The notes under the pieces: model-generated
The model's input: the letters and a program-made list of their open reading frames with translations, nothing else
What the model was told of the DNA's origin: nothing
The model's database searches: none
Part shown: one piece after another, positions 1 to 64,000 of the stretch
How the letters are laid out: each line of letters starts with the position of its first letter
How positions within the stretch are numbered: position 1 is the stretch's first letter
NCBI GenBank assembly: GCA_964490105.1
Contig: CAZAZU010000001.1
Location: 498,361-562,360 of the forward strand
Length of the DNA stretch: 64,000 bases
Reading direction: 5' to 3'
Origin: an uncultured Gammaproteobacteria bacterium
GTDB taxonomy: Bacteria; Patescibacteriota; Microgenomatia; Levybacterales; UBA12049
Program-made: the position numbers and the translations under genes

Positions 1-1
1 A

Positions 2-490
2 GTTGCAGATTTTTATAAATCTAACTCACCCAGAATCCTAAAGTACTTACTCAAACATCTACCGAGTAAGGAAGATGCTGAGGATTTAACTAATGATGTC
101 TTTTTCGAAGCAATTGATTCCTTAAATCTCCTAACAAAAGAGGATAATCTACAGGCTTGGCTTTATAAAATCGCACATAATAAAATGGTCGATTATTATA
201 GAAAAAGAAAAATTAAATCTCTTCTTCTGTCTCAGATTCCATATTTAGAAATAATCGATAAAGAAGTTCATCAGCCGGAATTTCAATTCGAGAAAGACAG
301 AGTTCGAGATAAGATTGAAAAGACTTTAATAAGCCTTTCTGAAAAATATCAAAAAGTATTAAGACTTCATTACGAAGAAGGATTTTCAGTAAAAGAAATT
401 GCCGTAAGACTTAATATGTCTTTTAAAGCTACGGAATCGCTTTTATTTAGAGCAAGAAAACAATTCCAACTAGCATATGAATCCCGCTAA
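2..490 (+). CDS. ECF-type RNA polymerase sigma-70 factor, 5'-truncated at window edge
   Basis: The frame is open from nt 2. Region 2-like segment 'DLTNDVFFEAIDSL...QAWLYKIAHNKMVDYYRKRK' is followed by a region 4 HTH 'SVKEIAVRLNMSFKATESLLFRARKQF'. The last codons and the stop lie inside MITE copy A. Confidence 0.8.
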   Translation, partial: VADFYKSNSPRILKYLLKHLPSKEDAEDLTNDVFFEAIDSLNLLTKEDNLQAWLYKIAHNKMVDYYRKRKIKSLLLSQIPYLEIIDKEVHQPEFQFEKDRVRDKIEKTLISLSEKYQKVLRLHYEEGFSVKEIAVRLNMSFKATESLLFRARKQFQLAYESR

Positions 491-565
491 AAGCCGCGAT
501 CGCTTTTAAAAATTGGGGTCAGAGAAAGGAAAGGCAGGTGATCGCGATCTGCTTTTAAACGGGAT
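481..565 (+). mobile_element. MITE-like palindromic repeat, copy A (about 85 bp, imperfect terminal inverted repeats containing GCGATCGC)
   Basis: Sequence 'atcccgctaaaagccgcgatcgcttttaa...gatcgcgatctgcttttaaacgggat' is near-identical to 46873-46959 and to the reverse complement of 39396-39478. The ends are inverted repeats of each other. Confidence 0.6.
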
Positions 566-791
566 GAACGAAAATGAATTTATTTTAAAACTCCAGGAAA
601 GAGCTCGCACTCAAGAAAAAATTGTTAAAGATATGCCATTTTCAAATATTTTTTCGACCGTTAGTCTTTGGCTGGGACGTCATCCATATAGAATTCTGGT
701 GCCAATCGCATTCATACTGACTTTACTTTTTAGAGGTGTTTTAGGCCCAAAATACACTGACTTTGTGCTTTATATATTTAGAACAATATGA
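513..791 (+). CDS. hypothetical membrane protein (possible anti-sigma factor by position only)
   Basis: ORF directly follows the ECF sigma gene and has one predicted TM segment 'ILVPIAFILTLLF'. The first 17 codons lie inside MITE copy A, so the true start is probably the ATG at 564 supplied by the repeat terminus (MNENEF...). Confidence 0.3.
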   Translation: MGSEKGKAGDRDLLLNGMNENEFILKLQERARTQEKIVKDMPFSNIFSTVSLWLGRHPYRILVPIAFILTLLFRGVLGPKYTDFVLYIFRTI

Positions 792-1108
792 AGAAAAGAA
801 CATTTTTTATATACGTTGCATATGTTTGGACAAAAACTTTACTCGGTCTTACTTTTCATCCATACAGCTCAGTTAGGGAAACTTTAAGACGCCCAGTTTT
901 ACTACCTGTAATTATTAGCCCACTAATGGGACTTGGAGTTTTATTAATTGTCGGAAAACTTACTTCTCTTCTAATAACTGTTTATGATTTAAAAAGAGAA
1001 TTAATAGGAATTATCTTAAGTACCACTCTTATTTCAATCGTCTTCTGGCAGCTTTTACTTCTATATCTTCTACTAAGCTTCGTAACCGCATATCTAAAGA
1101 GGCGATAA
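788..1108 (+). CDS. hypothetical polytopic small membrane protein
   Basis: 106-aa ORF overlapping the previous stop by 4 bp. It has 3 hydrophobic segments and no recognisable motif. Confidence 0.35.
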   Translation: MKKRTFFIYVAYVWTKTLLGLTFHPYSSVRETLRRPVLLPVIISPLMGLGVLLIVGKLTSLLITVYDLKRELIGIILSTTLISIVFWQLLLLYLLLSFVTAYLKRR

Positions 1109-1150
1109 AACTAGCATTTATAGCCTCGATAAGTTAAAATTACCATACAT

Positions 1151-1221
1151 TGCCAGATCATCTAATGGTAGGATAGCGGACTCTGAATCCGTTCATCTTG
1201 GTTCGAATCCAAGTCTGGCAG
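1151..1221 (+). tRNA. tRNA-Gln (anticodon CTG)
   Basis: Hand-folded cloverleaf.
- Acceptor TGCCAGA/TCTGGCA (U1-A72).
- D arm ATCT-AATGGTA-GGAT.
- Anticodon stem GCGGA/TCCGT with loop CTCTGAA (T33, CTG, A37).
- T arm CTTGG-TTCGAAT-CCAAG.
- Discriminator G, no encoded CCA. Confidence 0.8.
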
Positions 1222-1470
1222 CACAACTTCTTACATTTCCTCTACTATTCTCTAACTTAAATCTCAAAAGCTTAGTCTAGTATTGACTCATGGCTAAGTA
1301 TAGTAAAAGAGCACAGGATAAAGTCCACATAGCAATGCATGAGATGAAAGAGGGAAAACTTAAAAGTAGTAGTGGCGACAAAGTTACTAACCCTAAACAA
1401 GCAATAGCGATTGGACTTTCAGAAGCGAGATCTGAGGGAGCAAAGGTTCCTAGAAAAAAGAAACAATAAT

Positions 1471-1806
1471 ATGGAAATATTAAAAAATTATGGACTTTCC
1501 ATTGCTTTATTTCTTTTATTTGCAGGCTCATGGGGAGGACAGGCTTACTTTCAGTGGAATGAATTTACCTCCACCCAACAGGAACATAATGCGGAAATAA
1601 ATGTAAAAGATTTTTCAAATGAATTCCTATCAGCAACATTTGAAAATTGGCAGTCAGAATTCCTGCAACTATTTTCTTTTGTAGTACTAGCTACATACCT
1701 AATTCATAAAGGAAGTCCTCAATCAAAAGATGGAGATGATGAAATAAGAATAATGTTAAAAGACATTCAAAAGAAACTTGACACTACGAAGAAGAGAAAA
1801 CACTAA
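1471..1806 (+). CDS. hypothetical small membrane protein
   Basis: Internal Met (MEILKNYGLSIALFLLFAGSW...) of the 1411..1806 ORF. It has one N-terminal TM and a second hydrophobic stretch, and is convergent with gltX with overlapping stops. Confidence 0.35.
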   Translation: MEILKNYGLSIALFLLFAGSWGGQAYFQWNEFTSTQQEHNAEINVKDFSNEFLSATFENWQSEFLQLFSFVVLATYLIHKGSPQSKDGDDEIRIMLKDIQKKLDTTKKRKH

Positions 1807-3194
1807 ACTCTTTTTTTAAGATTTTCTATTATTTGATCACGGCCTTCTATTTTTACCATTGTCTCGATTAGCGGCAAACCTTGTTCTTTTCCTGTAATCA
1901 AAAAATAGATTATTTTCATGGAAACATTTTCCTGATCTCTAAAATTCTTAAGATGATTTAAGATTATGTCCTCTCTCCAGTCGGTGTGATTTATTTTTTC
2001 TAAAACTCCTAAAAGCTTTTTGCCGGATTCTTTTTCTTCGGACGTAAATTCTCTTTGTTTTTGTGGAGCATTAACTAAATTTCTAAATTCGGAAAGTTTT
2101 TTCATCCTGCTCTGAGCTAGGCCAATTAGTAAATCTACATGCTTACTATCAAACATTGCACTAAATTCCTTGTCATTTCTATAAAACTTTTCTAAGCGTT
2201 TTTTGAGCTCTAAGGAATCCATATTTCTAATCCACTGACCATTTATCCATTCTAATTTTGCGAGATCAAAAATAGGCCCGACAGGTTTTAAGTCTTTTGG
2301 ATCAAAAAGACTTATAAATTCCTGGATATCAAATACTTCTTTCTGCTCTGGATGACTCCAACCCATTAGAGCCAGGAAATTTAATATCGCTTCCGGTAAA
2401 AATCCCTCATCTTTATACCAATCTACGCTTGCATGTCCATGTCTTTTAGATAATTTAGACTTATCAGGATTTCTTAAAACCGGGGTATGATAAAACTTCG
2501 GCTTTTCCCAACCAAAATATTCATAAAGTAAAATATGCTTTGGAAGACTCGAAAGCCATTCTTCCCCTCTTACTACATCTGTAATCTCCATTAGATGGTC
2601 ATCAATAATTACAGCGAAGTGATATGTAGGAAATCCATCAGACTTCACAAGAACCGTATCTTCAATTAGACTAGAATCAAATTCTACATCTCCTCGAATT
2701 TCATCCCGTCCTACAAGTTTTGTATTTTCTGGAATTCTAAGGCGAAGAACGTGCGGCTCTGAAAGCCTCTCCTTTGATTCTTCAATTTTTAAACCTCTGC
2801 AATGACCATCATACATTGTGGGCTGATGACTTGCAGTTTGGGTTGCCCTTAAAGCATCTAGTCTTTCTTTTGTACAAAAACAATAATAAGCGCCGTTTTT
2901 TTCAACTAAATCCAATGCATATTTGGCATAAATCTCAAGCCTTTCAGATTGACGATACGGCCCAAAGTCCCCGCCTTTTCTCACACTTTCATCCTCAATT
3001 AGTGAAAACCAGTCAATTGCTTCAAAAATTTTATCCTCTGATCCTTCTACAAAACGAGCTCTATCTGTATCTTCAATTCTTACTAAAAACTTTCCTTTAT
3101 TTCTCCTGGCATATGCATAATCAAATAAGGCCTGATAAACAGTCCCTATATGCGGAAACCCGGTTGGACTTGGTGCAACTCTAGTTCTAGTCAT
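1803..3194 (-). CDS. gltX: glutamate--tRNA ligase
   Basis: Class I HIGH motif 'PSPTGFPHIGT' and KMSKS-type 'KLSKRHG'. 463 aa. TATAAT lies 6 nt upstream of the ATG. Confidence 0.9.
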   Translation of the reverse strand: MTRTRVAPSPTGFPHIGTVYQALFDYAYARRNKGKFLVRIEDTDRARFVEGSEDKIFEAIDWFSLIEDESVRKGGDFGPYRQSERLEIYAKYALDLVEKNGAYYCFCTKERLDALRATQTASHQPTMYDGHCRGLKIEESKERLSEPHVLRLRIPENTKLVGRDEIRGDVEFDSSLIEDTVLVKSDGFPTYHFAVIIDDHLMEITDVVRGEEWLSSLPKHILLYEYFGWEKPKFYHTPVLRNPDKSKLSKRHGHASVDWYKDEGFLPEAILNFLALMGWSHPEQKEVFDIQEFISLFDPKDLKPVGPIFDLAKLEWINGQWIRNMDSLELKKRLEKFYRNDKEFSAMFDSKHVDLLIGLAQSRMKKLSEFRNLVNAPQKQREFTSEEKESGKKLLGVLEKINHTDWREDIILNHLKNFRDQENVSMKIIYFLITGKEQGLPLIETMVKIEGRDQIIENLKKRV

Positions 3195-3374
3195 AGATTC
3201 ATTATATATCTAAAAAGGCTCAGAGAGCTTACGAAATTTTCGAAGCGAGAATTTGCGGGGCAGGAACCGGGAAAATAAAAACTTTCTCCGCGCGCGCAGT
3301 CTCGAAAATTTTGCGAGCGACCTGGGCAACCTTGTCATTTGCATTGTAGCTAAAATCTCCTTTATACTCAATAT

Positions 3375-4421
3375 ATGCCCACAACTCTAAGTAAATTTAA
3401 GAGTCAGTTTTTAGTGGTGGCCAAATGGGCTGCAATTATAACTGGGATTCTCGTTGGAATTTTTGTTTTGATAAAAATAGCTTTTTTTGTAAAAGAGCTT
3501 ATTTCTCCTACTCCACCACCCCCGCCTACTGTTAGTTTTGGTAAATTACCTCCTATCTATTTCCCTGAGAGCATAAATAAAAAGTTTACATACTCGGTAG
3601 ACACTCTTAGTGGGGAACTCCCAACTCTACCAGACAGAACCAAAGTTTATGAAATGGAAAAACCAGGACCCGACATCCTAGCAGTACAAAGAGCAATCGA
3701 AAAAGTTTCCTCTGTGGGATTTACATCAAAGCCAGAGCAACTCTCAGACATACAATACCGCTGGACAAGTCTTGGTCCACCTGCGAAAAGTCTTGTTTTA
3801 AATGTAAACATGGCTTCGTTTACCCTATATTCTTCATACCTTACTGATCCTTTCGTTCTTTCTGGTGCTTCGCTTGGAAATGAGGAGGATGCAGTAAACA
3901 CTGCAAAAACGTTCTTAAATGCACTAAATCTTTACCCGGAAGATATTGATGATGATAAAACAAAGATAGAATTATTCTCAATTAACAACGAGGTATTGGG
4001 CCCGGCAGAAAGCTTATCTAGAGCAAAACTTATAAGTGTTTCGTTTTTTCAGAAAGATAAAGATGAAATAAAAATGGTTTATCCTGGGGGTAAAAATTCA
4101 ACCATGAATTTAGTAATCGGATCTGGTGACAGAGAATCTCTTGTTGTAAATGCAAGATTTTTTTATCAAAAAGCTACAGATAAATCCGCAACGTATCCAA
4201 TAAAAACTTCCCAAGAAGCATTTGAGGAATTGAAAAATGGTAAAGGAAGAATAGTCAGTCAAAAAGGTGACAGTTTAAATATTGTTATTAAAAATGTTTA
4301 CCTGGGATATTATTCAGAAGGAAAACAGCAGGATTACTTGATGCCTGTTATTGTTTTTGAAGGTACCAACGATTTTATTGCCTATATCTCTGCTGTTAAG
4401 GACGAATGGATAGATAAGTAA
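3375..4421 (+). CDS. hypothetical membrane-anchored extracytoplasmic protein
   Basis: N-terminal TM 'AAIITGILVGIFVLIKIAFFV' followed by a PPPPP linker. No catalytic motifs recognised. Confidence 0.45.
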   Translation: MPTTLSKFKSQFLVVAKWAAIITGILVGIFVLIKIAFFVKELISPTPPPPPTVSFGKLPPIYFPESINKKFTYSVDTLSGELPTLPDRTKVYEMEKPGPDILAVQRAIEKVSSVGFTSKPEQLSDIQYRWTSLGPPAKSLVLNVNMASFTLYSSYLTDPFVLSGASLGNEEDAVNTAKTFLNALNLYPEDIDDDKTKIELFSINNEVLGPAESLSRAKLISVSFFQKDKDEIKMVYPGGKNSTMNLVIGSGDRESLVVNARFFYQKATDKSATYPIKTSQEAFEELKNGKGRIVSQKGDSLNIVIKNVYLGYYSEGKQQDYLMPVIVFEGTNDFIAYISAVKDEWIDK

Positions 4422-5307
4422 TATTATTATCCAGATAATTAAGAAGTGTTTGTGTATCCCCAAATCTATCCTGGCTTTGCATAACTACAAATATTAAATC
4501 AGCATTTTCCGAAGGCAAATTTCGGGAAGTTACCAAAACCTGACCTGCCCCATCTGTAAAACCAGTTTTTACGCCGTTTACACCAGGAATATCAAGTAAT
4601 ATATTTATATTTTTTATAGTGTATTTTACGCCATCCAAACTTTGAATTTGTCGGCTTTTAGTAGAGACTACCTCTCTAAACTTAGGATCATTCATTGCAA
4701 TACTCGTAAGTCTTGCCAAATCAATTGCAGTGGTATAGTCTTTTTCGTCCAGCAATCCAATCGGTTCTTCAAAATAAGTATCGTGTAAGTTATACGCTTG
4801 TGCTTTTTCGTTCATTCTGGCTACGAATGCTTTTTCTCCCCCAGGATAATTTTCGGCAATTGCCTGCGTTGCATCATTTGAAGAAGGAAGCATCATGGCA
4901 TAAAGAAGATCTTCAAATGTAAATTCATAATTAAGCGGAAGCTTAAGCGTAGTTCCCTCTACATTCGATTTATAAATAGTCAAAGTGTCCGCTAATTTAT
5001 AGTATTCTAATGCGACGAGCGCAGTCATAATCTTAGTAGTAGAAGCAGGAGAAAACCTTAAATTAGGATTTTTTTCAAATAAAACCACTTGCGACTCTTT
5101 ATCAATTACTACAGCACCCTGAGCAGAAATTACTGGATACAAAGAGAAATTAACCTGAGGATACCTTGCAGGAAAAAATTCAATCGGACTCGTGAAAGTT
5201 CCAATTAACGAATTTTGTTTTTTTAGTTCTATATTTAGGAGTGCTAAAAAACTAAATGTTGCAAAAACGATTACTAGAGATATGAAGTAGAAGATCTTTA
5301 CTTTCAT
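4396..5307 (-). CDS. D-alanyl-D-alanine carboxypeptidase (serine peptidase S11, PBP5/6-like)
   Basis: N-terminal TM. SxxK 'STTK', SxN 'SSN' and KTG 'KTGFTDGAG' motifs are in the correct order. Confidence 0.8.
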   Translation of the reverse strand: MKVKIFYFISLVIVFATFSFLALLNIELKKQNSLIGTFTSPIEFFPARYPQVNFSLYPVISAQGAVVIDKESQVVLFEKNPNLRFSPASTTKIMTALVALEYYKLADTLTIYKSNVEGTTLKLPLNYEFTFEDLLYAMMLPSSNDATQAIAENYPGGEKAFVARMNEKAQAYNLHDTYFEEPIGLLDEKDYTTAIDLARLTSIAMNDPKFREVVSTKSRQIQSLDGVKYTIKNINILLDIPGVNGVKTGFTDGAGQVLVTSRNLPSENADLIFVVMQSQDRFGDTQTLLNYLDNNITYLSIRP

Positions 5308-5312
5308 CCATT

Positions 5313-6737
5313 TTACTTTGTGACGATTTTAATTCCTAGTTCTTTTAGTTGATCTTCTGAAACAGGAGCTGGGGCGTCCATTACAGAAGTTCTCCCAGTT
5401 GAAGTCATCGGAAATGCCATTGCCTCCTTTATAGACTCTTCACCTTTTAAGAGCGCTATATGACGATCAAGTCCCAGCGCGATTCCTCCATGAGGAGGAG
5501 CACCAAATGAAAATGCTTCAAGCATATGCCCGATACTTTCATTTATTTCCTCATCTGAATAACCCATAATCTTATAAGTAGCTCTGAGTATTTCAGGGGT
5601 ATGTGCCCTCACACTTCCTCCACCTGCCTCAAGTCCATTACAAACTAAATCATATTGCGTAGTCATAATCTCTTGGATGTTTTCGCCTTTCATTAAATTA
5701 TCCAAGTGCTCTGGGAGAGGCATGCTAAAAGGATTATGGGTAAAAGTCCATTCGCTCTTACTATCCAAACTATCTGAGATTTCAGTCTTACTTACTTTCC
5801 TGAAGAATGGGAAATTTATAACCCAAGCAAATGCAAGTGTCCCGTCTTTCTTTTCTTCTTCTGTCCTTAAATCAAATTTATCCGCTCCATATTTCGAAAT
5901 CGCTTCCGTATAAGTAATTACTGGAAATTTTTCATCTTTTAATTTTCCGCCAACTGCTTTAACTGCGTCCTTAACTGCGCTTTCAGTTGTCTCCATAACG
6001 TCTTCTCGAGTTGCAAAACTCATCTCAAGATCTAACTGCGCGAACTCAAATCCTCTGTCTGCTCTTAAATCTTCATCCCTAAAACATTTTGGAAATTGGA
6101 AATATCTTTCAAATCCCGCCACCATCAGAAGCTGCTTATATTGCTGGGGTGATTGGGGTAGTGCATAAAATTTCCCCGGCTGAAAACGGGATGGAACTAT
6201 AAAGTCTCTCGCACCTTCCATAGTAGCCTTGGAAAGCACCGGTGTTTCTATCTCTACAAAATCTTTCTTGATCAAAGACTGGCGGAGCGCCTGCATGTAG
6301 TCACTCCTTAGTCTTATGTTGTCCTGCATTCTTGGCCGTCTTAAATCAAGATATCTATATTTCAAACGAACTTCTTCATTGATATCCAAACCATCACTTG
6401 TAACATCAAAGGGTGGGGTCTCTGATTTAGCTAGAATCTTTACATCTAAAACCTCAAGCTCTACAGTTCCAGTTAAAAGATCCTTATTAATATTTTTTTC
6501 GGGTCTAGCATTAATTTTTCCGGTAATTTCTACTACAAATTCTGGCCTTAATTCCCCGGCTTTAGTATGTGCTTCAGGAGAACTGCTTGGGATAACTACT
6601 GCCTGGATTTTTCCTGATCTATCCCTAAGATCTAAGAAGATTAATTTCCCATGATCGCGTCTTATATCTACCCAACCCTGTATTAAAACTTCTTCGCCAA
6701 CCTTACTAACAGTATCTTTTATGAGTGTTCTTTGCAT
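5313..6737 (-). CDS. aspS: aspartate--tRNA ligase, short form lacking GAD insertion
   Basis: Class II motif 2 'FRDEDLRADRGFEFAQLDLEMSF', preceded by 'QSPQQYKQLLMVAGFERYFQ' as in AspRS (not AsnRS). 474 aa. Confidence 0.85.
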   Translation of the reverse strand: MQRTLIKDTVSKVGEEVLIQGWVDIRRDHGKLIFLDLRDRSGKIQAVVIPSSSPEAHTKAGELRPEFVVEITGKINARPEKNINKDLLTGTVELEVLDVKILAKSETPPFDVTSDGLDINEEVRLKYRYLDLRRPRMQDNIRLRSDYMQALRQSLIKKDFVEIETPVLSKATMEGARDFIVPSRFQPGKFYALPQSPQQYKQLLMVAGFERYFQFPKCFRDEDLRADRGFEFAQLDLEMSFATREDVMETTESAVKDAVKAVGGKLKDEKFPVITYTEAISKYGADKFDLRTEEEKKDGTLAFAWVINFPFFRKVSKTEISDSLDSKSEWTFTHNPFSMPLPEHLDNLMKGENIQEIMTTQYDLVCNGLEAGGGSVRAHTPEILRATYKIMGYSDEEINESIGHMLEAFSFGAPPHGGIALGLDRHIALLKGEESIKEAMAFPMTSTGRTSVMDAPAPVSEDQLKELGIKIVTK

Positions 6738-6814
6738 ATGTGTATTTTAATATTTTGCCCAAAGCTACACAAGCCTCAATTGACTACTACTATAAGCTAT
6801 GCTAAAATCCCGCT

Positions 6815-8440
6815 ATGACAAGAGCTGAAGGCACACCAACCGGACAAACAGGGAAGAAAATTGGCGAAGGATCTGCTTTGCGTGTAGATTTGTCTAAAGA
6901 AGGACCTGGTAAAAGGACAAAACCCCCAACAACCTTACAAGAAGATCCCCACCTAAGACATAAATACGTTCCCTTAATGCAGGGCGAAACTTTTCCGTTT
7001 GATATTAGATTTGCGAGACCATATCAGCAGCGACAAGCTGACAGCAGTACCCCCTTCGAACCCCGTTTCGCATGGGCAGCTGCTCTTGCACATTCTCCAG
7101 AACTTCGTGAAGAATTCCTAGCTCATAGAACAGAATACAGGACTGCTATGGGAAATGTTTTACAACTTTTAGATATTACGGATGCAAGAGAAATTCCAAG
7201 AGCATTCGACGCAAGAGGGAAAGCTGCAAAAATAGTCGATATCAACAGAGCTATTGGGAGATTGTATTCACCGCAAACTGAAGGAAGAAGAGCACCAAAA
7301 GACTCTCGAAAAGCTAAAACAGTTGAAGATTATGCAAAATCTGCTGACACCTTCATTAGCGGTCTTCGATTAAACGATGGAATATTAAATCCCATCGCAT
7401 ACAAAATTCGTCCCTCAGAAGAGGCAGTAAGTAGATCAAATCCGTATGAACTTCTGGAGCTTGCGTTTACTCCAGGAAATTCACCAAAGCTTGGTTTTGA
7501 AGCGCTCAGAAAACTATTTCTTGGAACTAAAATTGCTGCAGTCGATGCTGTATCTGCGGAACTCGAAGAAGGAGATACATATAGAAAGTTTACTGATTTA
7601 CTCGATAAGTTAGTCTGGGATCAGGAACATCCTAAGGGATATACAGAAGATGTAGTCTTATTAAGTAAACACGATATGGAAACCTACGACGTTCTTTATG
7701 AATTAATGGATGGAACATTAGTTACATTTGATAAAATACCTGATGCAGAGCGAGAAACAGCAAAACCTGCAATCGCTGAAGTCCCAGCAAATGAAAAGGA
7801 TGCTATTGAAACTGCGGTAAGAAAAAGCGATCCTGATCAAATGGGGCACCATCTTAGATTAACCACTCTGCAATCCAGATTATTTAAACATAACGGTGTT
7901 TCACATCATGCTTTTGTAGATAAAAGACAGAAAAAGTTTCATTCATGGGTCATGAAAATGCTTCGTAAAGGTGAGGACGAACCAACAGTGGCGGTCGAAG
8001 ATAGAATTGGAATGATGCTTGTTGTTAAAGATACCGAAGAAGCTGACATGCTTGTGGAACAACTTCAGATGGCAGGCAGAAGAACTGGAAGCATACTTCT
8101 TCCAGAAGGCATAGAAGATAATCTCAAAAGAAAAGGAAAAAAGAAAAAGTACAGTGCAAAAAACGCAGGAAGCTCGAATGAGACAGAAATGATGAAATTC
8201 TATGCAAGGGTGCACGGAATGAGAATCGAAGTTATAATCCATACACATGAGTCTTACCTTAATTATCAGTATTCAGATAGGACTGGTCATGATGATTTTG
8301 AAATCAAGAGATTTTTCGACAGTGGGCTCTTTCAACTTCTCTTTCCACAATCAATCTACCCCGAGGTAAATCCTGAAGAAGATAGAGAATATCTATTGGA
8401 AGAAAAACGCAGAGCGAAAAGAACACAAAGAATTGGTTAA
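6815..8440 (+). CDS. GC-rich protein of unknown function with C-terminal RelA/SpoT-like nucleotidyltransferase (alarmone-synthetase fold) region
   Basis: Residues ~375-505 align by eye to the Rel synthetase core (layout in the matching finding), with the catalytic Asp and Glu positions present. GC is about 45-48 percent versus about 35 percent in neighbouring aspS. TTGACT-17nt-TAAAAT sits 6 nt upstream of the ATG. Confidence 0.5.
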   Translation: MTRAEGTPTGQTGKKIGEGSALRVDLSKEGPGKRTKPPTTLQEDPHLRHKYVPLMQGETFPFDIRFARPYQQRQADSSTPFEPRFAWAAALAHSPELREEFLAHRTEYRTAMGNVLQLLDITDAREIPRAFDARGKAAKIVDINRAIGRLYSPQTEGRRAPKDSRKAKTVEDYAKSADTFISGLRLNDGILNPIAYKIRPSEEAVSRSNPYELLELAFTPGNSPKLGFEALRKLFLGTKIAAVDAVSAELEEGDTYRKFTDLLDKLVWDQEHPKGYTEDVVLLSKHDMETYDVLYELMDGTLVTFDKIPDAERETAKPAIAEVPANEKDAIETAVRKSDPDQMGHHLRLTTLQSRLFKHNGVSHHAFVDKRQKKFHSWVMKMLRKGEDEPTVAVEDRIGMMLVVKDTEEADMLVEQLQMAGRRTGSILLPEGIEDNLKRKGKKKKYSAKNAGSSNETEMMKFYARVHGMRIEVIIHTHESYLNYQYSDRTGHDDFEIKRFFDSGLFQLLFPQSIYPEVNPEEDREYLLEEKRRAKRTQRIG

Positions 8441-10095
8441 TTCCTCTTCAGGTCTTTAATTTTTAGCTCTATTTTTTTATTTCCATTCCACTCATTTAAT
8501 TCAATCGAATAAACGACGTCCACTAAATCTCCAATTTTTAGATCCAGATTTTTATCAAAGTTAAATAAAATTCCGCTGATCTTAATTTCATCTTTGCTAA
8601 ACTCAAGCTTAACGTGTTTGCTTTCTTTTCCTACAAACTTCATCGCTGCGATTTCCAAACTCTTACTTAAAAAAACTGGTGCGGGATTTTTCATTCCAAA
8701 AGGTTCAAGTTTTAATAATTCTTCATACAGATCTAAATTAACTAACTCAATCGGCAGTTCGCAATCAATTTTTAATTTTCGAATTAAATGATCACTTGAG
8801 ATTAATTTTTCTGCGAGTTCTTCAAGCTTCTTCTCCAGAAGCTCCAGTTTTTTTGTTTCTACTGTAAAACCTGCCGCCATAGGATGTCCGCCGGCATCTA
8901 CTAAAAATTCCGAAGCCTCCCTTATGAATTCGATAATATTAAGACCTGACACAGAACGCGCAGATGCTTTACTAAATTCTTCTCCCTTTGAAAGAACAAT
9001 TGAAGGTAAATAAAATTCCTCTGTTAAACGGCCTGCCACCAAACCGATAACTCCCGGCTGATAACTTTCATGATAAACAAATAATAGTTTTTTTGAAATT
9101 TTACCTGAAACCGCGTCTTTTGCATGCTCTACTGCTTGTGCTGTAATCTGCTGCCTATTTCTATTCGTTTCTCCAATTGTCCTAGCTAAATCTTTTGCTT
9201 TCTTAGCGTCTTTTGTACATAAAAGCCTCAAGCTATCCATCCCCTCTTCAAGACGCCCCATCGCATTTAGTCGGGGTGCAATAATATGTCCAATTTCATA
9301 AGTCCCTATTTTTTTAGGATCTAACGTCGCCTCTTCAAATAATGAAACCAGGCCAACCCTATCTGTATTTCTTAAAACAGGTAAGCCATTTTTTACAATT
9401 ATTCTATTAAATTCAGTTAGTGGAACTAAATCTGCGACAGTCGCAATTGTAACTAAATCTAAATGTTTCTTAAGATCTGTTTTTCCATTTATTTTTTCTT
9501 CTAAAAATCTGGAGAGAAACCACCCAACCGCTGATCCGCAGACTTTAGTTGAATGAACTATAGAATGTGCTTTTGGGAGTTTCTTAGAAGGGACGTGATG
9601 ATCTGTAATTATTACATCGATTCCTAAACTATTTGCAAATTCAGTTCCCTCAAATGCCACTATTCCGTTATCCACTGTTACAACCAATTTCGTATCTGGG
9701 AATTTCCCCATCATTCCTTCTACGCCTTTTTTTGATAGCCCATACCCCTCCGTTATTCTGTTGGGAATATACGGCATCACATTTGCTCCTAGTGTATTTA
9801 AAGATTCCCAAAGAATAGCAGCGCCAGTTATTCCATCAGCATCATAATCTCCAAAAACAATTATCAGCTCCTTTTTTTCTATCGCGGTTTTAATTCTTTT
9901 GAGAGTTTTTGTAAGATCAACTTTACTAATACCGAGAAGATTAATGTCTAAGTCAGATAGTTTTGGATCTAAGAATTTTTCAATTTCTTTTTTAGTTTTT
10001 ATCCCTCTATTCTCTAGAAGTAAACTTATCAAGTCATCAATTCTTAATTCATGATTCTTAATTCTTGATTCACTTAATAGGTCCCACTTTTTCAT
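8437..10095 (-). CDS. recJ: single-stranded-DNA-specific exonuclease RecJ
   Basis: DHH family motifs 'FGDYDADGITGAAIL' and 'VIITDHHVPSK', plus a C-terminal OB-like domain. 552 aa. Confidence 0.85.
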   Translation of the reverse strand: MKKWDLLSESRIKNHELRIDDLISLLLENRGIKTKKEIEKFLDPKLSDLDINLLGISKVDLTKTLKRIKTAIEKKELIIVFGDYDADGITGAAILWESLNTLGANVMPYIPNRITEGYGLSKKGVEGMMGKFPDTKLVVTVDNGIVAFEGTEFANSLGIDVIITDHHVPSKKLPKAHSIVHSTKVCGSAVGWFLSRFLEEKINGKTDLKKHLDLVTIATVADLVPLTEFNRIIVKNGLPVLRNTDRVGLVSLFEEATLDPKKIGTYEIGHIIAPRLNAMGRLEEGMDSLRLLCTKDAKKAKDLARTIGETNRNRQQITAQAVEHAKDAVSGKISKKLLFVYHESYQPGVIGLVAGRLTEEFYLPSIVLSKGEEFSKASARSVSGLNIIEFIREASEFLVDAGGHPMAAGFTVETKKLELLEKKLEELAEKLISSDHLIRKLKIDCELPIELVNLDLYEELLKLEPFGMKNPAPVFLSKSLEIAAMKFVGKESKHVKLEFSKDEIKISGILFNFDKNLDLKIGDLVDVVYSIELNEWNGNKKIELKIKDLKRN

Positions 10096-10125
10096 CTGCT
10101 ATACTATATCAGAGCGCTAATTTTA

Positions 10126-11487
10126 ATGAAAGATTTGATTCCGCCAAGTGTCTTAAAAATCCATGACAGTCTTGAAAAAAACAATTTTGAAGCATATTTT
10201 GTAGGTGGATCTGTAAGAAACATTATTCTTAATTTACCCGTAAAAGATTGGGATCTTACGACCAATGCAACACCCGAAGAAATTCTCAAACTTTTTCCAG
10301 ATGGATATTATAATAATGAATTCGGAACTGTTGGGGTTCCATTAAATGACCAAACAGTTGTAGAAATAACAACTTATAGAACCGAGCAGGGTTTTTCAAA
10401 CAAAAGACATCCCGATAAAGTCGCTTGGGGAAAAACAATTGAAGAAGATTTAAGCAGACGCGATTTTACAATTAATGCTATTGCACTTCGTTTTCCTAAG
10501 GATAAACAGTCAGATCCAGAATTTATTGATCCATATGACGGAAAGACGGATATTAAAAATAAAATCATTAGAACTGTTGGTGCGCCCTCGGAACGATTCA
10601 AAGAAGACGCGCTAAGACTGTTAAGAGCGATTAGGTTTGCAACAGTCCTTTCATTTGACATAGATGCCGAAACAGGAAAAGAACTTGTCGAAGATGCACC
10701 GCTTATCCAACAAATTTCCTTTGAAAGAATTAGAGACGAATTATTAAAAATTTTAGCAAGTGAAAATCCATCTAAGGGGGTTTTACTTTTAAAGGATGCA
10801 GGACTTTTGAGGTTTATAATTCCAGAGCTTTTGGAGGGAGTAAATGTTTCTCAAGTTCGTCCTGGACGTCATCACACTACAGATGTTTTTACACATAATA
10901 TTTTGTCACTTAAGTTCTGCCCATCCACTGATCCTATCGTTAGATTTGCGACATTAATTCACGATGTCGGAAAACCAAAAGTAAAAGGTGAAGATAAAGA
11001 CGGATTAGTTACTTTTTATAATCACGAAGTAGCTGGCGCAAAAATTGCTTACGATATTTGTGAAAGATTAAAATTTTCCAAGATTGACCGGAATAGAGTG
11101 ATTAATCTAATAAGATGGCACATGTTTTCTGTGGATGACAAAATAACTGATGCTGCAGTCAGAAGATTTATTAGAAGAATTGGTGTAGAAAATGTTAAAG
11201 ATTTAATAGATTTAAGAATTGGCGATAGATTAGGAAGCGGAACTGAAACAGCTGAAAGCTGGCGCCTTAAATTATTTAAAGACAGGATAGAAAAAGAGCT
11301 TGCGCCTGCTGCATTCTCAATAAATGATTTAAAAATAGACGGAAACGATGTAATGAAAATCTTAAACATTAAACCAGGTAAGGAAATTGGAGAAATTTTA
11401 GAAAAATTATTTGAAGAAACGGATGAAGATCAATCAAAAAACACTAAAGAGTATTTAACTAAAAGAGTGAAAGAAATCGCTGCATGA
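10126..11487 (+). CDS. cca: CCA-adding tRNA nucleotidyltransferase with HD domain
   Basis: Pol-beta head 'YFVGGSVRNIIL...DWDLTT' and 'RRDFTINAIA'. C-terminal HD motif 'HTTDVFTH...LIHDVGKP'. Confidence 0.85.
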   Translation: MKDLIPPSVLKIHDSLEKNNFEAYFVGGSVRNIILNLPVKDWDLTTNATPEEILKLFPDGYYNNEFGTVGVPLNDQTVVEITTYRTEQGFSNKRHPDKVAWGKTIEEDLSRRDFTINAIALRFPKDKQSDPEFIDPYDGKTDIKNKIIRTVGAPSERFKEDALRLLRAIRFATVLSFDIDAETGKELVEDAPLIQQISFERIRDELLKILASENPSKGVLLLKDAGLLRFIIPELLEGVNVSQVRPGRHHTTDVFTHNILSLKFCPSTDPIVRFATLIHDVGKPKVKGEDKDGLVTFYNHEVAGAKIAYDICERLKFSKIDRNRVINLIRWHMFSVDDKITDAAVRRFIRRIGVENVKDLIDLRIGDRLGSGTETAESWRLKLFKDRIEKELAPAAFSINDLKIDGNDVMKILNIKPGKEIGEILEKLFEETDEDQSKNTKEYLTKRVKEIAA

Positions 11488-11517
11488 TATATCGATATAT
11501 CGATATATCGATATATA
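11485..11517. repeat. tandem palindromic repeat (ATATCGAT)x3
   Basis: Sequence 'tgatatatcgatatatcgatatatcgatatataa' sits immediately after the cca stop. ATATCGATAT is a perfect palindrome. The same repeat occurs at 41717-41743. Confidence 0.7.
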
Positions 11518-11580
11518 ATTCAACTTCGCCTCTTTTTTTATATTTTTTGCTACAAATATTTAATATGGTATTATCTATTC

Positions 11581-12498
11581 ATGACTAAAAATGTTCTGGA
11601 GGTTAAGAATCTCACGAAAAAATTTGGACAGTTCACTGCAGTTGATGACGTTTCTTTTTCTTTAAAAGAAGGAGAAATTTTGGGACTTTTAGGACCAAAT
11701 GGTGCTGGAAAAACTACAAGTATCTATATGCTATTAGATGTGATGTCGCCAACTAGCGGAGACATATTATATTTTGGAAAATCATTTAAAAAAGACCGAA
11801 GCGGAATTCTTAAAAAAATTAATTATTCTTCAGCATATATTTCACTCCCATGGTTTTTTACAATTGATCAAGTCCTTTCTGTTTTTGCTGATCTATATGA
11901 AGTTCCAAACAAGAAAAAAAGAATAGATAAACTTTTAGAAGAATTCGAAATAATTCATCTTAGGAAAAAAGCAGTTCACACACTTTCGGCTGGTGAAAGA
12001 GCTAGGCTTTTATTAACAAAGGCTTTTATAAATTATCCGGAAATAATTTTACTTGACGAGCCTACTGCTTCCCTTGATCCTGACATAGCAGTAAAAATAA
12101 GACAATTTTTAAAAAAAGAACAAAAAGAATATAAAGTTAGCATGTTATTTACATCTCACAACATGACAGAAGTTGAGGAAATGTGTGACCGTGTAATTTT
12201 TCTAAATCATGGAAAAATAATGGCAGAAGATACTCCGGAAAATCTTGCAAGAAAAATCACTGATTCAAACATCGAACTTTTAATCAAAGACTCTGGAATT
12301 GCTGAAAAATATTTTCAAAAAAACAATATTAATTTCTCTAAAGAAAAAAATATTTTCAATCTAAACATAAAAACCGATGAGATATCAAAAATTCTTACAG
12401 CTCTTGCTGCAGAAAAAATAGAATTCCAAGATATTTCGATTAACAAACCAGACCTGGAAGACTACTTCTTGAAATATTCTAAAGGAGGGAAAAAATGA
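11581..12498 (+). CDS. ABC transporter ATP-binding protein (ABC-2 exporter type)
   Basis: Walker A 'GLLGPNGAGKTT', signature 'LSAGERARL' and Walker B 'ILLDEPT'. TTGCTA-16nt-TATTAT sits 6 nt upstream of the ATG. Confidence 0.85.
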   Translation: MTKNVLEVKNLTKKFGQFTAVDDVSFSLKEGEILGLLGPNGAGKTTSIYMLLDVMSPTSGDILYFGKSFKKDRSGILKKINYSSAYISLPWFFTIDQVLSVFADLYEVPNKKKRIDKLLEEFEIIHLRKKAVHTLSAGERARLLLTKAFINYPEIILLDEPTASLDPDIAVKIRQFLKKEQKEYKVSMLFTSHNMTEVEEMCDRVIFLNHGKIMAEDTPENLARKITDSNIELLIKDSGIAEKYFQKNNINFSKEKNIFNLNIKTDEISKILTALAAEKIEFQDISINKPDLEDYFLKYSKGGKK

Positions 12499-13280
12499 GC
12501 TTACGTAGGATTTATGCTATGAATAAAAGGTATTTTTATACCCTAGTTCATAGTTACGACAGATTATCTGACATGTTTTATTGGCCAATTATGGACATCC
12601 TTATCTGGGGATTAACCGGAATTTATTTCGCAAAACTTAGCACCAATCCAGAAGAAACCACTACAGTTCTATTAACTGGATTAATATTTTGGATAATTAC
12701 CTGGAGAACCCAATATGAAGTAACGGTAAATTTACTTACAGAAATGTGGGATAAAAATTTAGTAAATCTTTTTTCTTCCCCTCTTAAAATGTCTGAATGG
12801 ATCTCCTCAGTAATGATCTATGGGGGAATAAAAATGCTGGCAAGCCTTATATTTTCTGCATCAATTGCCTTCCTTCTTTATAGTTATGATTTCTTTCAAT
12901 TTGGCTGGTGGATAATTCCATTCGCAATTAATCTTTGTATAACAGGATGGGCGATTGGATTTACCGTAGCATCTTTAATTATTAGGTACGGACAAAAGGT
13001 TCAAACTATGGCGTGGACTGGCGCATATATCATAGTTCCTTTTTCAGCTATCTATTATCCAGCAGCTATTCTTCCAGACTGGGCAATCAAAGTTTCTAAG
13101 ATAATTCCGGCTAGTTATGTTTTTGAAGCGATGAGGGAACATATTAAATCTGGAAATGTAAGCCTAGACAAACTGGCGATAAGCTTTGCATTAAGCATTA
13201 CTTATTTGCTATTATCAATCATGCTGTTTACTTGGGCATTTAGAAAAAGTAAACAAAAAGGACTTGGAAGATTAATTTAA
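12495..13280 (+). CDS. ABC-2 family transporter permease
   Basis: Translationally coupled to the ATPase with a 4-bp overlap. Six hydrophobic segments. Confidence 0.7.
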   Translation: MSLRRIYAMNKRYFYTLVHSYDRLSDMFYWPIMDILIWGLTGIYFAKLSTNPEETTTVLLTGLIFWIITWRTQYEVTVNLLTEMWDKNLVNLFSSPLKMSEWISSVMIYGGIKMLASLIFSASIAFLLYSYDFFQFGWWIIPFAINLCITGWAIGFTVASLIIRYGQKVQTMAWTGAYIIVPFSAIYYPAAILPDWAIKVSKIIPASYVFEAMREHIKSGNVSLDKLAISFALSITYLLLSIMLFTWAFRKSKQKGLGRLI

Positions 13281-13729
13281 TGGATAAAGCAAAACTACAA
13301 CAAGAATTAATTGCAGCAATGAAAGCGCAAGATGAGACCAAAAAGTCTACTGTTCGCATGCTTATTTCCTCTATCAACTACTATCAAATCGAAAAAGGCG
13401 GAGCAGGATATGAGGCAACTCCTGAAGATGTTTTAGCAGTTATCGAAAAAGAAGCTAAAAAAAGACGCGATTCAATCTCAGAGTATCAAAAAGCTGGAAG
13501 ACAAGATTTGGCTGATAAAGAAACCGAAGAGTTAAAGATTCTAGAAGCCTATCTTCCTGAAAAAATGTCAGAAGCAGAAGTTACTAAAATAGTTGAGGAA
13601 ACAATTTCAGAAACTGGCGCTTCGTCAATGGCCGACATGGGAAAACTTATGGGAGCTTTAAATGGAAAACTTAAAGGAAAAGCAGATATGGGAATGGTCT
13701 CAAACTTAGTTCGCTCAAAACTTTCCTAA
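13280..13729 (+). CDS. GatB/YqeY domain protein
   Basis: 149-aa acidic helical protein 'KAKLQQELIAAMKAQDETKKSTVRMLISSINYYQIEKGG...' typical of the YqeY family. Confidence 0.75.
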   Translation: MDKAKLQQELIAAMKAQDETKKSTVRMLISSINYYQIEKGGAGYEATPEDVLAVIEKEAKKRRDSISEYQKAGRQDLADKETEELKILEAYLPEKMSEAEVTKIVEETISETGASSMADMGKLMGALNGKLKGKADMGMVSNLVRSKLS

Positions 13730-14635
13730 TTATTCTTTCTTCGCTCTCTTAAGACTCCACTCGTGCCAGACTACAAGAATTGGTGTGGCATTAAATATAG
13801 AGGAATAAGTTCCTGAAATCATTCCGATTATTAGAGCGACCACAAACCAGCGAATACTTTCTCCCCCAAATAAAAGTAATGCGAAAAGAACTAATAGAAC
13901 AGTGATTGAATTATTTAAAGATCTTCCAATTGTTTGAACTATAGAATCATTTGCAACTTTAGCAAAATTCCCTCCCCCATTTTTTTCAAGATTTTCACGC
14001 ATTCTATCAAACACGACAATCGTATCGTGAACGGAAAATCCGATTACCGTAAGAAGCGCTGTAACAAAAAGACTATCAATTTCTACATTTAAGAAATGCC
14101 CTAGGATAGAGAATATTCCGACAACAACTAAAACATCATGCACTAAAGCTACAATTGCTGATATTCCAAAACGGATTGAACTAGCAGGCTTTGGAACTTT
14201 CCTGAAAACTAGAGATATATAAACAACAACAAGAAGAGATGCTACCACCACCGCTTTTAATGCATTTATGGTCGTTTCTTTTCCAATAGTTGGCCCGATC
14301 GTCGAAAACTCCTGCTGCTTTGCATTTTTATATTCTGCCGAAAGATCCTTTACGAATTCGTTGTTCTTTTTTTGATCAATCTCCTCGGTTCTAATAATTG
14401 CTAATTTATTTGAAGTTTCAATTACAGAAACTTTTATATCCTTTTCTTCAAGTGTTTTTCTTAAGAAATCTTTCTGCTCACCTGTAACCTCAGTTGGAAA
14501 TAAGACAGACATCCTAGATCCGCCTGTAAATTCAATTGATAGATTCAATCCATAAAGAACAAGAGAAACTAAACCTGGGACCATTACCAGAAGTGAAATT
14601 GCAAACCATATTTTTTTTCTGCCGATTATATTCAT
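13730..14635 (-). CDS. secF: protein translocase subunit SecF
   Basis: N-terminal 'KKIWFAISLLVMVPGLVSLVLYGLNLSIEFTGGS' and a C-terminal 6-TM RND-like domain. It lies immediately downstream of secD. Confidence 0.85.
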   Translation of the reverse strand: MNIIGRKKIWFAISLLVMVPGLVSLVLYGLNLSIEFTGGSRMSVLFPTEVTGEQKDFLRKTLEEKDIKVSVIETSNKLAIIRTEEIDQKKNNEFVKDLSAEYKNAKQQEFSTIGPTIGKETTINALKAVVVASLLVVVYISLVFRKVPKPASSIRFGISAIVALVHDVLVVVGIFSILGHFLNVEIDSLFVTALLTVIGFSVHDTIVVFDRMRENLEKNGGGNFAKVANDSIVQTIGRSLNNSITVLLVLFALLLFGGESIRWFVVALIIGMISGTYSSIFNATPILVVWHEWSLKRAKKE

Positions 14636-14636
14636 A

Positions 14637-15983
14637 TTATCTGTATGCTAGTTTTAATAATGTTTTTGTAACTGTTATCGCTGAGAACATAGAAACTACA
14701 ACTCCTATTGCCAAGATCAATGCAAAACCTCTCACGATTCCTGTACCAAAACTGTATAAAATTATACAGGTTATTATTGTTGAAACATTTGAATCTCTTA
14801 TTGACATCCAGGCATTCGAAAATCCTAAATCAATTGCCGAAGACTTACTCTTACCCTGCCTCATCTCTTCTTTAATTCTTTCAAAAATAAGAATGTTGGC
14901 GTCAACAGCCATACCAATTGAGAGAATTAAACCTGCGACGCCTGCGAGCGTCAAGGTAATTCCATAGGGAGTTAAGCTGCTTAATTTAAATATTGCCAAA
15001 TTGAAAAGTGTATATAGGAGCAGCGCCACACTAGCTATCACTCCAAGCCTTCCATAAAGAGAAACCATAAATACTACAACTGTTATAAAACCGATAACTC
15101 CAGCTATTAAACTTTTTCGAAGCGATTCCTGACCCAGGGTTGGCCCCACCACATGCTGCTCTAAAACTGTAAGCTTTACTGGAAGCGCTCCTGCGTTAAG
15201 TTGTGTACTTAGCGCTTTTGCTTGTTCCTGCGTAAATCCTCCAGAAATTATAGCGTCTCCTGTTAAAATGACATCGCTAACTGTTGGGGCTGTTAATATC
15301 ATATTATCCAAAACAATAGCTACCGGCTGCTGTAAATTTCTTTCCGTTATTTTTCCAAATTTTTCTTTCCCTTTTGAATCAAACAATAACTGCACCACAG
15401 GAGAACCAGTATTAGGGTCGAATGAAACAACAGCTGAGCTCAGATCTGATCCTGACAAATCCGTCTTCTTAAGAGGTCCGATCCCAGATTCATCAGCATT
15501 AATTGGATACTCACCTGATGCCATAACATCAGCTGCAACAGAAGCAGTCGGCTCCCAGAATGTAAGCTGTGCAGTTGAACCAATAAGATTAATCGCCTGA
15601 CTTACGTCGGTTACTCCAGGAAGCTCGACGATAATCCTTGAATCGTTATTAACCTTTGCAGTCTGGATTAAAGGTTCAGACACTCCAAATAAATTTATGC
15701 GTCTCTCAATTACCTCCCTAGCACTCTCAAGTGCCTGCTCTCGCTCCCCAGCTGGCAATTTCTCAACTTCAGCTTTAAAATTCAGACTTACTCCACCTTT
15801 TAAATCAAGCCCTTGTCTAAAAGAAATTTCCTTTGGAATATTTAGCCTTTGAAGAACGAAATTAGAATCATATTTAATGTCTTTAGTAAACCCCGGCAGA
15901 CTAATTCTACCCGGAAGATTCACAAAGGCAGCTAAAAGCGTCAAAACTAGTATAAAAGCAAAAAGGAGCCTGGGATTTTTCAT
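14637..15983 (-). CDS. secD: protein translocase subunit SecD
   Basis: N-terminal TM, periplasmic domain with 'LGLDLKGGVSL', and a C-terminal 6-TM bundle. 448 aa. Confidence 0.85.
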   Translation of the reverse strand: MKNPRLLFAFILVLTLLAAFVNLPGRISLPGFTKDIKYDSNFVLQRLNIPKEISFRQGLDLKGGVSLNFKAEVEKLPAGEREQALESAREVIERRINLFGVSEPLIQTAKVNNDSRIIVELPGVTDVSQAINLIGSTAQLTFWEPTASVAADVMASGEYPINADESGIGPLKKTDLSGSDLSSAVVSFDPNTGSPVVQLLFDSKGKEKFGKITERNLQQPVAIVLDNMILTAPTVSDVILTGDAIISGGFTQEQAKALSTQLNAGALPVKLTVLEQHVVGPTLGQESLRKSLIAGVIGFITVVVFMVSLYGRLGVIASVALLLYTLFNLAIFKLSSLTPYGITLTLAGVAGLILSIGMAVDANILIFERIKEEMRQGKSKSSAIDLGFSNAWMSIRDSNVSTIITCIILYSFGTGIVRGFALILAIGVVVSMFSAITVTKTLLKLAYR

Positions 15984-16555
15984 GAGAGCATATTCTCTTC
16001 GTCACCAATTAGCATAACACGTGAATCGTAAAGAATGGAGAGGATAAATGGATCTCTTTTCTTTTTTCTAAAATCAAACTCTTCCTCAGTCATTACTGTA
16101 TAGTTTATTTCTGCATCTAATCTCTTTTCTTCTTCACGAACGAGTAATGCAAGTTCTGGTAAAACTACAGCCCCAACTACTAATAAATCTACGTCTTCTG
16201 GTCCTTTTGGAAGACGTCTGGCAAATTTACCTGAAAACATCACATACTTAAGGCGTCCTAATTTTACTCTATTTTTAAGAATATTTTCACCAAGTCCTGC
16301 AGTCTTACTGCCAATTTTTAATAAATCGTAATAAAACTCGTAATTTTTTGAAAGGAAATAATAGACTCTATTAGCTCTGGGCTCTTTAGTTAAAATTCCT
16401 TTTTTTTCTAAATATGAAAGCTCGCGCCTAACTGCATTTATCTCATCCCCAGTGCGTCGTACCAACTCTCTGACATGATACATCTCTGAAGGATTGGACA
16501 GGAATACATTCAGGAGCTTTACGCGGGATCTTGATGTAATAAGATCTGAAAGCAT
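15980..16555 (-). CDS. winged-helix regulator fused to minimal nucleotidyltransferase (MNT-like) domain
   Basis: N-terminal wHTH 'YHVRELVRRTGDEINAVRRELSYLEKKGIL'. C-terminal 'SGKFARRLPKGPEDVDLLVVG' matches the GS-x9-13-DxD pol-beta NTase motif. Confidence 0.5.
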   Translation of the reverse strand: MLSDLITSRSRVKLLNVFLSNPSEMYHVRELVRRTGDEINAVRRELSYLEKKGILTKEPRANRVYYFLSKNYEFYYDLLKIGSKTAGLGENILKNRVKLGRLKYVMFSGKFARRLPKGPEDVDLLVVGAVVLPELALLVREEEKRLDAEINYTVMTEEEFDFRKKKRDPFILSILYDSRVMLIGDEENMLS

Positions 16556-16612
16556 ATGTGAATATTAACAGTTATTTTACTCGATATAAGAGGATTAGTA
16601 AACTATGTCAAA

Positions 16613-17782
16613 CTATTTCACGTCTACAACACCTTCTGTGGGGATTATATGGAACCAGATTTTACCTCTACTAAACTCTATCTCCTCGCCTTCTTCATCT
16701 TTTATTATAGTCTGAGCTGTTCTTGACTTCTTACTCCAGGTTCCCTCAATTTCTTTTCCATCCATGAGTATTACAGCATCCCCGGTACCGACAGTGTCAT
16801 ACAAGAGATGCGCATTATTCTCATAACCATCATTTGCACTACTCTCAACTTGATAAAGAACTACTATATTTTTAGCGGTTACAGGCTTATTCGTATTCCT
16901 ATCCAAGTGCGGGACTCCACCGTTTTTTCTACTGTATTCATTTGAGGTTTTATCATATGTCCAATCGATGAAATATTCGTCATATCCATCCCAATGCTCT
17001 ATGTGAATTGTTTTGGTATTTCCCCTGGATCCGCTTGGAGCATCATCTTTAAATTTATATGGAGTAAAACCCTCGTCCCATGGTGTCCCGTCTTCACCCT
17101 TTACTCCAAGTCCCCTGTCTTTTTCAGCAAATTCCCAAAGCTTACTTGTTGTGGAATACATCGTGTGCTCTGTAGCTGTAGCATGACCTAATCTATTGTA
17201 GTCTCTCCAGAATGTAGGAAATCCTATTGAGAACTGATTTAGGTCATTATATCCGCCCCATCCATAATCATTAATTTGAGACAACGCATCTGCTGGACCT
17301 GGGGTATTTGCGCCTCCTACATGGGCGTACAGAGGGCTGTCGCCATATTCTGATATCCAATCAAGGAAATATGTCCTAGCGCTTCTAATTGGCCCTACCT
17401 GAACTGGAGCATTACAGTAGTAAATGTTTAGAGTTCTTGTTATTCCGCCTTCCGCAACAGCCTCATAAGTTATGTCTGCACCATTAAGGCCTGATTGTGG
17501 CCTAGCGTTTTCGTGATTCTCGATCATTACTCCGAGAGGTCTATGTTTTTCCCACCAGTCTTTTTGCTGCTTAGAATATTTAGCACCATTTAGAGGGCAT
17601 GCTTCAGTCTTTGGAAGAGAATCGTCAAAAACTAATTCCCCATCAGCGCCTTTAGTAGCAGGCGGAATAGGTGAGGTAAATCTTTGTGCTAACGGAGACT
17701 TGGCAAATAAGAAGTATGAGGCGCCAGTTGCTAGTAAATAAACAACAAAAGCAATTAGAATGATCTTTTTATCTTTAAGCAT
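16613..17782 (-). CDS. DUF3048 (YerB-like) membrane-anchored protein
   Basis: N-terminal TM. 'ENHENARPQSGLNGADITYEAVAEGGITR' resembles the DUF3048 core as recalled from memory. Confidence 0.55.
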   Translation of the reverse strand: MLKDKKIILIAFVVYLLATGASYFLFAKSPLAQRFTSPIPPATKGADGELVFDDSLPKTEACPLNGAKYSKQQKDWWEKHRPLGVMIENHENARPQSGLNGADITYEAVAEGGITRTLNIYYCNAPVQVGPIRSARTYFLDWISEYGDSPLYAHVGGANTPGPADALSQINDYGWGGYNDLNQFSIGFPTFWRDYNRLGHATATEHTMYSTTSKLWEFAEKDRGLGVKGEDGTPWDEGFTPYKFKDDAPSGSRGNTKTIHIEHWDGYDEYFIDWTYDKTSNEYSRKNGGVPHLDRNTNKPVTAKNIVVLYQVESSANDGYENNAHLLYDTVGTGDAVILMDGKEIEGTWSKKSRTAQTIIKDEEGEEIEFSRGKIWFHIIPTEGVVDVK

Positions 17783-17785
17783 AAA

Positions 17786-18256
17786 TTATGATTTCTTTAA
17801 ACTTCCAGCTTCTTTCAAAGCCTTCTTTTCATCATCGGACAGCTCATGCTCTGTGCCTTTACCGTTTATTACTCTCTTAGCATACCATCTAAGACCGGAT
17901 CTAGAATAGAGCCCCGAAATAATCACTCCTGTGTCAGTACTGTCTAATAAGGACAATATGAAACTTTGATCTCCTCCTGTGTCTTTGAATGGATTAAATC
18001 GTAAAAGGCCAACTTTCTGAATATGAAATTGACCCTCTTGTCCTATTCTATCACATAGGATTCGTAACATTTCAATATCCTTTTTTGTTTGAGTTTGCGA
18101 TTTTAAAACATCCTCTAATAATGTCTTCAATCCTTCTTTTCCGACACCTTCTGAGAGCTTATTATAGTGAACAAGCATCCTCCAAAAAAGAATCGTCAGA
18201 AAGACTGTCCAAACAGAAACAACCAATAGTATTATGAGCGTGACGGTTCCCAACAT
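17786..18256 (-). CDS. DUF4446-like membrane-anchored protein
   Basis: N-terminal TM plus 'GLLRFNPFKDTGGDQSFILSL'. The family assignment is from memory only. Confidence 0.35.
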   Translation of the reverse strand: MLGTVTLIILLVVSVWTVFLTILFWRMLVHYNKLSEGVGKEGLKTLLEDVLKSQTQTKKDIEMLRILCDRIGQEGQFHIQKVGLLRFNPFKDTGGDQSFILSLLDSTDTGVIISGLYSRSGLRWYAKRVINGKGTEHELSDDEKKALKEAGSLKKS

Positions 18257-18343
18257 TGTGTTCCATTGTTACTCCTTGACAGGCATGATGTCAATAGTGT
18301 ATCTTGCCTTATGTAGCTTTAAATCAAGGCTACAGTCTAAAAA

Positions 18344-18610
18344 ATGGCAAAGAAGAAAACTAGAAAACAAAAGATTCTTGCCGATTCTCGACACATCGTC
18401 TATCACCTTGAAAACGAAACATCTGCTCAAGTAAGTACCCCTCGTGAGAAAAAATCAAAAATAGAGCTTCCAAGCATAACCAGAGCTCCTCAGGTAGCAA
18501 CAATTAGCTCTTACCCACATGTAATTAAAGATCTTAGAAAAACCGGAGTAGTTACCGGTGCAATTCTAATAGCTCAGATAATCCTTTTTATAGTTTTAAA
18601 TAGCATATAA
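18344..18610 (+). CDS. hypothetical small protein with C-terminal TM
   Basis: 88 aa with a basic N-terminus and a C-terminal hydrophobic helix. TTGACA-18nt-TATCTT lies upstream at about 18263-18295. Confidence 0.3.
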   Translation: MAKKKTRKQKILADSRHIVYHLENETSAQVSTPREKKSKIELPSITRAPQVATISSYPHVIKDLRKTGVVTGAILIAQIILFIVLNSI

Positions 18611-18643
18611 GTTTTTACTTATATCGAGAGGGGGTGAAATATT

Positions 18644-18787
18644 ATGGCAGAAATGTATTGTGTAAAATGTAGAGCTAAGAGAGATGATCCTAGTGCTACA
18701 CCAGTTACCATGAAAAATGGAAAACCTGCAATGAAAGGAAAGTGTCCAGTCTGTGGTACAGGAATGTACAAGATCGGAAAAGCTTAA
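18644..18787 (+). CDS. small zinc-ribbon protein (CxxC...CxxC, DUF5679-like)
   Basis: 47 aa 'MAEMYCVKCRAKRDDPSATPVTMKNGKPAMKGKCPVCGTGMYKIGKA'. Strong SD 'gagagggggtga' lies 6 nt upstream. It is below the 60-aa ORF-track cutoff. Confidence 0.55.
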   Translation: MAEMYCVKCRAKRDDPSATPVTMKNGKPAMKGKCPVCGTGMYKIGKA

Positions 18788-18842
18788 CTAGCAGATTTCT
18801 TTCTTGGACATCCTTTATTTGGAATCCAAGAAACACGATTGA

Positions 18843-18870
18843 AAAATCCCCGAAAGGGGATTTTTCTTTT
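18843..18870. terminator. bidirectional intrinsic terminator between convergent genes
   Basis: Hairpin 'aaaaatcccc-gaaa-ggggattttt' is flanked by an A-run and 'tttttctttt'. It can serve the plus-strand small ORF and minus-strand argG. Confidence 0.6.
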
Positions 18871-20134
18871 ATTTAGAAACTGAATTATTTTTTCTATTTA
18901 CTTCGTTTGCTACTTTCATTTGGAACGAATATATTTCAATAAAACCAGCACTCGCATTAATATTAAAATTATACCCTCCATTCTTGTTAAACGATGCATG
19001 CATAAGCCCGTTTGGAGAATCCAATGCAACTACAGAAACGCTTCCTCTATAAAGCTTAACCGTAACTTCTCCGCTTACCTTTTCATTAATTAAATCATTA
19101 AACGCATTAATTGCATCCATGACAGGGTCAAACCAAAGAGCTCCATAGCAGAAATATCCCCATTTTATATCCATCTCTGCCTTAACAGCGTTTAAATTTC
19201 TCGTTGAAACGTATTTCTCTAAAGCCTTATGCGCTTCAATTATTACATGTGCACCGGGCTGCTCATATACGCCGCCATTCTTAATACCTACCAACCTATC
19301 CTCTACCAAGTGTGCAACTCCCACCCCATGCTGTCCAGCTGTTTTATTAAGAGCTACAATAATCTTTGCTAGGGTGAGTTTTTTTCCATTAAGTAGAACT
19401 GGTATTCCTTTTTTAAAAGTAATCTTAATTAATTCCTCATCTTTTATAGAATTTTTGGCAAGAGTATAAGTAGTAAGAAATTTTTCAAGAGGAGCAATAA
19501 GATTTGGCTCTTCTATTTCTCCGCCTTCCCATGTCATTCCCCACATATTGTCATCATCGCTATATGGTGAATCGATAGTGGCTGGAACCGGAATTTTATT
19601 TTTTTTAGCATATAAAATTTCTTCATTTCGATCCATATCCCACTCCCTAACAGGAGCGATTATTTTAATGTCTGGATCATGTGCCAAAATATAAGATTCA
19701 AAACGCACTTGATCATTTCCTTTTCCCGTACATCCATGAGCAATAACTCTTATCCCAAGCTTTTTAGCGACTTCAACTGCTTTTTTTGCACAAATTGCCC
19801 TGCCCATTGGAGTTGATAAGTGATAATCCCCTTGATAACTTGCGTTCGCTTTTATACCTTTTGCAAGATATTCATTTGCAAACTCTTCTTTAATATCCAA
19901 AGTTATTGCCTCTTTAGCTCCTAGACTAATTGCTTTCTTTTTTATTGATTCCAAGTCATCTTTCTGCTGACCTAAATCCAAGGTAAGCGCGACGATCTCT
20001 GCTTTATATTTATCTTTAATCCATTTAAGAATTACTGAAGTATCAAGTCCGCCAGAATATAAAAGTAGGACTTTTTTTGCTTTATCAGTTGCCTCATATG
20101 ATGCGACTTTTATATATTTCGTTTTTGATTTCAT
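18869..20134 (-). CDS. argG: argininosuccinate synthase
   Basis: PP-loop 'LLLYSGGLDTSVIL'. 421 aa with full-length ArgG architecture. Confidence 0.9.
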   Translation of the reverse strand: MKSKTKYIKVASYEATDKAKKVLLLYSGGLDTSVILKWIKDKYKAEIVALTLDLGQQKDDLESIKKKAISLGAKEAITLDIKEEFANEYLAKGIKANASYQGDYHLSTPMGRAICAKKAVEVAKKLGIRVIAHGCTGKGNDQVRFESYILAHDPDIKIIAPVREWDMDRNEEILYAKKNKIPVPATIDSPYSDDDNMWGMTWEGGEIEEPNLIAPLEKFLTTYTLAKNSIKDEELIKITFKKGIPVLLNGKKLTLAKIIVALNKTAGQHGVGVAHLVEDRLVGIKNGGVYEQPGAHVIIEAHKALEKYVSTRNLNAVKAEMDIKWGYFCYGALWFDPVMDAINAFNDLINEKVSGEVTVKLYRGSVSVVALDSPNGLMHASFNKNGGYNFNINASAGFIEIYSFQMKVANEVNRKNNSVSK

Positions 20135-21339
20135 TTTTTAACACCTCCTCTCTCGTACTCTTTTCCAATTTTTTTGTACGCTTCCCTAAAGCTCTCACCT
20201 TTAATCACCAAGTTCAAAGCTTTTTCAGTTGCGTATAATTCCTGTGTCATGGAATTTTTCAAAACATTTTCATTTGGAACTATATTTTGTAGTAAGATTT
20301 GACTAATGACAATTGATTCCAGTGTTAGCTCCAAACTTTCCATTAATGGTTTTTTTGTGTCCTGAAAATCCCTGTTGTAACCTGTTACCAAGTTTGAAGA
20401 TATGCTTATAATCTGAGTATAATTTCCTAAAACCACATTAACCTTGCTTCGCAATAACTCTGCGATATCTAAATTTACTTTCTGAGGCATAATACTGCTT
20501 CCCGTAGTTATTTTTTTGTTTATCTGAAAATAATTAAATTCAGATGTAGTGAAAAGCATTAAGTCTGATGCAAATTTATTAATAGTTTGTAAAACAGAAA
20601 TTAAAAAAGCTAATGTTAACGCATCAATTTTAGTCCTTGAGCTTTGTGCATAAATCGGATTATTTAAAACTTTACCAAAACCTAAAATCTTAGAGCTATA
20701 TATTTTATCAACCTTAATTGGAAGTCCGTAACCTGCACCAGAACCTAAAGGAGACTGATCGTTTAAATCGTAAATTACTTTTAAAACCTTAATGTCATCA
20801 TTTAGTGCGTCTTTAAAACCGCCTGCCCAAAGACCAATGCTTGAGGGCATCGCTTTTTGCATATGTGTATAACCAGGCATTGGAACATCTCCATAAAGAG
20901 ATTCAAACTTTTCAAACAAATTACTTAATGAAATAATCTCTTTTTCAATTTTCTCTAAGTAATCTTTTGTAAAAAGTCTTAATGCTGTTAAAACCTGGTC
21001 ATTCCTACTTCGAGCTGTATGAATTTTTTTACCCACACTCCCATACCTCTGGGTCAAATATTTTTCGATTTTTGTATGACAATCCTCATCTCCAAATTTT
21101 AGGATAAACCCACCATTTTCATAAAGTTTTTTTATTTCTTCCAAGCCTTTTTCAATAAATAACAGCTCCTGTTTAGTTAAAATGTTTATTTTGTGAAGCA
21201 TTTTTGCGTGGGCAATCGAGCCGTTCAAATCATAAGGAATTAGTTTTTGATCCAAAAGAAGATCTCCCTTTGTTTCAAAGGCCTCTACCAGAGAATTCAG
21301 CTCCCAATTTTTCTGCCAAAGTTTATTATTTTTTTTCAT
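20131..21339 (-). CDS. argH: argininosuccinate lyase
   Basis: 'HTARSRNDQVLTALRLF' and fumarate-lyase signature 'GSSIMPQKVNLDIAE'. 4-bp overlap with argG. Confidence 0.85.
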   Translation of the reverse strand: MKKNNKLWQKNWELNSLVEAFETKGDLLLDQKLIPYDLNGSIAHAKMLHKINILTKQELLFIEKGLEEIKKLYENGGFILKFGDEDCHTKIEKYLTQRYGSVGKKIHTARSRNDQVLTALRLFTKDYLEKIEKEIISLSNLFEKFESLYGDVPMPGYTHMQKAMPSSIGLWAGGFKDALNDDIKVLKVIYDLNDQSPLGSGAGYGLPIKVDKIYSSKILGFGKVLNNPIYAQSSRTKIDALTLAFLISVLQTINKFASDLMLFTTSEFNYFQINKKITTGSSIMPQKVNLDIAELLRSKVNVVLGNYTQIISISSNLVTGYNRDFQDTKKPLMESLELTLESIVISQILLQNIVPNENVLKNSMTQELYATEKALNLVIKGESFREAYKKIGKEYERGGVKK

Positions 21340-21576
21340 AAAAAAATCCCGTCTTCATTCACAATTTAATTTGTGAACAAGGACGGGAATTCCCGTGGTG
21401 CCACCTTCATTCGTTATCTAAAAGATAACCTTATTTCAGCGCTCCGTTACCGACACGCTTTGCTAATTTTACGGTTTGCTTCCGTCGCGGTAAAGCATTT
21501 TTTGCCTTCACATCCACGCAGCTCGTTTATTGCTATAAACTCAAACGCTATTTATTTAACTTAATATATTATATCA
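21340..21576 (-). promoter_or_regulatory. T-box-like riboswitch leader (extended -10 promoter, Stem III-like hairpin, antiterminator, terminator) upstream of argH-argG
   Basis: On the minus strand:
- Extended -10 TGATATAAT (rc of 21568-21576).
- About 220-nt leader.
- Stem III-like hairpin GUUAUCU-UUU-AGAUAAC.
- Antiterminator AAGG-UGGCACC-ACGGGAAUUCCCGU-CCUU (rc of 21378-21407), a 14/16 match to AGGGUGGNACCGCGGG.
- Overlapping terminator CCCGUC..GACGGG + U7 (21340-21387) abutting the argH ATG. Confidence 0.5.
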
Positions 21577-21709
21577 CCTTGAGTCAAATTATTCACAACA
21601 GGGGTCTTTATAACCGCAGTTGGGACAATAAGCGTCGCGTGAGCCCGGCATATCTCCCATCTCTTCTTTACAAACTGGGCAATCTTGAGTTCTTAAATCT
21701 GGTCTTGGT

Positions 21710-23302
21710 CTATTCTTCACCTTGGTAGTGGATTAATTTATATACTTTTAATACTGACACGTCCCACTGACCTGCGATTTCTGCTCTTCCAAATCCTGCT
21801 ATTTCCTGACGGGATTCTCCGAGAGGATAACATGGATTAGTTTCGCAGACGACAAATAATTGATCAGTGACACTTTTTCTTTCCGGGTCCTGATCGATCC
21901 CTAAAATCGTCACAGGCTCTCTGCCATCAAGCTTAAAGAAATATCTATATGCATGATCTGAATTTCCAATTCCGCTTATTGAAAAATTATATGGCCTTCC
22001 TTCTGATTTAGAAATTACAAAATCTGAAATTCCTTTTACTTGATTTACTTGATTATTTCCGGGAACAGCGATTGGATTAAACTTAAGATTTACTAGAAAC
22101 AAACATATTAGAATTGCAGCAACAATTACTTTCCCTGGTTTTTTAAGAATAATAATTATTTCTGATAATAAAAGCCCTACTAATAAAAATGGCACCGGGA
22201 AAATAAAACCTAAATAGTAGTCATAGATGGATTTTTTATATAATCCGAAAAGTCCAATTCCCAGTAACGCCCAGATAAAAATTAATAAGAATTTTTTAAG
22301 TTCTATACTTTCAGTTCTGGATTTAATTAATAAAATCAAAAAGAAAATAATCGAAACTAATCCTAAGAACGCTGATACGACTAACCAAATTTGCAAAATG
22401 TTTGGATCAAATTTGTGGAACTTAGAAAAGTCAGGATAAGATAAAACTAATCCCCCAAAAAGCCTAATGAAAACATGCTGAACATTAACTAAAAACTGTC
22501 CTGATGCGCCAGTTTCAGGTGAGTTAAAAATAAACTCCAAGATGTTTTTTGAGTTTGTAAATTGATGTCTTATTTCAAACAATAAAAATGGAGAAAATCC
22601 AATTAAAAATCCTGCTAATAAACTTAGATATCTTTTAGCTAATGTTTTAAGATATGAAATCTTTAACTCAAATCCTGCGACCAATGTATAGAAAAATACG
22701 ATAGCTCCAACAAATGTTGCAAGATAATGAATTTGAAGATTTAGTCCCATTAGAAAACCAGCGAGAATAAAAAGAGAAATTTTATTTTTTACAACAGCTT
22801 TATATAAAACGTAAAGAGTAGAAATTGTAAAAAATGGAAATACATTAGGATTCCAGGAAGAACGTGAATAGGTAACTACAATCGGGGAAATCGCATATAA
22901 AAATGCAGCAATCACTCCGGCGAGCGGATTAAAAAATTCTCGGCCAATTTTATAAACTAAGAAAATTGTGGCAACTCCAAAAAGAATTACCATTATTGCG
23001 GGGCCTATCGGATCATAGCGCGAAAGGAACATAAAAGGAGTCATAAGATAGTAATAAATGGGACCCAAGAAAAATCCGCCCACTGAAGAAGTTGGACCCA
23101 GAAGAGTAAGATCCCCATGCAGAATATTATAAACAACTAATGCGTCTCTGCCTTCATCTCCCAGAAAAACTATATAGTCTCTGACTCGATAAAATCGCAG
23201 GAAAAATCCTAAAAGTAAAATAATAAAAATTGGGAACCACTCTGGTTTTAACCCAACTTTTTTTGGAGTTTTGAAAGAGAAGCGATGTGCCATCTTTTCC
23301 AT
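21710..23302 (-). CDS. GT-C fold membrane glycosyltransferase, ArnT/PMT (GT39/GT83)-like
   Basis: About 12 TM segments. N-terminal 'FLRFYRVRDYIVFLGDEGRDALVVYNI' has a DE-type motif in the first periplasmic loop, as in ArnT/PMT_2. The called start overlaps the upstream GT2 gene by 55 nt, so the real start may be internal. Confidence 0.65.
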   Translation of the reverse strand: MEKMAHRFSFKTPKKVGLKPEWFPIFIILLLGFFLRFYRVRDYIVFLGDEGRDALVVYNILHGDLTLLGPTSSVGGFFLGPIYYYLMTPFMFLSRYDPIGPAIMVILFGVATIFLVYKIGREFFNPLAGVIAAFLYAISPIVVTYSRSSWNPNVFPFFTISTLYVLYKAVVKNKISLFILAGFLMGLNLQIHYLATFVGAIVFFYTLVAGFELKISYLKTLAKRYLSLLAGFLIGFSPFLLFEIRHQFTNSKNILEFIFNSPETGASGQFLVNVQHVFIRLFGGLVLSYPDFSKFHKFDPNILQIWLVVSAFLGLVSIIFFLILLIKSRTESIELKKFLLIFIWALLGIGLFGLYKKSIYDYYLGFIFPVPFLLVGLLLSEIIIILKKPGKVIVAAILICLFLVNLKFNPIAVPGNNQVNQVKGISDFVISKSEGRPYNFSISGIGNSDHAYRYFFKLDGREPVTILGIDQDPERKSVTDQLFVVCETNPCYPLGESRQEIAGFGRAEIAGQWDVSVLKVYKLIHYQGEE

Positions 23303-24417
23303 ATAAAAATATTATACATTGAATAACTATAAGGAATAACAAATAAACCAATTGCGATTATAAGAGCAACCTGACGAACCAAAGTTGTGTTACCAAATAA
23401 GTGCGTCCCGACAAAAACAGTTGAAGAAATCAGAACAAGAGAACCAATTGAAACTAAATTAAATTGCGGGAATTTAATTAGAACTTTCCATGGACTAGTA
23501 ATTCTTTGACTGCTAAATGCCCAGAAATTATTTACAAAGAAATTAAAAATAATTGAAAGCTCAGCGGACAATGACGCAGCTGGAATCGGATGCAACTTAA
23601 AATATTGAGAAAAAATTTCAAGCGAAATTGCGTTTATTAAATATCCGATAAAACCGGTTATTGCATATTTCAAAAAGGGTGAATGTACTAGTTCTTTTAT
23701 TCTTGCGACAATCACAAATGAAAGTGTTTGAAATATTGTTTGGCCTGCTGGTATCTTAGATCTTCCGGCTACTCTGTCCGTTGCGGAAAAAGGAATTTCA
23801 GCTACTTTATAACCATCCTCAACCGCTGACAAAAGAAATCCCACCTGAAAAGTATAGCCCTTAAATTTCTTAATTTTTTCTCTTTCTTTAAGAAAAACCT
23901 CTTTTTTAATTGCTCTATATCCGCCTGTCCAATCATGAATATAAAAGCGCATTAAAATACTTCTTATTATGAAATTCCCGACTACTGATAGAAATTTTCT
24001 GTGAAGTCCCCAGTTCTTTGGAATTGATCCACCATTACTGTATCTGGTACCAATCACGAAATCATGTCCTTCATCTATTTTTTTCAAAAACTCCGGAATT
24101 TTCTTTGGATCATGAAAAAAATCTGCATCCATTTCAAAAACAACATCAGCTTTCATATTGGAAATTGCATGATCCATTCCTCTAACATAAGCCGCTCCCA
24201 ATCCTTCTTTTTTACCAGTAATCATCTCTAAATTTTTCCATTTTTTCATCAGCTCTTTAACAATGCCACCGGTCCCATCAGGAGAATTATCATCCGCGAC
24301 AAGAATCCCCATTTGATAATTTTTTATGTCAGGAAAAATTTCTTTCTCAAGAATTTCAATTAATTTTTCTATATTTCCCTTTTCGTTATATGTTGGAATG
24401 ATTACAACTGCTTTCAT
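23248..24417 (-). CDS. GT2 polyprenol-phosphate sugar synthase (DPM1/ArnC-like) fused to C-terminal GtrA-like TM domain
   Basis: 'IIPTYNEKGNI', 'VADDNSPDGT' and 'EMDADFFHD' (DxD). The C-terminal approx. 130 aa has 4 TM helices in a GtrA-like arrangement. Confidence 0.8.
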   Translation of the reverse strand: MKAVVIIPTYNEKGNIEKLIEILEKEIFPDIKNYQMGILVADDNSPDGTGGIVKELMKKWKNLEMITGKKEGLGAAYVRGMDHAISNMKADVVFEMDADFFHDPKKIPEFLKKIDEGHDFVIGTRYSNGGSIPKNWGLHRKFLSVVGNFIIRSILMRFYIHDWTGGYRAIKKEVFLKEREKIKKFKGYTFQVGFLLSAVEDGYKVAEIPFSATDRVAGRSKIPAGQTIFQTLSFVIVARIKELVHSPFLKYAITGFIGYLINAISLEIFSQYFKLHPIPAASLSAELSIIFNFFVNNFWAFSSQRITSPWKVLIKFPQFNLVSIGSLVLISSTVFVGTHLFGNTTLVRQVALIIAIGLFVIPYSYSMYNIFIWKRWHIASLSKLQKKLG

Positions 24418-25366
24418 AGGCTCTTAAAATATTGTATAGTTTTAGCTAGTCCCTCTTCAAGCGGAACTTTTGGAGACCAGTCTAATAGTCTTTTTGCTTT
24501 TTCAATATCTGGTTTTCGCGCTAGCGGATCATCCTTAGGCAATTCTTCACTCATTTTTATTTCACTAAATGATCCTGTGTGCTTCTTAATAAGATTTGCA
24601 AATTCCATAACAGAATGTTCTTCGTTTGACCCGACGTTGATTATTTCTCCATTTAAATCCGAGGTAAACATAAAACGCTTTAATCCGTCAACTGTGTCTG
24701 ATATATAACAAAGAGATCTTGTCTGAGATCCATCGCCGAAGATTGATATTGGCTCTCCATTTAGGGCTTCCAAAATAAAAACAATAACCATTCGCATGTC
24801 TTCTTTTAACATCCCTGGTCCAAATGTATTAAAGATCCTTGCAATTCGGACGTCTACACCCCTATCTCTTCCAAAATATGCTGTTATCGTCTCTCCAAAT
24901 CTTTTTGCTTCATCGTATACTGATCTAGGACCCGTGGTGGATACATTTCCCCTGTATTCTTCGTTCTGCGGATTTTCTTTTGGATCACCATAAACTTCAG
25001 AGGTGGAAGCAAATAAAAATCTAGCGTTATTTTTTTCAGCAAGTCTTAATAGATTAAAAGTACCAGTCGTATTCGCATGCATTGTCTCTTCGGGAAGCGC
25101 ATGGTAGCTGATTTTACTATGATGATTTGGGCTGGCTGGAGAAGCTAAATGAAAAATATAGTCGATTTTTTCACTAATTTCCAGAGGATTTGTAACATCG
25201 TGTTTTATAAAAGAAAAATTGGGGTTATTTTTTAAATCTTTAATTTTCTCTTCAGAGCTTGTTAGGAAATTATCTACACAGACTACCCTATATCCATCAC
25301 TAAGAAGTGATTCACAAAGATGAACTCCTATAAAACCTGCCCCGCCAGCTACGATAACCGTTTGCA

Positions 25367-25367
<1 letters not shown>
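24414..25367 (-). CDS. UDP-glucuronate decarboxylase (UDP-xylose synthase, UXS-type SDR)
   Basis: 'VAGGAGFIGVHLCESL', 'FASTSEVYGDP' and 'YDEAKRFGE' (YxxxK) follow the UXS/ArnA-decarboxylase pattern. Confidence 0.75.
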
Positions 25368-26350
<983 letters not shown>

Positions 26351-27304
26351 TTAGACTATTCCTCTAAAGTATTCTAGGGTATCTTCAAGTGTTTTTTCAA
26401 TCGGTATTTCAGGTTTCCAGCCGGTAAGATTTTCGAATCTAGAAGGATCACATAAAAGCTCCGGATCATCAGACGGTCGAATTAAGCTAGGATCTTTCTC
26501 AACTCTAATTTCTGTTTTACTCATTCCACGCATAATATCTAGAATTTCGGAAATCTTATGAGATTTTCCGCTACCCAGATTATAAACATCGCCACTTTTT
26601 CCTTTCTCAATCGCTAATAGATATGCCCTAACCATGTCTCTCACATCAGTAAAATCTCTTTTTGCTTCCAGATTCCCCACAGTCATCACGGACGCTTTTC
26701 CTTTTTCAATAAGGGCAATTTTATTTGCAAAAGAGGATACCACGAAATGCGGAGCTTGTCTTGGACCTACATGATTAAATGGTCTAACTCTAACGATATT
26801 TAAATTGTTTGAGTTAAAATATTGAAGCCCCAAAAAATCTTGAGCAAGCTTTGAGACAGAATATGGATTTGTAGGATTAAATGGAGTCTGCTCATCAATC
26901 GGTAAATCTTCAGGCTTTACGAGTCCGTATACTTCAGCCGAGGATACAATCAATATTTTCGTATCAGTATGTCCACTTTTAACGATTGATTCAAGTAAAT
27001 TAATTTGTCCCGAAACATTATTAACAAAAGTCTCTTTAGGATCTGAAAAACTTCTCTTAGCTGAAGTTAATGCTGCCAGATGAAATAAATATTCAGGTTT
27101 TTCGTATTGAATTAATTTATCTGTTGCATCCGGATCAAGAAGATCTACTTTATATAATTTTAAAGAGTCTTTGTTATCTAAATTAGCAAGGCTTTTATCG
27201 TTAAGATACGTGCCGCTTACTTCAAATTTGTTTTGCTTAAGAAGAAAATCTGATAGATAATTTCCCGCAAATCCAGTAATTCCCGTTATTAAAACTTTCG
27301 TCAT
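26351..27304 (-). CDS. GDP-4-keto-6-deoxy-D-mannose reductase-like SDR (Rmd/GDP-6-deoxyhexose branch)
   Basis: 'VLITGITGFAGNYLSDFLL' is the Rmd-type N-terminus, not the Fcl type. It is adjacent to gmd. Confidence 0.6.
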   Translation of the reverse strand: MTKVLITGITGFAGNYLSDFLLKQNKFEVSGTYLNDKSLANLDNKDSLKLYKVDLLDPDATDKLIQYEKPEYLFHLAALTSAKRSFSDPKETFVNNVSGQINLLESIVKSGHTDTKILIVSSAEVYGLVKPEDLPIDEQTPFNPTNPYSVSKLAQDFLGLQYFNSNNLNIVRVRPFNHVGPRQAPHFVVSSFANKIALIEKGKASVMTVGNLEAKRDFTDVRDMVRAYLLAIEKGKSGDVYNLGSGKSHKISEILDIMRGMSKTEIRVEKDPSLIRPSDDPELLCDPSRFENLTGWKPEIPIEKTLEDTLEYFRGIV

Positions 27305-28590
27305 CGTCCTACTCCAATATAGGAGAATCCTAATTTTCTGGCTTCTGTCGGATCGTAAATATTTCTTCCGTCAATTAAATTCGGAGACTTCATAAGTTTT
27401 TTTATTTGCTCTAGATCTACTTCCTTAAATTCATTCCAATCAGTTAACACTATCAAAAGCTCTGCTCCTTCAACTGCCTTATAAATATCTTCACCGAATT
27501 CAATTCCTTCAAAGATCTTTCTTGAGTTATCAATGGCTTGTGGGTCGTACGCTGTTATCAGCGCTCTTTCTTGTTTTAAAAGTTCAATAATATCAATTGA
27601 TGGAGCATCTCTCATATCATCTGTATTTGGTTTAAATGCCAAACCTAAAACTGCTACTTTTTTTCCTGTCATATCGCCTAAAACTTTTCTAGCTTTTCTT
27701 ACAATATCTCTTTTAGCCTGTCTGTTAATCTCCTCAACCTGATCAAGTAATGAAAAGTCATAATCATGGTCTGAGGCAATTGAAATAAGAGCCTTTACGT
27801 CTTTAGGAAAACAGCTGCCTCCATATCCTGCGCCTGGATAGAGAAAATGTCTTCCGATTCTTTTATCCATCCCAATTCCATCAAGTACTCGAAGTCCATC
27901 AGCATTAACAGACTCTGCTAATTTTGCGATTGCGTTAGCAAAAGATATTTTAGTAGCAAGGAATGAATTCGCTGCATACTTTATGAGTTCAGCGGTCTCA
28001 AGATTTGTATGAATAAAAGGAGCATTAATCGGTTTATGTAAATTTACCAACACATCTCTGGCCTTCTCACTATCCGTACCAATCACGATTCTATCGGGAT
28101 GTAGCGTATCTTCAATAGCTGTTCCTTCTCTTAAAAATTCTGGGACTGATGCTATGTTAAAATCTACATCCTTAGGTTTAAATTCTGAGATAATTTTTTC
28201 AATTCTTTTATTGGTCCCTACTGGAACTGTACTTTTTGTTGCAACAACAGTGTAGTTTTTTAAGTTTTTCCCAATCTCTTTTGCTACTTCAAAAACCGTA
28301 GAAAGCTCTGCGTCTCCGGTTTTCTGGGGTGGTGTTCCAACTGCGATAAAAACTATTTCTGATTCTGAAATAGCTGGATCATAATCGAGAGTAAATAGCA
28401 AACGCCCTGCATCCACATTTTTCTTTACCATTTCTGAGAGACCAGGCTCATAAATAGGGATTATTCCTTTTTTAAGGTTTTCAATTTTCGAAGCTGTGTG
28501 CCCGATAACATAAACTGTGTTTCCAAAATCTGCGAAAACAGTTGCTGTAACAAGTCCTACATATCCGTGTCCTATAAAAGTAATCGTCAT
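27301..28590 (-). CDS. ugd: UDP-glucose 6-dehydrogenase
   Basis: 'ITFIGHGYVGLVTATVFADFG' Rossmann fold and catalytic Cys motif 'GGSCFPKDV'. 429 aa. Confidence 0.85.
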   Translation of the reverse strand: MTITFIGHGYVGLVTATVFADFGNTVYVIGHTASKIENLKKGIIPIYEPGLSEMVKKNVDAGRLLFTLDYDPAISESEIVFIAVGTPPQKTGDAELSTVFEVAKEIGKNLKNYTVVATKSTVPVGTNKRIEKIISEFKPKDVDFNIASVPEFLREGTAIEDTLHPDRIVIGTDSEKARDVLVNLHKPINAPFIHTNLETAELIKYAANSFLATKISFANAIAKLAESVNADGLRVLDGIGMDKRIGRHFLYPGAGYGGSCFPKDVKALISIASDHDYDFSLLDQVEEINRQAKRDIVRKARKVLGDMTGKKVAVLGLAFKPNTDDMRDAPSIDIIELLKQERALITAYDPQAIDNSRKIFEGIEFGEDIYKAVEGAELLIVLTDWNEFKEVDLEQIKKLMKSPNLIDGRNIYDPTEARKLGFSYIGVGR

Positions 28591-28596
28591 AGAGGG

Positions 28597-29475
28597 TTAA
28601 AGTTGGGATTTAATTTCAATTAGACCTTCAGAAAATCCCTTCATTTTTACTCCCAGTTGCTCTATTTTAGCATTTCTAAGTTGTAAATTAAATGGCCTCG
28701 GAGCTCTATCTTTAAAGAATTCATCTCTCGTTATTTGCGTAATCAAACCTTTATCGAATCCAAAGTTTTCAGCAATTTTCATGGATGCTTCATATGGAGT
28801 CAGGGATTCACTTCCGACTGCGTGATAAATTCCCGTAGCATCATTTTTTACTAATGAATCAAGAGCGTAAGCGATATCATCAATTAAAGTAGGGCAAAAT
28901 ATTTGGTCCGTTACTCCTTTTATTTGATTGCCATTTTTTAATGCGTCAATTATTGCACGGACGAAATCTTTTTTCGGTTCAAAACATGCCCTGTATGGAA
29001 AAGCTAGTCTTAAAACAATATATGGCGCTCCGCTCTCTTCAACTCTTTTTTCTCCTTCATATTTTGTTTTTGAGTACCAGTTTATGGGATTTGGGATATC
29101 CTCTTCGCTATATGAATCTCCCTTTTCTTTCTTACCATCAAACACAAAATCTGTAGAAATATAAATTATTTTCTTTCCTAATTCTCTGCAAATTACTGCT
29201 ACGTTCTTTGTCCCTTCTACGTTAATTTTCCATGCTTCGCCTTCTTCTCCTTGCTCTTTGTCTTTTTCGCAAGCATCAACATCCGCTTTTGCGGATAATT
29301 GAAGTACAAATTTAGCATCAGTGTAATTTTTTAAAATGGTTAAACTTTCCGGATTTGTAATATCAATTCCCGTTGAGCGGCTTAAGCTAATAAAATCGTA
29401 CTGATCGCCAAGAAGTTCAGTGATTCTACTACCAACTAGACCATTTAGTCCAAGTCCAATTATTTTTTGTTTCAT
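28597..29475 (-). CDS. rfbD: dTDP-4-dehydrorhamnose reductase (RmlD-type)
   Basis: 'IIGLGLNGLVGSRITELL'. RmlD-like length (292 aa) with 'YxxxK'. It clusters with rfbB and rfbA. Confidence 0.7.
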   Translation of the reverse strand: MKQKIIGLGLNGLVGSRITELLGDQYDFISLSRSTGIDITNPESLTILKNYTDAKFVLQLSAKADVDACEKDKEQGEEGEAWKINVEGTKNVAVICRELGKKIIYISTDFVFDGKKEKGDSYSEEDIPNPINWYSKTKYEGEKRVEESGAPYIVLRLAFPYRACFEPKKDFVRAIIDALKNGNQIKGVTDQIFCPTLIDDIAYALDSLVKNDATGIYHAVGSESLTPYEASMKIAENFGFDKGLITQITRDEFFKDRAPRPFNLQLRNAKIEQLGVKMKGFSEGLIEIKSQL

Positions 29476-29951
29476 ATTTTTCCAATTACCGGTATTTCAA
29501 TTTTCTGCTTTTGATATTCTAAGAAAAGTTTTATATTTTCTAAATGATCAAAAGCAAAATCATCTTTATCAGGAAGTGTATCAAATCCGAACCATTTCAT
29601 CTCCGAATTTTCAGCATCCATTTTTCCAGTTTTTTCTAATGCCTTTGCAACATAAACAAAGGCTACATTTTGCCGATCCTCTTTCGGTCTATCAGGGTTA
29701 TCGGCAATTCTTAAAAGCTGATTAATTTCTGACTCATATCCTGTTTCTTCTTTAACCTCTCTTCTACATGCCTCTTTAGTATTTTCATCTCTATCTAAAA
29801 AACCTCCTACCAGAGACCACTTCCCGCCATTTAAGAGATGATCGGCGCGCTTTACAAGAAGAATTTTATTTTCATCGTTTAGAAGTATCAAATTAACAAC
29901 TACATGGCGAAGACTAGCTTTTTCGTCATTTTCAAAGGTGCAATTTATCAT
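29472..29951 (-). CDS. NUDIX hydrolase
   Basis: Nudix box 'GGFLDRDENTKEACRREVKEETG'. It sits within the sugar-nucleotide cluster. Confidence 0.75.
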   Translation of the reverse strand: MINCTFENDEKASLRHVVVNLILLNDENKILLVKRADHLLNGGKWSLVGGFLDRDENTKEACRREVKEETGYESEINQLLRIADNPDRPKEDRQNVAFVYVAKALEKTGKMDAENSEMKWFGFDTLPDKDDFAFDHLENIKLFLEYQKQKIEIPVIGKI

Positions 29952-30958
29952 TTGGAGTACTGTTTCTCGTAGTAAGATTTATAGTCTCCGGTTTTTACAT
30001 CCCTCCACCAAGCTTCGTTTTCCTGATACCACTTAACAGTTAATTCTAGCCATTCATCAAAAGAGTGAAGAGGTTCCCACCCTAATTCATTTTTTATTTT
30101 TGAAAAATCTATAGCATATCTTCTATCATGTCCCGGTCTATCCTTAACATATTCAATCATCGACTCATCTTTTCCCATAATACTTAATATTTTTTTAACA
30201 ACCTCTAAATTATTTACATCTTGAGTCATACTTCCGACACAATATGTTTCTCCGATTTTTCCTTTTTGTATAACCAAATCTATTGCCCGGCAATGATCTT
30301 CTACATAAAGCCAATCACGAACATAAAGACCGTCACCATAGACGGGAACGTTTTTCCCCTCAATAATATTAGTGATTGCGAGAGGAATTAATTTTTCAGG
30401 AAAATGATACGGGCCATAATTATTTGCGCAATTTGTAATCGTGATAGGAAGTTCAAAGGTATCGTAATATGCTCTAACTAAATGGTCTGATCCAGCTTTA
30501 CTTGCAGAATAGGGACTGTGTGGATCATATGGGGTTTTCTCGTTAAACTTTTCAGTAGAATCAAGATCAAGCGCACCAAAAACCTCGTCTGTTGAGATGT
30601 GATGAAATCTTTTAACATTATTTTTAAGAGCAGCGTCAAGTAAAACCTGCGTTCCCACCACATTTGTAACCACAAAAGATGCCGGCTCCATGATTGAGCG
30701 ATCTACATGACTTTCAGCAGCAAAGTGAACCACAGTATCAATCCCCTCCATGGCAAGGTTTACAGCTGCACCGTCACAAATATCCCCATGAATAAATGAA
30801 TAGTTTGGATTTTTCTCAACTGTTTTTAAATTTTCTAAATTCCCAGCGTAAGTTAACTTATCAAAATTTACTATTTGGTCTGATGGATGATTTTTCATCC
30901 AATAGAGGATGAAATTTGAGCCGATGAAGCCTGCGCCGCCAGTTACTAAAATCTTCAT
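29948..30958 (-). CDS. rfbB: dTDP-glucose 4,6-dehydratase
   Basis: 'ILVTGGAGFIGSNFILYW', 'YSASKAGSDHLVRAY' (YxxxK) and 'DKLTYAGN'. 336 aa. Confidence 0.85.
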   Translation of the reverse strand: MKILVTGGAGFIGSNFILYWMKNHPSDQIVNFDKLTYAGNLENLKTVEKNPNYSFIHGDICDGAAVNLAMEGIDTVVHFAAESHVDRSIMEPASFVVTNVVGTQVLLDAALKNNVKRFHHISTDEVFGALDLDSTEKFNEKTPYDPHSPYSASKAGSDHLVRAYYDTFELPITITNCANNYGPYHFPEKLIPLAITNIIEGKNVPVYGDGLYVRDWLYVEDHCRAIDLVIQKGKIGETYCVGSMTQDVNNLEVVKKILSIMGKDESMIEYVKDRPGHDRRYAIDFSKIKNELGWEPLHSFDEWLELTVKWYQENEAWWRDVKTGDYKSYYEKQYSK

Positions 30959-31671
30959 TTATCTTTTTCCGCCCAGTATTTGGTTGCAGCAAAAAGACTT
31001 TCAAATGTGCCAGCATCACTCCAGAATCCATTGAGCTCCGCCCAAAACATTTTCCCGTCTCTTATATAAATATTATTTAAATCTGTTACCTCAAGCTGTC
31101 CTCTTGAAGAGGGTTCAATTTGTCGAATGTAATCAAAAACTTTGTTATCATAAATATAAACGCCGGTTACTGCCATATTACTTTTTGGTTCTTTAGGCTT
31201 TTCCTCAATGCCAGTAATTTTTTTATTTTCATCGAAAACGGCAACTCCAAATCTCTCTGGATCATGAACTTCTTTTAAGAAAAACATGGCTCCATCCTTA
31301 AAATTTCTTACCTGTTCGCTAATATCAGCATCCGACGTATTATCTCCTAATATTACGGTTACAGGACCATCATCGGCAAAACTTTCAGCAAGTGACAGTG
31401 CGTCTGCAATTCCCCCATCAGGCTTTTCCTGATAGGCGTACTCTAAGTGCTCAACTCCAAGCTCAGTTCCATTTTTTAGAATTCCCAGAAAATGACCAAC
31501 ATGAGGTCCTGAAGTTACAATTAAAATGTCTTTGATTCCAGCCTTAACGAGAGTTTCGATCGGATAATAAATCATCGGCTTGTTATAAACGGGGAGCAAA
31601 TGCTTATTTGTTACATGGGTTAAAGGATAAAGTCTTGTACCTAATCCTCCTGCTAAAATTACACCTTTCAT
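30955..31671 (-). CDS. rfbA: glucose-1-phosphate thymidylyltransferase, short form
   Basis: 'GVILAGGLGTRLYPLT' and 'KHLLPVYNKPMIYYPIETL'. 238-aa short RmlA type. Confidence 0.75.
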   Translation of the reverse strand: MKGVILAGGLGTRLYPLTHVTNKHLLPVYNKPMIYYPIETLVKAGIKDILIVTSGPHVGHFLGILKNGTELGVEHLEYAYQEKPDGGIADALSLAESFADDGPVTVILGDNTSDADISEQVRNFKDGAMFFLKEVHDPERFGVAVFDENKKITGIEEKPKEPKSNMAVTGVYIYDNKVFDYIRQIEPSSRGQLEVTDLNNIYIRDGKMFWAELNGFWSDAGTFESLFAATKYWAEKDK

Positions 31672-31674
31672 ATA

Positions 31675-31974
31675 TTAAATTCCAAATCCTCCTTTAAAGA
31701 TAAAGAAGGCTGCTGCTATCCCAAGGGATGCAATAAGAACATATTCTATCACAATTTTAGCTACTAAATCGTGATTTATCAAATGATGAATCACACCAAC
31801 TAAAACGTATAAAAATCCGAGGCCAACCACTATCATCATCTGAGATTGCCTATCAGGAGAAACTGCAAGCACCAAAGACAAACCCCCTAAAAGTATCGCT
31901 GATAACAGAAAATAGTACGCTACATGGTTTTTGTTTCTCAAATAATTACTCCTCCTCCCAAAATACCTAGGCAA
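31675..31974 (-). CDS. hypothetical small membrane protein (2-3 TM)
   Basis: 99 aa, hydrophobic, no motif. Confidence 0.3.
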   Translation of the reverse strand: MPRYFGRRSNYLRNKNHVAYYFLLSAILLGGLSLVLAVSPDRQSQMMIVVGLGFLYVLVGVIHHLINHDLVAKIVIEYVLIASLGIAAAFFIFKGGFGI

Positions 31975-32777
31975 ATTACAATCGCAAAAAGAAATAACGC
32001 ATGATCTAAATTATGTCCTACAAATCTGACAATCTTCTTTCTTTCAATAAGAATTAAATCCAGCAGGAGAACTGAGATGAATCCAAGAAGTAAAATAATT
32101 GCCAGCTCTCCAGACCTGCTCATTCCAGCATTTATTGAAATATCTGACACTTCAAATCCTAAAACCTTTCTGGTGGTTGCTTTTTTTGGGGGACTTTTTT
32201 TAGCAACAGCAGCGTAATTTTTACTTCCAAACTCTTGAACAACTAAAAAGGTCTGCTCTCCATTTAAAGTTCCTGATTTAACTGCAAATCCAACATCTTT
32301 AAAATTAGAGGAGAGAATATTTGCCCTATGATTTGGACTAGCCATCCATGCATTTACAACGTCATTCGCACTATTAAATCCTCTTGCTAAATTTTCCCCT
32401 GCATAAACATAATTGTAACCTGATGCTTTTATAAAAACCCAAGGCGTAGTCCCATCAGGCGCGTTATGCGCCCAGTAATTTTTAGCAAACATATCATCTG
32501 CTTTTTTACTTGCAGCTTCATTTAATTGTGGATTACTTGATAATGACTGCAAACCATTTTCTGATCTTTTTTGGTTAGTAAAGTTTAAAAGCTCCTGGGT
32601 AGAAATATCAGCATATGCTCTAATTTGTGATGCGATCGGATTTATACTTGAAGAAAAAAATAAAGAACTAAAAATAAAGAATGCAATTAAAAATATAATT
32701 GCCTTGGGGTGAAGAATGTGTGCCCTATGATTATTCCGCGGATGTGGCAGTATTAGGCAGTAAAAAAAATCCCGCAT
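31938..32777 (-). CDS. CAP/SCP (PR-1/YkwD-like) domain protein with N- and C-terminal TM segments
   Basis: CAP signatures 'YWAHNAPDGTTPW' and 'ASPNHRANIL'. Hydrophobic segments occur at both ends. Confidence 0.7.
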   Translation of the reverse strand: MRDFFYCLILPHPRNNHRAHILHPKAIIFLIAFFIFSSLFFSSSINPIASQIRAYADISTQELLNFTNQKRSENGLQSLSSNPQLNEAASKKADDMFAKNYWAHNAPDGTTPWVFIKASGYNYVYAGENLARGFNSANDVVNAWMASPNHRANILSSNFKDVGFAVKSGTLNGEQTFLVVQEFGSKNYAAVAKKSPPKKATTRKVLGFEVSDISINAGMSRSGELAIILLLGFISVLLLDLILIERKKIVRFVGHNLDHALFLFAIVICLGILGGGVII

Positions 32778-32789
32778 AAAGAAAGTATA

Positions 32790-33098
32790 TCACGAGTATT
32801 TAGGAAGAGCTTCTTTAAGTTTAGAACCATTAACCTTAACATCAAGACCAAATCCTAACGCATTTGCGATTGCGACACCTACTCTTGTTCCAGTAAAGGA
32901 TCCGGGACCGGTATTCACTAAAATTTCATCTAATTCTTGCGGTTTAAGATTATTTTTCTTAAGTATTTTTTCTACAAGTAAAAGAGTTGTTTGGGTTCTA
33001 GGTTTTGCGGGTTCAATTATTTCGTCGGAAGAATCATCTCCCTCAAGTTTTATGAGAGTCTTAGTATTATCCGTTGTGTCGATTACAATTCTATTCAT
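32790..33098 (-). CDS. tsaB: TsaB-like protein, N-terminal half only (truncated YeaZ)
   Basis: 'RIVIDTTDNTKTLIKL' and 'GPGSFTGTRVGVAIANALG' match the TsaB N-terminal subdomain. It is only 102 aa and sits in a tsaE-tsaC-tsaB cluster. Confidence 0.55.
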   Translation of the reverse strand: MNRIVIDTTDNTKTLIKLEGDDSSDEIIEPAKPRTQTTLLLVEKILKKNNLKPQELDEILVNTGPGSFTGTRVGVAIANALGFGLDVKVNGSKLKEALPKYS

Positions 33099-33673
33099 AA
33101 ATCGATTTCTACAGCCCCCTGCCTAATAACTTTCCAGGGCCTATCTGTACAATCGATTACAGTGCTGGCTAAATTTTCTCCCTTAGTTTTTCCTTCTACT
33201 ATAAAGTCTACTAGTTTTATTAAGGATTTATCAAGTTCCGAAAAGGTATACGGAGTTTTTTCTCCATGGAAATTAGCAGATGGACCTAAAATTGGAACAC
33301 CAATTCCTTCAACAATTTTCCTGGGAATCTCATGATCTGGAATTCGCACTCCCAAATTTTCTCCTCCACCCCGAACCAAATCCGGCACTTTATCAACCTT
33401 ACACCTTAAAACAACTGTCAATGCTCCCGGCCACTGTTTATCCATCAAGTCTTCAACCTTTGGATCAAACGGATAAACAAATTCCCGAACTCTTTCAATT
33501 GAGTCAAACAAAACCGGCGTAGCCTGGCTTATTGGTCTTTTGCGAATTTCAAATAACCTCTTAATCGCAGATTCATCATCTATTCGGCAGCTTATCCCAA
33601 ATGCTGTGTCAGTTGGAATAATCACAATCCCTCCTTGATTCAAAACTTTTATCGCTTCGTCAATTTGATTCAT
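33095..33673 (-). CDS. tsaC: L-threonylcarbamoyladenylate synthase (YrdC/Sua5 family)
   Basis: 'GGIVIIPTDTAFGISC' YrdC fold. 192 aa. Confidence 0.8.
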   Translation of the reverse strand: MNQIDEAIKVLNQGGIVIIPTDTAFGISCRIDDESAIKRLFEIRKRPISQATPVLFDSIERVREFVYPFDPKVEDLMDKQWPGALTVVLRCKVDKVPDLVRGGGENLGVRIPDHEIPRKIVEGIGVPILGPSANFHGEKTPYTFSELDKSLIKLVDFIVEGKTKGENLASTVIDCTDRPWKVIRQGAVEIDL

Positions 33674-34101
33674 ATATTTTCTATTTCAATCTCTCTTTTA
33701 TTTTCGTCTTTATAAACAAATTTAATTTTGTAACCTTTTTTTGGATTAAAATTTTTTAATTTTTCAGCCCACTCTATAATAGTTACACTTTTGGGATTTG
33801 AAACAAACTCTGAGATTCCAAGTTTTTCTAAATTATTCTCTCCTTCAATTCGATATAAATCAATGTGATTTAAATTATTAAATTTTTCTGAATCAACTTC
33901 ATGATTTCTAACCAGAACAAAAGTTGGAGATAAAATTCTATCTTTAATTTTCAGTCCTTTTGCTATTCCCTGAACAAATGTGGTTTTTCCTGCACCTAAA
34001 TCCCCAGTCAGCAGTACGACATCTCCGTCTTCAAGCTCACCAGCAAAATCTTCGCCTAGCTTAATTGTTTCAGAATCGCTATTTGTTAAATAATTTTTCA
34101 T
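33670..34101 (-). CDS. tsaE: tRNA t6A biosynthesis ATPase TsaE (YjeE)
   Basis: P-loop 'LLTGDLGAGKTTFVQGIAKGL'. 143 aa. Confidence 0.8.
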   Translation of the reverse strand: MKNYLTNSDSETIKLGEDFAGELEDGDVVLLTGDLGAGKTTFVQGIAKGLKIKDRILSPTFVLVRNHEVDSEKFNNLNHIDLYRIEGENNLEKLGISEFVSNPKSVTIIEWAEKLKNFNPKKGYKIKFVYKDENKREIEIENI

Positions 34102-34924
34102 AAATTTCTTCTATGCTTATATATTTTAAACTAAAAGCTATTGCTCCTGCTAAAATTAGCAAGACTCCTCCGAAAATACTTACTACTGGGAATTTTCTAT
34201 CCGCTGCACCCAAAACCTCAGTTTTACCCGAAACTTCCGGCGTAATTGTTAAATTTCTAATAGTCGTATAGTTACTCGTCTTAAAAGCCTGCGCTATTTT
34301 ACCAGAATTATCATTGTTTGACGAAGTTCTAGTTGGAATTACTGAAACCGTAGATGCAATTGAAATAATTCTTGCTGGTGTGGGAGTTTTAGTTGGCAGG
34401 TTCGTGGCTGCTTTTGAAGCCTGAGGTGCCTTAGTTGGAGTAGGAGTTTTTGAAGGAGTAGGTGTTGGCGGAGTAAAAACAGATGATGAATTATTAGAAG
34501 AACCTTTTGAAGGAGAACTAAAAACTGTCCAATTAGATGCGCCATCCGTAATTCTACCTGCTGATTGATTTACATCTGGAGCGATTAGACCTCCTTGATT
34601 TCCATAAGTGATCTGATCAATTGAAGAATTATCAGAAATCAATACTAATTTTATATAGTCTCCTCCATTATTTAATTTATTCGCCCAATCAAAAACCATA
34701 AAGCTCTGAGGCATCAAGTTCCCTGATAAATCTAATTTATTATTTTCAGTCGAATCTCTTATTCTAAATGCTGAAAGATCAATGGGAGTAGTGTCTGGGT
34801 TATAAATTTCTATCCAATCGTCAGATGTACTAGAAGAAAATTCATTAATCACGGGAGAAGCGAATACAACAGACGGGAAGAAACTAGTTATGACTAAACA
34901 GATAATAAAAATCTGCTTTTTCAT
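34079..34924 (-). CDS. secreted lamin-tail-domain (LTD) protein with P/T-rich linker and C-terminal TM anchor
   Basis: Signal peptide. LTD core 'VINEFSSSTSDDWIEIYNPDTTPIDLSAFRIRD'. 'PPTPTPSKTPTPTKAP' linker. C-terminal hydrophobic helix. Confidence 0.6.
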   Translation of the reverse strand: MKKQIFIICLVITSFFPSVVFASPVINEFSSSTSDDWIEIYNPDTTPIDLSAFRIRDSTENNKLDLSGNLMPQSFMVFDWANKLNNGGDYIKLVLISDNSSIDQITYGNQGGLIAPDVNQSAGRITDGASNWTVFSSPSKGSSNNSSSVFTPPTPTPSKTPTPTKAPQASKAATNLPTKTPTPARIISIASTVSVIPTRTSSNNDNSGKIAQAFKTSNYTTIRNLTITPEVSGKTEVLGAADRKFPVVSIFGGVLLILAGAIAFSLKYISIEEIYEKLFNK

Positions 34925-34930
34925 TTGGTT

Positions 34931-36079
34931 TTAGGGTATATGCCAATAAAGACTAACTGTTCCATTCTTGTGATCCACTATTATTCCTTTTCCAAGTGAT
35001 CCGTTATAACTGCAAGTCGCGCTTGTCGCATATGCTTCTCCTGATTCCATGGCCCTAATAGGTGTTCCAAACGGATTTGCCAAATCAAGCCCTGTGTGGG
35101 TTCCAAGAAAATAAACTTCTCCATACCATGTGGTAACATTTCCGGGATAGCCGGGAACAGGCTGCTGATACGCTGAATTCTCCATGTATGGTTTTGGATC
35201 CACTCTATTTCCAATTACTCTATTATTCTGAACACTAGCGTTAACATAAACCTCGAAGTGTAGATGCGGTCCGGTAGAGCATCCGCTTGATCCAACTCCT
35301 GCAATTATATCTCCTTTATTTACCGGGCCAATTTTTGCATTAATATTTCCTAAGGCAATATTAATAGAAGCAGCATCTGCTTTAAGGCGAGCTAAAAGCT
35401 CCTGGAATTTGGCTTCATCATTTTTAGTTACAGCTAAAAGCTGCTCTTTCTGTGCCTTCTCAGTATCAAGTTGAGTTTGATAGCTAACAAGCTCTGCATT
35501 TAGCTGTTCAATTTTTGCTTTTTTATCTTCAAAAATATCTTTCTGATTAGAGTAATCATTCCTTGCTTGGACAGTATCATAAATTAATCTTTTATCATGA
35601 GCTTGGGCTATTCTTAAGTAATTAGCTTTTTTAACAAAGTCTTCAACATTTGAGGAAGTTAATAACATTTGAAATTGGGACGTGCTTCCGACTATGTAAG
35701 TTTCTTTAATCCTATTTATTAGTATTTCTGACAAACTATCCAGGGAATCTTCAAGTTTTACAATTTTCTTATCGGCTGTATCTATATCCAAAGTAAGATC
35801 TGAAATCTGAGCACGAGCTGAGTCAATCTTAAGCTGAGTTAATTTTATTTGATTATCAATAACGCCGATTTGAGAAGAAAGTGTTTTCTCCTCACCTTGA
35901 AGCTGGGAAATTTTTGCCTGCGTCTCATCAATTTGCCTTAAGATTTCAGCTTGGTTTTTTGATTGACCGGAAGTGGGAGTAGGGGTCTGCGCAATTGCAG
36001 TAATTCTGAAAACAAAACCAAGGGAAACAAAAATAAAGATGGCTAAAATTAAGTATGGTAATAACGTTTTGAATTTCAT
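34931..36079 (-). CDS. coiled-coil M23 (LytM) family peptidase, EnvC/PcsB-like partner of FtsEX; M23 motifs in permuted order
   Basis: N-terminal TM plus about 230 aa of coiled coil. The catalytic motifs occur in the order HxH 'GCSTGPHLHFEV', then HxxxD 'HTGLDLANPFGTPIRA', then 'GIIVDHKNGTVSLYWHI'. The ORF stops 4 aa after the last motif. Confidence 0.7.
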   Translation of the reverse strand: MKFKTLLPYLILAIFIFVSLGFVFRITAIAQTPTPTSGQSKNQAEILRQIDETQAKISQLQGEEKTLSSQIGVIDNQIKLTQLKIDSARAQISDLTLDIDTADKKIVKLEDSLDSLSEILINRIKETYIVGSTSQFQMLLTSSNVEDFVKKANYLRIAQAHDKRLIYDTVQARNDYSNQKDIFEDKKAKIEQLNAELVSYQTQLDTEKAQKEQLLAVTKNDEAKFQELLARLKADAASINIALGNINAKIGPVNKGDIIAGVGSSGCSTGPHLHFEVYVNASVQNNRVIGNRVDPKPYMENSAYQQPVPGYPGNVTTWYGEVYFLGTHTGLDLANPFGTPIRAMESGEAYATSATCSYNGSLGKGIIVDHKNGTVSLYWHIP

Positions 36080-36110
36080 ACTTTTCTAATTATACACGTA
36101 AAAATAAAAG

Positions 36111-36977
36111 CTATTTTAAATATCTTAAAACTGCGAGGTAACTGGAGAATGCACCAAGTATTATCGCGACCACTGCCTCAGCTGCTAAAAGCTCAAGTAA
36201 AAACACTGGGGAAATTGGAAGAACGGGAATTCCTTTTAGAAAAGATGAAAGATATGGAGTTACATAAAAAAGTGCTCCAATTGAAATTAACCAGCCCAAT
36301 AGTGCTCCCACCAAACCATAAAAAACTCCTTCTAAAATAAATGGCCACCTTATATACCAGCTTCCAGCTCCAATTAATCGCATCGTTTCTATGTCTGATT
36401 TTTTCTGGGATATTTTTATTCCTATGATCGTCACCATAATAAAGATTGAAACCATAGAAAGAATTACGACCACCGCAAGTCCTATTTTCCTTAGTGCACT
36501 TGTCCAGGAACTTAAAGTCGAAACAACATCTTTTTGGAAAACCACCTCCTGAACAATTGTAGATTTCTTAAGAGTATCTGAAACTAAAGCTAAATCTTCG
36601 ATCTTATATGTGGCGATTTCTAAAGATGCGGGCAAAATCTCGGCTGTTACTAAATCCAATAAGAGCGGGTCATCTTTATTTTGTTCTTTATAGATTCTTA
36701 AAGCTTCCTCTTTTGATATAAATTTTACCTCTGAAATAAGTCCAGATTCTTTTAAGGAATTCCCCAATTCTTCAATATCAGCCTGCTTAGCTTCGTCTCT
36801 AAAAAAAGCTGTCACCTGAGGTTTAGATTCGAAATAATCAACAATCCTAGTTGATCCAAAAATGATAAGTGCAAAAATTGAAAATGCTAAAAAGGTTAGC
36901 ATCATCACAAATATCGCAGCGACAGCTTGGTACGGAGATCTTCTGATGTTGCGCCATGTTGTACTAAGTGCTTTCAT
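36111..36977 (-). CDS. ftsX: cell division permease FtsX
   Basis: 4 TM segments with a large first extracytoplasmic loop. It lies immediately downstream of ftsE with a 4-bp overlap. Confidence 0.8.
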   Translation of the reverse strand: MKALSTTWRNIRRSPYQAVAAIFVMMLTFLAFSIFALIIFGSTRIVDYFESKPQVTAFFRDEAKQADIEELGNSLKESGLISEVKFISKEEALRIYKEQNKDDPLLLDLVTAEILPASLEIATYKIEDLALVSDTLKKSTIVQEVVFQKDVVSTLSSWTSALRKIGLAVVVILSMVSIFIMVTIIGIKISQKKSDIETMRLIGAGSWYIRWPFILEGVFYGLVGALLGWLISIGALFYVTPYLSSFLKGIPVLPISPVFLLELLAAEAVVAIILGAFSSYLAVLRYLK

Positions 36978-37783
36978 TTTAATGCCTCCTCAAAGTCATC
37001 AGTCTTAACTTCCTTATCATTATTATTCTCAACTTTTTCTTCTTCACCAGAATTCTGCTTTACAGAATCTTTCTTCTCATCAGCTTCTCTTTTATTTTCG
37101 TGATGCTCTTTTGACTTATGACCCTTTTTATCATTTACCATTTCTCCTTTGTTAAGCTCAATTACCCTCTTGTTAAGTTTTTTTATAATCTCACTATTAT
37201 GCGTTGCCATCACTACCGTAGTTCCTTTTTCATTAATATCAGATAAAAGTTTTACAATTTCCCAGGAAGTTGCATCATCCAGATTACCTGTCGGCTCATC
37301 TGCTAAGAGAATTTCAGGAGACAGAATAAGAGCTCTGGCAATAGCAGCTCTTTGGAGTTCTCCTCCCGAAAGCTGAACCGGAAATTTATCTTTGTGTTCG
37401 AGTATTCCTACCTGGTTCAAGATCTCCATAGCTCGTGTTACTGCATCTTTTTTCTTTGTTCCAATTACTTCAAGGGGAAGTGTTGTGTTTTCAAGAATCG
37501 TTCTATCATGAAGAAGTTTTAGATCTTGGAAAATAACTCCTATTTTTTTTCGAAGCTCCGGAACCTTTCTCCCAGGAAGCTTTACAACATCCCAACTATT
37601 TACAACGACTTTTCCTTGACTTGGAAGCATTTCTCGAATTAAAAGTCTAAAAATTGTAGTTTTTCCAGATCCAGTAGGTCCTATTAGAAATACAAACTCA
37701 CCTTTTTCAACCGAAAACGAGACGTCGGATATTGCAAAAACGCCTGTACCAAATTTTTTTGAAACATTTTCAAGGCTAATCAT
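36974..37783 (-). CDS. ftsE: cell division ATP-binding protein FtsE, with K/E-rich C-terminal tail
   Basis: Walker A 'LIGPTGSGKTT', signature 'LSGGELQRAAIARAL' and Walker B 'LLADEPTGNLD'. There is an unusual 50-aa charged tail. Confidence 0.85.
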   Translation of the reverse strand: MISLENVSKKFGTGVFAISDVSFSVEKGEFVFLIGPTGSGKTTIFRLLIREMLPSQGKVVVNSWDVVKLPGRKVPELRKKIGVIFQDLKLLHDRTILENTTLPLEVIGTKKKDAVTRAMEILNQVGILEHKDKFPVQLSGGELQRAAIARALILSPEILLADEPTGNLDDATSWEIVKLLSDINEKGTTVVMATHNSEIIKKLNKRVIELNKGEMVNDKKGHKSKEHHENKREADEKKDSVKQNSGEEEKVENNNDKEVKTDDFEEALK

Positions 37784-37807
37784 AATTGAAATAACTGGTG
37801 AGGACTA

Positions 37808-38263
37808 TTAAAGAACTTCTACTCTTCCAACATCCATTAACCAGCCTGCATGTTGGGCTTTTTGAGTCTGGCCCCACACTTTAATTTTTTTACCTTTTAC
37901 AAGAGACAAATCGACAGAGGAAGAGGTGAGATAAACATACTGACTTTCTCCGCCTGGTCTCTCAAGATGATACTGACCTTCACCTTCAATTCCTCCCTCT
38001 CTCAAGATTCCTTCTGCTGTATCTTTGAAAGTTTTTGTATCATTGGATCCCATGGCCGTTCCTTTTGTGACCTGGGATGAATCAGTTACTTCTTTAGTGG
38101 GTTCAAGACTCGTAGCTGTGCCTTTAGCAATTAAGAATCCGCTACCCGCTCCTAAAAGCGTCATAACAACCACAACTACTGCTATCATCATTAAGGGAGA
38201 TTTACTTGGTTTTGAATCAAATTGTTGCACTAATTCTTCCTCTGTTTTCTTATCTTTTTCCAT
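37808..38263 (-). CDS. hypothetical membrane-anchored protein
   Basis: Single TM 'LMMIAVVVVVMTLLGAGSGFLIA' followed by a soluble domain. No motif recognised. Confidence 0.4.
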   Translation of the reverse strand: MEKDKKTEEELVQQFDSKPSKSPLMMIAVVVVVMTLLGAGSGFLIAKGTATSLEPTKEVTDSSQVTKGTAMGSNDTKTFKDTAEGILREGGIEGEGQYHLERPGGESQYVYLTSSSVDLSLVKGKKIKVWGQTQKAQHAGWLMDVGRVEVL

Positions 38264-38391
38264 AAGATTAAGTTTCTGGACATCTTTAGTAAACCATAAA
38301 TAAGACTTTTAATCAACCCTGATATGGGTATTAGGAATCATGAATTATTTATAAATGAAAAATTATTGGCGACCTCAGTACATTTTTAGAA

Positions 38392-39396
38392 TTACAAACT
38401 GCGGAGTTCTGCTTCAATAAATTTATCAATATTTCCGTCCAAAACTCCCTGCGTATCCGAAGTTTCATAGAGAGTTCTAAGATCTTTTACCATTTTATAT
38501 GGATGCAAAACATAACTTCTAATTTGATTCCCCCAGCCCGGTGTTTTATATCCGCCTTTTAAGGCTGCTTCATTTTTCTTTCTTTCTTCTTCCTGCAAAA
38601 ACCATAGCTTTCCAACAAGAAGCTTCATCGCATATTCTCTATTTTTACCCTGATATCTTTCTGAATGAGCAGTTACTACTAGTCCCGTGGGCTTATGCTT
38701 AAGACGAACCGCAGTACTGACCTTATTTACATTTTGCCCACCGTGTCCACCTGATCTATAAAAATCCCATTCAACATCTTCTTCTTTTATTTGAATCGCT
38801 CCAGCATCTTCAATTTGAGGAATAACCTCTACCAGAGCAAACGAGGTTTGACGAAGGTTGTCTGCGTTAAATGGAGACTGCCTAACCAATCTGTGTACAC
38901 CTGCCTCAAGCTTTAAAAGACCATATGCAAATTGTCCATCTACTAAAAAAGTTATACTTTTAAGCCCTGCTTCTTCCCCTGGAGTCTCATCAATTGTTTC
39001 AAGTGAAAATCCCTTGAGCTCTGCATACCGTGAGTACATTCTATAAAGCATTTGCGTCCAGTCCATTGCTTCAACTCCACCCTGACCAGCATGGATTGAA
39101 ACAATTGCCGGAGATTTATCAAAATCACCTGAAAAATAAAGTAAATGCTCAAGTTCTCCTAAAACCACCTCTAGTTCATCAAATTTTTCCTGCCTAAGTA
39201 ACTCCATAATTTGTCTTGCAGATTCTATTTCTTTCTGAAGACTTGCCATTTCCTTCATTTTTTCAGTGGCTCTTTGAGGATCTTTCCAGAAATCTGGCAT
39301 CATAGATTCACCTTCTATATGCTTAATGGCTATTTCTTTTTCAGTTAAGTTAATTTTTTGAAGAACTTTTTCTGCTCTCCCTTTAATTTCATCCAT
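38392..39396 (-). CDS. prfB: peptide chain release factor 2, no programmed frameshift
   Basis: RF2-specific 'SPF', 'GGQNVNK' and the C-terminal GGQ domain. The ORF is contiguous. The called ATG is the terminal ATG of MITE copy B. An internal Met start cannot be excluded. Confidence 0.8.
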
Positions 39397-39478
39397 CCCG
39401 TTAGAAGCAGATCGCGATCATCTGCTATCCTTTCATTTTTTTCAAACCCTTAAAAGCGATCGCGGCTTCTAACGGGAT
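39396..39478 (-). mobile_element. MITE-like palindromic repeat, copy B (reverse orientation)
   Basis: The reverse complement matches copies A and C: 'atcccgttagaagccgcgatcgcttttaa...gatgatcgcgatctgcttctaacgggat'. Confidence 0.6.
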
Positions 39479-39483
39479 CCATA

Positions 39484-39909
39484 TTAAATTTCTGAGCAGA
39501 GCTTCATGCACATACTTTTTGCTTCGTTGCTTGGAAGATCCTTGAGTCCTTCCATATCTTTTAAAACTTTTTGGATTTGAGGAGATGATGACGCAACTTC
39601 CACAGGATCTAAACCTTCAATATTCTTTTTTAGTTCTTCTATCTTAGATCCAACTTCATTTGCGACATTAAATCTTGGAATTTCAACGTCAGGTTTTTTA
39701 ATTGGCGTAGGAGAAACGGATACATTTTGACCTAAAACTTCATCGTTATTTGAAAAAAATGTGGTCTTAATTTCTCTAACTGCTAAGATCGCAACCACCA
39801 CAAAAAAAGCTGTTACTATTACTCTTTTTTTATCCCATTCCTCGCCAGATTCTTCTTTTCTTCTAGTCTTTACAGGTTCAACTGCTTCTTCTTTTTTTCT
39901 GAAAAACAT
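39484..39909 (-). CDS. hypothetical membrane-anchored protein
   Basis: Charged N-terminus and one TM 'VIVTAFFVVVAILAV'. 141 aa. Confidence 0.4.
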   Translation of the reverse strand: MFFRKKEEAVEPVKTRRKEESGEEWDKKRVIVTAFFVVVAILAVREIKTTFFSNNDEVLGQNVSVSPTPIKKPDVEIPRFNVANEVGSKIEELKKNIEGLDPVEVASSSPQIQKVLKDMEGLKDLPSNEAKSMCMKLCSEI

Positions 39910-39984
39910 ATCTTAATTCTAGAGTCTCAACCTCACTTTTGCAAACGTGTAGCACAAATCCAACTTAAATGATAATATCAGGGT

Positions 39985-40959
39985 ATGCCATCAGTTGATG
40001 TTTTATGTATTGGAAATGCGACAATTGATGTTTTCGTTTTACTAAAAAATCTTCAGAAATTTTCTTACGATAAATTCTCAAATAATATTTCCTTTCCTCT
40101 CGGAGAAAAAGTTCCACTCGATGAACATAAATTAACCATGGGGGGAAATGCCGCTAACCTTGCTGTAGGACTCAAGCGACTTGGACTAAACACATCACTT
40201 GCTGCAGAAATTGGAAGCGATGAGTTCTCGGAAAAAATAACCCATACTTTAGAAAAAGAAGAAGTTGATCAAACATATATTAAAAAAGGGGATAGGCAAA
40301 CTCCATATTTTAATATAGTTCTTTCATACGGCGGAGATCGAACAATTCTTGATGAAAGAACACCTAGCGAGGAGGTCTTGGAAATCGGAAATGCTAATCC
40401 CAAATATTTTTATTTAACTGGACTAAACGGGGATTGGGAGAAAATATTTTCAGATGCCATCTCAAATAATCCCGATTCACTTCTTGCATTTAATCCCGGC
40501 AGCAGACAATTAAATGAAGGATTTGATAAGACACTGGAAATATTACCAAAAATTGAAATTCTTTTTGTAAACTTAGCTGAAGCCCAGAAAATGATTGGTG
40601 AGCAAGAAACAGATGTAAAAATTTTAATGACCAAACTTAAGAGTAAAGGCCCTAAAATTGCAGTTGTCACAGACGGCATAAATGGATCTTATGCAATCGG
40701 CGAAAATGGAAATATTTTTCATATCGGCCCGCTTTCAAAAGAAAAACCAATTGAGCGAACTGGAGCCGGAGACTCATACGCAGGTGCTTTTTTATATGCA
40801 GTTATAAAAGGCAAATCTATAGAAGAAGCTATGAGATATGGAGCAATAAATGCAGACAGTGTAATAAAAAAAATCGGCGCGCAAGATGGACTTTTAAAAG
40901 ATATCGAGATTGAACAAATCTCAAACGAAAATTTAGAATTCCAAGCAGTAAAAATATGA
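39985..40959 (+). CDS. PfkB-family carbohydrate/nucleoside kinase (ribokinase fold)
   Basis: 'GGNAANLAVGLKRLG' and the C-terminal 'GAGDSYAGAF' anion hole/DxGxGD-type motif. TAATAT sits about 6 nt upstream of the ATG. Confidence 0.8.
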   Translation: MPSVDVLCIGNATIDVFVLLKNLQKFSYDKFSNNISFPLGEKVPLDEHKLTMGGNAANLAVGLKRLGLNTSLAAEIGSDEFSEKITHTLEKEEVDQTYIKKGDRQTPYFNIVLSYGGDRTILDERTPSEEVLEIGNANPKYFYLTGLNGDWEKIFSDAISNNPDSLLAFNPGSRQLNEGFDKTLEILPKIEILFVNLAEAQKMIGEQETDVKILMTKLKSKGPKIAVVTDGINGSYAIGENGNIFHIGPLSKEKPIERTGAGDSYAGAFLYAVIKGKSIEEAMRYGAINADSVIKKIGAQDGLLKDIEIEQISNENLEFQAVKI

Positions 40960-41708
40960 CAGATTTAAGTAAAATTACAAAAGACGGCAAAGCGCTTTTC
41001 TTAGCATATGATCAGGGAATGGAACACGGACCGTCTGATTTCGATGATGAAAATGCGGATCCAGAAAATATAATTAATATTGGATTAAAAGGCGGTTTTA
41101 CCGGAATTATTTTTCAAAAAGGGGTAGCTGAACAATACTACAAAAAAGAATACGACTCCACGTTACCACTTATTATTAAACTAAACGGAAAGACAAACTT
41201 AAATGATGATCCAGATCCTTATTCACCACAAATTTGTTCTGTTGAAGAAGCTCTAAGTCTAGGTGCCTCAGCTGTAGGATATACGATTTATGTTGGGAGC
41301 CGTCATGAATCAAAGATGTTTAAGGAGTTTAGTAAAATTGAAGGAGAAGCGCATAAAGCTAACATTCCTTTCATCGGCTGGATGTATATTAAAGGAAGCG
41401 GGGCAGAAGGAAAAGATATAAGAGAGCTCACAGCTTATGCGGCACGTCTTGGACTTGAGATGGGTGCTGACATTATAAAAATAAAATATCCAGGGGATGA
41501 AAAAAGTCTCAGATGGGCAGTAAATAACGCAGGAAAAACTGGGGTCGTAATTTCAGGAGGAGCTAAGGAAGATGAGGGGACATTTCTGGAAACTGTGCAA
41601 ACTGCGATGAGCTCAGGATGCATCGGAATGGCAGTAGGAAGAAATATCTGGCAATCGAATTCACCATTGGAAATTACAGAAAAAGTTAAAAAAATAATCT
41701 GGCCCTAA
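40956..41708 (+). CDS. class I fructose-bisphosphate aldolase, archaeal DhnA/FbaB type
   Basis: 'KALFLAYDQGMEHGPSDF' and a Schiff-base lysine region 'ADIIKIKYPGD'. 250 aa. Confidence 0.75.
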   Translation: MTDLSKITKDGKALFLAYDQGMEHGPSDFDDENADPENIINIGLKGGFTGIIFQKGVAEQYYKKEYDSTLPLIIKLNGKTNLNDDPDPYSPQICSVEEALSLGASAVGYTIYVGSRHESKMFKEFSKIEGEAHKANIPFIGWMYIKGSGAEGKDIRELTAYAARLGLEMGADIIKIKYPGDEKSLRWAVNNAGKTGVVISGGAKEDEGTFLETVQTAMSSGCIGMAVGRNIWQSNSPLEITEKVKKIIWP

Positions 41709-41716
41709 ATTTACTG

Positions 41717-41743
41717 TCTGATATATCGATATATCGATATATA
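41717..41743. repeat. tandem palindromic repeat (ATATCGAT)x2, second locus
   Basis: Sequence 'tctgatatatcgatatatcgatatataatg' lies between the aldolase stop and the rpiB ATG. It ends in TATATAAT 8 nt upstream of the rpiB start. Confidence 0.7.
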
Positions 41744-41753
41744 ATGTATTGAT

Positions 41754-42251
41754 ATGAAAGTTTACTTAGCAACGGACCACGCAGGACTTGAAATTAAAAA
41801 TAAAGTAATTGAGTATTTAAAACAATTGGGACATGACCCAGAGGACTGTGGTGCTTTTACCTATGACAAAAATGATGATTACCCGGATCTCATTTCAAAT
41901 GCTGCGAGAAAAGTTTCAGAAAACCCTGATAGCTTCGGGGTAGTTTTCGGAGGTTCAGGGCAAGGCGAAGCAATTGTTGCTAATAAATTTAAAAATGTCA
42001 GGTGTGCTCTTTTTTATTCACCAGCGCTGCCAGCTCAAGCAATTGATATAAATGGAAATAAAAGTGTGGACGAATTTGAAATACTAAAACTAACTCGCGC
42101 CCATAATGACTCTAACATGCTTTCAATTGGCACTCGTTTTTTAACCGAAACAGAGATTTTTAAAGCAGTAAAAATATTTTTAGAAAGCCCATTTCCAGGA
42201 GACGAAAGACACAAAAGAAGAGTCAAAAAGATTAAACAGCTTGAGAATTAA
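41754..42251 (+). CDS. rpiB: ribose-5-phosphate isomerase B
   Basis: 'KVYLATDHAGLEIK' and 'GGSGQGEAIVANKF'. 165 aa. Confidence 0.85.
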   Translation: MKVYLATDHAGLEIKNKVIEYLKQLGHDPEDCGAFTYDKNDDYPDLISNAARKVSENPDSFGVVFGGSGQGEAIVANKFKNVRCALFYSPALPAQAIDINGNKSVDEFEILKLTRAHNDSNMLSIGTRFLTETEIFKAVKIFLESPFPGDERHKRRVKKIKQLEN

Positions 42252-43005
42252 TAACAGCTCCCATACTATCAAATAAAACTACACTTTCCCCCATGACTTG
42301 TCTGATGTGTGCAGTTTGATCTGGAGTAACTCCGCTACCCAAAACCATTCCGCTAATAAAATTACTTGGGACACCAACTAAAATTGCCGATAATCTTTTC
42401 CCAACTTCCGAATCTACATCTTTGACAGGTAAACGATGAATAATTTTTTTCATCGCTTCATTCTTGGGATCATATGCGTCCTGAGATAGTAACTCATCTA
42501 ACCTAGGATCTGGATCAATCAAATATGCAATATGACTTGTTCGCTTTTTATAAGATGGGAGGTAATTATATTCAGGCTGTGGTACAAAAAGTTTTTCACT
42601 TATTTGTCTCCCTTTAGAAATAAATGCCATATATTCTTGAACTGACATATCTTCAGGAACCTTAAAGAAATCACCACTATAACTAGTTTCTCCATCTTCT
42701 GGAATTCCTATAAACTCACCAGAAACTATACCCAATCTTTTTATACCCTCAACGAGCTCAGGAGTGTAAATGGCTCCATGAACCAGTGTTCCTTTTACTA
42801 ATGCAGGTTCTCCTCGTGCTAACCTTTCCCTAATTGGATTAGCTACGGGACCTGGATGATCCTTGAGTGTTTGAAAGAGATTCCATTGATTCCGCACAAC
42901 AGTCATTGAATCTGCATCAAGAGGCTTATAGGTTAACATGGTATCAGGAAAGGGGACAGATTTTGTTATTGTTTCAGGACTAGGTCCTGGTCCATCACCA
43001 CTCAT
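42232..43005 (-). CDS. conserved hypothetical protein
   Basis: 257 aa between rpiB and gap with no motif recognised. GC is slightly elevated (about 40 percent). Confidence 0.35.
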   Translation of the reverse strand: MSGDGPGPSPETITKSVPFPDTMLTYKPLDADSMTVVRNQWNLFQTLKDHPGPVANPIRERLARGEPALVKGTLVHGAIYTPELVEGIKRLGIVSGEFIGIPEDGETSYSGDFFKVPEDMSVQEYMAFISKGRQISEKLFVPQPEYNYLPSYKKRTSHIAYLIDPDPRLDELLSQDAYDPKNEAMKKIIHRLPVKDVDSEVGKRLSAILVGVPSNFISGMVLGSGVTPDQTAHIRQVMGESVVLFDSMGAVINSQAV

Positions 43006-44045
43006 TTTTCTTTTCCAACCATTAGAACTTCTTCTATCAAACGGTTAGCGTATCCATATTCATTGTCATACCAAGCTATAACTTTTACCATATTTCCGCC
43101 AACTACTTGGGTCAAACTTAAATCAACAATTGCAGAATGAGAATTACCAACTATATCTGAGGAAACAATTGGCTCCTCCGTAGCTTCTAAAATTCCTTTA
43201 AAATTATTCTTTCTTACAGCCGTTTTAAACGCATTATTAATCTCCTCAACTGTCGCGTCTTTTTTTAGAACAAACGTAAAATCTGAAAGTGAACCCACAG
43301 GAACAGGAACACGAATCGCGAGGCCATTAAATATTCCATCAAGCTCCGGCAGTGCTTTTGCTGCAGCTTTTGTAGCTCCAGTACTTGTTGGAACTATATT
43401 TTCTGCCGCTGCTCTTGCTCTCCTGTAATCTTCATGTCCACCATCTTGAAGTCTTTGATCCTGAGTATAACCATGAATGGTTGTCATCATCGCTTTTTCT
43501 ATCCCAAATTCATCAGCAATTACTTTTGCAACTGGAGCTATGCAATTTGTCGTACAAGATGCATTACTTATGATATTTGCGCCATTATAATCTGCGTCAT
43601 TTACTGACAAAACATAAGTTTCTATATTTCCTCCTTTTGCAGGAGCAGACAAAACTACATTTTTAGCTCCAGCTTTTATATGAAGGTTCAAGTCTTCCAA
43701 ACTTGAAAAATGTCCCGTGGACTCGATCACCACATCAACATTCAGATCATCCCAGGGAAGAAGAGATGGATCTTTCTGAGAATAAACAAAACTTTTTCTT
43801 CTTTTATTTACAACAATTTTCCCAAGAAGATCTTTTTTTGATTCTTTAGTTGGTTCAATTGTTACTTCATCTTTTAAATTTCCGTAAACGGAGTCGTATT
43901 TAAGTAAATACATCCATCCTTTTAAGTCAGTAGAAGTCCCAGCATTTATCGCCACCACATCAATCTTACTTTTATACTTCTCAAGAATTACACGGTGCGC
44001 AATTCTTCCAATTCTGCCGTATCCATTTATCGCAACTCTAATCAT
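43002..44045 (-). CDS. gap: glyceraldehyde-3-phosphate dehydrogenase, type I
   Basis: 'INGYGRIGRIAHR' and the active site 'SNASCTTNCIAPV'. 347 aa. Confidence 0.9.
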   Translation of the reverse strand: MIRVAINGYGRIGRIAHRVILEKYKSKIDVVAINAGTSTDLKGWMYLLKYDSVYGNLKDEVTIEPTKESKKDLLGKIVVNKRRKSFVYSQKDPSLLPWDDLNVDVVIESTGHFSSLEDLNLHIKAGAKNVVLSAPAKGGNIETYVLSVNDADYNGANIISNASCTTNCIAPVAKVIADEFGIEKAMMTTIHGYTQDQRLQDGGHEDYRRARAAAENIVPTSTGATKAAAKALPELDGIFNGLAIRVPVPVGSLSDFTFVLKKDATVEEINNAFKTAVRKNNFKGILEATEEPIVSSDIVGNSHSAIVDLSLTQVVGGNMVKVIAWYDNEYGYANRLIEEVLMVGKEK

Positions 44046-44207
44046 AAATATATAATCTCACTTCGATTAACCTGCGTCAAACTTAATTTATGCGTGGGGA
44101 GGAATTTGAATTTTCAAACGCAATCAGCAGACTAAGATTTAATACATAGGGATGATTTAAACTGCGAATGAAGTGAGAAAATTTGAATTCCACCCTCAGC
44201 GCAATTA

Positions 44208-46037
44208 CTACCGTAATAACTCGTGTACTTTTTCCACAATTGCTTTCGAATTTATTTGTTCAAAATCCAGTAATTCCTCAGGACTTCCGCTCCTTGGCAT
44301 CTTAGAAACCGACAAACTATAAATCGGAGTTTTTGAAGTATTTAAACATGAGCGAACGGCCTCTGCGATTCCGCCTTCTGGTCTGTGATCTTCGACAACT
44401 AAAATTTTCCCAGTTTCATCAGCGGCTCTTTCTAGCGTCGCAGAATCTATAGGTTTTACAGAATATAAATCTATTACCCTAATATCTATCCCCTGTTTTT
44501 TTAATTCTTCATAGGCTTTTAGCGCCTCATGAAGTGTAATTCCAGCGCCAACTACACTCATCTTATCCTTAGTAGATGATCTTAAAGTTTTACTGCCACC
44601 AATTTCAAAACTCTCCTTTTCATGATATATAACGGGGGTATCCATTCTTGTGGTTCTGAGATAAACAATGCCCTTATAGTCAGCGGCAGCTTCTGTCAAC
44701 TTTTGTGCCGATACTCCATCAGAGGGATACAAAACTACGCTGTCTACGACAGAACGAAACATTGCTATATCTTCAATCCCCATTTGAGATGCGCCGTCCT
44801 GACCAATTGACACCCCGGCATGTGAACCCACAAACTTAATATTTGCCTTAGCATAAGCAGCCATTCTTATTTGATCATGCGCTCTTGTCCAAAACGCTGC
44901 GAATGTGGAAATAAATGGCAGTTTTCCTCGCCTGGAAAGACCAACTGCGACAGAAACCATATTTTGCTCAGCAATAAACATTTCAAAATATTTATCACTA
45001 TGCTTTTCTCTAATAATTTCAGAAAAGGTCGAATTAGATGTTTCTCCGTCAAGTACGACTAGAGAAGGGTGGGTGGATACAAGAGTAGGCAATGCTTCAC
45101 CATAAGATTTTCTTGTAGCAATTAAATCTCCAATTTTATATTGTGCGACGCGAGAAGTATATCTTGGAGAGGGGTTATTTTTATGATTTATTTTATCTGG
45201 TTTTGCAATTTTTCCACGTAGTGTTCTGTCTATTTCACCCAAATCTTTTGCATGCTCCCCTATTTCAGCGTAGGGGAGAGCCTTTCCGTGAAAACCATCC
45301 TTATTTTCAACCTTCTTAATACCCTTACCCTTCATGGTTTTAGCAATTATCATTACGGGTCGGTCGTGCGAAGTTTGAGCTTGCAAAAAGGCCTGTGAAA
45401 TTTCGCTAAAATCATGTCCATCTACAACTATCGCCTCCCAACCAAATGCCTGAAGTTTTTTTTGATAGTTTTTTAAATCCCATCCATACATTGTCTCAGT
45501 ACTCTGTCCGAGCCTGTTAACGTCAATTATTCCGATTAAATTATTTAACTTATAATGACTTGCGATCTCTATTGCTTCCCAAACTTGTCCTTCGGAGGTT
45601 TCACTATCTCCCATCAAAACATATGTTTTATGCGACAATTTTTCAATCTTCGCAGCTAGTGCGATTCCAACTCCTACTGACAAACCTTGGCCAAGTGAGC
45701 CGGTTGGCGCTTCTGTATATTTAAATTCCATAGTAGGATGCCCTTCAAGCGGACTCCCAAACTTTCGATAAGTTAGTAAATCATTTTCTGAAATCTCTCC
45801 GGCTGCTACCCAGAGTGAATAAAATAAGGGAGAAGCATGGCCTTTTGAAAAGATTACCCTATCATTCTCTGGATAATCTGGATTTTTGGCATCAAATTTT
45901 AAAAATCCTCCGAAAAAAAGCGTGGTCATTAGCTCAACCGAAGATAAAGATGAAGTTAAATGCCCTGAACCTGCTGTAGAAGTTGAAAGAAGACAATAAT
46001 AACGAATCAACCTAGCTAACTTTTCCAAATCTTCCAT
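44208..46037 (-). CDS. tkt: transketolase
   Basis: TPP-binding 'GSLGQGLSVGVGIA', 'GDSETSEGQVWEA', 'SGHLTSSLS' and the C-terminal domain are all present. 609 aa. Confidence 0.9.
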   Translation of the reverse strand: MEDLEKLARLIRYYCLLSTSTAGSGHLTSSLSSVELMTTLFFGGFLKFDAKNPDYPENDRVIFSKGHASPLFYSLWVAAGEISENDLLTYRKFGSPLEGHPTMEFKYTEAPTGSLGQGLSVGVGIALAAKIEKLSHKTYVLMGDSETSEGQVWEAIEIASHYKLNNLIGIIDVNRLGQSTETMYGWDLKNYQKKLQAFGWEAIVVDGHDFSEISQAFLQAQTSHDRPVMIIAKTMKGKGIKKVENKDGFHGKALPYAEIGEHAKDLGEIDRTLRGKIAKPDKINHKNNPSPRYTSRVAQYKIGDLIATRKSYGEALPTLVSTHPSLVVLDGETSNSTFSEIIREKHSDKYFEMFIAEQNMVSVAVGLSRRGKLPFISTFAAFWTRAHDQIRMAAYAKANIKFVGSHAGVSIGQDGASQMGIEDIAMFRSVVDSVVLYPSDGVSAQKLTEAAADYKGIVYLRTTRMDTPVIYHEKESFEIGGSKTLRSSTKDKMSVVGAGITLHEALKAYEELKKQGIDIRVIDLYSVKPIDSATLERAADETGKILVVEDHRPEGGIAEAVRSCLNTSKTPIYSLSVSKMPRSGSPEELLDFEQINSKAIVEKVHELLR

Positions 46038-46095
46038 ATCTCTAGAATACAGGATCTTTTAGTTTATTGGAAGCAATTCTCTGTTATAATTTTTC

Positions 46096-46872
46096 TTGAT
46101 GGATTTATTTCAAACTTTAATTCTTTCTTTCGTAGAAGGTGTTACGGAATTTTTACCAATTTCTTCAACGGGGCACCTAATCCTTGCTTCTCAAATTCTT
46201 GGGATCAAACAAACTGAATTTGTAAAAAGTTTTGAAATTATTATTCAATTAGGCGCTATTCTTTCAATAGTTTTCCTATACTTTAAAACTTTATTAAATT
46301 TTAAGATCTGGCCCAAAATTTTCGTAGCTTTTCTTCCAAGCGCGGTCGTAGGCCTACTCTTCTATAAAATTATTAAAGAATTTCTAATTGGAAATAGCCT
46401 TATAACTGTAATCGCATTACTAATTGGAGGAATCGCATTTATAGCAGTCGAATACTGGAATAGGGATAAGCAATCAAAGCAAACTTCTAAGATCGAGGAG
46501 ATTACTTTTAAGAACGCATTTATAATAGGACTTTTCCAGTCAATTTCTGTGATTCCTGGCGTTTCAAGAGCTGGAGCTACAATTCTGGGGGCTTTACTAC
46601 TTAAAACAAACAGAAAAACAGCCGCAGAGTTTTCATTCATTCTGGCTGTTCCTACGATGGCAGCAGCCACTGGATTAGATGTATTTCAAACCAAATTGAA
46701 CTTTTCAAATAATGAATTGTTTTTGCTCGCTGTAGGCTTCGTGAGTTCATTCATTTTTGCTGCTATTTCAGTAAAATTACTTGTAAAATACCTGGCTAAT
46801 CATAACTTTATTTCCTTTGGAATCTATAGAATTGCGTTAGCGATAATATTTTGGTTAATATACCTGAGATGA
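46096..46872 (+). CDS. uppP: undecaprenyl-diphosphatase
   Basis: 'VTEFLPISSTGHLIL' and about 8 TM segments. TATAAT lies 8 nt upstream. The stop codon abuts MITE copy C. Confidence 0.85.
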   Translation: MMDLFQTLILSFVEGVTEFLPISSTGHLILASQILGIKQTEFVKSFEIIIQLGAILSIVFLYFKTLLNFKIWPKIFVAFLPSAVVGLLFYKIIKEFLIGNSLITVIALLIGGIAFIAVEYWNRDKQSKQTSKIEEITFKNAFIIGLFQSISVIPGVSRAGATILGALLLKTNRKTAAEFSFILAVPTMAAATGLDVFQTKLNFSNNELFLLAVGFVSSFIFAAISVKLLVKYLANHNFISFGIYRIALAIIFWLIYLR

Positions 46873-46959
46873 ATCCCGTTAGAAGCCGCGATCGCTTTTA
46901 GGGATTTGAAGCAAAAAGAAAGGATAAGTAGATGATCGCGATCTGCTTCTAAACGGGAT
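46873..46959 (+). mobile_element. MITE-like palindromic repeat, copy C
   Basis: Sequence 'atcccgttagaagccgcgatcgcttttag...gatgatcgcgatctgcttctaaacgggat'. Its terminal ATG is the start codon of the MGMT gene. Confidence 0.6.
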
Positions 46960-47260
46960 GAACACGTTTGAAAAGGTTTATAAGGCTGTAGCTAAAATTC
47001 CAAGAGGAAAAGTTACTACTTATGGTGAAATTGCGCGGTACTTAGGCATCTCTAACCCAAGAGTGGTAGGATTTGCACTTCACGTAAATAAGGACCCGGA
47101 TAATATCCCTTGCCACAGAGTGGTAAATAAAAAAGGAGAACTTGCTCCAGGCTACGCTTTTGGAGGTCTTGATGTCCAAAAACAGCTGCTAACACAAGAG
47201 GGGGTTAAATTTGAAAATTCGAGAGTAAAACTTGAAAGCTCAGGTTTTAATTTTACTTAG
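46958..47260 (+). CDS. methylated-DNA--protein-cysteine methyltransferase (stand-alone MGMT C-terminal domain)
   Basis: Active-site 'IPCHRVVN' (PCHR) and HTH 'TYGEIARYLGISNPRVVG'. 100 aa. Confidence 0.75.
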   Translation: MNTFEKVYKAVAKIPRGKVTTYGEIARYLGISNPRVVGFALHVNKDPDNIPCHRVVNKKGELAPGYAFGGLDVQKQLLTQEGVKFENSRVKLESSGFNFT

Positions 47261-47539
47261 CTATCTGAATTCTTGGAAATTCAAATTTCTTTGTCACAGG
47301 AATCTTCCTTAAAGCCGCTAAACCACTATAAACTAAAGCAGCAATCAACAAAAACATTGCAGCAGCCACACATAGCGCAAACCATGTGAATGCCGTAAAA
47401 ACACCAATTAAGTTCTTCATAAGCCTATAATTATAATAGAAAACAGTTAAAATGTCAATTCTATAGGATATAATTTGATTAAAACCCAGGCATAAATCCC
47501 ATTGCAAACTAGCCTATAATATGATATACTACCCCTCTA

Positions 47540-48244
47540 ATGATGCCTGATTTAAAAAATCAAAAATTACTCATTGTTTCGCCTCATCCTGATGACGAGG
47601 TTCTAGGCTGTGGTGGTCTCATCAAAAAGATTAAAGACCAAGGCGGAGAAGTCTATATTCTTTTCCTTACGGTCGGCGACACTCAGGAATACTCGGCCAA
47701 AGGTGTTTCTAACGGAAACGAAAGAGTTTCTGAAATCGCAAGGGTAGCGAAATTCTTAAAATATGATAATTATCAAATCCTTTTTGAAGGTAATACTTTC
47801 CATTTAAGACTTGATAGTGTTCCTCAGATTGACCTTGTAAGTAAAATTGAAGAATCTCTAAACAGAATAAAGCCAACAATCGTTGCTATGCCTCCCCGTC
47901 AGGATTACAATCAGGACCATAGGGCTGCAGCTCAAGCATTAATTAGCGCCACAAGACCTGCTCCTTCTGATTTTAAACCATTTCAGAAAATGGTTCTAAC
48001 ATATGAATCTGTTCCGGTAGCTAACTGGGCATATTCACAAACAGAAAATCCTAATTTCTATGTTCCATTAACTGAAGACGAATTAGATACCAAGCTTAAA
48101 GCACTTTCTATGTATAAATCACAAGTTAGAAAAGGTGCGCACCCAAGATCCTTAAAATCCATGAAAAATCTTGCAAAATTCAGAGGCATGCAGATAGGTC
48201 AAGAATTTGCAGAAGCGTATATTTGCCACAGAAATGTTCTGTAA
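47540..48244 (+). CDS. PIG-L/LmbE family N-acetylglucosaminyl deacetylase
   Basis: 'LLIVSPHPDDEVLGCGG' (HPDDE zinc motif). 234 aa. Confidence 0.75.
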   Translation: MMPDLKNQKLLIVSPHPDDEVLGCGGLIKKIKDQGGEVYILFLTVGDTQEYSAKGVSNGNERVSEIARVAKFLKYDNYQILFEGNTFHLRLDSVPQIDLVSKIEESLNRIKPTIVAMPPRQDYNQDHRAAAQALISATRPAPSDFKPFQKMVLTYESVPVANWAYSQTENPNFYVPLTEDELDTKLKALSMYKSQVRKGAHPRSLKSMKNLAKFRGMQIGQEFAEAYICHRNVL

Positions 48245-49062
48245 AACATATGAGAGTATCAATCTACCAGCCTCGTTATTTTCCTCAATTGCACTATTTT
48301 AATAGAGCGCTTGAGTCTGATGTTTTTGTGATTCTGGACAGCGCTCAATATACAAAAGCCCTAGTTCACAGCATAAATGGCAGTAAAGAAAGACACAAAT
48401 CATTTCAATCAGATACAGTTATCAAATTCCCGGAAGGCTCCCATTTCCTAACAGTATCAATCAAACATAACGGCCTTCTACCGATAAATCAAACCCAGTT
48501 AGATTATTCACAAGATTGGGCTAGAAAACATGCAGCAACAATTTCGTCGGCATACAGAAAATCGTTTTCATATAATTCTATTTTTCCTCAAATAGAAAAA
48601 CTCCTTAAAAGTCAGTATGAAACATTAGGTGAGCTAAATATTAAAACTTTTCTTTGGGGCTTAGCATGCATCCTAGGCCTAGATTTAACTCCTGATGAAT
48701 TAACAGTCGAAACAATTAATAAACATCTTGAAACCTCTAATTTTAGACTTAAAAAGATAGTATTAGGCTCTGAGTTAGGGGTTGAAAGACCAGACGGTTT
48801 TCAAAAAGGAACAGAGTGGACTGTTGAAATTTGTAAAAAATTAGGAGCTACAGAGTATCTCCACGGAGAAACAGCACAAAATGGATATATGGACGAGGAT
48901 TACTACAAAAACAATGGGATTAGTCTTGTAACTCAAAATTGGAAATGTGAAGAATATGATCAGCAGTTTAATGACAAAACCGGATTTATCCCTAATCTAT
49001 CAATCATAGATTTACTCTTAAATGTTAATCACGAAAAAGTATTAGAAATAATTACAAATTAA
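48223..49062 (+). CDS. WbqC-like family protein
   Basis: 'VSIYQPRYFPQLHYFNRALESDVFVILDSAQYTK' matches the WbqC N-terminal pattern. Confidence 0.6.
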   Translation: MPQKCSVKHMRVSIYQPRYFPQLHYFNRALESDVFVILDSAQYTKALVHSINGSKERHKSFQSDTVIKFPEGSHFLTVSIKHNGLLPINQTQLDYSQDWARKHAATISSAYRKSFSYNSIFPQIEKLLKSQYETLGELNIKTFLWGLACILGLDLTPDELTVETINKHLETSNFRLKKIVLGSELGVERPDGFQKGTEWTVEICKKLGATEYLHGETAQNGYMDEDYYKNNGISLVTQNWKCEEYDQQFNDKTGFIPNLSIIDLLLNVNHEKVLEIITN

Positions 49063-49063
49063 T

Positions 49064-50119
49064 ATGAGTAAAAAAATATTTTTTATCGTTCTAATATTAA
49101 TCCTAAGTGCTTTAATAGCATTTGCCGAAATCGCACAAAAGCCATTAAAAACAATTGGGTGGATTCCATATTGGGATCAAAATGCTGCTACCCAAAGCTT
49201 TAAAGAAAATGTTGATAAGATAGATTACGTTTCTCTTTTCTGGTATAGAATTGATGAGAACGGTAATTTAGGAGCATATGAAGGAGTCGTTGAAGACAAG
49301 TCTATAATTGAATTTGCTCACAAAAATAATGTGAAAGTTCTAGCTCTTATCGCAAACCTGGACGAGTCCGGAGATGGAACATGGGATCATAAAAGAGTCG
49401 ATACTGTTATTGCAACAAAAGAAGCTAGAGAAAAACATATCAGCGAACTAATCGATCTAGTTGAAAAAAATAATTTCGATGGAATTGACATAGATTATGA
49501 ATCTCTGGAAAGTTATCAAAAAGACGATTTCTCATTATTCATTAAAGAGCTTTCTAAGGAACTTCATAAAAGAGATAAAATTCTTGGAGTTGCGATTCAT
49601 CCAAAAACATCTGAAAACAATCCCCAGGAAGACAATGGATCTAGAGCTCAAGATTTAAGAAAAATCGGAAGATATGCCGATCAGCTGTACTTCATGACAT
49701 ATCTTGAACATGGTGCATTTAGTCAGCCTGGACCAATCGGCTCTCTTTCCTGGATGGAAGGAGTCATAGAATATGGAATATATAAAGTGCCTCGCCAAAA
49801 AGCATATCTAGGAATCGGGCTTATGGGAGCGCAATGGACTAAAAATCCTGACGGAACATATAAACCAACAGAAAGTGAAATGTCATTCTTGGATGTTTTA
49901 TCAAAAGTTAATATTTACAAATTAACTCCTATCTGGGATGAAAAATCAAAAACACCTTATCTTACTTTTAATGAGAATGGAGCGGAAAATATTATATGGT
50001 TTGAAAATGCGGAAAGCGTAAAACTTAGAGTAGAACTTGCAAAAAAATATGGGGTTGGCGGAGTCGCACTTTGGAGACTTGGAGAAGATGATGAAAGAAT
50101 TTGGGAGTACTTAAAATAA
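49064..50119 (+). CDS. secreted glycoside hydrolase family 18 domain protein
   Basis: Signal peptide. 'GWIPYWDQ' and the GH18 catalytic motif 'FDGIDIDYESL' (DxxDxDxE). Confidence 0.7.
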   Translation: MSKKIFFIVLILILSALIAFAEIAQKPLKTIGWIPYWDQNAATQSFKENVDKIDYVSLFWYRIDENGNLGAYEGVVEDKSIIEFAHKNNVKVLALIANLDESGDGTWDHKRVDTVIATKEAREKHISELIDLVEKNNFDGIDIDYESLESYQKDDFSLFIKELSKELHKRDKILGVAIHPKTSENNPQEDNGSRAQDLRKIGRYADQLYFMTYLEHGAFSQPGPIGSLSWMEGVIEYGIYKVPRQKAYLGIGLMGAQWTKNPDGTYKPTESEMSFLDVLSKVNIYKLTPIWDEKSKTPYLTFNENGAENIIWFENAESVKLRVELAKKYGVGGVALWRLGEDDERIWEYLK

Positions 50120-51180
50120 TTATGAAAACTATAAAACACAATAAACCATTAGTAGGTAGACAAGAATCTAAAGCGATTAACGATGTAATGAAAAGTGAGT
50201 GGATTATCGCTGATTCAGAAGTTAGAAAATTCGAAAAAACTGTTGCAAAAATGAATAAATTTAAATATGCAGTTGCAGTTAACAGCGGTACTGCTGCGAT
50301 TCATTTAGCTCTCCTTTCGCTTGGCGTTAAAGAGTCTGATGAAGTAATACTATCTTCTTTTACTGTTGCAGACCCACTTAATGCAATAAATTATACAGGC
50401 GCAAAAACAGTTCTAGTAGACATTGAAAAAAATTCTTTTGACATGAATATTGATGAAATAAAAAGAAAAATTACTAAGAAAACAAAAGCAATTATTGTTC
50501 CTCATATGCTGGGTTCGTTTGCAAAAATTGATGAGCTGGAAAATCTTGGAATTCCAATTATCAATGACTGCGCTCAATCAATCGGCGGAATTTATAAAGA
50601 TAAACCAATTGGATCATATGGTGACTTAACTATTTTTTCATTTTATGCGACTAAGTTAATTACCACAGGCCAAGGTGGAATGGTTTTAACAAATAATAAA
50701 AAACGCGCAAAGTTTATGAGAGATACAATCGACTATAATGGCAGGACAAATTATAAAGTTAGATTTAACTACCCTATGACAGACATATCTGCTGCAATGG
50801 GAAATGTTCAGCTAAAAAAACTTAATGATTTTATAAAAAGAAGAAGAGAAATTGCCAAAAGATATAAAGGCGCGATTTCTAATAAAGAAATCTCTACTTT
50901 CCCAAATCTTGATGAAGGCTATTCAAATTTTTATCGTTTCGTACTTAAATTTAATAGTCAGAAAAAAAGAACAGAAGCTAAGAAAATATTTATGAAGAAT
51001 AAAATAACTGCAATTGTTCCAATTAAAGAATATGAACTTTTGTATAACTGTGTAGGGGATAATAAAAAGGATTATCCTAATTCTCTAGAGATGGCTAATA
51101 CTTGCCTATCGATTCCGATTTATCCTGCATTAAGTGAAGCCGAAATTAAAAGAATCATAGATGTATTAAAATCTCTTTAA
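50101..51180 (+). CDS. DegT/DnrJ/EryC1/StrS-family PLP-dependent sugar aminotransferase
   Basis: 'FKYAVAVNSGTAAIHLAL', 'IIVPHMLGS', 'DCAQSIG' and 'SFYATKLITTGQGG' (Lys). Confidence 0.8.
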   Translation: MGVLKIIMKTIKHNKPLVGRQESKAINDVMKSEWIIADSEVRKFEKTVAKMNKFKYAVAVNSGTAAIHLALLSLGVKESDEVILSSFTVADPLNAINYTGAKTVLVDIEKNSFDMNIDEIKRKITKKTKAIIVPHMLGSFAKIDELENLGIPIINDCAQSIGGIYKDKPIGSYGDLTIFSFYATKLITTGQGGMVLTNNKKRAKFMRDTIDYNGRTNYKVRFNYPMTDISAAMGNVQLKKLNDFIKRRREIAKRYKGAISNKEISTFPNLDEGYSNFYRFVLKFNSQKKRTEAKKIFMKNKITAIVPIKEYELLYNCVGDNKKDYPNSLEMANTCLSIPIYPALSEAEIKRIIDVLKSL

Positions 51181-52400
51181 CCTCTTTTTGGACTTGTCCA
51201 AGTCCCGTCAGATTTCTTAAATATTGCCTCTGGAATAGATATAAAAAAGACGATTGTGTCAATAAACCTTAAGAAAACAAATCCAAGTCCTAAGAAAAGC
51301 ATTATTGGTTTTCGCTCTGTTATTGCCACCAATACTGTCATAATATAATCGATTAAAAACACACCGATAAGAATATCAATCAATCTAAATGTTCTGCCGA
51401 TAACAGGAATGGTGACCGGATCAAAGGAATTTAAAATTAGAAGTGTAATTATAAGTGGAATAGTCAAAAAGAATAAACTATAAAAAATAAGTTCTATAAG
51501 AAATGCTCCCATCGTAAGCCATAAAAAACTAGGCCAAATTCCATGTCTAAAAATTGTTTGCCAGTATCCTACGTTCCATCTTCGCAGTTGCTTTATGTAA
51601 TCCTCTAAACTGTATGGATCTTGGTGGGTAGCTTTTATTTCAGGCGCATATATAATCTTTCCAAGCTTCTTCTTCTGAACTTCAAAAGTCATATTAAAGT
51701 CTTCAATAACTAGTCCTGGGGCATCTATTTCTAAGTGCTCTAAAACTCTAGTTCTATAGATACTAAAAGCCCCAGGGATGATATAGCTCGCATTTGCAAC
51801 CTTCCAAGTTTGACCAAATCTAAGTCCCCATTGCATCACTTTCCAGAGCTTTGCTCTATATGAAATTAGGAATAATTCTGAAAGCTTGGTTCTTCCCCAT
51901 CTTGTTTGACCATGCGGACTAACAGCAGCCACATTCTCATCTCTAAAATATTGAAGCGCTAAATGCAGATAGTTAGGATCAATTATACAATCAGCGTCAT
52001 TAATAAGAATTGCCTTGTACGCTTTTAGAAGACCGTATTCACGCATTATATAAACGAGTGCCTTTGCCTTACCTTTATTTGGACGCAAATCCAAACTTCT
52101 AACTCCCATTGAACGGATTATTTCGATAGTTTTATCTGTTGAAAAGTCACTTACTACATATATATTTCTAGGGGGTAAAACCTGAAGAAGCGCTGAGATC
52201 GTTTTTCTTATACTATCTTCTTCGTTGTGCGCTGGAACTATTGCTGCAACTTCTGAAAAATTTATAGGAAGCGGCTCAAGTCTTTTTTCTCGATTTCTTT
52301 TTGAAGATCCAAATTTTTCGAAGATTAAACGAAGAAAACCTACTATTACCCAAAAAGTGAAGTTAAATCCAAGGGTAAAAAAAGCTAGAAACCATACCAC
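51177..52400 (-). CDS. processive family-2 glycosyltransferase (PgaC/IcaA/chitin-synthase-like, QxxRW)
   Basis: N-terminal TM. 'VPAHNEEDSI', 'VVSDFSTDKT', 'INDADCIIDP' and 'QLRRWNVGYWQ', then a C-terminal 4-TM bundle. Confidence 0.7.
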   Translation of the reverse strand: MVWFLAFFTLGFNFTFWVIVGFLRLIFEKFGSSKRNREKRLEPLPINFSEVAAIVPAHNEEDSIRKTISALLQVLPPRNIYVVSDFSTDKTIEIIRSMGVRSLDLRPNKGKAKALVYIMREYGLLKAYKAILINDADCIIDPNYLHLALQYFRDENVAAVSPHGQTRWGRTKLSELFLISYRAKLWKVMQWGLRFGQTWKVANASYIIPGAFSIYRTRVLEHLEIDAPGLVIEDFNMTFEVQKKKLGKIIYAPEIKATHQDPYSLEDYIKQLRRWNVGYWQTIFRHGIWPSFLWLTMGAFLIELIFYSLFFLTIPLIITLLILNSFDPVTIPVIGRTFRLIDILIGVFLIDYIMTVLVAITERKPIMLFLGLGFVFLRFIDTIVFFISIPEAIFKKSDGTWTSPKRG

Positions 52401-53320
52401 TGCGCAGTCCTCCTAATACCTTCCTCTAAGTTAACTTTAGGACTCCACCCAAGCTTTTTCATTTTTGTGAGTGCTGGAAGCCTTCTGTCATGATCATGAT
52501 TTGGTCTTTCAATGAATTTAATTTTAAGATTTTTTTCTGTAATTTTTATTACCATTTTTGCTAAATCAATTATTTTTGTTTCGTTGTCATTTCCCAAGTT
52601 ATATACTTCGCCTTTTTTACCCTTCAATGCAATAGTTATCAAACCTGATACTAAATCATCTACGTAACAAAGTGTTCTTGTTTGAGTTCCCTTGCCCTCC
52701 ACAGTTAGATCACGACCGTTCATGCATTGATTCATGAACCTTGGCATAACTCTTGCGTCACTTCTGCTCATTCCTGGCCCATATGTATTAAATACTCTTG
52801 CGATCCTCGCGTCAACTCCAAAGGCCCTAAAATAGAACATAACTACACTTTCTGCAAATCTTTTTCCCTCTTCATATGTACTTCTGTACCCAGTTGGACT
52901 TACTTTTCCTTCATAATCTTCTGTTTGAGGGAAAACTTCAGGATTTCCGTAAACTTCAGATGAAGACGTAAATACTACCTTTGATTTCGTCTTTCTTGCT
53001 AGTTCCATTACGTTTTTTGTTCCAACTCCAGAAGTAAATAACATTTCTGATCCTAATTTAAGTAAATTATCAACACCAGTTGGACATGCTAGATGAAAAA
53101 TTACGTCAATTTTTTTACTTTCAAGTGATTTTGGAAGGTTTTTAGTAATATCGTGTTTGATGAAAGTGAAATTTTTATTCTTTTTAAGTGTATTTACAGC
53201 TTTATCATTTGAAGTTACAAAATTATCGATTGCGATAACCTGAATGTCTCTTGAGAGAAGAGTACGGCAAAGATTTTGACCTATAAAGCCAGCTCCTCCA
53301 GTGACTAGAACAAGTTTCAT
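52385..53320 (-). CDS. UDP-glucuronate decarboxylase-like SDR (second UXS paralog; possible UDP-GlcNAcA decarboxylase)
   Basis: 'VTGGAGFIGQNL', 'FTSSSEVYGNP' and 'YEEGKRFAE'. It sits directly downstream of the UDP-sugar dehydrogenase with a 4-bp overlap. Confidence 0.7.
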   Translation of the reverse strand: MKLVLVTGGAGFIGQNLCRTLLSRDIQVIAIDNFVTSNDKAVNTLKKNKNFTFIKHDITKNLPKSLESKKIDVIFHLACPTGVDNLLKLGSEMLFTSGVGTKNVMELARKTKSKVVFTSSSEVYGNPEVFPQTEDYEGKVSPTGYRSTYEEGKRFAESVVMFYFRAFGVDARIARVFNTYGPGMSRSDARVMPRFMNQCMNGRDLTVEGKGTQTRTLCYVDDLVSGLITIALKGKKGEVYNLGNDNETKIIDLAKMVIKITEKNLKIKFIERPNHDHDRRLPALTKMKKLGWSPKVNLEEGIRRTAQWYGF

Positions 53321-54636
53321 AGTGAGAAAACGTGAGAGTTGTGATCTGAAATCTTAACTTTTCTGGTATCTAAAATTGGTTTATTAAAGCTGGAAAGCCA
53401 TTCATAGTCAACTGTGCTGTGATTTGTAGTAATAACTAGTAAATCACTTTCAGCAATTGTTTTCTCACTAAGCTCTACTGACTGACCGCCATTAAACTGC
53501 GGGATAAACGGATCATGATATGAAACTTCATACCCACTTTTTTCAAAAAGTTCCCAGATTCTAAGAGCAGGTGATTCTCTGTGGTCATCAATATCTGGCT
53601 TATAAGCAATACCGATTAAAAGTACTTTTTTCTTGTTATTTTGATCTTTTATATGAACTCCATCCTTCAGTTTTGTAAAAACAGAGGCAATTCCATTTTG
53701 TGAATTAACTTTCTTAATACTTGCAGAAATAATTTCTTCAGCTCGTCTTACAACTTTTTGAGGCTGGTTTTCGTTAATTCTTCCTGCTTCTTTAACAAGA
53801 GTTAAGTCAATTCCAAGCTGTTTTGCATCTTCAATTAGATAGTATGGATCTACTGGAATACAGTGTCCCCCGATACCAGGCCCTGGATAGTGAGCCAAGA
53901 ATCCGAAAGGTTTTGTTGCAGCTGCGTCTACGACTTCCCACATGTCTACATTAATTGCCTTTGCATACTGGTGAACTTGATTTACAAGGCTAATATTAAT
54001 CAAACGGAAAGTATTCTCAAAGATTTTCGTGAGCTCTGCTGTCTCAAGAGAACTTACAGGAACTACCCTATCGATGATTTTTTCATAGAATGCGACAACT
54101 GCTTCAAACGAATTTTCTTCCAGTCCTGATACAACTTTTGGAATTTCGTTTAATTTAAATTTGGAGTTTCCCGGATCAACTCTTTCAGGTGAAAACGCTA
54201 AGAAGAATTCTTCTCCAGCCTTTAATCCTGTTTTTTCAAGTATTGGAAGTGCGATTTTTCTAGTAGTTCCTGGAGCAATTGAGCTTTCAATTACAACTAG
54301 TTGACCTTTCCTTAAATGCTCTGATACCTCAGAACACGCTCCTTCAAGCGCTCTAAGATCTGGCATTTTATTCTCATGAACTGGTGTTTGAACACAAATA
54401 AGAACCACATCAGCTTCGGAAATCTTTGTTTTATCGATAGTAGAAGTTAAATTCTTAATCTTAAGATCATTAATTTTTGAAGCTTTTTGAGGGTTTCTCA
54501 CAAAACCTGTTGTCTTAAAACCTGCCGCAGAGGAAAGTTCTGCTAAAGGCATTCCCACATACCCCATTCCGACAATACCAACCTTGGCAGTTTTATCGTT
54601 AATTTTCTTAATTAATTCAGTTTTAAACTTATTCAT
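53317..54636 (-). CDS. UDP-N-acetyl-hexosamine/UDP-sugar 6-dehydrogenase (WecC/TviB/WbpA family)
   Basis: 'VGIVGMGYVGMPLA' and catalytic 'GGHCIPVDP'. 439 aa. The motif set differs from Ugd at 27301. Confidence 0.8.
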   Translation of the reverse strand: MNKFKTELIKKINDKTAKVGIVGMGYVGMPLAELSSAAGFKTTGFVRNPQKASKINDLKIKNLTSTIDKTKISEADVVLICVQTPVHENKMPDLRALEGACSEVSEHLRKGQLVVIESSIAPGTTRKIALPILEKTGLKAGEEFFLAFSPERVDPGNSKFKLNEIPKVVSGLEENSFEAVVAFYEKIIDRVVPVSSLETAELTKIFENTFRLINISLVNQVHQYAKAINVDMWEVVDAAATKPFGFLAHYPGPGIGGHCIPVDPYYLIEDAKQLGIDLTLVKEAGRINENQPQKVVRRAEEIISASIKKVNSQNGIASVFTKLKDGVHIKDQNNKKKVLLIGIAYKPDIDDHRESPALRIWELFEKSGYEVSYHDPFIPQFNGGQSVELSEKTIAESDLLVITTNHSTVDYEWLSSFNKPILDTRKVKISDHNSHVFSL

Positions 54637-54752
54637 ATTATGAGATAAAAAAACAACCCTAATATAAGGGTTGTTAATTATCTTCTACCCTTATATTCAA
54701 TGAGGGCAGAATTACAAAATGCATTATAATATAGGCTTATCAGAATGTCAAG
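54637..54752 (-). promoter_or_regulatory. consensus sigma70 promoter plus attenuator-like leader (hairpin + U7) upstream of dehydrogenase-UXS operon
   Basis: On the minus strand: TTGACA (rc 54746-54751), a 17-nt spacer, and TATAAT (rc 54723-54728). The about 80-nt leader can form three mutually exclusive pairings: 1:2 CCCUC/AAGGG, 2:3 AAGGGU/ACCCUU, and 3:4 AACAACCCU-UAUAUU-AGGGUUGUU. The last is followed by UUUUUUU 14 nt before the ATG. Confidence 0.5.
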
Positions 54753-54841
54753 CGGTGGAATAGTTCTCACACGTTTCTCACATTATTCTCATTCAAATTT
54801 ATTGCTATAGGACTAATAATATAGTATAATACTGCCACATT

Positions 54842-57800
54842 ATGGCAGCTCAAAGAATTGAAAGCACAGGATCACATCCAGAAGCAGATAATCTTCCAAA
54901 TAATGGGTCTCATCTGCAGATTGATCGTGGATTAACTCAACTTGAATTAGGCTTATCAACAGCCCCTGTTCTCGGAGAAAATGGAACCCCAGGAGCAGAA
55001 GATGAAAGAATTAATAGTGGAAAGCGAGAAGAAGTATTACAAGCCTTTGCGCGCCAATTCGAAGCATTTAGAGAGGCTCCTGATACTGTCCTGGAAGACT
55101 GGGAAGCAGCAGAAAGAGGCGAAATGGCTGAAATATTGGACACGGGAAAGGTTGATTTCGCAAATGGAGTAGATTCTTTCAGAGAAAACGGACGCACAAG
55201 AAGACTTCCTATCCAGGCTTTTATGAACTTCGTTGCTGTTAAGGCTGATGAGGATGAGCAAGTTGAAAATGATAGAAGAATTCTTGAAAAATATAGCAGG
55301 TCTCCTATCTCAACTATCAGAGGAGATGGCCAGATCAGCAGACAAACACACAGGCAGTTAGCTGATGAAGCAGCCCAAGCAACCCAGGACAGAAGAAGCG
55401 CAGTAAGAAGAGCCCAAACAGGAGTGCGCTGGTTCTATCCGCCTAAAAATGCAGACATAAACAACACCACTCCTGAAGCTTCGCAACCGCAAGATTTATC
55501 GGGTGCAATGCAAATCTTTGAAGAAGCTCTTCGGAGATATAGACATGCCAACAGTCCGATTGATAAAAAAACGGCAAAAAGAGAACTTGATTTAATCACC
55601 AGGCAAATGGGAGATTTAACAGGGGACACGGCTGCTGTAAAAGAATTCCTAGAGGCGAGAAGAGAAGAAGCACGAAAATCAGGAAAAGCGGATCGAGGAA
55701 CGGCATCCAAACTGGAAATACGAGCATCAAAGTTAAGAATAGAACGAGCAGCAGACAGATTATATGAATTGGAAGATTTAAGAAGTAATGAACCAATTAT
55801 TCTGGGGAATTCACCAAGCTCGGATATATCAGATCGCGGCTCTGACCTTCCAAGCGAAACTGCTGAAGAAATTATAACCACTCCTTGGCTTACTTCAATG
55901 ATTGAAACTCAAGTAAGACAGGATGATGCTCCTTGGGGTAAACCTAAACTACCTGGTAATGTGACAGTAACCACAGAGAATGCTCTCGAAAAAATTAAAA
56001 CTCCACTTAGGCTTTCTGGAGGCTTAAATCCTGGAGAAAAAAAGGGCTATAGCCAACCTCAAGCTTCTCAAATTATTAGAAAAGCTGGAGAAGAACTATA
56101 TCGTAGTTATAAAAAGACATGGGATGAAGTATCGAAATTGAGAGCAGATAGCGATTCTAAGGTTACATCAAAGTCTGATCCTATTACTTCTTCAGCGCAC
56201 GATTTTACACCACCATCTTATACTTCTGTAGATTGGTCTAAAACAGATAATGCGAGAGAGGTATGGGAGGCTCAATTCAGAGAGGCAGTAAAAGCAGAGG
56301 AAAAACTACCTGCGCTACCTATACCCATAAGCGCTGCTGATCAACTTCAAGCTGATGAAGACGCAGAAAGAGCCAGAAAAACTGCGGAAGACGATAAAAG
56401 ACGCGCCGCAAGAACAGCTATTGATGACGCTAGACGTTTAGGACAACCGATTCCAGAAGTAGATGAAAAGGGGTTTTTGGTTGACCCTACCTTAAAACCT
56501 GATGAAGATTTATTTCCTGAGCATGATTACACCCCTCCACCTCCATATGTATCCATTGATTGGTCTCAGACAGAAAAGGAAAGACAAAACTGGGAATTTA
56601 AATTTCAATTATTAAATGACATTGCTAGCTGGGATCAAGGAGATATAGGAAGTGAAGATAGTGGAATTCCCCCCGTCGAAACCGTTCCTCCAGTTGCAGA
56701 AAAAGAGAACGTAAAGTTTAATATTATATTTACATCGCTTGACCCAGCATATGATCAAGAAGCAGAAAAATGGGCAGAACAAAAACTTCAACAAGAACTA
56801 ACTCCAACTAAAGGCAGACTAGGAAAAATTAGAAGTATAAGAAGAGTTGCAGCGACCAGAATCACAGAAGAAGGTAAAAGACTAAAATATACTAAAGCAT
56901 ATAAAGAGACTTTGGTAAAAGCAGGTAATCCATATGCGCAAATCGATATAAAAACAGGAGAAGTAACAGATGCAGATCAGGATAGAGACAAATTTGATGC
57001 ATCAGTTCAGGCCACACTTAGAGGACTTGACATAAACCCAGAGCAGTTCGTTGCAAGAAAAGCAACTATCGATGAAAAATTACAAGAAAAGATTAGTTTC
57101 GAACTATATGGATATGCGGCTGGAAAATTAAGCCCAGCGGAAATTGAGGAAAGATTTGCGAGATTCACTAAAGCTAATTCTGTGGACTTAAGAAAATATT
57201 TCGGAAAGGATTTAGATTCTAGTGATTTTATGGCTGGATTTAATTCAAATTTGATTCAAAAACTTGGAGAAATTAGAGAAGCGATTGATCATGGAGTAAT
57301 AACCCTTGATCAAGTGGACTTTAACGTAGGATTTGCAATTCCAAGATGGGGGACAGAAACTCAGGCAGAACTTACCAGAAGAGATAAATTAATAAAAGGC
57401 GCACAAAAAAGAAGGAAAACTGGAGTTTTAGCGAATCCGCTGGTCTTAGGAGGAGGAGCATCGATAGGAACTAGTTTGGCTTGGGGAGCTGCTGGCTGGG
57501 GAGCTAGATCTGTAGCGCCAGTTGTAGGAATTCTACCTGGAGCATTAATCGGAGGATGGAACGCAAAAGCCAGAAGAAGCTATGATCTAAAAAGAGACAG
57601 AGCAACTTTTGAAAAGGATCAAGCATCAGGAGTTAAGGTTACATCTGATCAACCAAGAAGATTAGCATTGGACAGTTTTTCGAGAAGAAAGACTTCGACT
57701 AGACAGCTTAATTATGGAGTAAGCAACTTAATCAGCCGTGATTTATCAAACAATCCATTTTTATCAGATAAAAGAAAAGAACAAAACGAAAAAGCCCTAC

Positions 57801-59710
57801 AAGCATTAATTAGCAGAATTGCTGAAATAGACGTTAGAAGAAAATTAGGAATTAGCGAGCAAACAGATCATGTAATGTACTCTTCAGAAAAAGTAATCCA
57901 GCAGGAAAAACTTGCACTTGAAGAACTAAGACTAAAAGCCATTGAAGCTGTCAGGTTTTCAGGTATAAGTCATGAAGACTATCAAAGAATCTTAGGTGAA
58001 AAAACAAGAAAATGGGAAAACTTTTTAGCTCGAACTAGTAAGGCACAGGATAAAAAGTTTGATAAATATAGAACTCGTGAAAGCAGAAAAGCATTCGTGG
58101 AAGGAGCTGTTAAGGGAGCAGTTGGAGCAGGTGTAATAGCAGCCGGAACTACTGGAATCAGAATGGCATCTGATGCACTGGGAATCGATGTAGTTGGAGG
58201 AGTAAGAAATATAATTGATGAAAGAATTAGATATATAAGAGGAGAGATAAATGAACTTTCAAGCAAACCACAAGGAGTTCCAAACGAACAACCAGTTAAA
58301 TTAGCAATGGATGGCCACTATTCCAACGGACATCAAGTTTTTGACTCAATGCTAAATATTGATTCAGCAACTGCGACTGATACTGAAGTTGCGGTTTTCG
58401 CACAAGAAGCTCCATTAAATTTTTATGATACAAAATTAGATGGCAAAACAATTAGTATTCCAGAACACACTAGATTAGTCATGGACAGAATTAACGGTGG
58501 GTATGATTTAGTTTCAAGTCGTGATGGCACAACAGTTCTACTTGATGACGTCCGTTGGGAAGAAGGAAAACTAGTTGCTAATCCAAATAGTCTTTGGGCC
58601 GATAAAATCACAGCTGAAACCTCTACAACGCCTGATATGAGAAGAGTTTTGGGAAAAAATGGAGTTTGGAAAGAAATGGCCACGCCGATTAAAGATATTG
58701 ATTGGGATCCGAATGGAACTCCTGGAAAATATGATAAAGATGAATTAGGAATATTTAACAAACGCGATGGAGACGCAGTGGTATTTAGAATTCCTAGTTC
58801 CTCAAATGGATTTTTCTTAAATATAAACGGCGATAGAGTTTGGCTACCAGAAACTAGAGATGGAATCGTAAGGCTTGATCCTGATTCTAAAAAACTCATC
58901 CCTGGAAGACATGACGGAATGACTTATGGAGATGTTGCAAGAATAGCAATTGATCAGGAGGAGCTTAGAAAATATCACGGAAGTCTTCAAACTGAAGTTC
59001 ATACCGAGAGAAGAGAAATATTTAGAGTTGACGCTATCGAAGCGGGAACATTTAGAAATGGTAGAGCTACAATCCATGCAACCATTTTAGGATGTGGTGA
59101 AACTCCAAAAGAAATTAAAATGGGAACAGTTACAAATAGTGTTACTAAAATATTAGCAGGTGAACTTCCCGAACCAGTAGAACCAATTGATCCAACTCCT
59201 GGGCCTACTCAAACATCAAACCCAACAACTACTCCGACTGCTTCACCAGAACCGACAAAATCACCCTGGATAACGCCAAGAACTACTCCGGAGCCAACTC
59301 CTGACCCAACACCAAGGCCTGCTCCTACACCTGAACCAGCTATTCCTACTGGAAGCGGGTTTACATTTGAATGGCCAGACCTAAGTAATATCAACATCCC
59401 GCCAACCATAGCAACTCCAATGGCTAGAAGATATCCATTAGAAAGTGTTTATGCAGCTACAACAAGACCAACTCCAATTTATCCTGCTGTTTTACCGCCT
59501 ACTACTCCGCCATTAGCGTCGACTCCACATGCTAGCCCGAGATTTATGGCTAGAAGATATGGCGATCAGATGAGTCGCGGACTAACAGATGAGGAAAAAG
59601 GGAAAATTGCACTTTATGCTAATGAGGGGAATTCAGATCAAGAAATTGCGAATAAGCTTAATATTCCGCTAAGTCAAGTTCGGCATGTTAGATACGGAAG
59701 AAATAATTAA
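54842..59710 (+). CDS. giant (1622 aa) GC-rich protein with internal repeats, Gly-rich TM segments, Pro/Thr linker and C-terminal LuxR/GerE-type HTH
   Basis: The ORF is continuous with about 45-50 percent GC. Evidence from the sequence:
- Repeats 'DFTPPSYTSVDWSKT...' and 'DYTPPPPYVSIDWSQT...'.
- Gly-rich hydrophobic 'LANPLVLGGGASIGTSLAWGAAGWGA' and 'GAVKGAVGAGVIAAGTTG'.
- Linker 'PTPGPTQTSNPTTTPTASPEPTKSP...'.
- C-terminal 'LTDEEKGKIALYANEGNSDQEIANKLNIPLSQVRHV'.
- TTGCTA-17nt-TATAAT sits 11 nt upstream of the ATG. Confidence 0.6.
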   Translation: MAAQRIESTGSHPEADNLPNNGSHLQIDRGLTQLELGLSTAPVLGENGTPGAEDERINSGKREEVLQAFARQFEAFREAPDTVLEDWEAAERGEMAEILDTGKVDFANGVDSFRENGRTRRLPIQAFMNFVAVKADEDEQVENDRRILEKYSRSPISTIRGDGQISRQTHRQLADEAAQATQDRRSAVRRAQTGVRWFYPPKNADINNTTPEASQPQDLSGAMQIFEEALRRYRHANSPIDKKTAKRELDLITRQMGDLTGDTAAVKEFLEARREEARKSGKADRGTASKLEIRASKLRIERAADRLYELEDLRSNEPIILGNSPSSDISDRGSDLPSETAEEIITTPWLTSMIETQVRQDDAPWGKPKLPGNVTVTTENALEKIKTPLRLSGGLNPGEKKGYSQPQASQIIRKAGEELYRSYKKTWDEVSKLRADSDSKVTSKSDPITSSAHDFTPPSYTSVDWSKTDNAREVWEAQFREAVKAEEKLPALPIPISAADQLQADEDAERARKTAEDDKRRAARTAIDDARRLGQPIPEVDEKGFLVDPTLKPDEDLFPEHDYTPPPPYVSIDWSQTEKERQNWEFKFQLLNDIASWDQGDIGSEDSGIPPVETVPPVAEKENVKFNIIFTSLDPAYDQEAEKWAEQKLQQELTPTKGRLGKIRSIRRVAATRITEEGKRLKYTKAYKETLVKAGNPYAQIDIKTGEVTDADQDRDKFDASVQATLRGLDINPEQFVARKATIDEKLQEKISFELYGYAAGKLSPAEIEERFARFTKANSVDLRKYFGKDLDSSDFMAGFNSNLIQKLGEIREAIDHGVITLDQVDFNVGFAIPRWGTETQAELTRRDKLIKGAQKRRKTGVLANPLVLGGGASIGTSLAWGAAGWGARSVAPVVGILPGALIGGWNAKARRSYDLKRDRATFEKDQASGVKVTSDQPRRLALDSFSRRKTSTRQLNYGVSNLISRDLSNNPFLSDKRKEQNEKALQALISRIAEIDVRRKLGISEQTDHVMYSSEKVIQQEKLALEELRLKAIEAVRFSGISHEDYQRILGEKTRKWENFLARTSKAQDKKFDKYRTRESRKAFVEGAVKGAVGAGVIAAGTTGIRMASDALGIDVVGGVRNIIDERIRYIRGEINELSSKPQGVPNEQPVKLAMDGHYSNGHQVFDSMLNIDSATATDTEVAVFAQEAPLNFYDTKLDGKTISIPEHTRLVMDRINGGYDLVSSRDGTTVLLDDVRWEEGKLVANPNSLWADKITAETSTTPDMRRVLGKNGVWKEMATPIKDIDWDPNGTPGKYDKDELGIFNKRDGDAVVFRIPSSSNGFFLNINGDRVWLPETRDGIVRLDPDSKKLIPGRHDGMTYGDVARIAIDQEELRKYHGSLQTEVHTERREIFRVDAIEAGTFRNGRATIHATILGCGETPKEIKMGTVTNSVTKILAGELPEPVEPIDPTPGPTQTSNPTTTPTASPEPTKSPWITPRTTPEPTPDPTPRPAPTPEPAIPTGSGFTFEWPDLSNINIPPTIATPMARRYPLESVYAATTRPTPIYPAVLPPTTPPLASTPHASPRFMARRYGDQMSRGLTDEEKGKIALYANEGNSDQEIANKLNIPLSQVRHVRYGRNN

Positions 59711-60378
59711 TTATCTTTAATATTTACTTTTGATAATAAAATAATTATCAAATCAATTGCGATTGGAAAAAATAATACCCATATCCCCTTTTTTACTATT
59801 TCCGCAAACTCTTGGGAGTTAAAAAATAAAATAATCGAATCAGGAATCCTCACACCCAAAAAATAACAAACTACAATAACAGTTGCAATTACTGTTAAAA
59901 GAAAAGCTGATCCTTCTAAATCTTTAGAGCTGGAAAACATAGTATTTCCGATTTGAAATACTGCGAAGAATACGAGCACATAATTCCATGGAAAGCCTAT
60001 CATTGATCTGTCTGACAAAAAGTAAAACACAAAAAAAGATATTATTAAAATCCCTACGAAAACCGGTGCGAAGCCAATGATAGCCCGCCTGATAGGATCA
60101 GTTTCTTGAATAGCAACACTTCCCATGATTATCCTATCCCCATCTGGCTCTGGTGTAAAATTTAATCCACTCGTTCTAACCAGCATAGCTTCAGCTACTA
60201 ATAGGTGTGCTAATTCATGAACTATGACTCCGGGAAGAAGAAATAAATGAAAAAGTCTGATTGCTAAACTCTCTCTCCTTGTAACTTTTAAAAATAAGAA
60301 AGAAATTGATCTTATTAACAATTTAGAAAGAAAAAAAAGAAAGATGAATTCTAAAATAAAAATTAAGACGTAAACCAC
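59707..60378 (-). CDS. polytopic membrane protein with HExxH motif (putative intramembrane zinc metalloprotease)
   Basis: 'LLPGVIVHELAHLLVAEAM' sits within a TM region. 223 aa with about 6 TM segments. Confidence 0.4.
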   Translation of the reverse strand: MVYVLIFILEFIFLFFLSKLLIRSISFLFLKVTRRESLAIRLFHLFLLPGVIVHELAHLLVAEAMLVRTSGLNFTPEPDGDRIIMGSVAIQETDPIRRAIIGFAPVFVGILIISFFVFYFLSDRSMIGFPWNYVLVFFAVFQIGNTMFSSSKDLEGSAFLLTVIATVIVVCYFLGVRIPDSIILFFNSQEFAEIVKKGIWVLFFPIAIDLIIILLSKVNIKDN

Positions 60379-60382
60379 ATAT

Positions 60383-61570
60383 TTATCTTAACGTATTTTT
60401 CGAATCTGTGTCAGGAATTTTAAAGTATACCCAAAGAGCAATTGGCATGACAATCAAAATTACCTTGGGATGATATTCATAAACTGGAGAAATTAAAAGA
60501 CTTACAAAAGTAAAAAGGTAAAGATATTCTTGTTTTCCCTTTTCTTTGGCATATAAAAAAATAGAAAGAATTATTGGAATATAAACAGGAAATGTATATC
60601 TAAAAACAGAAACAAAAATATGAAAATAATGATCGCTTGGTAAGAATAAAAAGATAACAAAATTAGATAATCCTATTAATATAAATTTTGTAATTTTACT
60701 AAATTTTCTTTTTTTATAACTTTTGAATAGAATAAAGAATGAAATAAAAATTGAAAAAAACCATATAGAATACTCACCAAATCCAGCGTTAATAAAATTA
60801 ATCGCTCCGCTAAATGAAATAAAGGAAACTTCCCATACCTGAGTGCTTAGTATTTCAAAACCTGATTTTGGAAAAAATAAAAATGACTGCGGATAAAATG
60901 GATTTCCCGTATGGAATAAATTTCGCAAATACCAAAAAAGACCAAATATTAAAAAAGGTAAAAAGAAAAAAGGGAATAATTTAAGATTAAAATTTTTTAA
61001 TATTTTTTTTAAGTAAAAGATTATTAGAATAAAAAAATAAAGCGGGCCGCTGAATTTACTCCCAATCAGCATTCCAGCTGAGGTGCCAATCGCTAAATAA
61101 CGGCTATTTTTCTTTTTCATCCCCTCTAGCAGAAGGAGTGTGAGAGTGAAAAAAACCGCAAGCCAGATATCGATTATCTGCATATTAATCCACCTGAGCA
61201 TAATAGGAAGAGAAGAAATAGCTACGCCAAATACAATCGACAAATTATTCCCCAAGCCTGTTCTTTTACCTAACAAATAACAAATTACAAACAAAAAGAT
61301 AACTCCAATTACATTAAGTAACTGGATTGGAATTTTAAATAAAAGAAGTACCGCGATTAACCCCTCCGAAGCACCTGGAGAATATTTCATAAAAGAAATC
61401 CCATCTATTTTTTCAGGATTAAAAATATTTCCATTTAGAAAAGATTTGGCTATGGGAATATGATAATTAAGACTATCTCCATCAGGTGTAATATTTGTAA
61501 AAGCTAAAAAGGTAAAATAGGTGATTAAATATATGAAGAAAATAAAAATTATTTTTGTGAATTTTTTCAT
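60383..61570 (-). CDS. polytopic membrane protein (about 11 TM), possible GT-C-like glycosyltransferase or polymerase/ligase
   Basis: Very hydrophobic 395-aa ORF next to a GT2 gene. No diagnostic motif. Confidence 0.35.
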   Translation of the reverse strand: MKKFTKIIFIFFIYLITYFTFLAFTNITPDGDSLNYHIPIAKSFLNGNIFNPEKIDGISFMKYSPGASEGLIAVLLLFKIPIQLLNVIGVIFLFVICYLLGKRTGLGNNLSIVFGVAISSLPIMLRWINMQIIDIWLAVFFTLTLLLLEGMKKKNSRYLAIGTSAGMLIGSKFSGPLYFFILIIFYLKKILKNFNLKLFPFFFLPFLIFGLFWYLRNLFHTGNPFYPQSFLFFPKSGFEILSTQVWEVSFISFSGAINFINAGFGEYSIWFFSIFISFFILFKSYKKRKFSKITKFILIGLSNFVIFLFLPSDHYFHIFVSVFRYTFPVYIPIILSIFLYAKEKGKQEYLYLFTFVSLLISPVYEYHPKVILIVMPIALWVYFKIPDTDSKNTLR

Positions 61571-61619
61571 ACATTAAATACGTTCATTGTGGCAATGTTA
61601 ATCAAAACTTAAAGTTATC

Positions 61620-62330
61620 TTAAACATTTTTTATCCTGTAAGTAAATATTATTATTAACATTTTTATTCCTACTATTACCGATCGCATCATGGAACCTGT
61701 AATCTTTGACTTACCGACTCTCTGTCTATAATTAACTGGAGCTTCAATTACCGACAAGCCATTAAGTAATGACAGGACTGTAAATTCTGACAAGAAATAT
61801 GAACCGCCGACGCTGAATTTTGAATTAATTAATTTTAATGATTTTCTATTAATCACTCTAAACGTACATCCACAGTCTGATAACGAGGTTTTAGGTGAAT
61901 AAAGAATTTGCATAATCTTAGCTAAGATTAAATTACCAAATCTTAACGCACCCTTCATATTTGCTTTTTTACCGATATATTTCATATTAGTTCTGGAACC
62001 CATAACCAGATCATATTTATCGGTGTGTTTTAAAAGCTTTAGTAAATCTTTTGCTAAAAAGGTTCCGTCCGGTTCACAAAGAACTATCAAATCCCCTTTC
62101 GCCTCTTTTAAACCTCTTCTTAATGCATAACCATAACCTTGTTTTGTCTCTTTTATAACTTTTGCCCTTTTTAACTTAGCAATCTTACTTGTTTTATCTT
62201 TAGAATTATTATCAATTACTAAAATTTCATCGATAATTTTTAATTTTTTAAAATCTAGAATTGCATTTGCGATATTTTCTTCTTCATTATATGCAGGAAA
62301 AACTACTGAAATTATTTTATTTTTATACAT
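61620..62330 (-). CDS. GT2 polyprenol-phosphate sugar synthase-like glycosyltransferase
   Basis: 'SVVFPAYNEEENI', 'LVIDNNSKDKT' and 'LCEPDGTF' (DxD-like). 236 aa. Confidence 0.8.
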   Translation of the reverse strand: MYKNKIISVVFPAYNEEENIANAILDFKKLKIIDEILVIDNNSKDKTSKIAKLKRAKVIKETKQGYGYALRRGLKEAKGDLIVLCEPDGTFLAKDLLKLLKHTDKYDLVMGSRTNMKYIGKKANMKGALRFGNLILAKIMQILYSPKTSLSDCGCTFRVINRKSLKLINSKFSVGGSYFLSEFTVLSLLNGLSVIEAPVNYRQRVGKSKITGSMMRSVIVGIKMLIIIFTYRIKNV

Positions 62331-62333
62331 TCT

Positions 62334-63791
62334 TTACCAAACAGCCACAAGAACTGATTGAAAAATCAGAACTTGAACAGCTTGCAGCAAGAGGAGCAGG
62401 GTAAATTGCCGATTGGTAAATTTTAGTTTAAATGTTACAAAGTTTGCAACAACAATTACTAAGAGTGGTGCAAATGGCAGCCAAATTCGACCTGTTTCAG
62501 CTCTCACAGTACCGCTAAAATTAACTACAATTAGCATAATGATAAAAGATAAGAAAACTGAGTCAATTTTCCTTAAGCTTTTTGTTTTTTTAAAAGTTTT
62601 TAAAGACTCAAATATAAGATAACCAAACATTATTCCTATTGGAATTCCAGTTAAAAGAATAAAGTCAAACAAATTATAAAAATACCAAGTTAGATGTTCT
62701 CTACCTGCTTGCGCCGCTTCATGGTAAATCATAATTGTTTTTACTGTTTCAATAAAATTAAAACCCACGAAGAATAAAAGAAAGGGGATTAATATAAAAC
62801 CAGATAAAAACGAAATAAAATTTTCTATAACTTTTTTTAAATCTTTTCTATTTTGAATAAATTTGAGAAAAAACAGCATAAAAAAGAAAAATAAAAATGG
62901 AATAAAGGTTAAAGTAAAATATGCACCAAGAAATAAAATTAAACCAGAAAAAAAGAAATATAAATAATCATTTGTTTGATTTCCCTTCAAAAATAAATAC
63001 AAAGATATACATGTAAATAAAGGCATAAAAACATCAATAAGAGGCGTAAATAAAAGAAAGCTAGGAACGAAAATAAATAACACGCTACTTCTAATTGCAG
63101 CTTTTTCTCCGTAAAGAATTTTTGATGATAAATATATCGGAATTATTGAAAGACTTGCTATAAAAGCTATGACAAATCCAGATACCAGAGCATTAAATTT
63201 TTGATACATTTCTAAACCATTCCACAGAAGAGCAACATCAGTATGAGTGGGATTAACGGACAAAATATTAGCGAATAAATGAGAAAAGGGTTTTAGGATA
63301 AATTCTAATAAATAATAAACTAAAACTCCGCCGGGTGGATGAAATCTTGCATACATCGGATAATCATAAAGACTTTGATTATAATTTCTTAGAAAACTAC
63401 CTAAATCAAAAATCTGATTAGATACCGAAAAATATCCACTTATCATGGGATTTATGGTTCTGTGAACCAATACCTCAACACCTGATCTACTGTAATAAAG
63501 AAGGCTTATTTGAAGCAAGAAAGAAAGAATTACAAACACTAATATAGTTTTGTAATTATTAGATTTTCTAGTTTTATTTTCCTTTTTTCTGAATATTAAG
63601 ATAATTAATGTAATTACTCCTAGAGGAGCCCAAACTCGAGAAAGAGTATTTGCGGGCTCATAAGGCCATCTCCAGTCAGGTGGATAAGGAGCAGGTCCTC
63701 TTAAGTAAGGTGAAAAATCAAATGCAATTAAAGCAAAAAAAATAATTGAAATTAATGAAGTAATTATTAAGAATGAAGGCCTCTTAAACAC
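62334..63791 (-). CDS. polytopic membrane protein (about 12 TM), GT-C fold-like, paired with upstream GT2
   Basis: 485 aa with N-terminal 'PYLRGPAPYPPDWRWPYEP' after TM1. The arrangement mirrors the GT2 + ArnT-like pair at 21.7-24.4 kb. Confidence 0.4.
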   Translation of the reverse strand: MFKRPSFLIITSLISIIFFALIAFDFSPYLRGPAPYPPDWRWPYEPANTLSRVWAPLGVITLIILIFRKKENKTRKSNNYKTILVFVILSFLLQISLLYYSRSGVEVLVHRTINPMISGYFSVSNQIFDLGSFLRNYNQSLYDYPMYARFHPPGGVLVYYLLEFILKPFSHLFANILSVNPTHTDVALLWNGLEMYQKFNALVSGFVIAFIASLSIIPIYLSSKILYGEKAAIRSSVLFIFVPSFLLFTPLIDVFMPLFTCISLYLFLKGNQTNDYLYFFFSGLILFLGAYFTLTFIPFLFFFFMLFFLKFIQNRKDLKKVIENFISFLSGFILIPFLLFFVGFNFIETVKTIMIYHEAAQAGREHLTWYFYNLFDFILLTGIPIGIMFGYLIFESLKTFKKTKSLRKIDSVFLSFIIMLIVVNFSGTVRAETGRIWLPFAPLLVIVVANFVTFKLKFTNRQFTLLLLLQAVQVLIFQSVLVAVW

Positions 63792-64000
63792 AGATACTTT
63801 ATGATATCAAATTTCAGAAATATTTAACGAAGAATTTATTTCTTTTTATTTATGAGGAATAAAAGCGATATTAGAAGAGCAAATCCGCTAACTGACAAGA
63901 GCATGAATAAATTAAAATTTCCAGAATTAAATATAGCATCTCTATATTCTTTAAAAAGTAAAAGAAGTGAAAAAGCTAAAACCAAAACTAAAAATGAAAC

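Follow-up and report, generated by a model that had tools for sequence, protein, structure and literature searches.

The closest described counterparts of the locus analyzed here are site-2 proteases (S2Ps) paired with a dedicated substrate, such as SpoIVFB with pro-sigma-K and RseP with RseA. In the M50 family, a second motif, NxxPxxxLDG, supplies the third zinc ligand. The substrates of classical S2Ps are bona fide type-II transmembrane helices; pro-sigma-K is membrane-associated rather than truly transmembrane. The SREBP, ATF6, and bacterial anti-sigma pathways share one concept: a DNA-binding module is kept membrane-bound until an S2P-type enzyme sets it free. In a 64,000-nucleotide stretch of DNA (the window), we found a gene pair that resembles these systems, in which a small polytopic protein with an HExxH site and an N...D pair is encoded beside a giant protein, its candidate substrate. 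The giant protein contains helix-destabilizing Gly-rich segments and, in the Levyibacteriota lineage, has an end that bears a helix-turn-helix (HTH).

The giant ORF (54842–59710, plus strand) starts with ATG, encodes 1622 residues, and runs uninterrupted amid minus-strand glycan genes on either side, as a sequence-only reading of this DNA had described. That reading named an assembly chimera as one way in which it could fail. An independent Logan assembly of SRR8863434 contains the identical ORF, so the gene is not a chimera. A sigma-70-type promoter, TTGCTA-N17-TATAAT (54802–54830, plus strand), lies where it was first noticed, with the ATG only 11 nt past the TATAAT box, and the transcript is thus predicted to be near-leaderless. 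In a consensus scan, promoter-like sites occur in the region at a chance count (12 observed versus 13.5 expected). The site itself is phylogenetically conserved, being present in five orthologous loci that include L002, L003, L007, and the distant orthologue L004, which, unlike the window gene, has a leader of ~50 nt with an AAGGAG site.

The N-terminal part of the giant protein contains a conserved N-domain (res. 46–330; 54977–55831; all ORF features are on the plus strand), delineated in alignments A1 and A4, where the motif RKSGKADRGTA.K.E.R.SK.RIE is invariant. The first half of this domain is common to 22 of ~150 relatives, and the domain has no match in Pfam or the PDB. Inspection of the sequence located two modules, module 1 (DFTPPSYTSVDWSK..., res. 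454–483; 56201–56290) in a variable region and module 2 (DYTPPPPYVSIDWSQ..., res. 562–591; 56525–56614). Both are present as first described, but as ~30-aa duplicates they share only ~13 of 30 residues and self-BLAST is silent at E ≤ 1; motifs resembling module 1 also occur in P0002 and P0003. The family-defining helical core consists of a first part (res. 620–860; 56699–57421), outlined by profile search and AF2 (pLDDT ~80), and a second part (res. 911–1083; 57572–58090; AF2 pLDDT 85–94), which is the most widely shared segment (148 of 152 proteins). Between the two lies a Gly/Ala-rich glycine-zipper helical hairpin (res. 861–910; 57422–57571) flanked by basic clusters, and a third Gly/Ala-rich segment (res. 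1084–1110; 58091–58171), identified by hydropathy and AF2, forms the end of a 60-residue helix.

The C-terminal half continues with a conserved beta-rich domain (res. 1192–1440; 58415–59161; AF2 pLDDT 80–90), common to 65 relatives, for which a search found no structural match. A Pro/Thr/Glu-rich linker of ~60 aa, visible in the sequence and the alignment (res. ~1441–1503; 59162–59350), connects this domain to the motif G.GFTF...P.IA.PMARRYPLE (res. 1504–1534; 59351–59443), which occupies invariant columns in alignment A1. Within it, PMARRYPLE (res. 1526–1534) is an instance of the P[FM]A.R.PLE motif that follows the beta domain in 50 of 154 family proteins, the distant clade included; used as a search pattern, it retrieved the distant loci. 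The beta-rich region, the linker, and two MARRY repeats had all been noticed at the outset and hold up on closer inspection. The first MARRY (from res. 1527) belongs to this motif, and the second (res. 1569–1573; 59546–59560) is found in the closest relatives only. PDB sequence searches with the whole protein, the N-domain profile, and the core profile returned no match.

A search for homologues in CPR sequences, metagenomes included, had been suggested and revealed a large family. Using hmmsearch, a profile of res. 620–1440 matched 695 representatives, 473 of them at E ≤ 1e-10, nearly all Patescibacteria proteins of 1000–2900 aa. Because each representative stands for a cluster at 50% identity, the family comprises at least 695 clusters. 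Many matches cover profile positions ~20–800, with the window protein as the seed member. The exhaustive profile search was productive; searches of a word index gave just five proteins for the diverse A6 seed and none, known members included, for the N-domain alignment A4, as compositionally biased words appear to swamp that index. Metagenomes were scanned with alignment A7. The closest named genome is that of Candidatus Levyibacteriota, and members appear in databases as 'hypothetical protein [Patescibacteria group bacterium]' or under names taken from their fused modules. Profile similarity thus places the giant ORF in a large, undescribed Patescibacteria family of giant modular proteins, whose core has no Pfam model and no solved structural relative. 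In the library searched, the literature on DUF5663, on Patescibacteria site-2 proteases, and on large Levyibacteriota proteins does not mention it.

About half of the best-scoring ~155 members (of 695) end in cytoplasmic enzyme modules. Among these ~155 sequences, C-terminal fusions comprise 59 GT2-like, 18 GT9, and four Ser/Thr kinase (Pkinase) domains, and nine further fusions involve PP2C (eight C-terminal and one N-terminal). The GT2-like profile matches the PDB GT2 structure 6yv7 (E = 2e-4), and its DAD motif is conserved. The genes around the giant gene in the window encode GT2, PMT_2, UDP-sugar dehydrogenase, epimerase, DegT, WbqC, and PIG-L functions. The proposed link of the family to glycan biology rests on this neighborhood and on the fusions in relatives.

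The partner gene (59707–60378, minus strand) overlaps the end of the giant ORF by 4 nt and encodes a polytopic membrane protein of 223 aa, a putative M50/S2P-like metalloprotease. It has four to five strongly hydrophobic segments (ΔGapp -2.5 to +1.1) that form a polytopic core. A putative zinc site, HELAH (res. 54–58; 60205–60219, minus strand), sits within a hydrophobic helix, and a second conserved stretch, NTMFSSSKDLEG, spans res. 145–156 (59911–59946, minus strand). His54, Glu55, His58, Asn145, and Asp153 are invariant in 10 sequences from both clades. The spacing between Asn145 and Asp153 (N-x7-D) equals that of NxxPxxxLDG, but the Pro is missing and the context differs. Peptidase_M50 is the top weak Pfam match in seven of the 10 partner members at E ≤ 1; the best score, 21.7 bits (E = 1.4e-4), stays below the gathering threshold of 27.2 bits, and the partner profile found no S2P among PDB sequences. 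On this weak similarity, the giant protein appears to have an S2P-like partner that is putatively of the M50 type.

The pairing of the two genes is conserved. The partner profile matches ORFs adjoining the giant gene in all five distinct Levyibacteriota-type loci, where the partner is downstream and convergent. In the distant clade, it lies beside the giant gene in five of eight informative loci, upstream and divergent, and was not found within ±10 kb at the other three (L013, L019, and L022). The adjacency holds across clades whose giant proteins share just ~25% identity. The locus departs from known S2P systems in several respects. The partner scores under the M50 cut-off of Pfam and has neither PDZ nor CBS domains; the giant protein, a multi-domain polypeptide of 1622 aa, is related to neither sigma nor anti-sigma factors; and a site-1 protease was not identified.

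The reading we lean toward, though tentatively, is that the giant protein is a scaffold or carrier at the cytoplasmic face of the membrane, related to envelope glycans and paired with the M50-like partner. The family layout runs from a variable N-terminal region through a helical core broken by basic-flanked glycine zippers, a beta domain, and P[FM]A.R.PLE to a lineage-specific C-terminal module. This last module is a GT2-like, GT9, PP2C, or Ser/Thr kinase domain in about half of the best-scoring relatives; in the lineage of the window it is only an HTH-like tail of ~40 aa, with glycosyltransferase genes adjoining instead. The glycine-zipper segments would hold the protein at the membrane with both ends in the cytoplasm, where it may serve envelope-glycan-related functions. 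The partner would most likely cleave at or near the helix-destabilized Gly-rich segments, by which cytoplasmic parts could be freed or turned over. Proteolytic release of the C-terminal part is a candidate mechanism that the sequence data partly support. The tail itself could act as an output or docking module, with DNA or protein as the candidate ligand.

The Gly/Ala-rich segments are central to this model. They had been counted as two and taken to span the membrane. We count three (res. 862–880, 885–908, and 1084–1106), the first two forming the hairpin with small-xxx-small runs over res. 870–908, and find them too weakly hydrophobic for confident transmembrane helices. Their Kyte-Doolittle means are just 1.0–1.3, and their Hessa ΔGapp values are +4.8 and +6.6. 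In the same window, the clear membrane proteins each have a segment at or below +2.4, and values for the proteins that lack one lie between +3.5 and +14. No segment of the giant ORF has a ΔGapp like that of known transmembrane proteins, the best being +4.8. The segments are glycine zippers of marginal hydrophobicity rather than clear transmembrane helices, and since their ΔGapp values fall in the non-membrane range, even the membrane association of the giant protein is something we infer. This sets the protein apart from classical S2P substrates, and it may instead resemble pro-sigma-K.

The low hydrophobicity would equally suit a soluble or peripheral cytoplasmic scaffold, in which the Gly/Ala zippers oligomerize and the HExxH neighbor is linked in some other way, for example through a shared envelope pathway. 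Family medians for the segments (ΔGapp +4.6 and +4.9) lie within the non-membrane range of the same genome, AF2 confidence is low in the Gly/Ala segments, and the partner is missing at three of the eight distant loci. Yet the segments are conserved in position family-wide, are flanked by basic clusters, and reach Kyte-Doolittle values of 1.7–1.96 in relatives, and the adjacency to a polytopic membrane protein outlasts rearrangement. A wholly soluble or peripheral protein is therefore a reading we consider unlikely.

The C-terminal tail (res. 1580–1618; 59579–59695) was originally assigned to the LuxR-type HTH. An AF2 model of res. 1136–1622 built from five sequences was poor overall (mean pLDDT 38), with the tail alone usable. 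There, three helices are predicted (res. 1583–1594, 1599–1606, and 1610–1618; pLDDT 78–85), of which helices 2 and 3 are joined by a tight turn, in agreement with generic criteria for a tri-helical HTH, and the protein stops four residues past helix 3. The isolated tail matches Pfam CENP-B_N (23.5 bits, above the 21.2 cut-off) and, weakly and below the cut-offs, Sigma70_r4 and HTH_23, along with a weak ParB-HTH match; PDB sequences of a ParB HTH (E = 0.002) and of sigma region 4 were also matched. The model thus predicts a tri-helical HTH fold for the final ~40 residues, which upholds the HTH part of the original assignment.

The LuxR part does not stand. Pfam GerE (PF00196) gave no match at E ≤ 10 to the whole protein or to the isolated tails of seven relatives. 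The tail does share with LuxR/GerE domains a short helix-turn-helix with an EIA...L.I pattern in the second helix, and LuxR-family structures are among its weak PDB matches (E 0.16–1.3). The LuxR/GerE fold, however, has four helices, including a C-terminal dimerization helix, and the tail has three and is not basic; it matches CENP-B_N, HTH_23, sigma region 4, and the ParB HTH better, if also weakly. We therefore reject membership in LuxR/GerE, and the LuxR label on this gene should stop spreading.

A predicted HTH beside a conserved S2P-like neighbor raises the alternative that the giant protein is a membrane-tethered transcription factor, from which the partner frees a DNA-binding fragment that regulates, for example, the flanking glycan operons. 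The generic HTH matches, the fusions in relatives that point to a cytoplasmic C-terminus, and the glycan operons, divergent and convergent, on either side of the giant gene, with conserved promoters, are consistent with such a role. The net charge of the tails, however, lies between 0 and -4, and the third (recognition) helices are not consistently basic and are often acidic (e.g., DEDEIKRIL and EEAVLEIK); six of seven relatives lack an above-cut-off HTH match of any type, GerE or other; and the L004 orthologue keeps the tail although no glycan genes flank its giant gene/partner pair. The tail is also a clade-specific appendage, confined to the six closest of ~150 relatives and younger than the family's linkage to the protease. 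As that linkage extends across the wider family, the protease cannot exist mainly for HTH release. In the SREBP, ATF6, and anti-sigma pathways, moreover, the main cytoplasmic domain binds DNA and the transmembrane helices are unambiguous, whereas the giant protein carries its HTH as 40 aa added at the end, in one small clade only, and has a doubtful anchor. On balance, we regard a tethered transcription factor as rather improbable.

A different topology would make the giant protein a surface protein with three true spans and its C-terminus outside. The beta domain, the Pro/Thr stalk, and the tail would then be exposed for adhesion or host contact, perhaps together with a type IV pilus or VirB2-like pilins, and the tail would either not bind DNA or bind extracellular DNA. 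Basic clusters ahead of segments 1 and 3 and behind segment 2 form a positive-inside pattern, and a Pro/Thr-rich linker and a beta-rich domain are features typically seen in exposed proteins. In L003, L004, and L007, the giant gene has type IV pilin genes nearby, and distant members lie directly beside PF18895 T4SS (VirB2-like) pilin arrays, an adjacency that recalls the Patescibacteria T4SS described in PMC12102498 and PMC10633639. VirB2 arrays are reported to be abundant in Microgenomatia (PMC12102498); the T4SS components named in the sections consulted do not include the giant family. The window and the Levyibacteriota loci, however, lack T4SS pilin and DUF5663 genes.

The fused enzymes of relatives weigh heavily against this topology. 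Their kinase, PP2C, GT2-like, and GT9 modules, which need ATP or nucleotide sugars, come after the beta domain and PLE motif that the window protein also has, with almost no hydrophobic segment in between, and the giant protein has no N-terminal signal peptide and only weakly hydrophobic segments. The near absence of a hydrophobic segment before the fused enzymes, together with the missing signal peptide, means that both termini should be cytoplasmic, and the C-terminus of the giant protein is probably so. External exposure is accordingly quite unlikely. If there are three spans, the positive-inside rule would put the C-terminus outside, which clashes with the argument from the fusions. One conceivable reconciliation, in which a fourth transmembrane segment in P0040/P0043 returns the chain to the cytoplasm, was rejected because the supposed segment, VVLGGAIGDAVISTAYL, belongs to the GT9 domain of these proteins, where it forms the Rossmann β1-α1.

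The giant ORF is real, and the gene is native to its host, a CPR bacterium of the Levyibacteriota. It had been described as 45–50 percent GC and foreign to this genome, but its GC is 0.403 overall (500-bp windows 0.36–0.44). GC3 is host-like (0.232 versus 0.261 ± 0.028 in the other 52 ORFs), and only GC2 is raised (0.452 versus 0.345 ± 0.036); the excess arises because the protein is rich in Ala, Glu, Arg, Asp, Gly, and Pro, rather than from foreign DNA. Synteny around the gene is conserved in five related Levyibacteriota genomes, where it lies among housekeeping genes of the chromosome. The gene at 6815, first read as RelA/SpoT-like and as sharing this compositional signature, matches no Pfam family at E ≤ 1e-3, and its GC3 is native as well. 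Phage tape measure proteins are likewise very long and mostly helical, with internal Gly-rich, weakly hydrophobic segments; the giant protein has no sequence or significant structural similarity to them, and its gene is chromosomal and vertically inherited, with no phage genes nearby. A foreign origin, whether as an island gained by horizontal transfer or as a phage gene of the tape-measure type, is effectively refuted: a slightly raised overall GC (against 0.355) and the tape measure proteins heading a non-significant viral Foldseek list (best E = 2.7e-3, TM-score ~0.07, BFVD) are outweighed by native GC3, the unbroken synteny, a sole, sub-significant PHROG match to one family of unknown function (E = 0.002), and the absence of any relative on the viral contigs searched.

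Patescibacteria genomes are small, yet many devote 4–9 kb to a single gene of this family. A modular, presumably cytoplasm-facing family coupled to an M50-like partner may offer experimental handles on envelope and host-interaction biology. Outside Levyibacteriota, the family is also genetically coupled to VirB2-like pilin arrays and to DUF5663, whose gene lies immediately upstream of the giant gene in all 10 loci of the distant clade. As a long shot, the giant family, the M50-like partner, and DUF5663 could together make up a protease-gated hub, present throughout the Patescibacteria, that connects the envelope (glycans and VirB2-like or type IV pili) to an interchangeable set of cytoplasmic outputs (kinase, PP2C, glycosyltransferase, or HTH); in Levyibacteriota, a freed HTH fragment would control the flanking glycan operons. 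If true, this hub would amount to an SREBP-like transcription pathway based on regulated intramembrane proteolysis in ultra-small episymbiotic bacteria, built of proteins without characterized relatives.

The best-supported reading of the plus-strand gene at 54842–59710, a single ORF with an ATG start encoding 1622 aa, is a native giant modular protein associated with the cytoplasmic side of the membrane, with an M50-like membrane protease as its partner. Sequence evidence places the gene in a large, uncharacterised family of Patescibacteria that has a conserved protease-like partner. Exhaustive profile searching with aa 620–1440, counted as cluster representatives, recovered 695 at a cut-off of E ≤ 0.001 and 473 at E ≤ 1e-10. 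Nearly all members are 1000–2900 aa long and share a helical core, joined in many by a β domain (aa 1192–1440). A P[FM]A.R.PLE motif (PLE motif) 3′ of the β domain is family-wide, and the first 'MARRY' of the giant ORF forms part of it. Pfam scans of twelve full-length relatives left the shared core unmatched in all twelve and gave no match of any kind for eight; source names are hypothetical Patescibacteria proteins or derive from fused modules. An AF2 model of aa 620–1440 (14-sequence alignment, mean pLDDT 72.7) predicts helical domains at pLDDT 80–94 and the β domain at 80–90, with low confidence in the Gly-rich segments. Further N-terminal, aa 278–321 (window 55673–55804) hold a near-invariant motif, RKSGKADRGTASKLEIRASKLRIERA..LYELE.L..NEPI, retained in an orthologue that is 31% identical and also in P0028, a distant relative.

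The partner gene (223 aa, 59707–60378, minus strand) is convergent with the giant gene, and its product is 68–83% identical among Levyibacteriota-type loci, far better conserved than the giant protein. A partner profile was run on ORFs adjoining distant giant-family members fetched from metagenomes. It located the partner directly upstream and divergent in L011, L014, L015, L017 and L018 (E about 1e-43 to 1e-53) and did not find it within ±10 kb of the giant gene in L013, L019 and L022. The pairing thus occurs in 5/5 distinct close loci and 5/8 informative distant loci, in two arrangements. Residues H54, E55, H58, N145 and D153 are invariant in both clades, and the N145/D153 spacing is that of the M50 motif NxxPxxxLDG. 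Peptidase_M50 is the top weak Pfam match in 7/10 partner members, the best (E = 1.4e-4) scoring 21.7 bits against a formal threshold of 27.2 bits. With four to five strongly hydrophobic segments, the partner is plausibly a minimal site-2-protease (S2P)-like enzyme, though it scores below the formal family threshold.

All ten distant-clade loci (L011–L019, L022) carry a gene for a small, acidic DUF5663 (PF18908) protein directly ahead of the giant gene, with a further copy downstream in L022; a literature search found no publications on DUF5663. In L011, L013, L017 and L018 the HExxH/DUF5663/giant block is immediately preceded, on its upstream side, by arrays of two to four PF18895 VirB2-like T4SS pilin paralogues and by larger proteins with a pilin-like end domain; an AAA-like protein carrying a Trans_reg_C winged helix is often nearby. 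VirB2 arrays are described as abundant in Microgenomatia (PMC12102498). Neither DUF5663 nor T4SS pilin genes were found in the window or the Levyibacteriota loci.

Proteolytic release of a membrane-tethered transcription factor, proposed by the sequence-only reading, gains partial support from the conserved protease-like neighbour; the cleavage step is argued by analogy with S2P substrates. One of these, pro-sigma-K, is peripherally associated, as the giant protein may be. Of the proposed LuxR-type DNA-binding end, the HTH fold is supported. The AF2 model of aa 1136–1622 is poor overall (mean pLDDT 38), with three tail helices (aa 1583–1594, 1599–1606 and 1610–1618) predicted at pLDDT 78–85. 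Searched with the whole protein, Pfam returned CENP-B_N, Sigma70_r4 and HTH_23 below threshold at aa 1580–1617 and no GerE match at E ≤ 10. The isolated tail exceeded the CENP-B_N cut-off (23.5 vs 21.2 bits) and matched Sigma70_r4, HTH_23, HTH_38 and HTH_28 weakly; tails of seven relatives gave no consistent HTH family in Pfam, GerE being absent throughout. A tail profile search reached ParB HTH at E = 0.002, as well as resolvase HTH and sigma region 4, and LuxR-family regulators only at E 0.16–1.3. GerE has a fourth helix, whereas this tail lacks one, and LuxR/GerE identity was discarded. Because three helices are modelled and the matches are generic and inconsistent, without GerE, the tail is predicted to be a generic tri-helical HTH. 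Among some 150 relatives it was found in the six closest only. Tails have a net charge of 0 to −4 and often acidic third helices, so DNA binding is uncertain and a true released transcription factor is unlikely.

The two segments described earlier as typical of TM or glycine-zipper helices are in fact three Gly/Ala-rich stretches (aa 862–880, 885–908 and 1084–1106), with Kyte-Doolittle means of only 1.0–1.3, that form continuous small-xxx-small glycine zippers. Hessa-scale values for the best 19-aa windows are +4.8 for the hairpin (aa 861–910) and +6.6 for the third segment (family medians, +4.6 and +4.9). Each clear membrane protein of the window has a segment at ≤+2.4, and the others range from +3.5 to +14. 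These values do not bear out a membrane-spanning architecture; the segments are not confident transmembrane helices. A soluble scaffold is an unlikely alternative.

A surface-exposed C-terminus would follow from the positive-inside rule if three spans were counted, making the last 500 aa extracellular. Against it stand the weak Hessa scores and the cytoplasm-type enzymes that relatives carry downstream of the same β domain and PLE motif, and we regard it as quite improbable. By Pfam, relative P0025 has a Ser/Thr kinase plus PP2C and P0040 has GT9 plus PP2C/SpoIIE; scans of relatives also gave DUF218 and weak GT2. Local iterative searches among ~155 family sequences counted GT2-like modules in 59, GT9 in 18, PP2C in nine (one N-terminal) and kinases in four. 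The GT2-like profile, which contains a conserved DAD motif, matches the GT2 structure 6yv7 (E = 2e-4). Almost none of the enzyme-fused relatives has a hydrophobic segment after the β domain; an apparent fourth segment in P0040 and P0043 proved to be Rossmann β1-α1 of GT9. Since nearly all the fusions lack an intervening hydrophobic segment and the giant protein has no signal peptide, both termini are most likely cytoplasmic, at odds with the positive-inside count.

All sequence features listed for the giant ORF were located, and an identical ORF in an independent Logan assembly (run SRR8863434) rules out an assembly chimera. Its GC is 0.403, short of the 45–50 percent claimed. GC2 alone is raised (0.452 vs 0.345±0.036 in the other 52 window ORFs), so the excess stems from a protein rich in Ala, Glu, Arg, Asp, Gly and Pro and is no sign of foreign DNA. 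A foreign or phage origin is rejected as extremely improbable, given host-level GC3 (0.232 vs 0.261±0.028), phage and viral searches that gave no significant match, and a chromosomal context common to the closest relatives. In all four of these (31–67% identity) the order is BacA, MGMT-like gene, optional glycan cluster, giant gene and convergent ~223-aa membrane-protein gene. The gene is native, vertically inherited and ordinary in composition. The ORF at 6815–8440 (plus strand, 541 aa), earlier called RelA/SpoT-like, matched no Pfam family at E ≤ 1e-3; with GC 0.402 and GC3 0.275 it is native as well, its composition being shifted at codon positions 1 and 2 only. Of the named genomes, the nearest is a Candidatus Levyibacteriota MAG. 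Three MAGs titled 'uncultured Gammaproteobacteria bacterium' (L008, L009, L010) have Levyibacteriota-type giant genes and synteny and are probably mislabelled bins.

The promoter proposed 11 nt ahead of the giant ORF holds up: although promoter-like sites in the region occur at chance level, TTGCTA-N17-TATAAT is kept in 5/5 orthologous loci. In four the −10 element lies 11–13 nt from the ATG, so the transcript is predicted to be essentially leaderless; in L004, the most divergent locus, a ~50-nt leader carries an AAGGAG site. Only 10/53 window genes have a Shine-Dalgarno-like 4-mer at −22 to −4, so the host genome may in general use SD sites weakly and have short leaders. On the minus strand, the UDP-sugar dehydrogenase operon has a leader (54637–54751) with a perfect TTGACA-17-TATAAT (54751..54723) followed by two hairpins, the second terminator-like (54675..54652, AACAACCCTTATATTAGGGTTGTT plus T7) and ending ~15 nt ahead of the ATG. 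Promoter and hairpin with U-tract are kept in L002 and L007. Rfam gave nothing at gathering threshold for this leader, which is a candidate for an attenuator or a riboswitch-like element.

Minus-strand genes flank the giant ORF: on one side those for UDP-sugar dehydrogenase, epimerase and GT2, on the other those for the 223-aa partner, a 395-aa membrane protein, GT2 and a PMT_2-type protein. All but the partner belong to a glycan cluster (47540–54636 and 60383–63791) that also encodes PIG-L, WbqC, GH18 and DegT. The cluster looks like an insertion around the conserved giant/HExxH pair because it is absent from L004, where the giant gene comes straight after BacA and the MGMT-like gene. The polytopic 395-aa protein (60383–61570, minus strand), between the HExxH gene and the GT2/PMT_2 pair, is kept in related loci; it has no Pfam match and is possibly a GT-C or polymerase-like component that has escaped recognition. 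A few kilobases downstream from the pair, the related genomes L003 (19759–22603), L004 (17417–24880) and L007 (18269–22240) carry type IV pilin (N_methyl) genes, joined in L004 by T2SSF and T2SSE genes; the window ends just short of the equivalent position.

For the giant family, architecture and neighbourhood point to a function in which the protein would associate with the cytoplasmic membrane face through its glycine-zipper segments and be paired with the adjacent M50-like protease, which may cleave it at those segments. In this lineage, the HTH-like tail would stand in place of the usual C-terminal enzyme module, with glycosyltransferases encoded nearby. As far as the searched resources go, neither the giant family nor its gene module has been described before.
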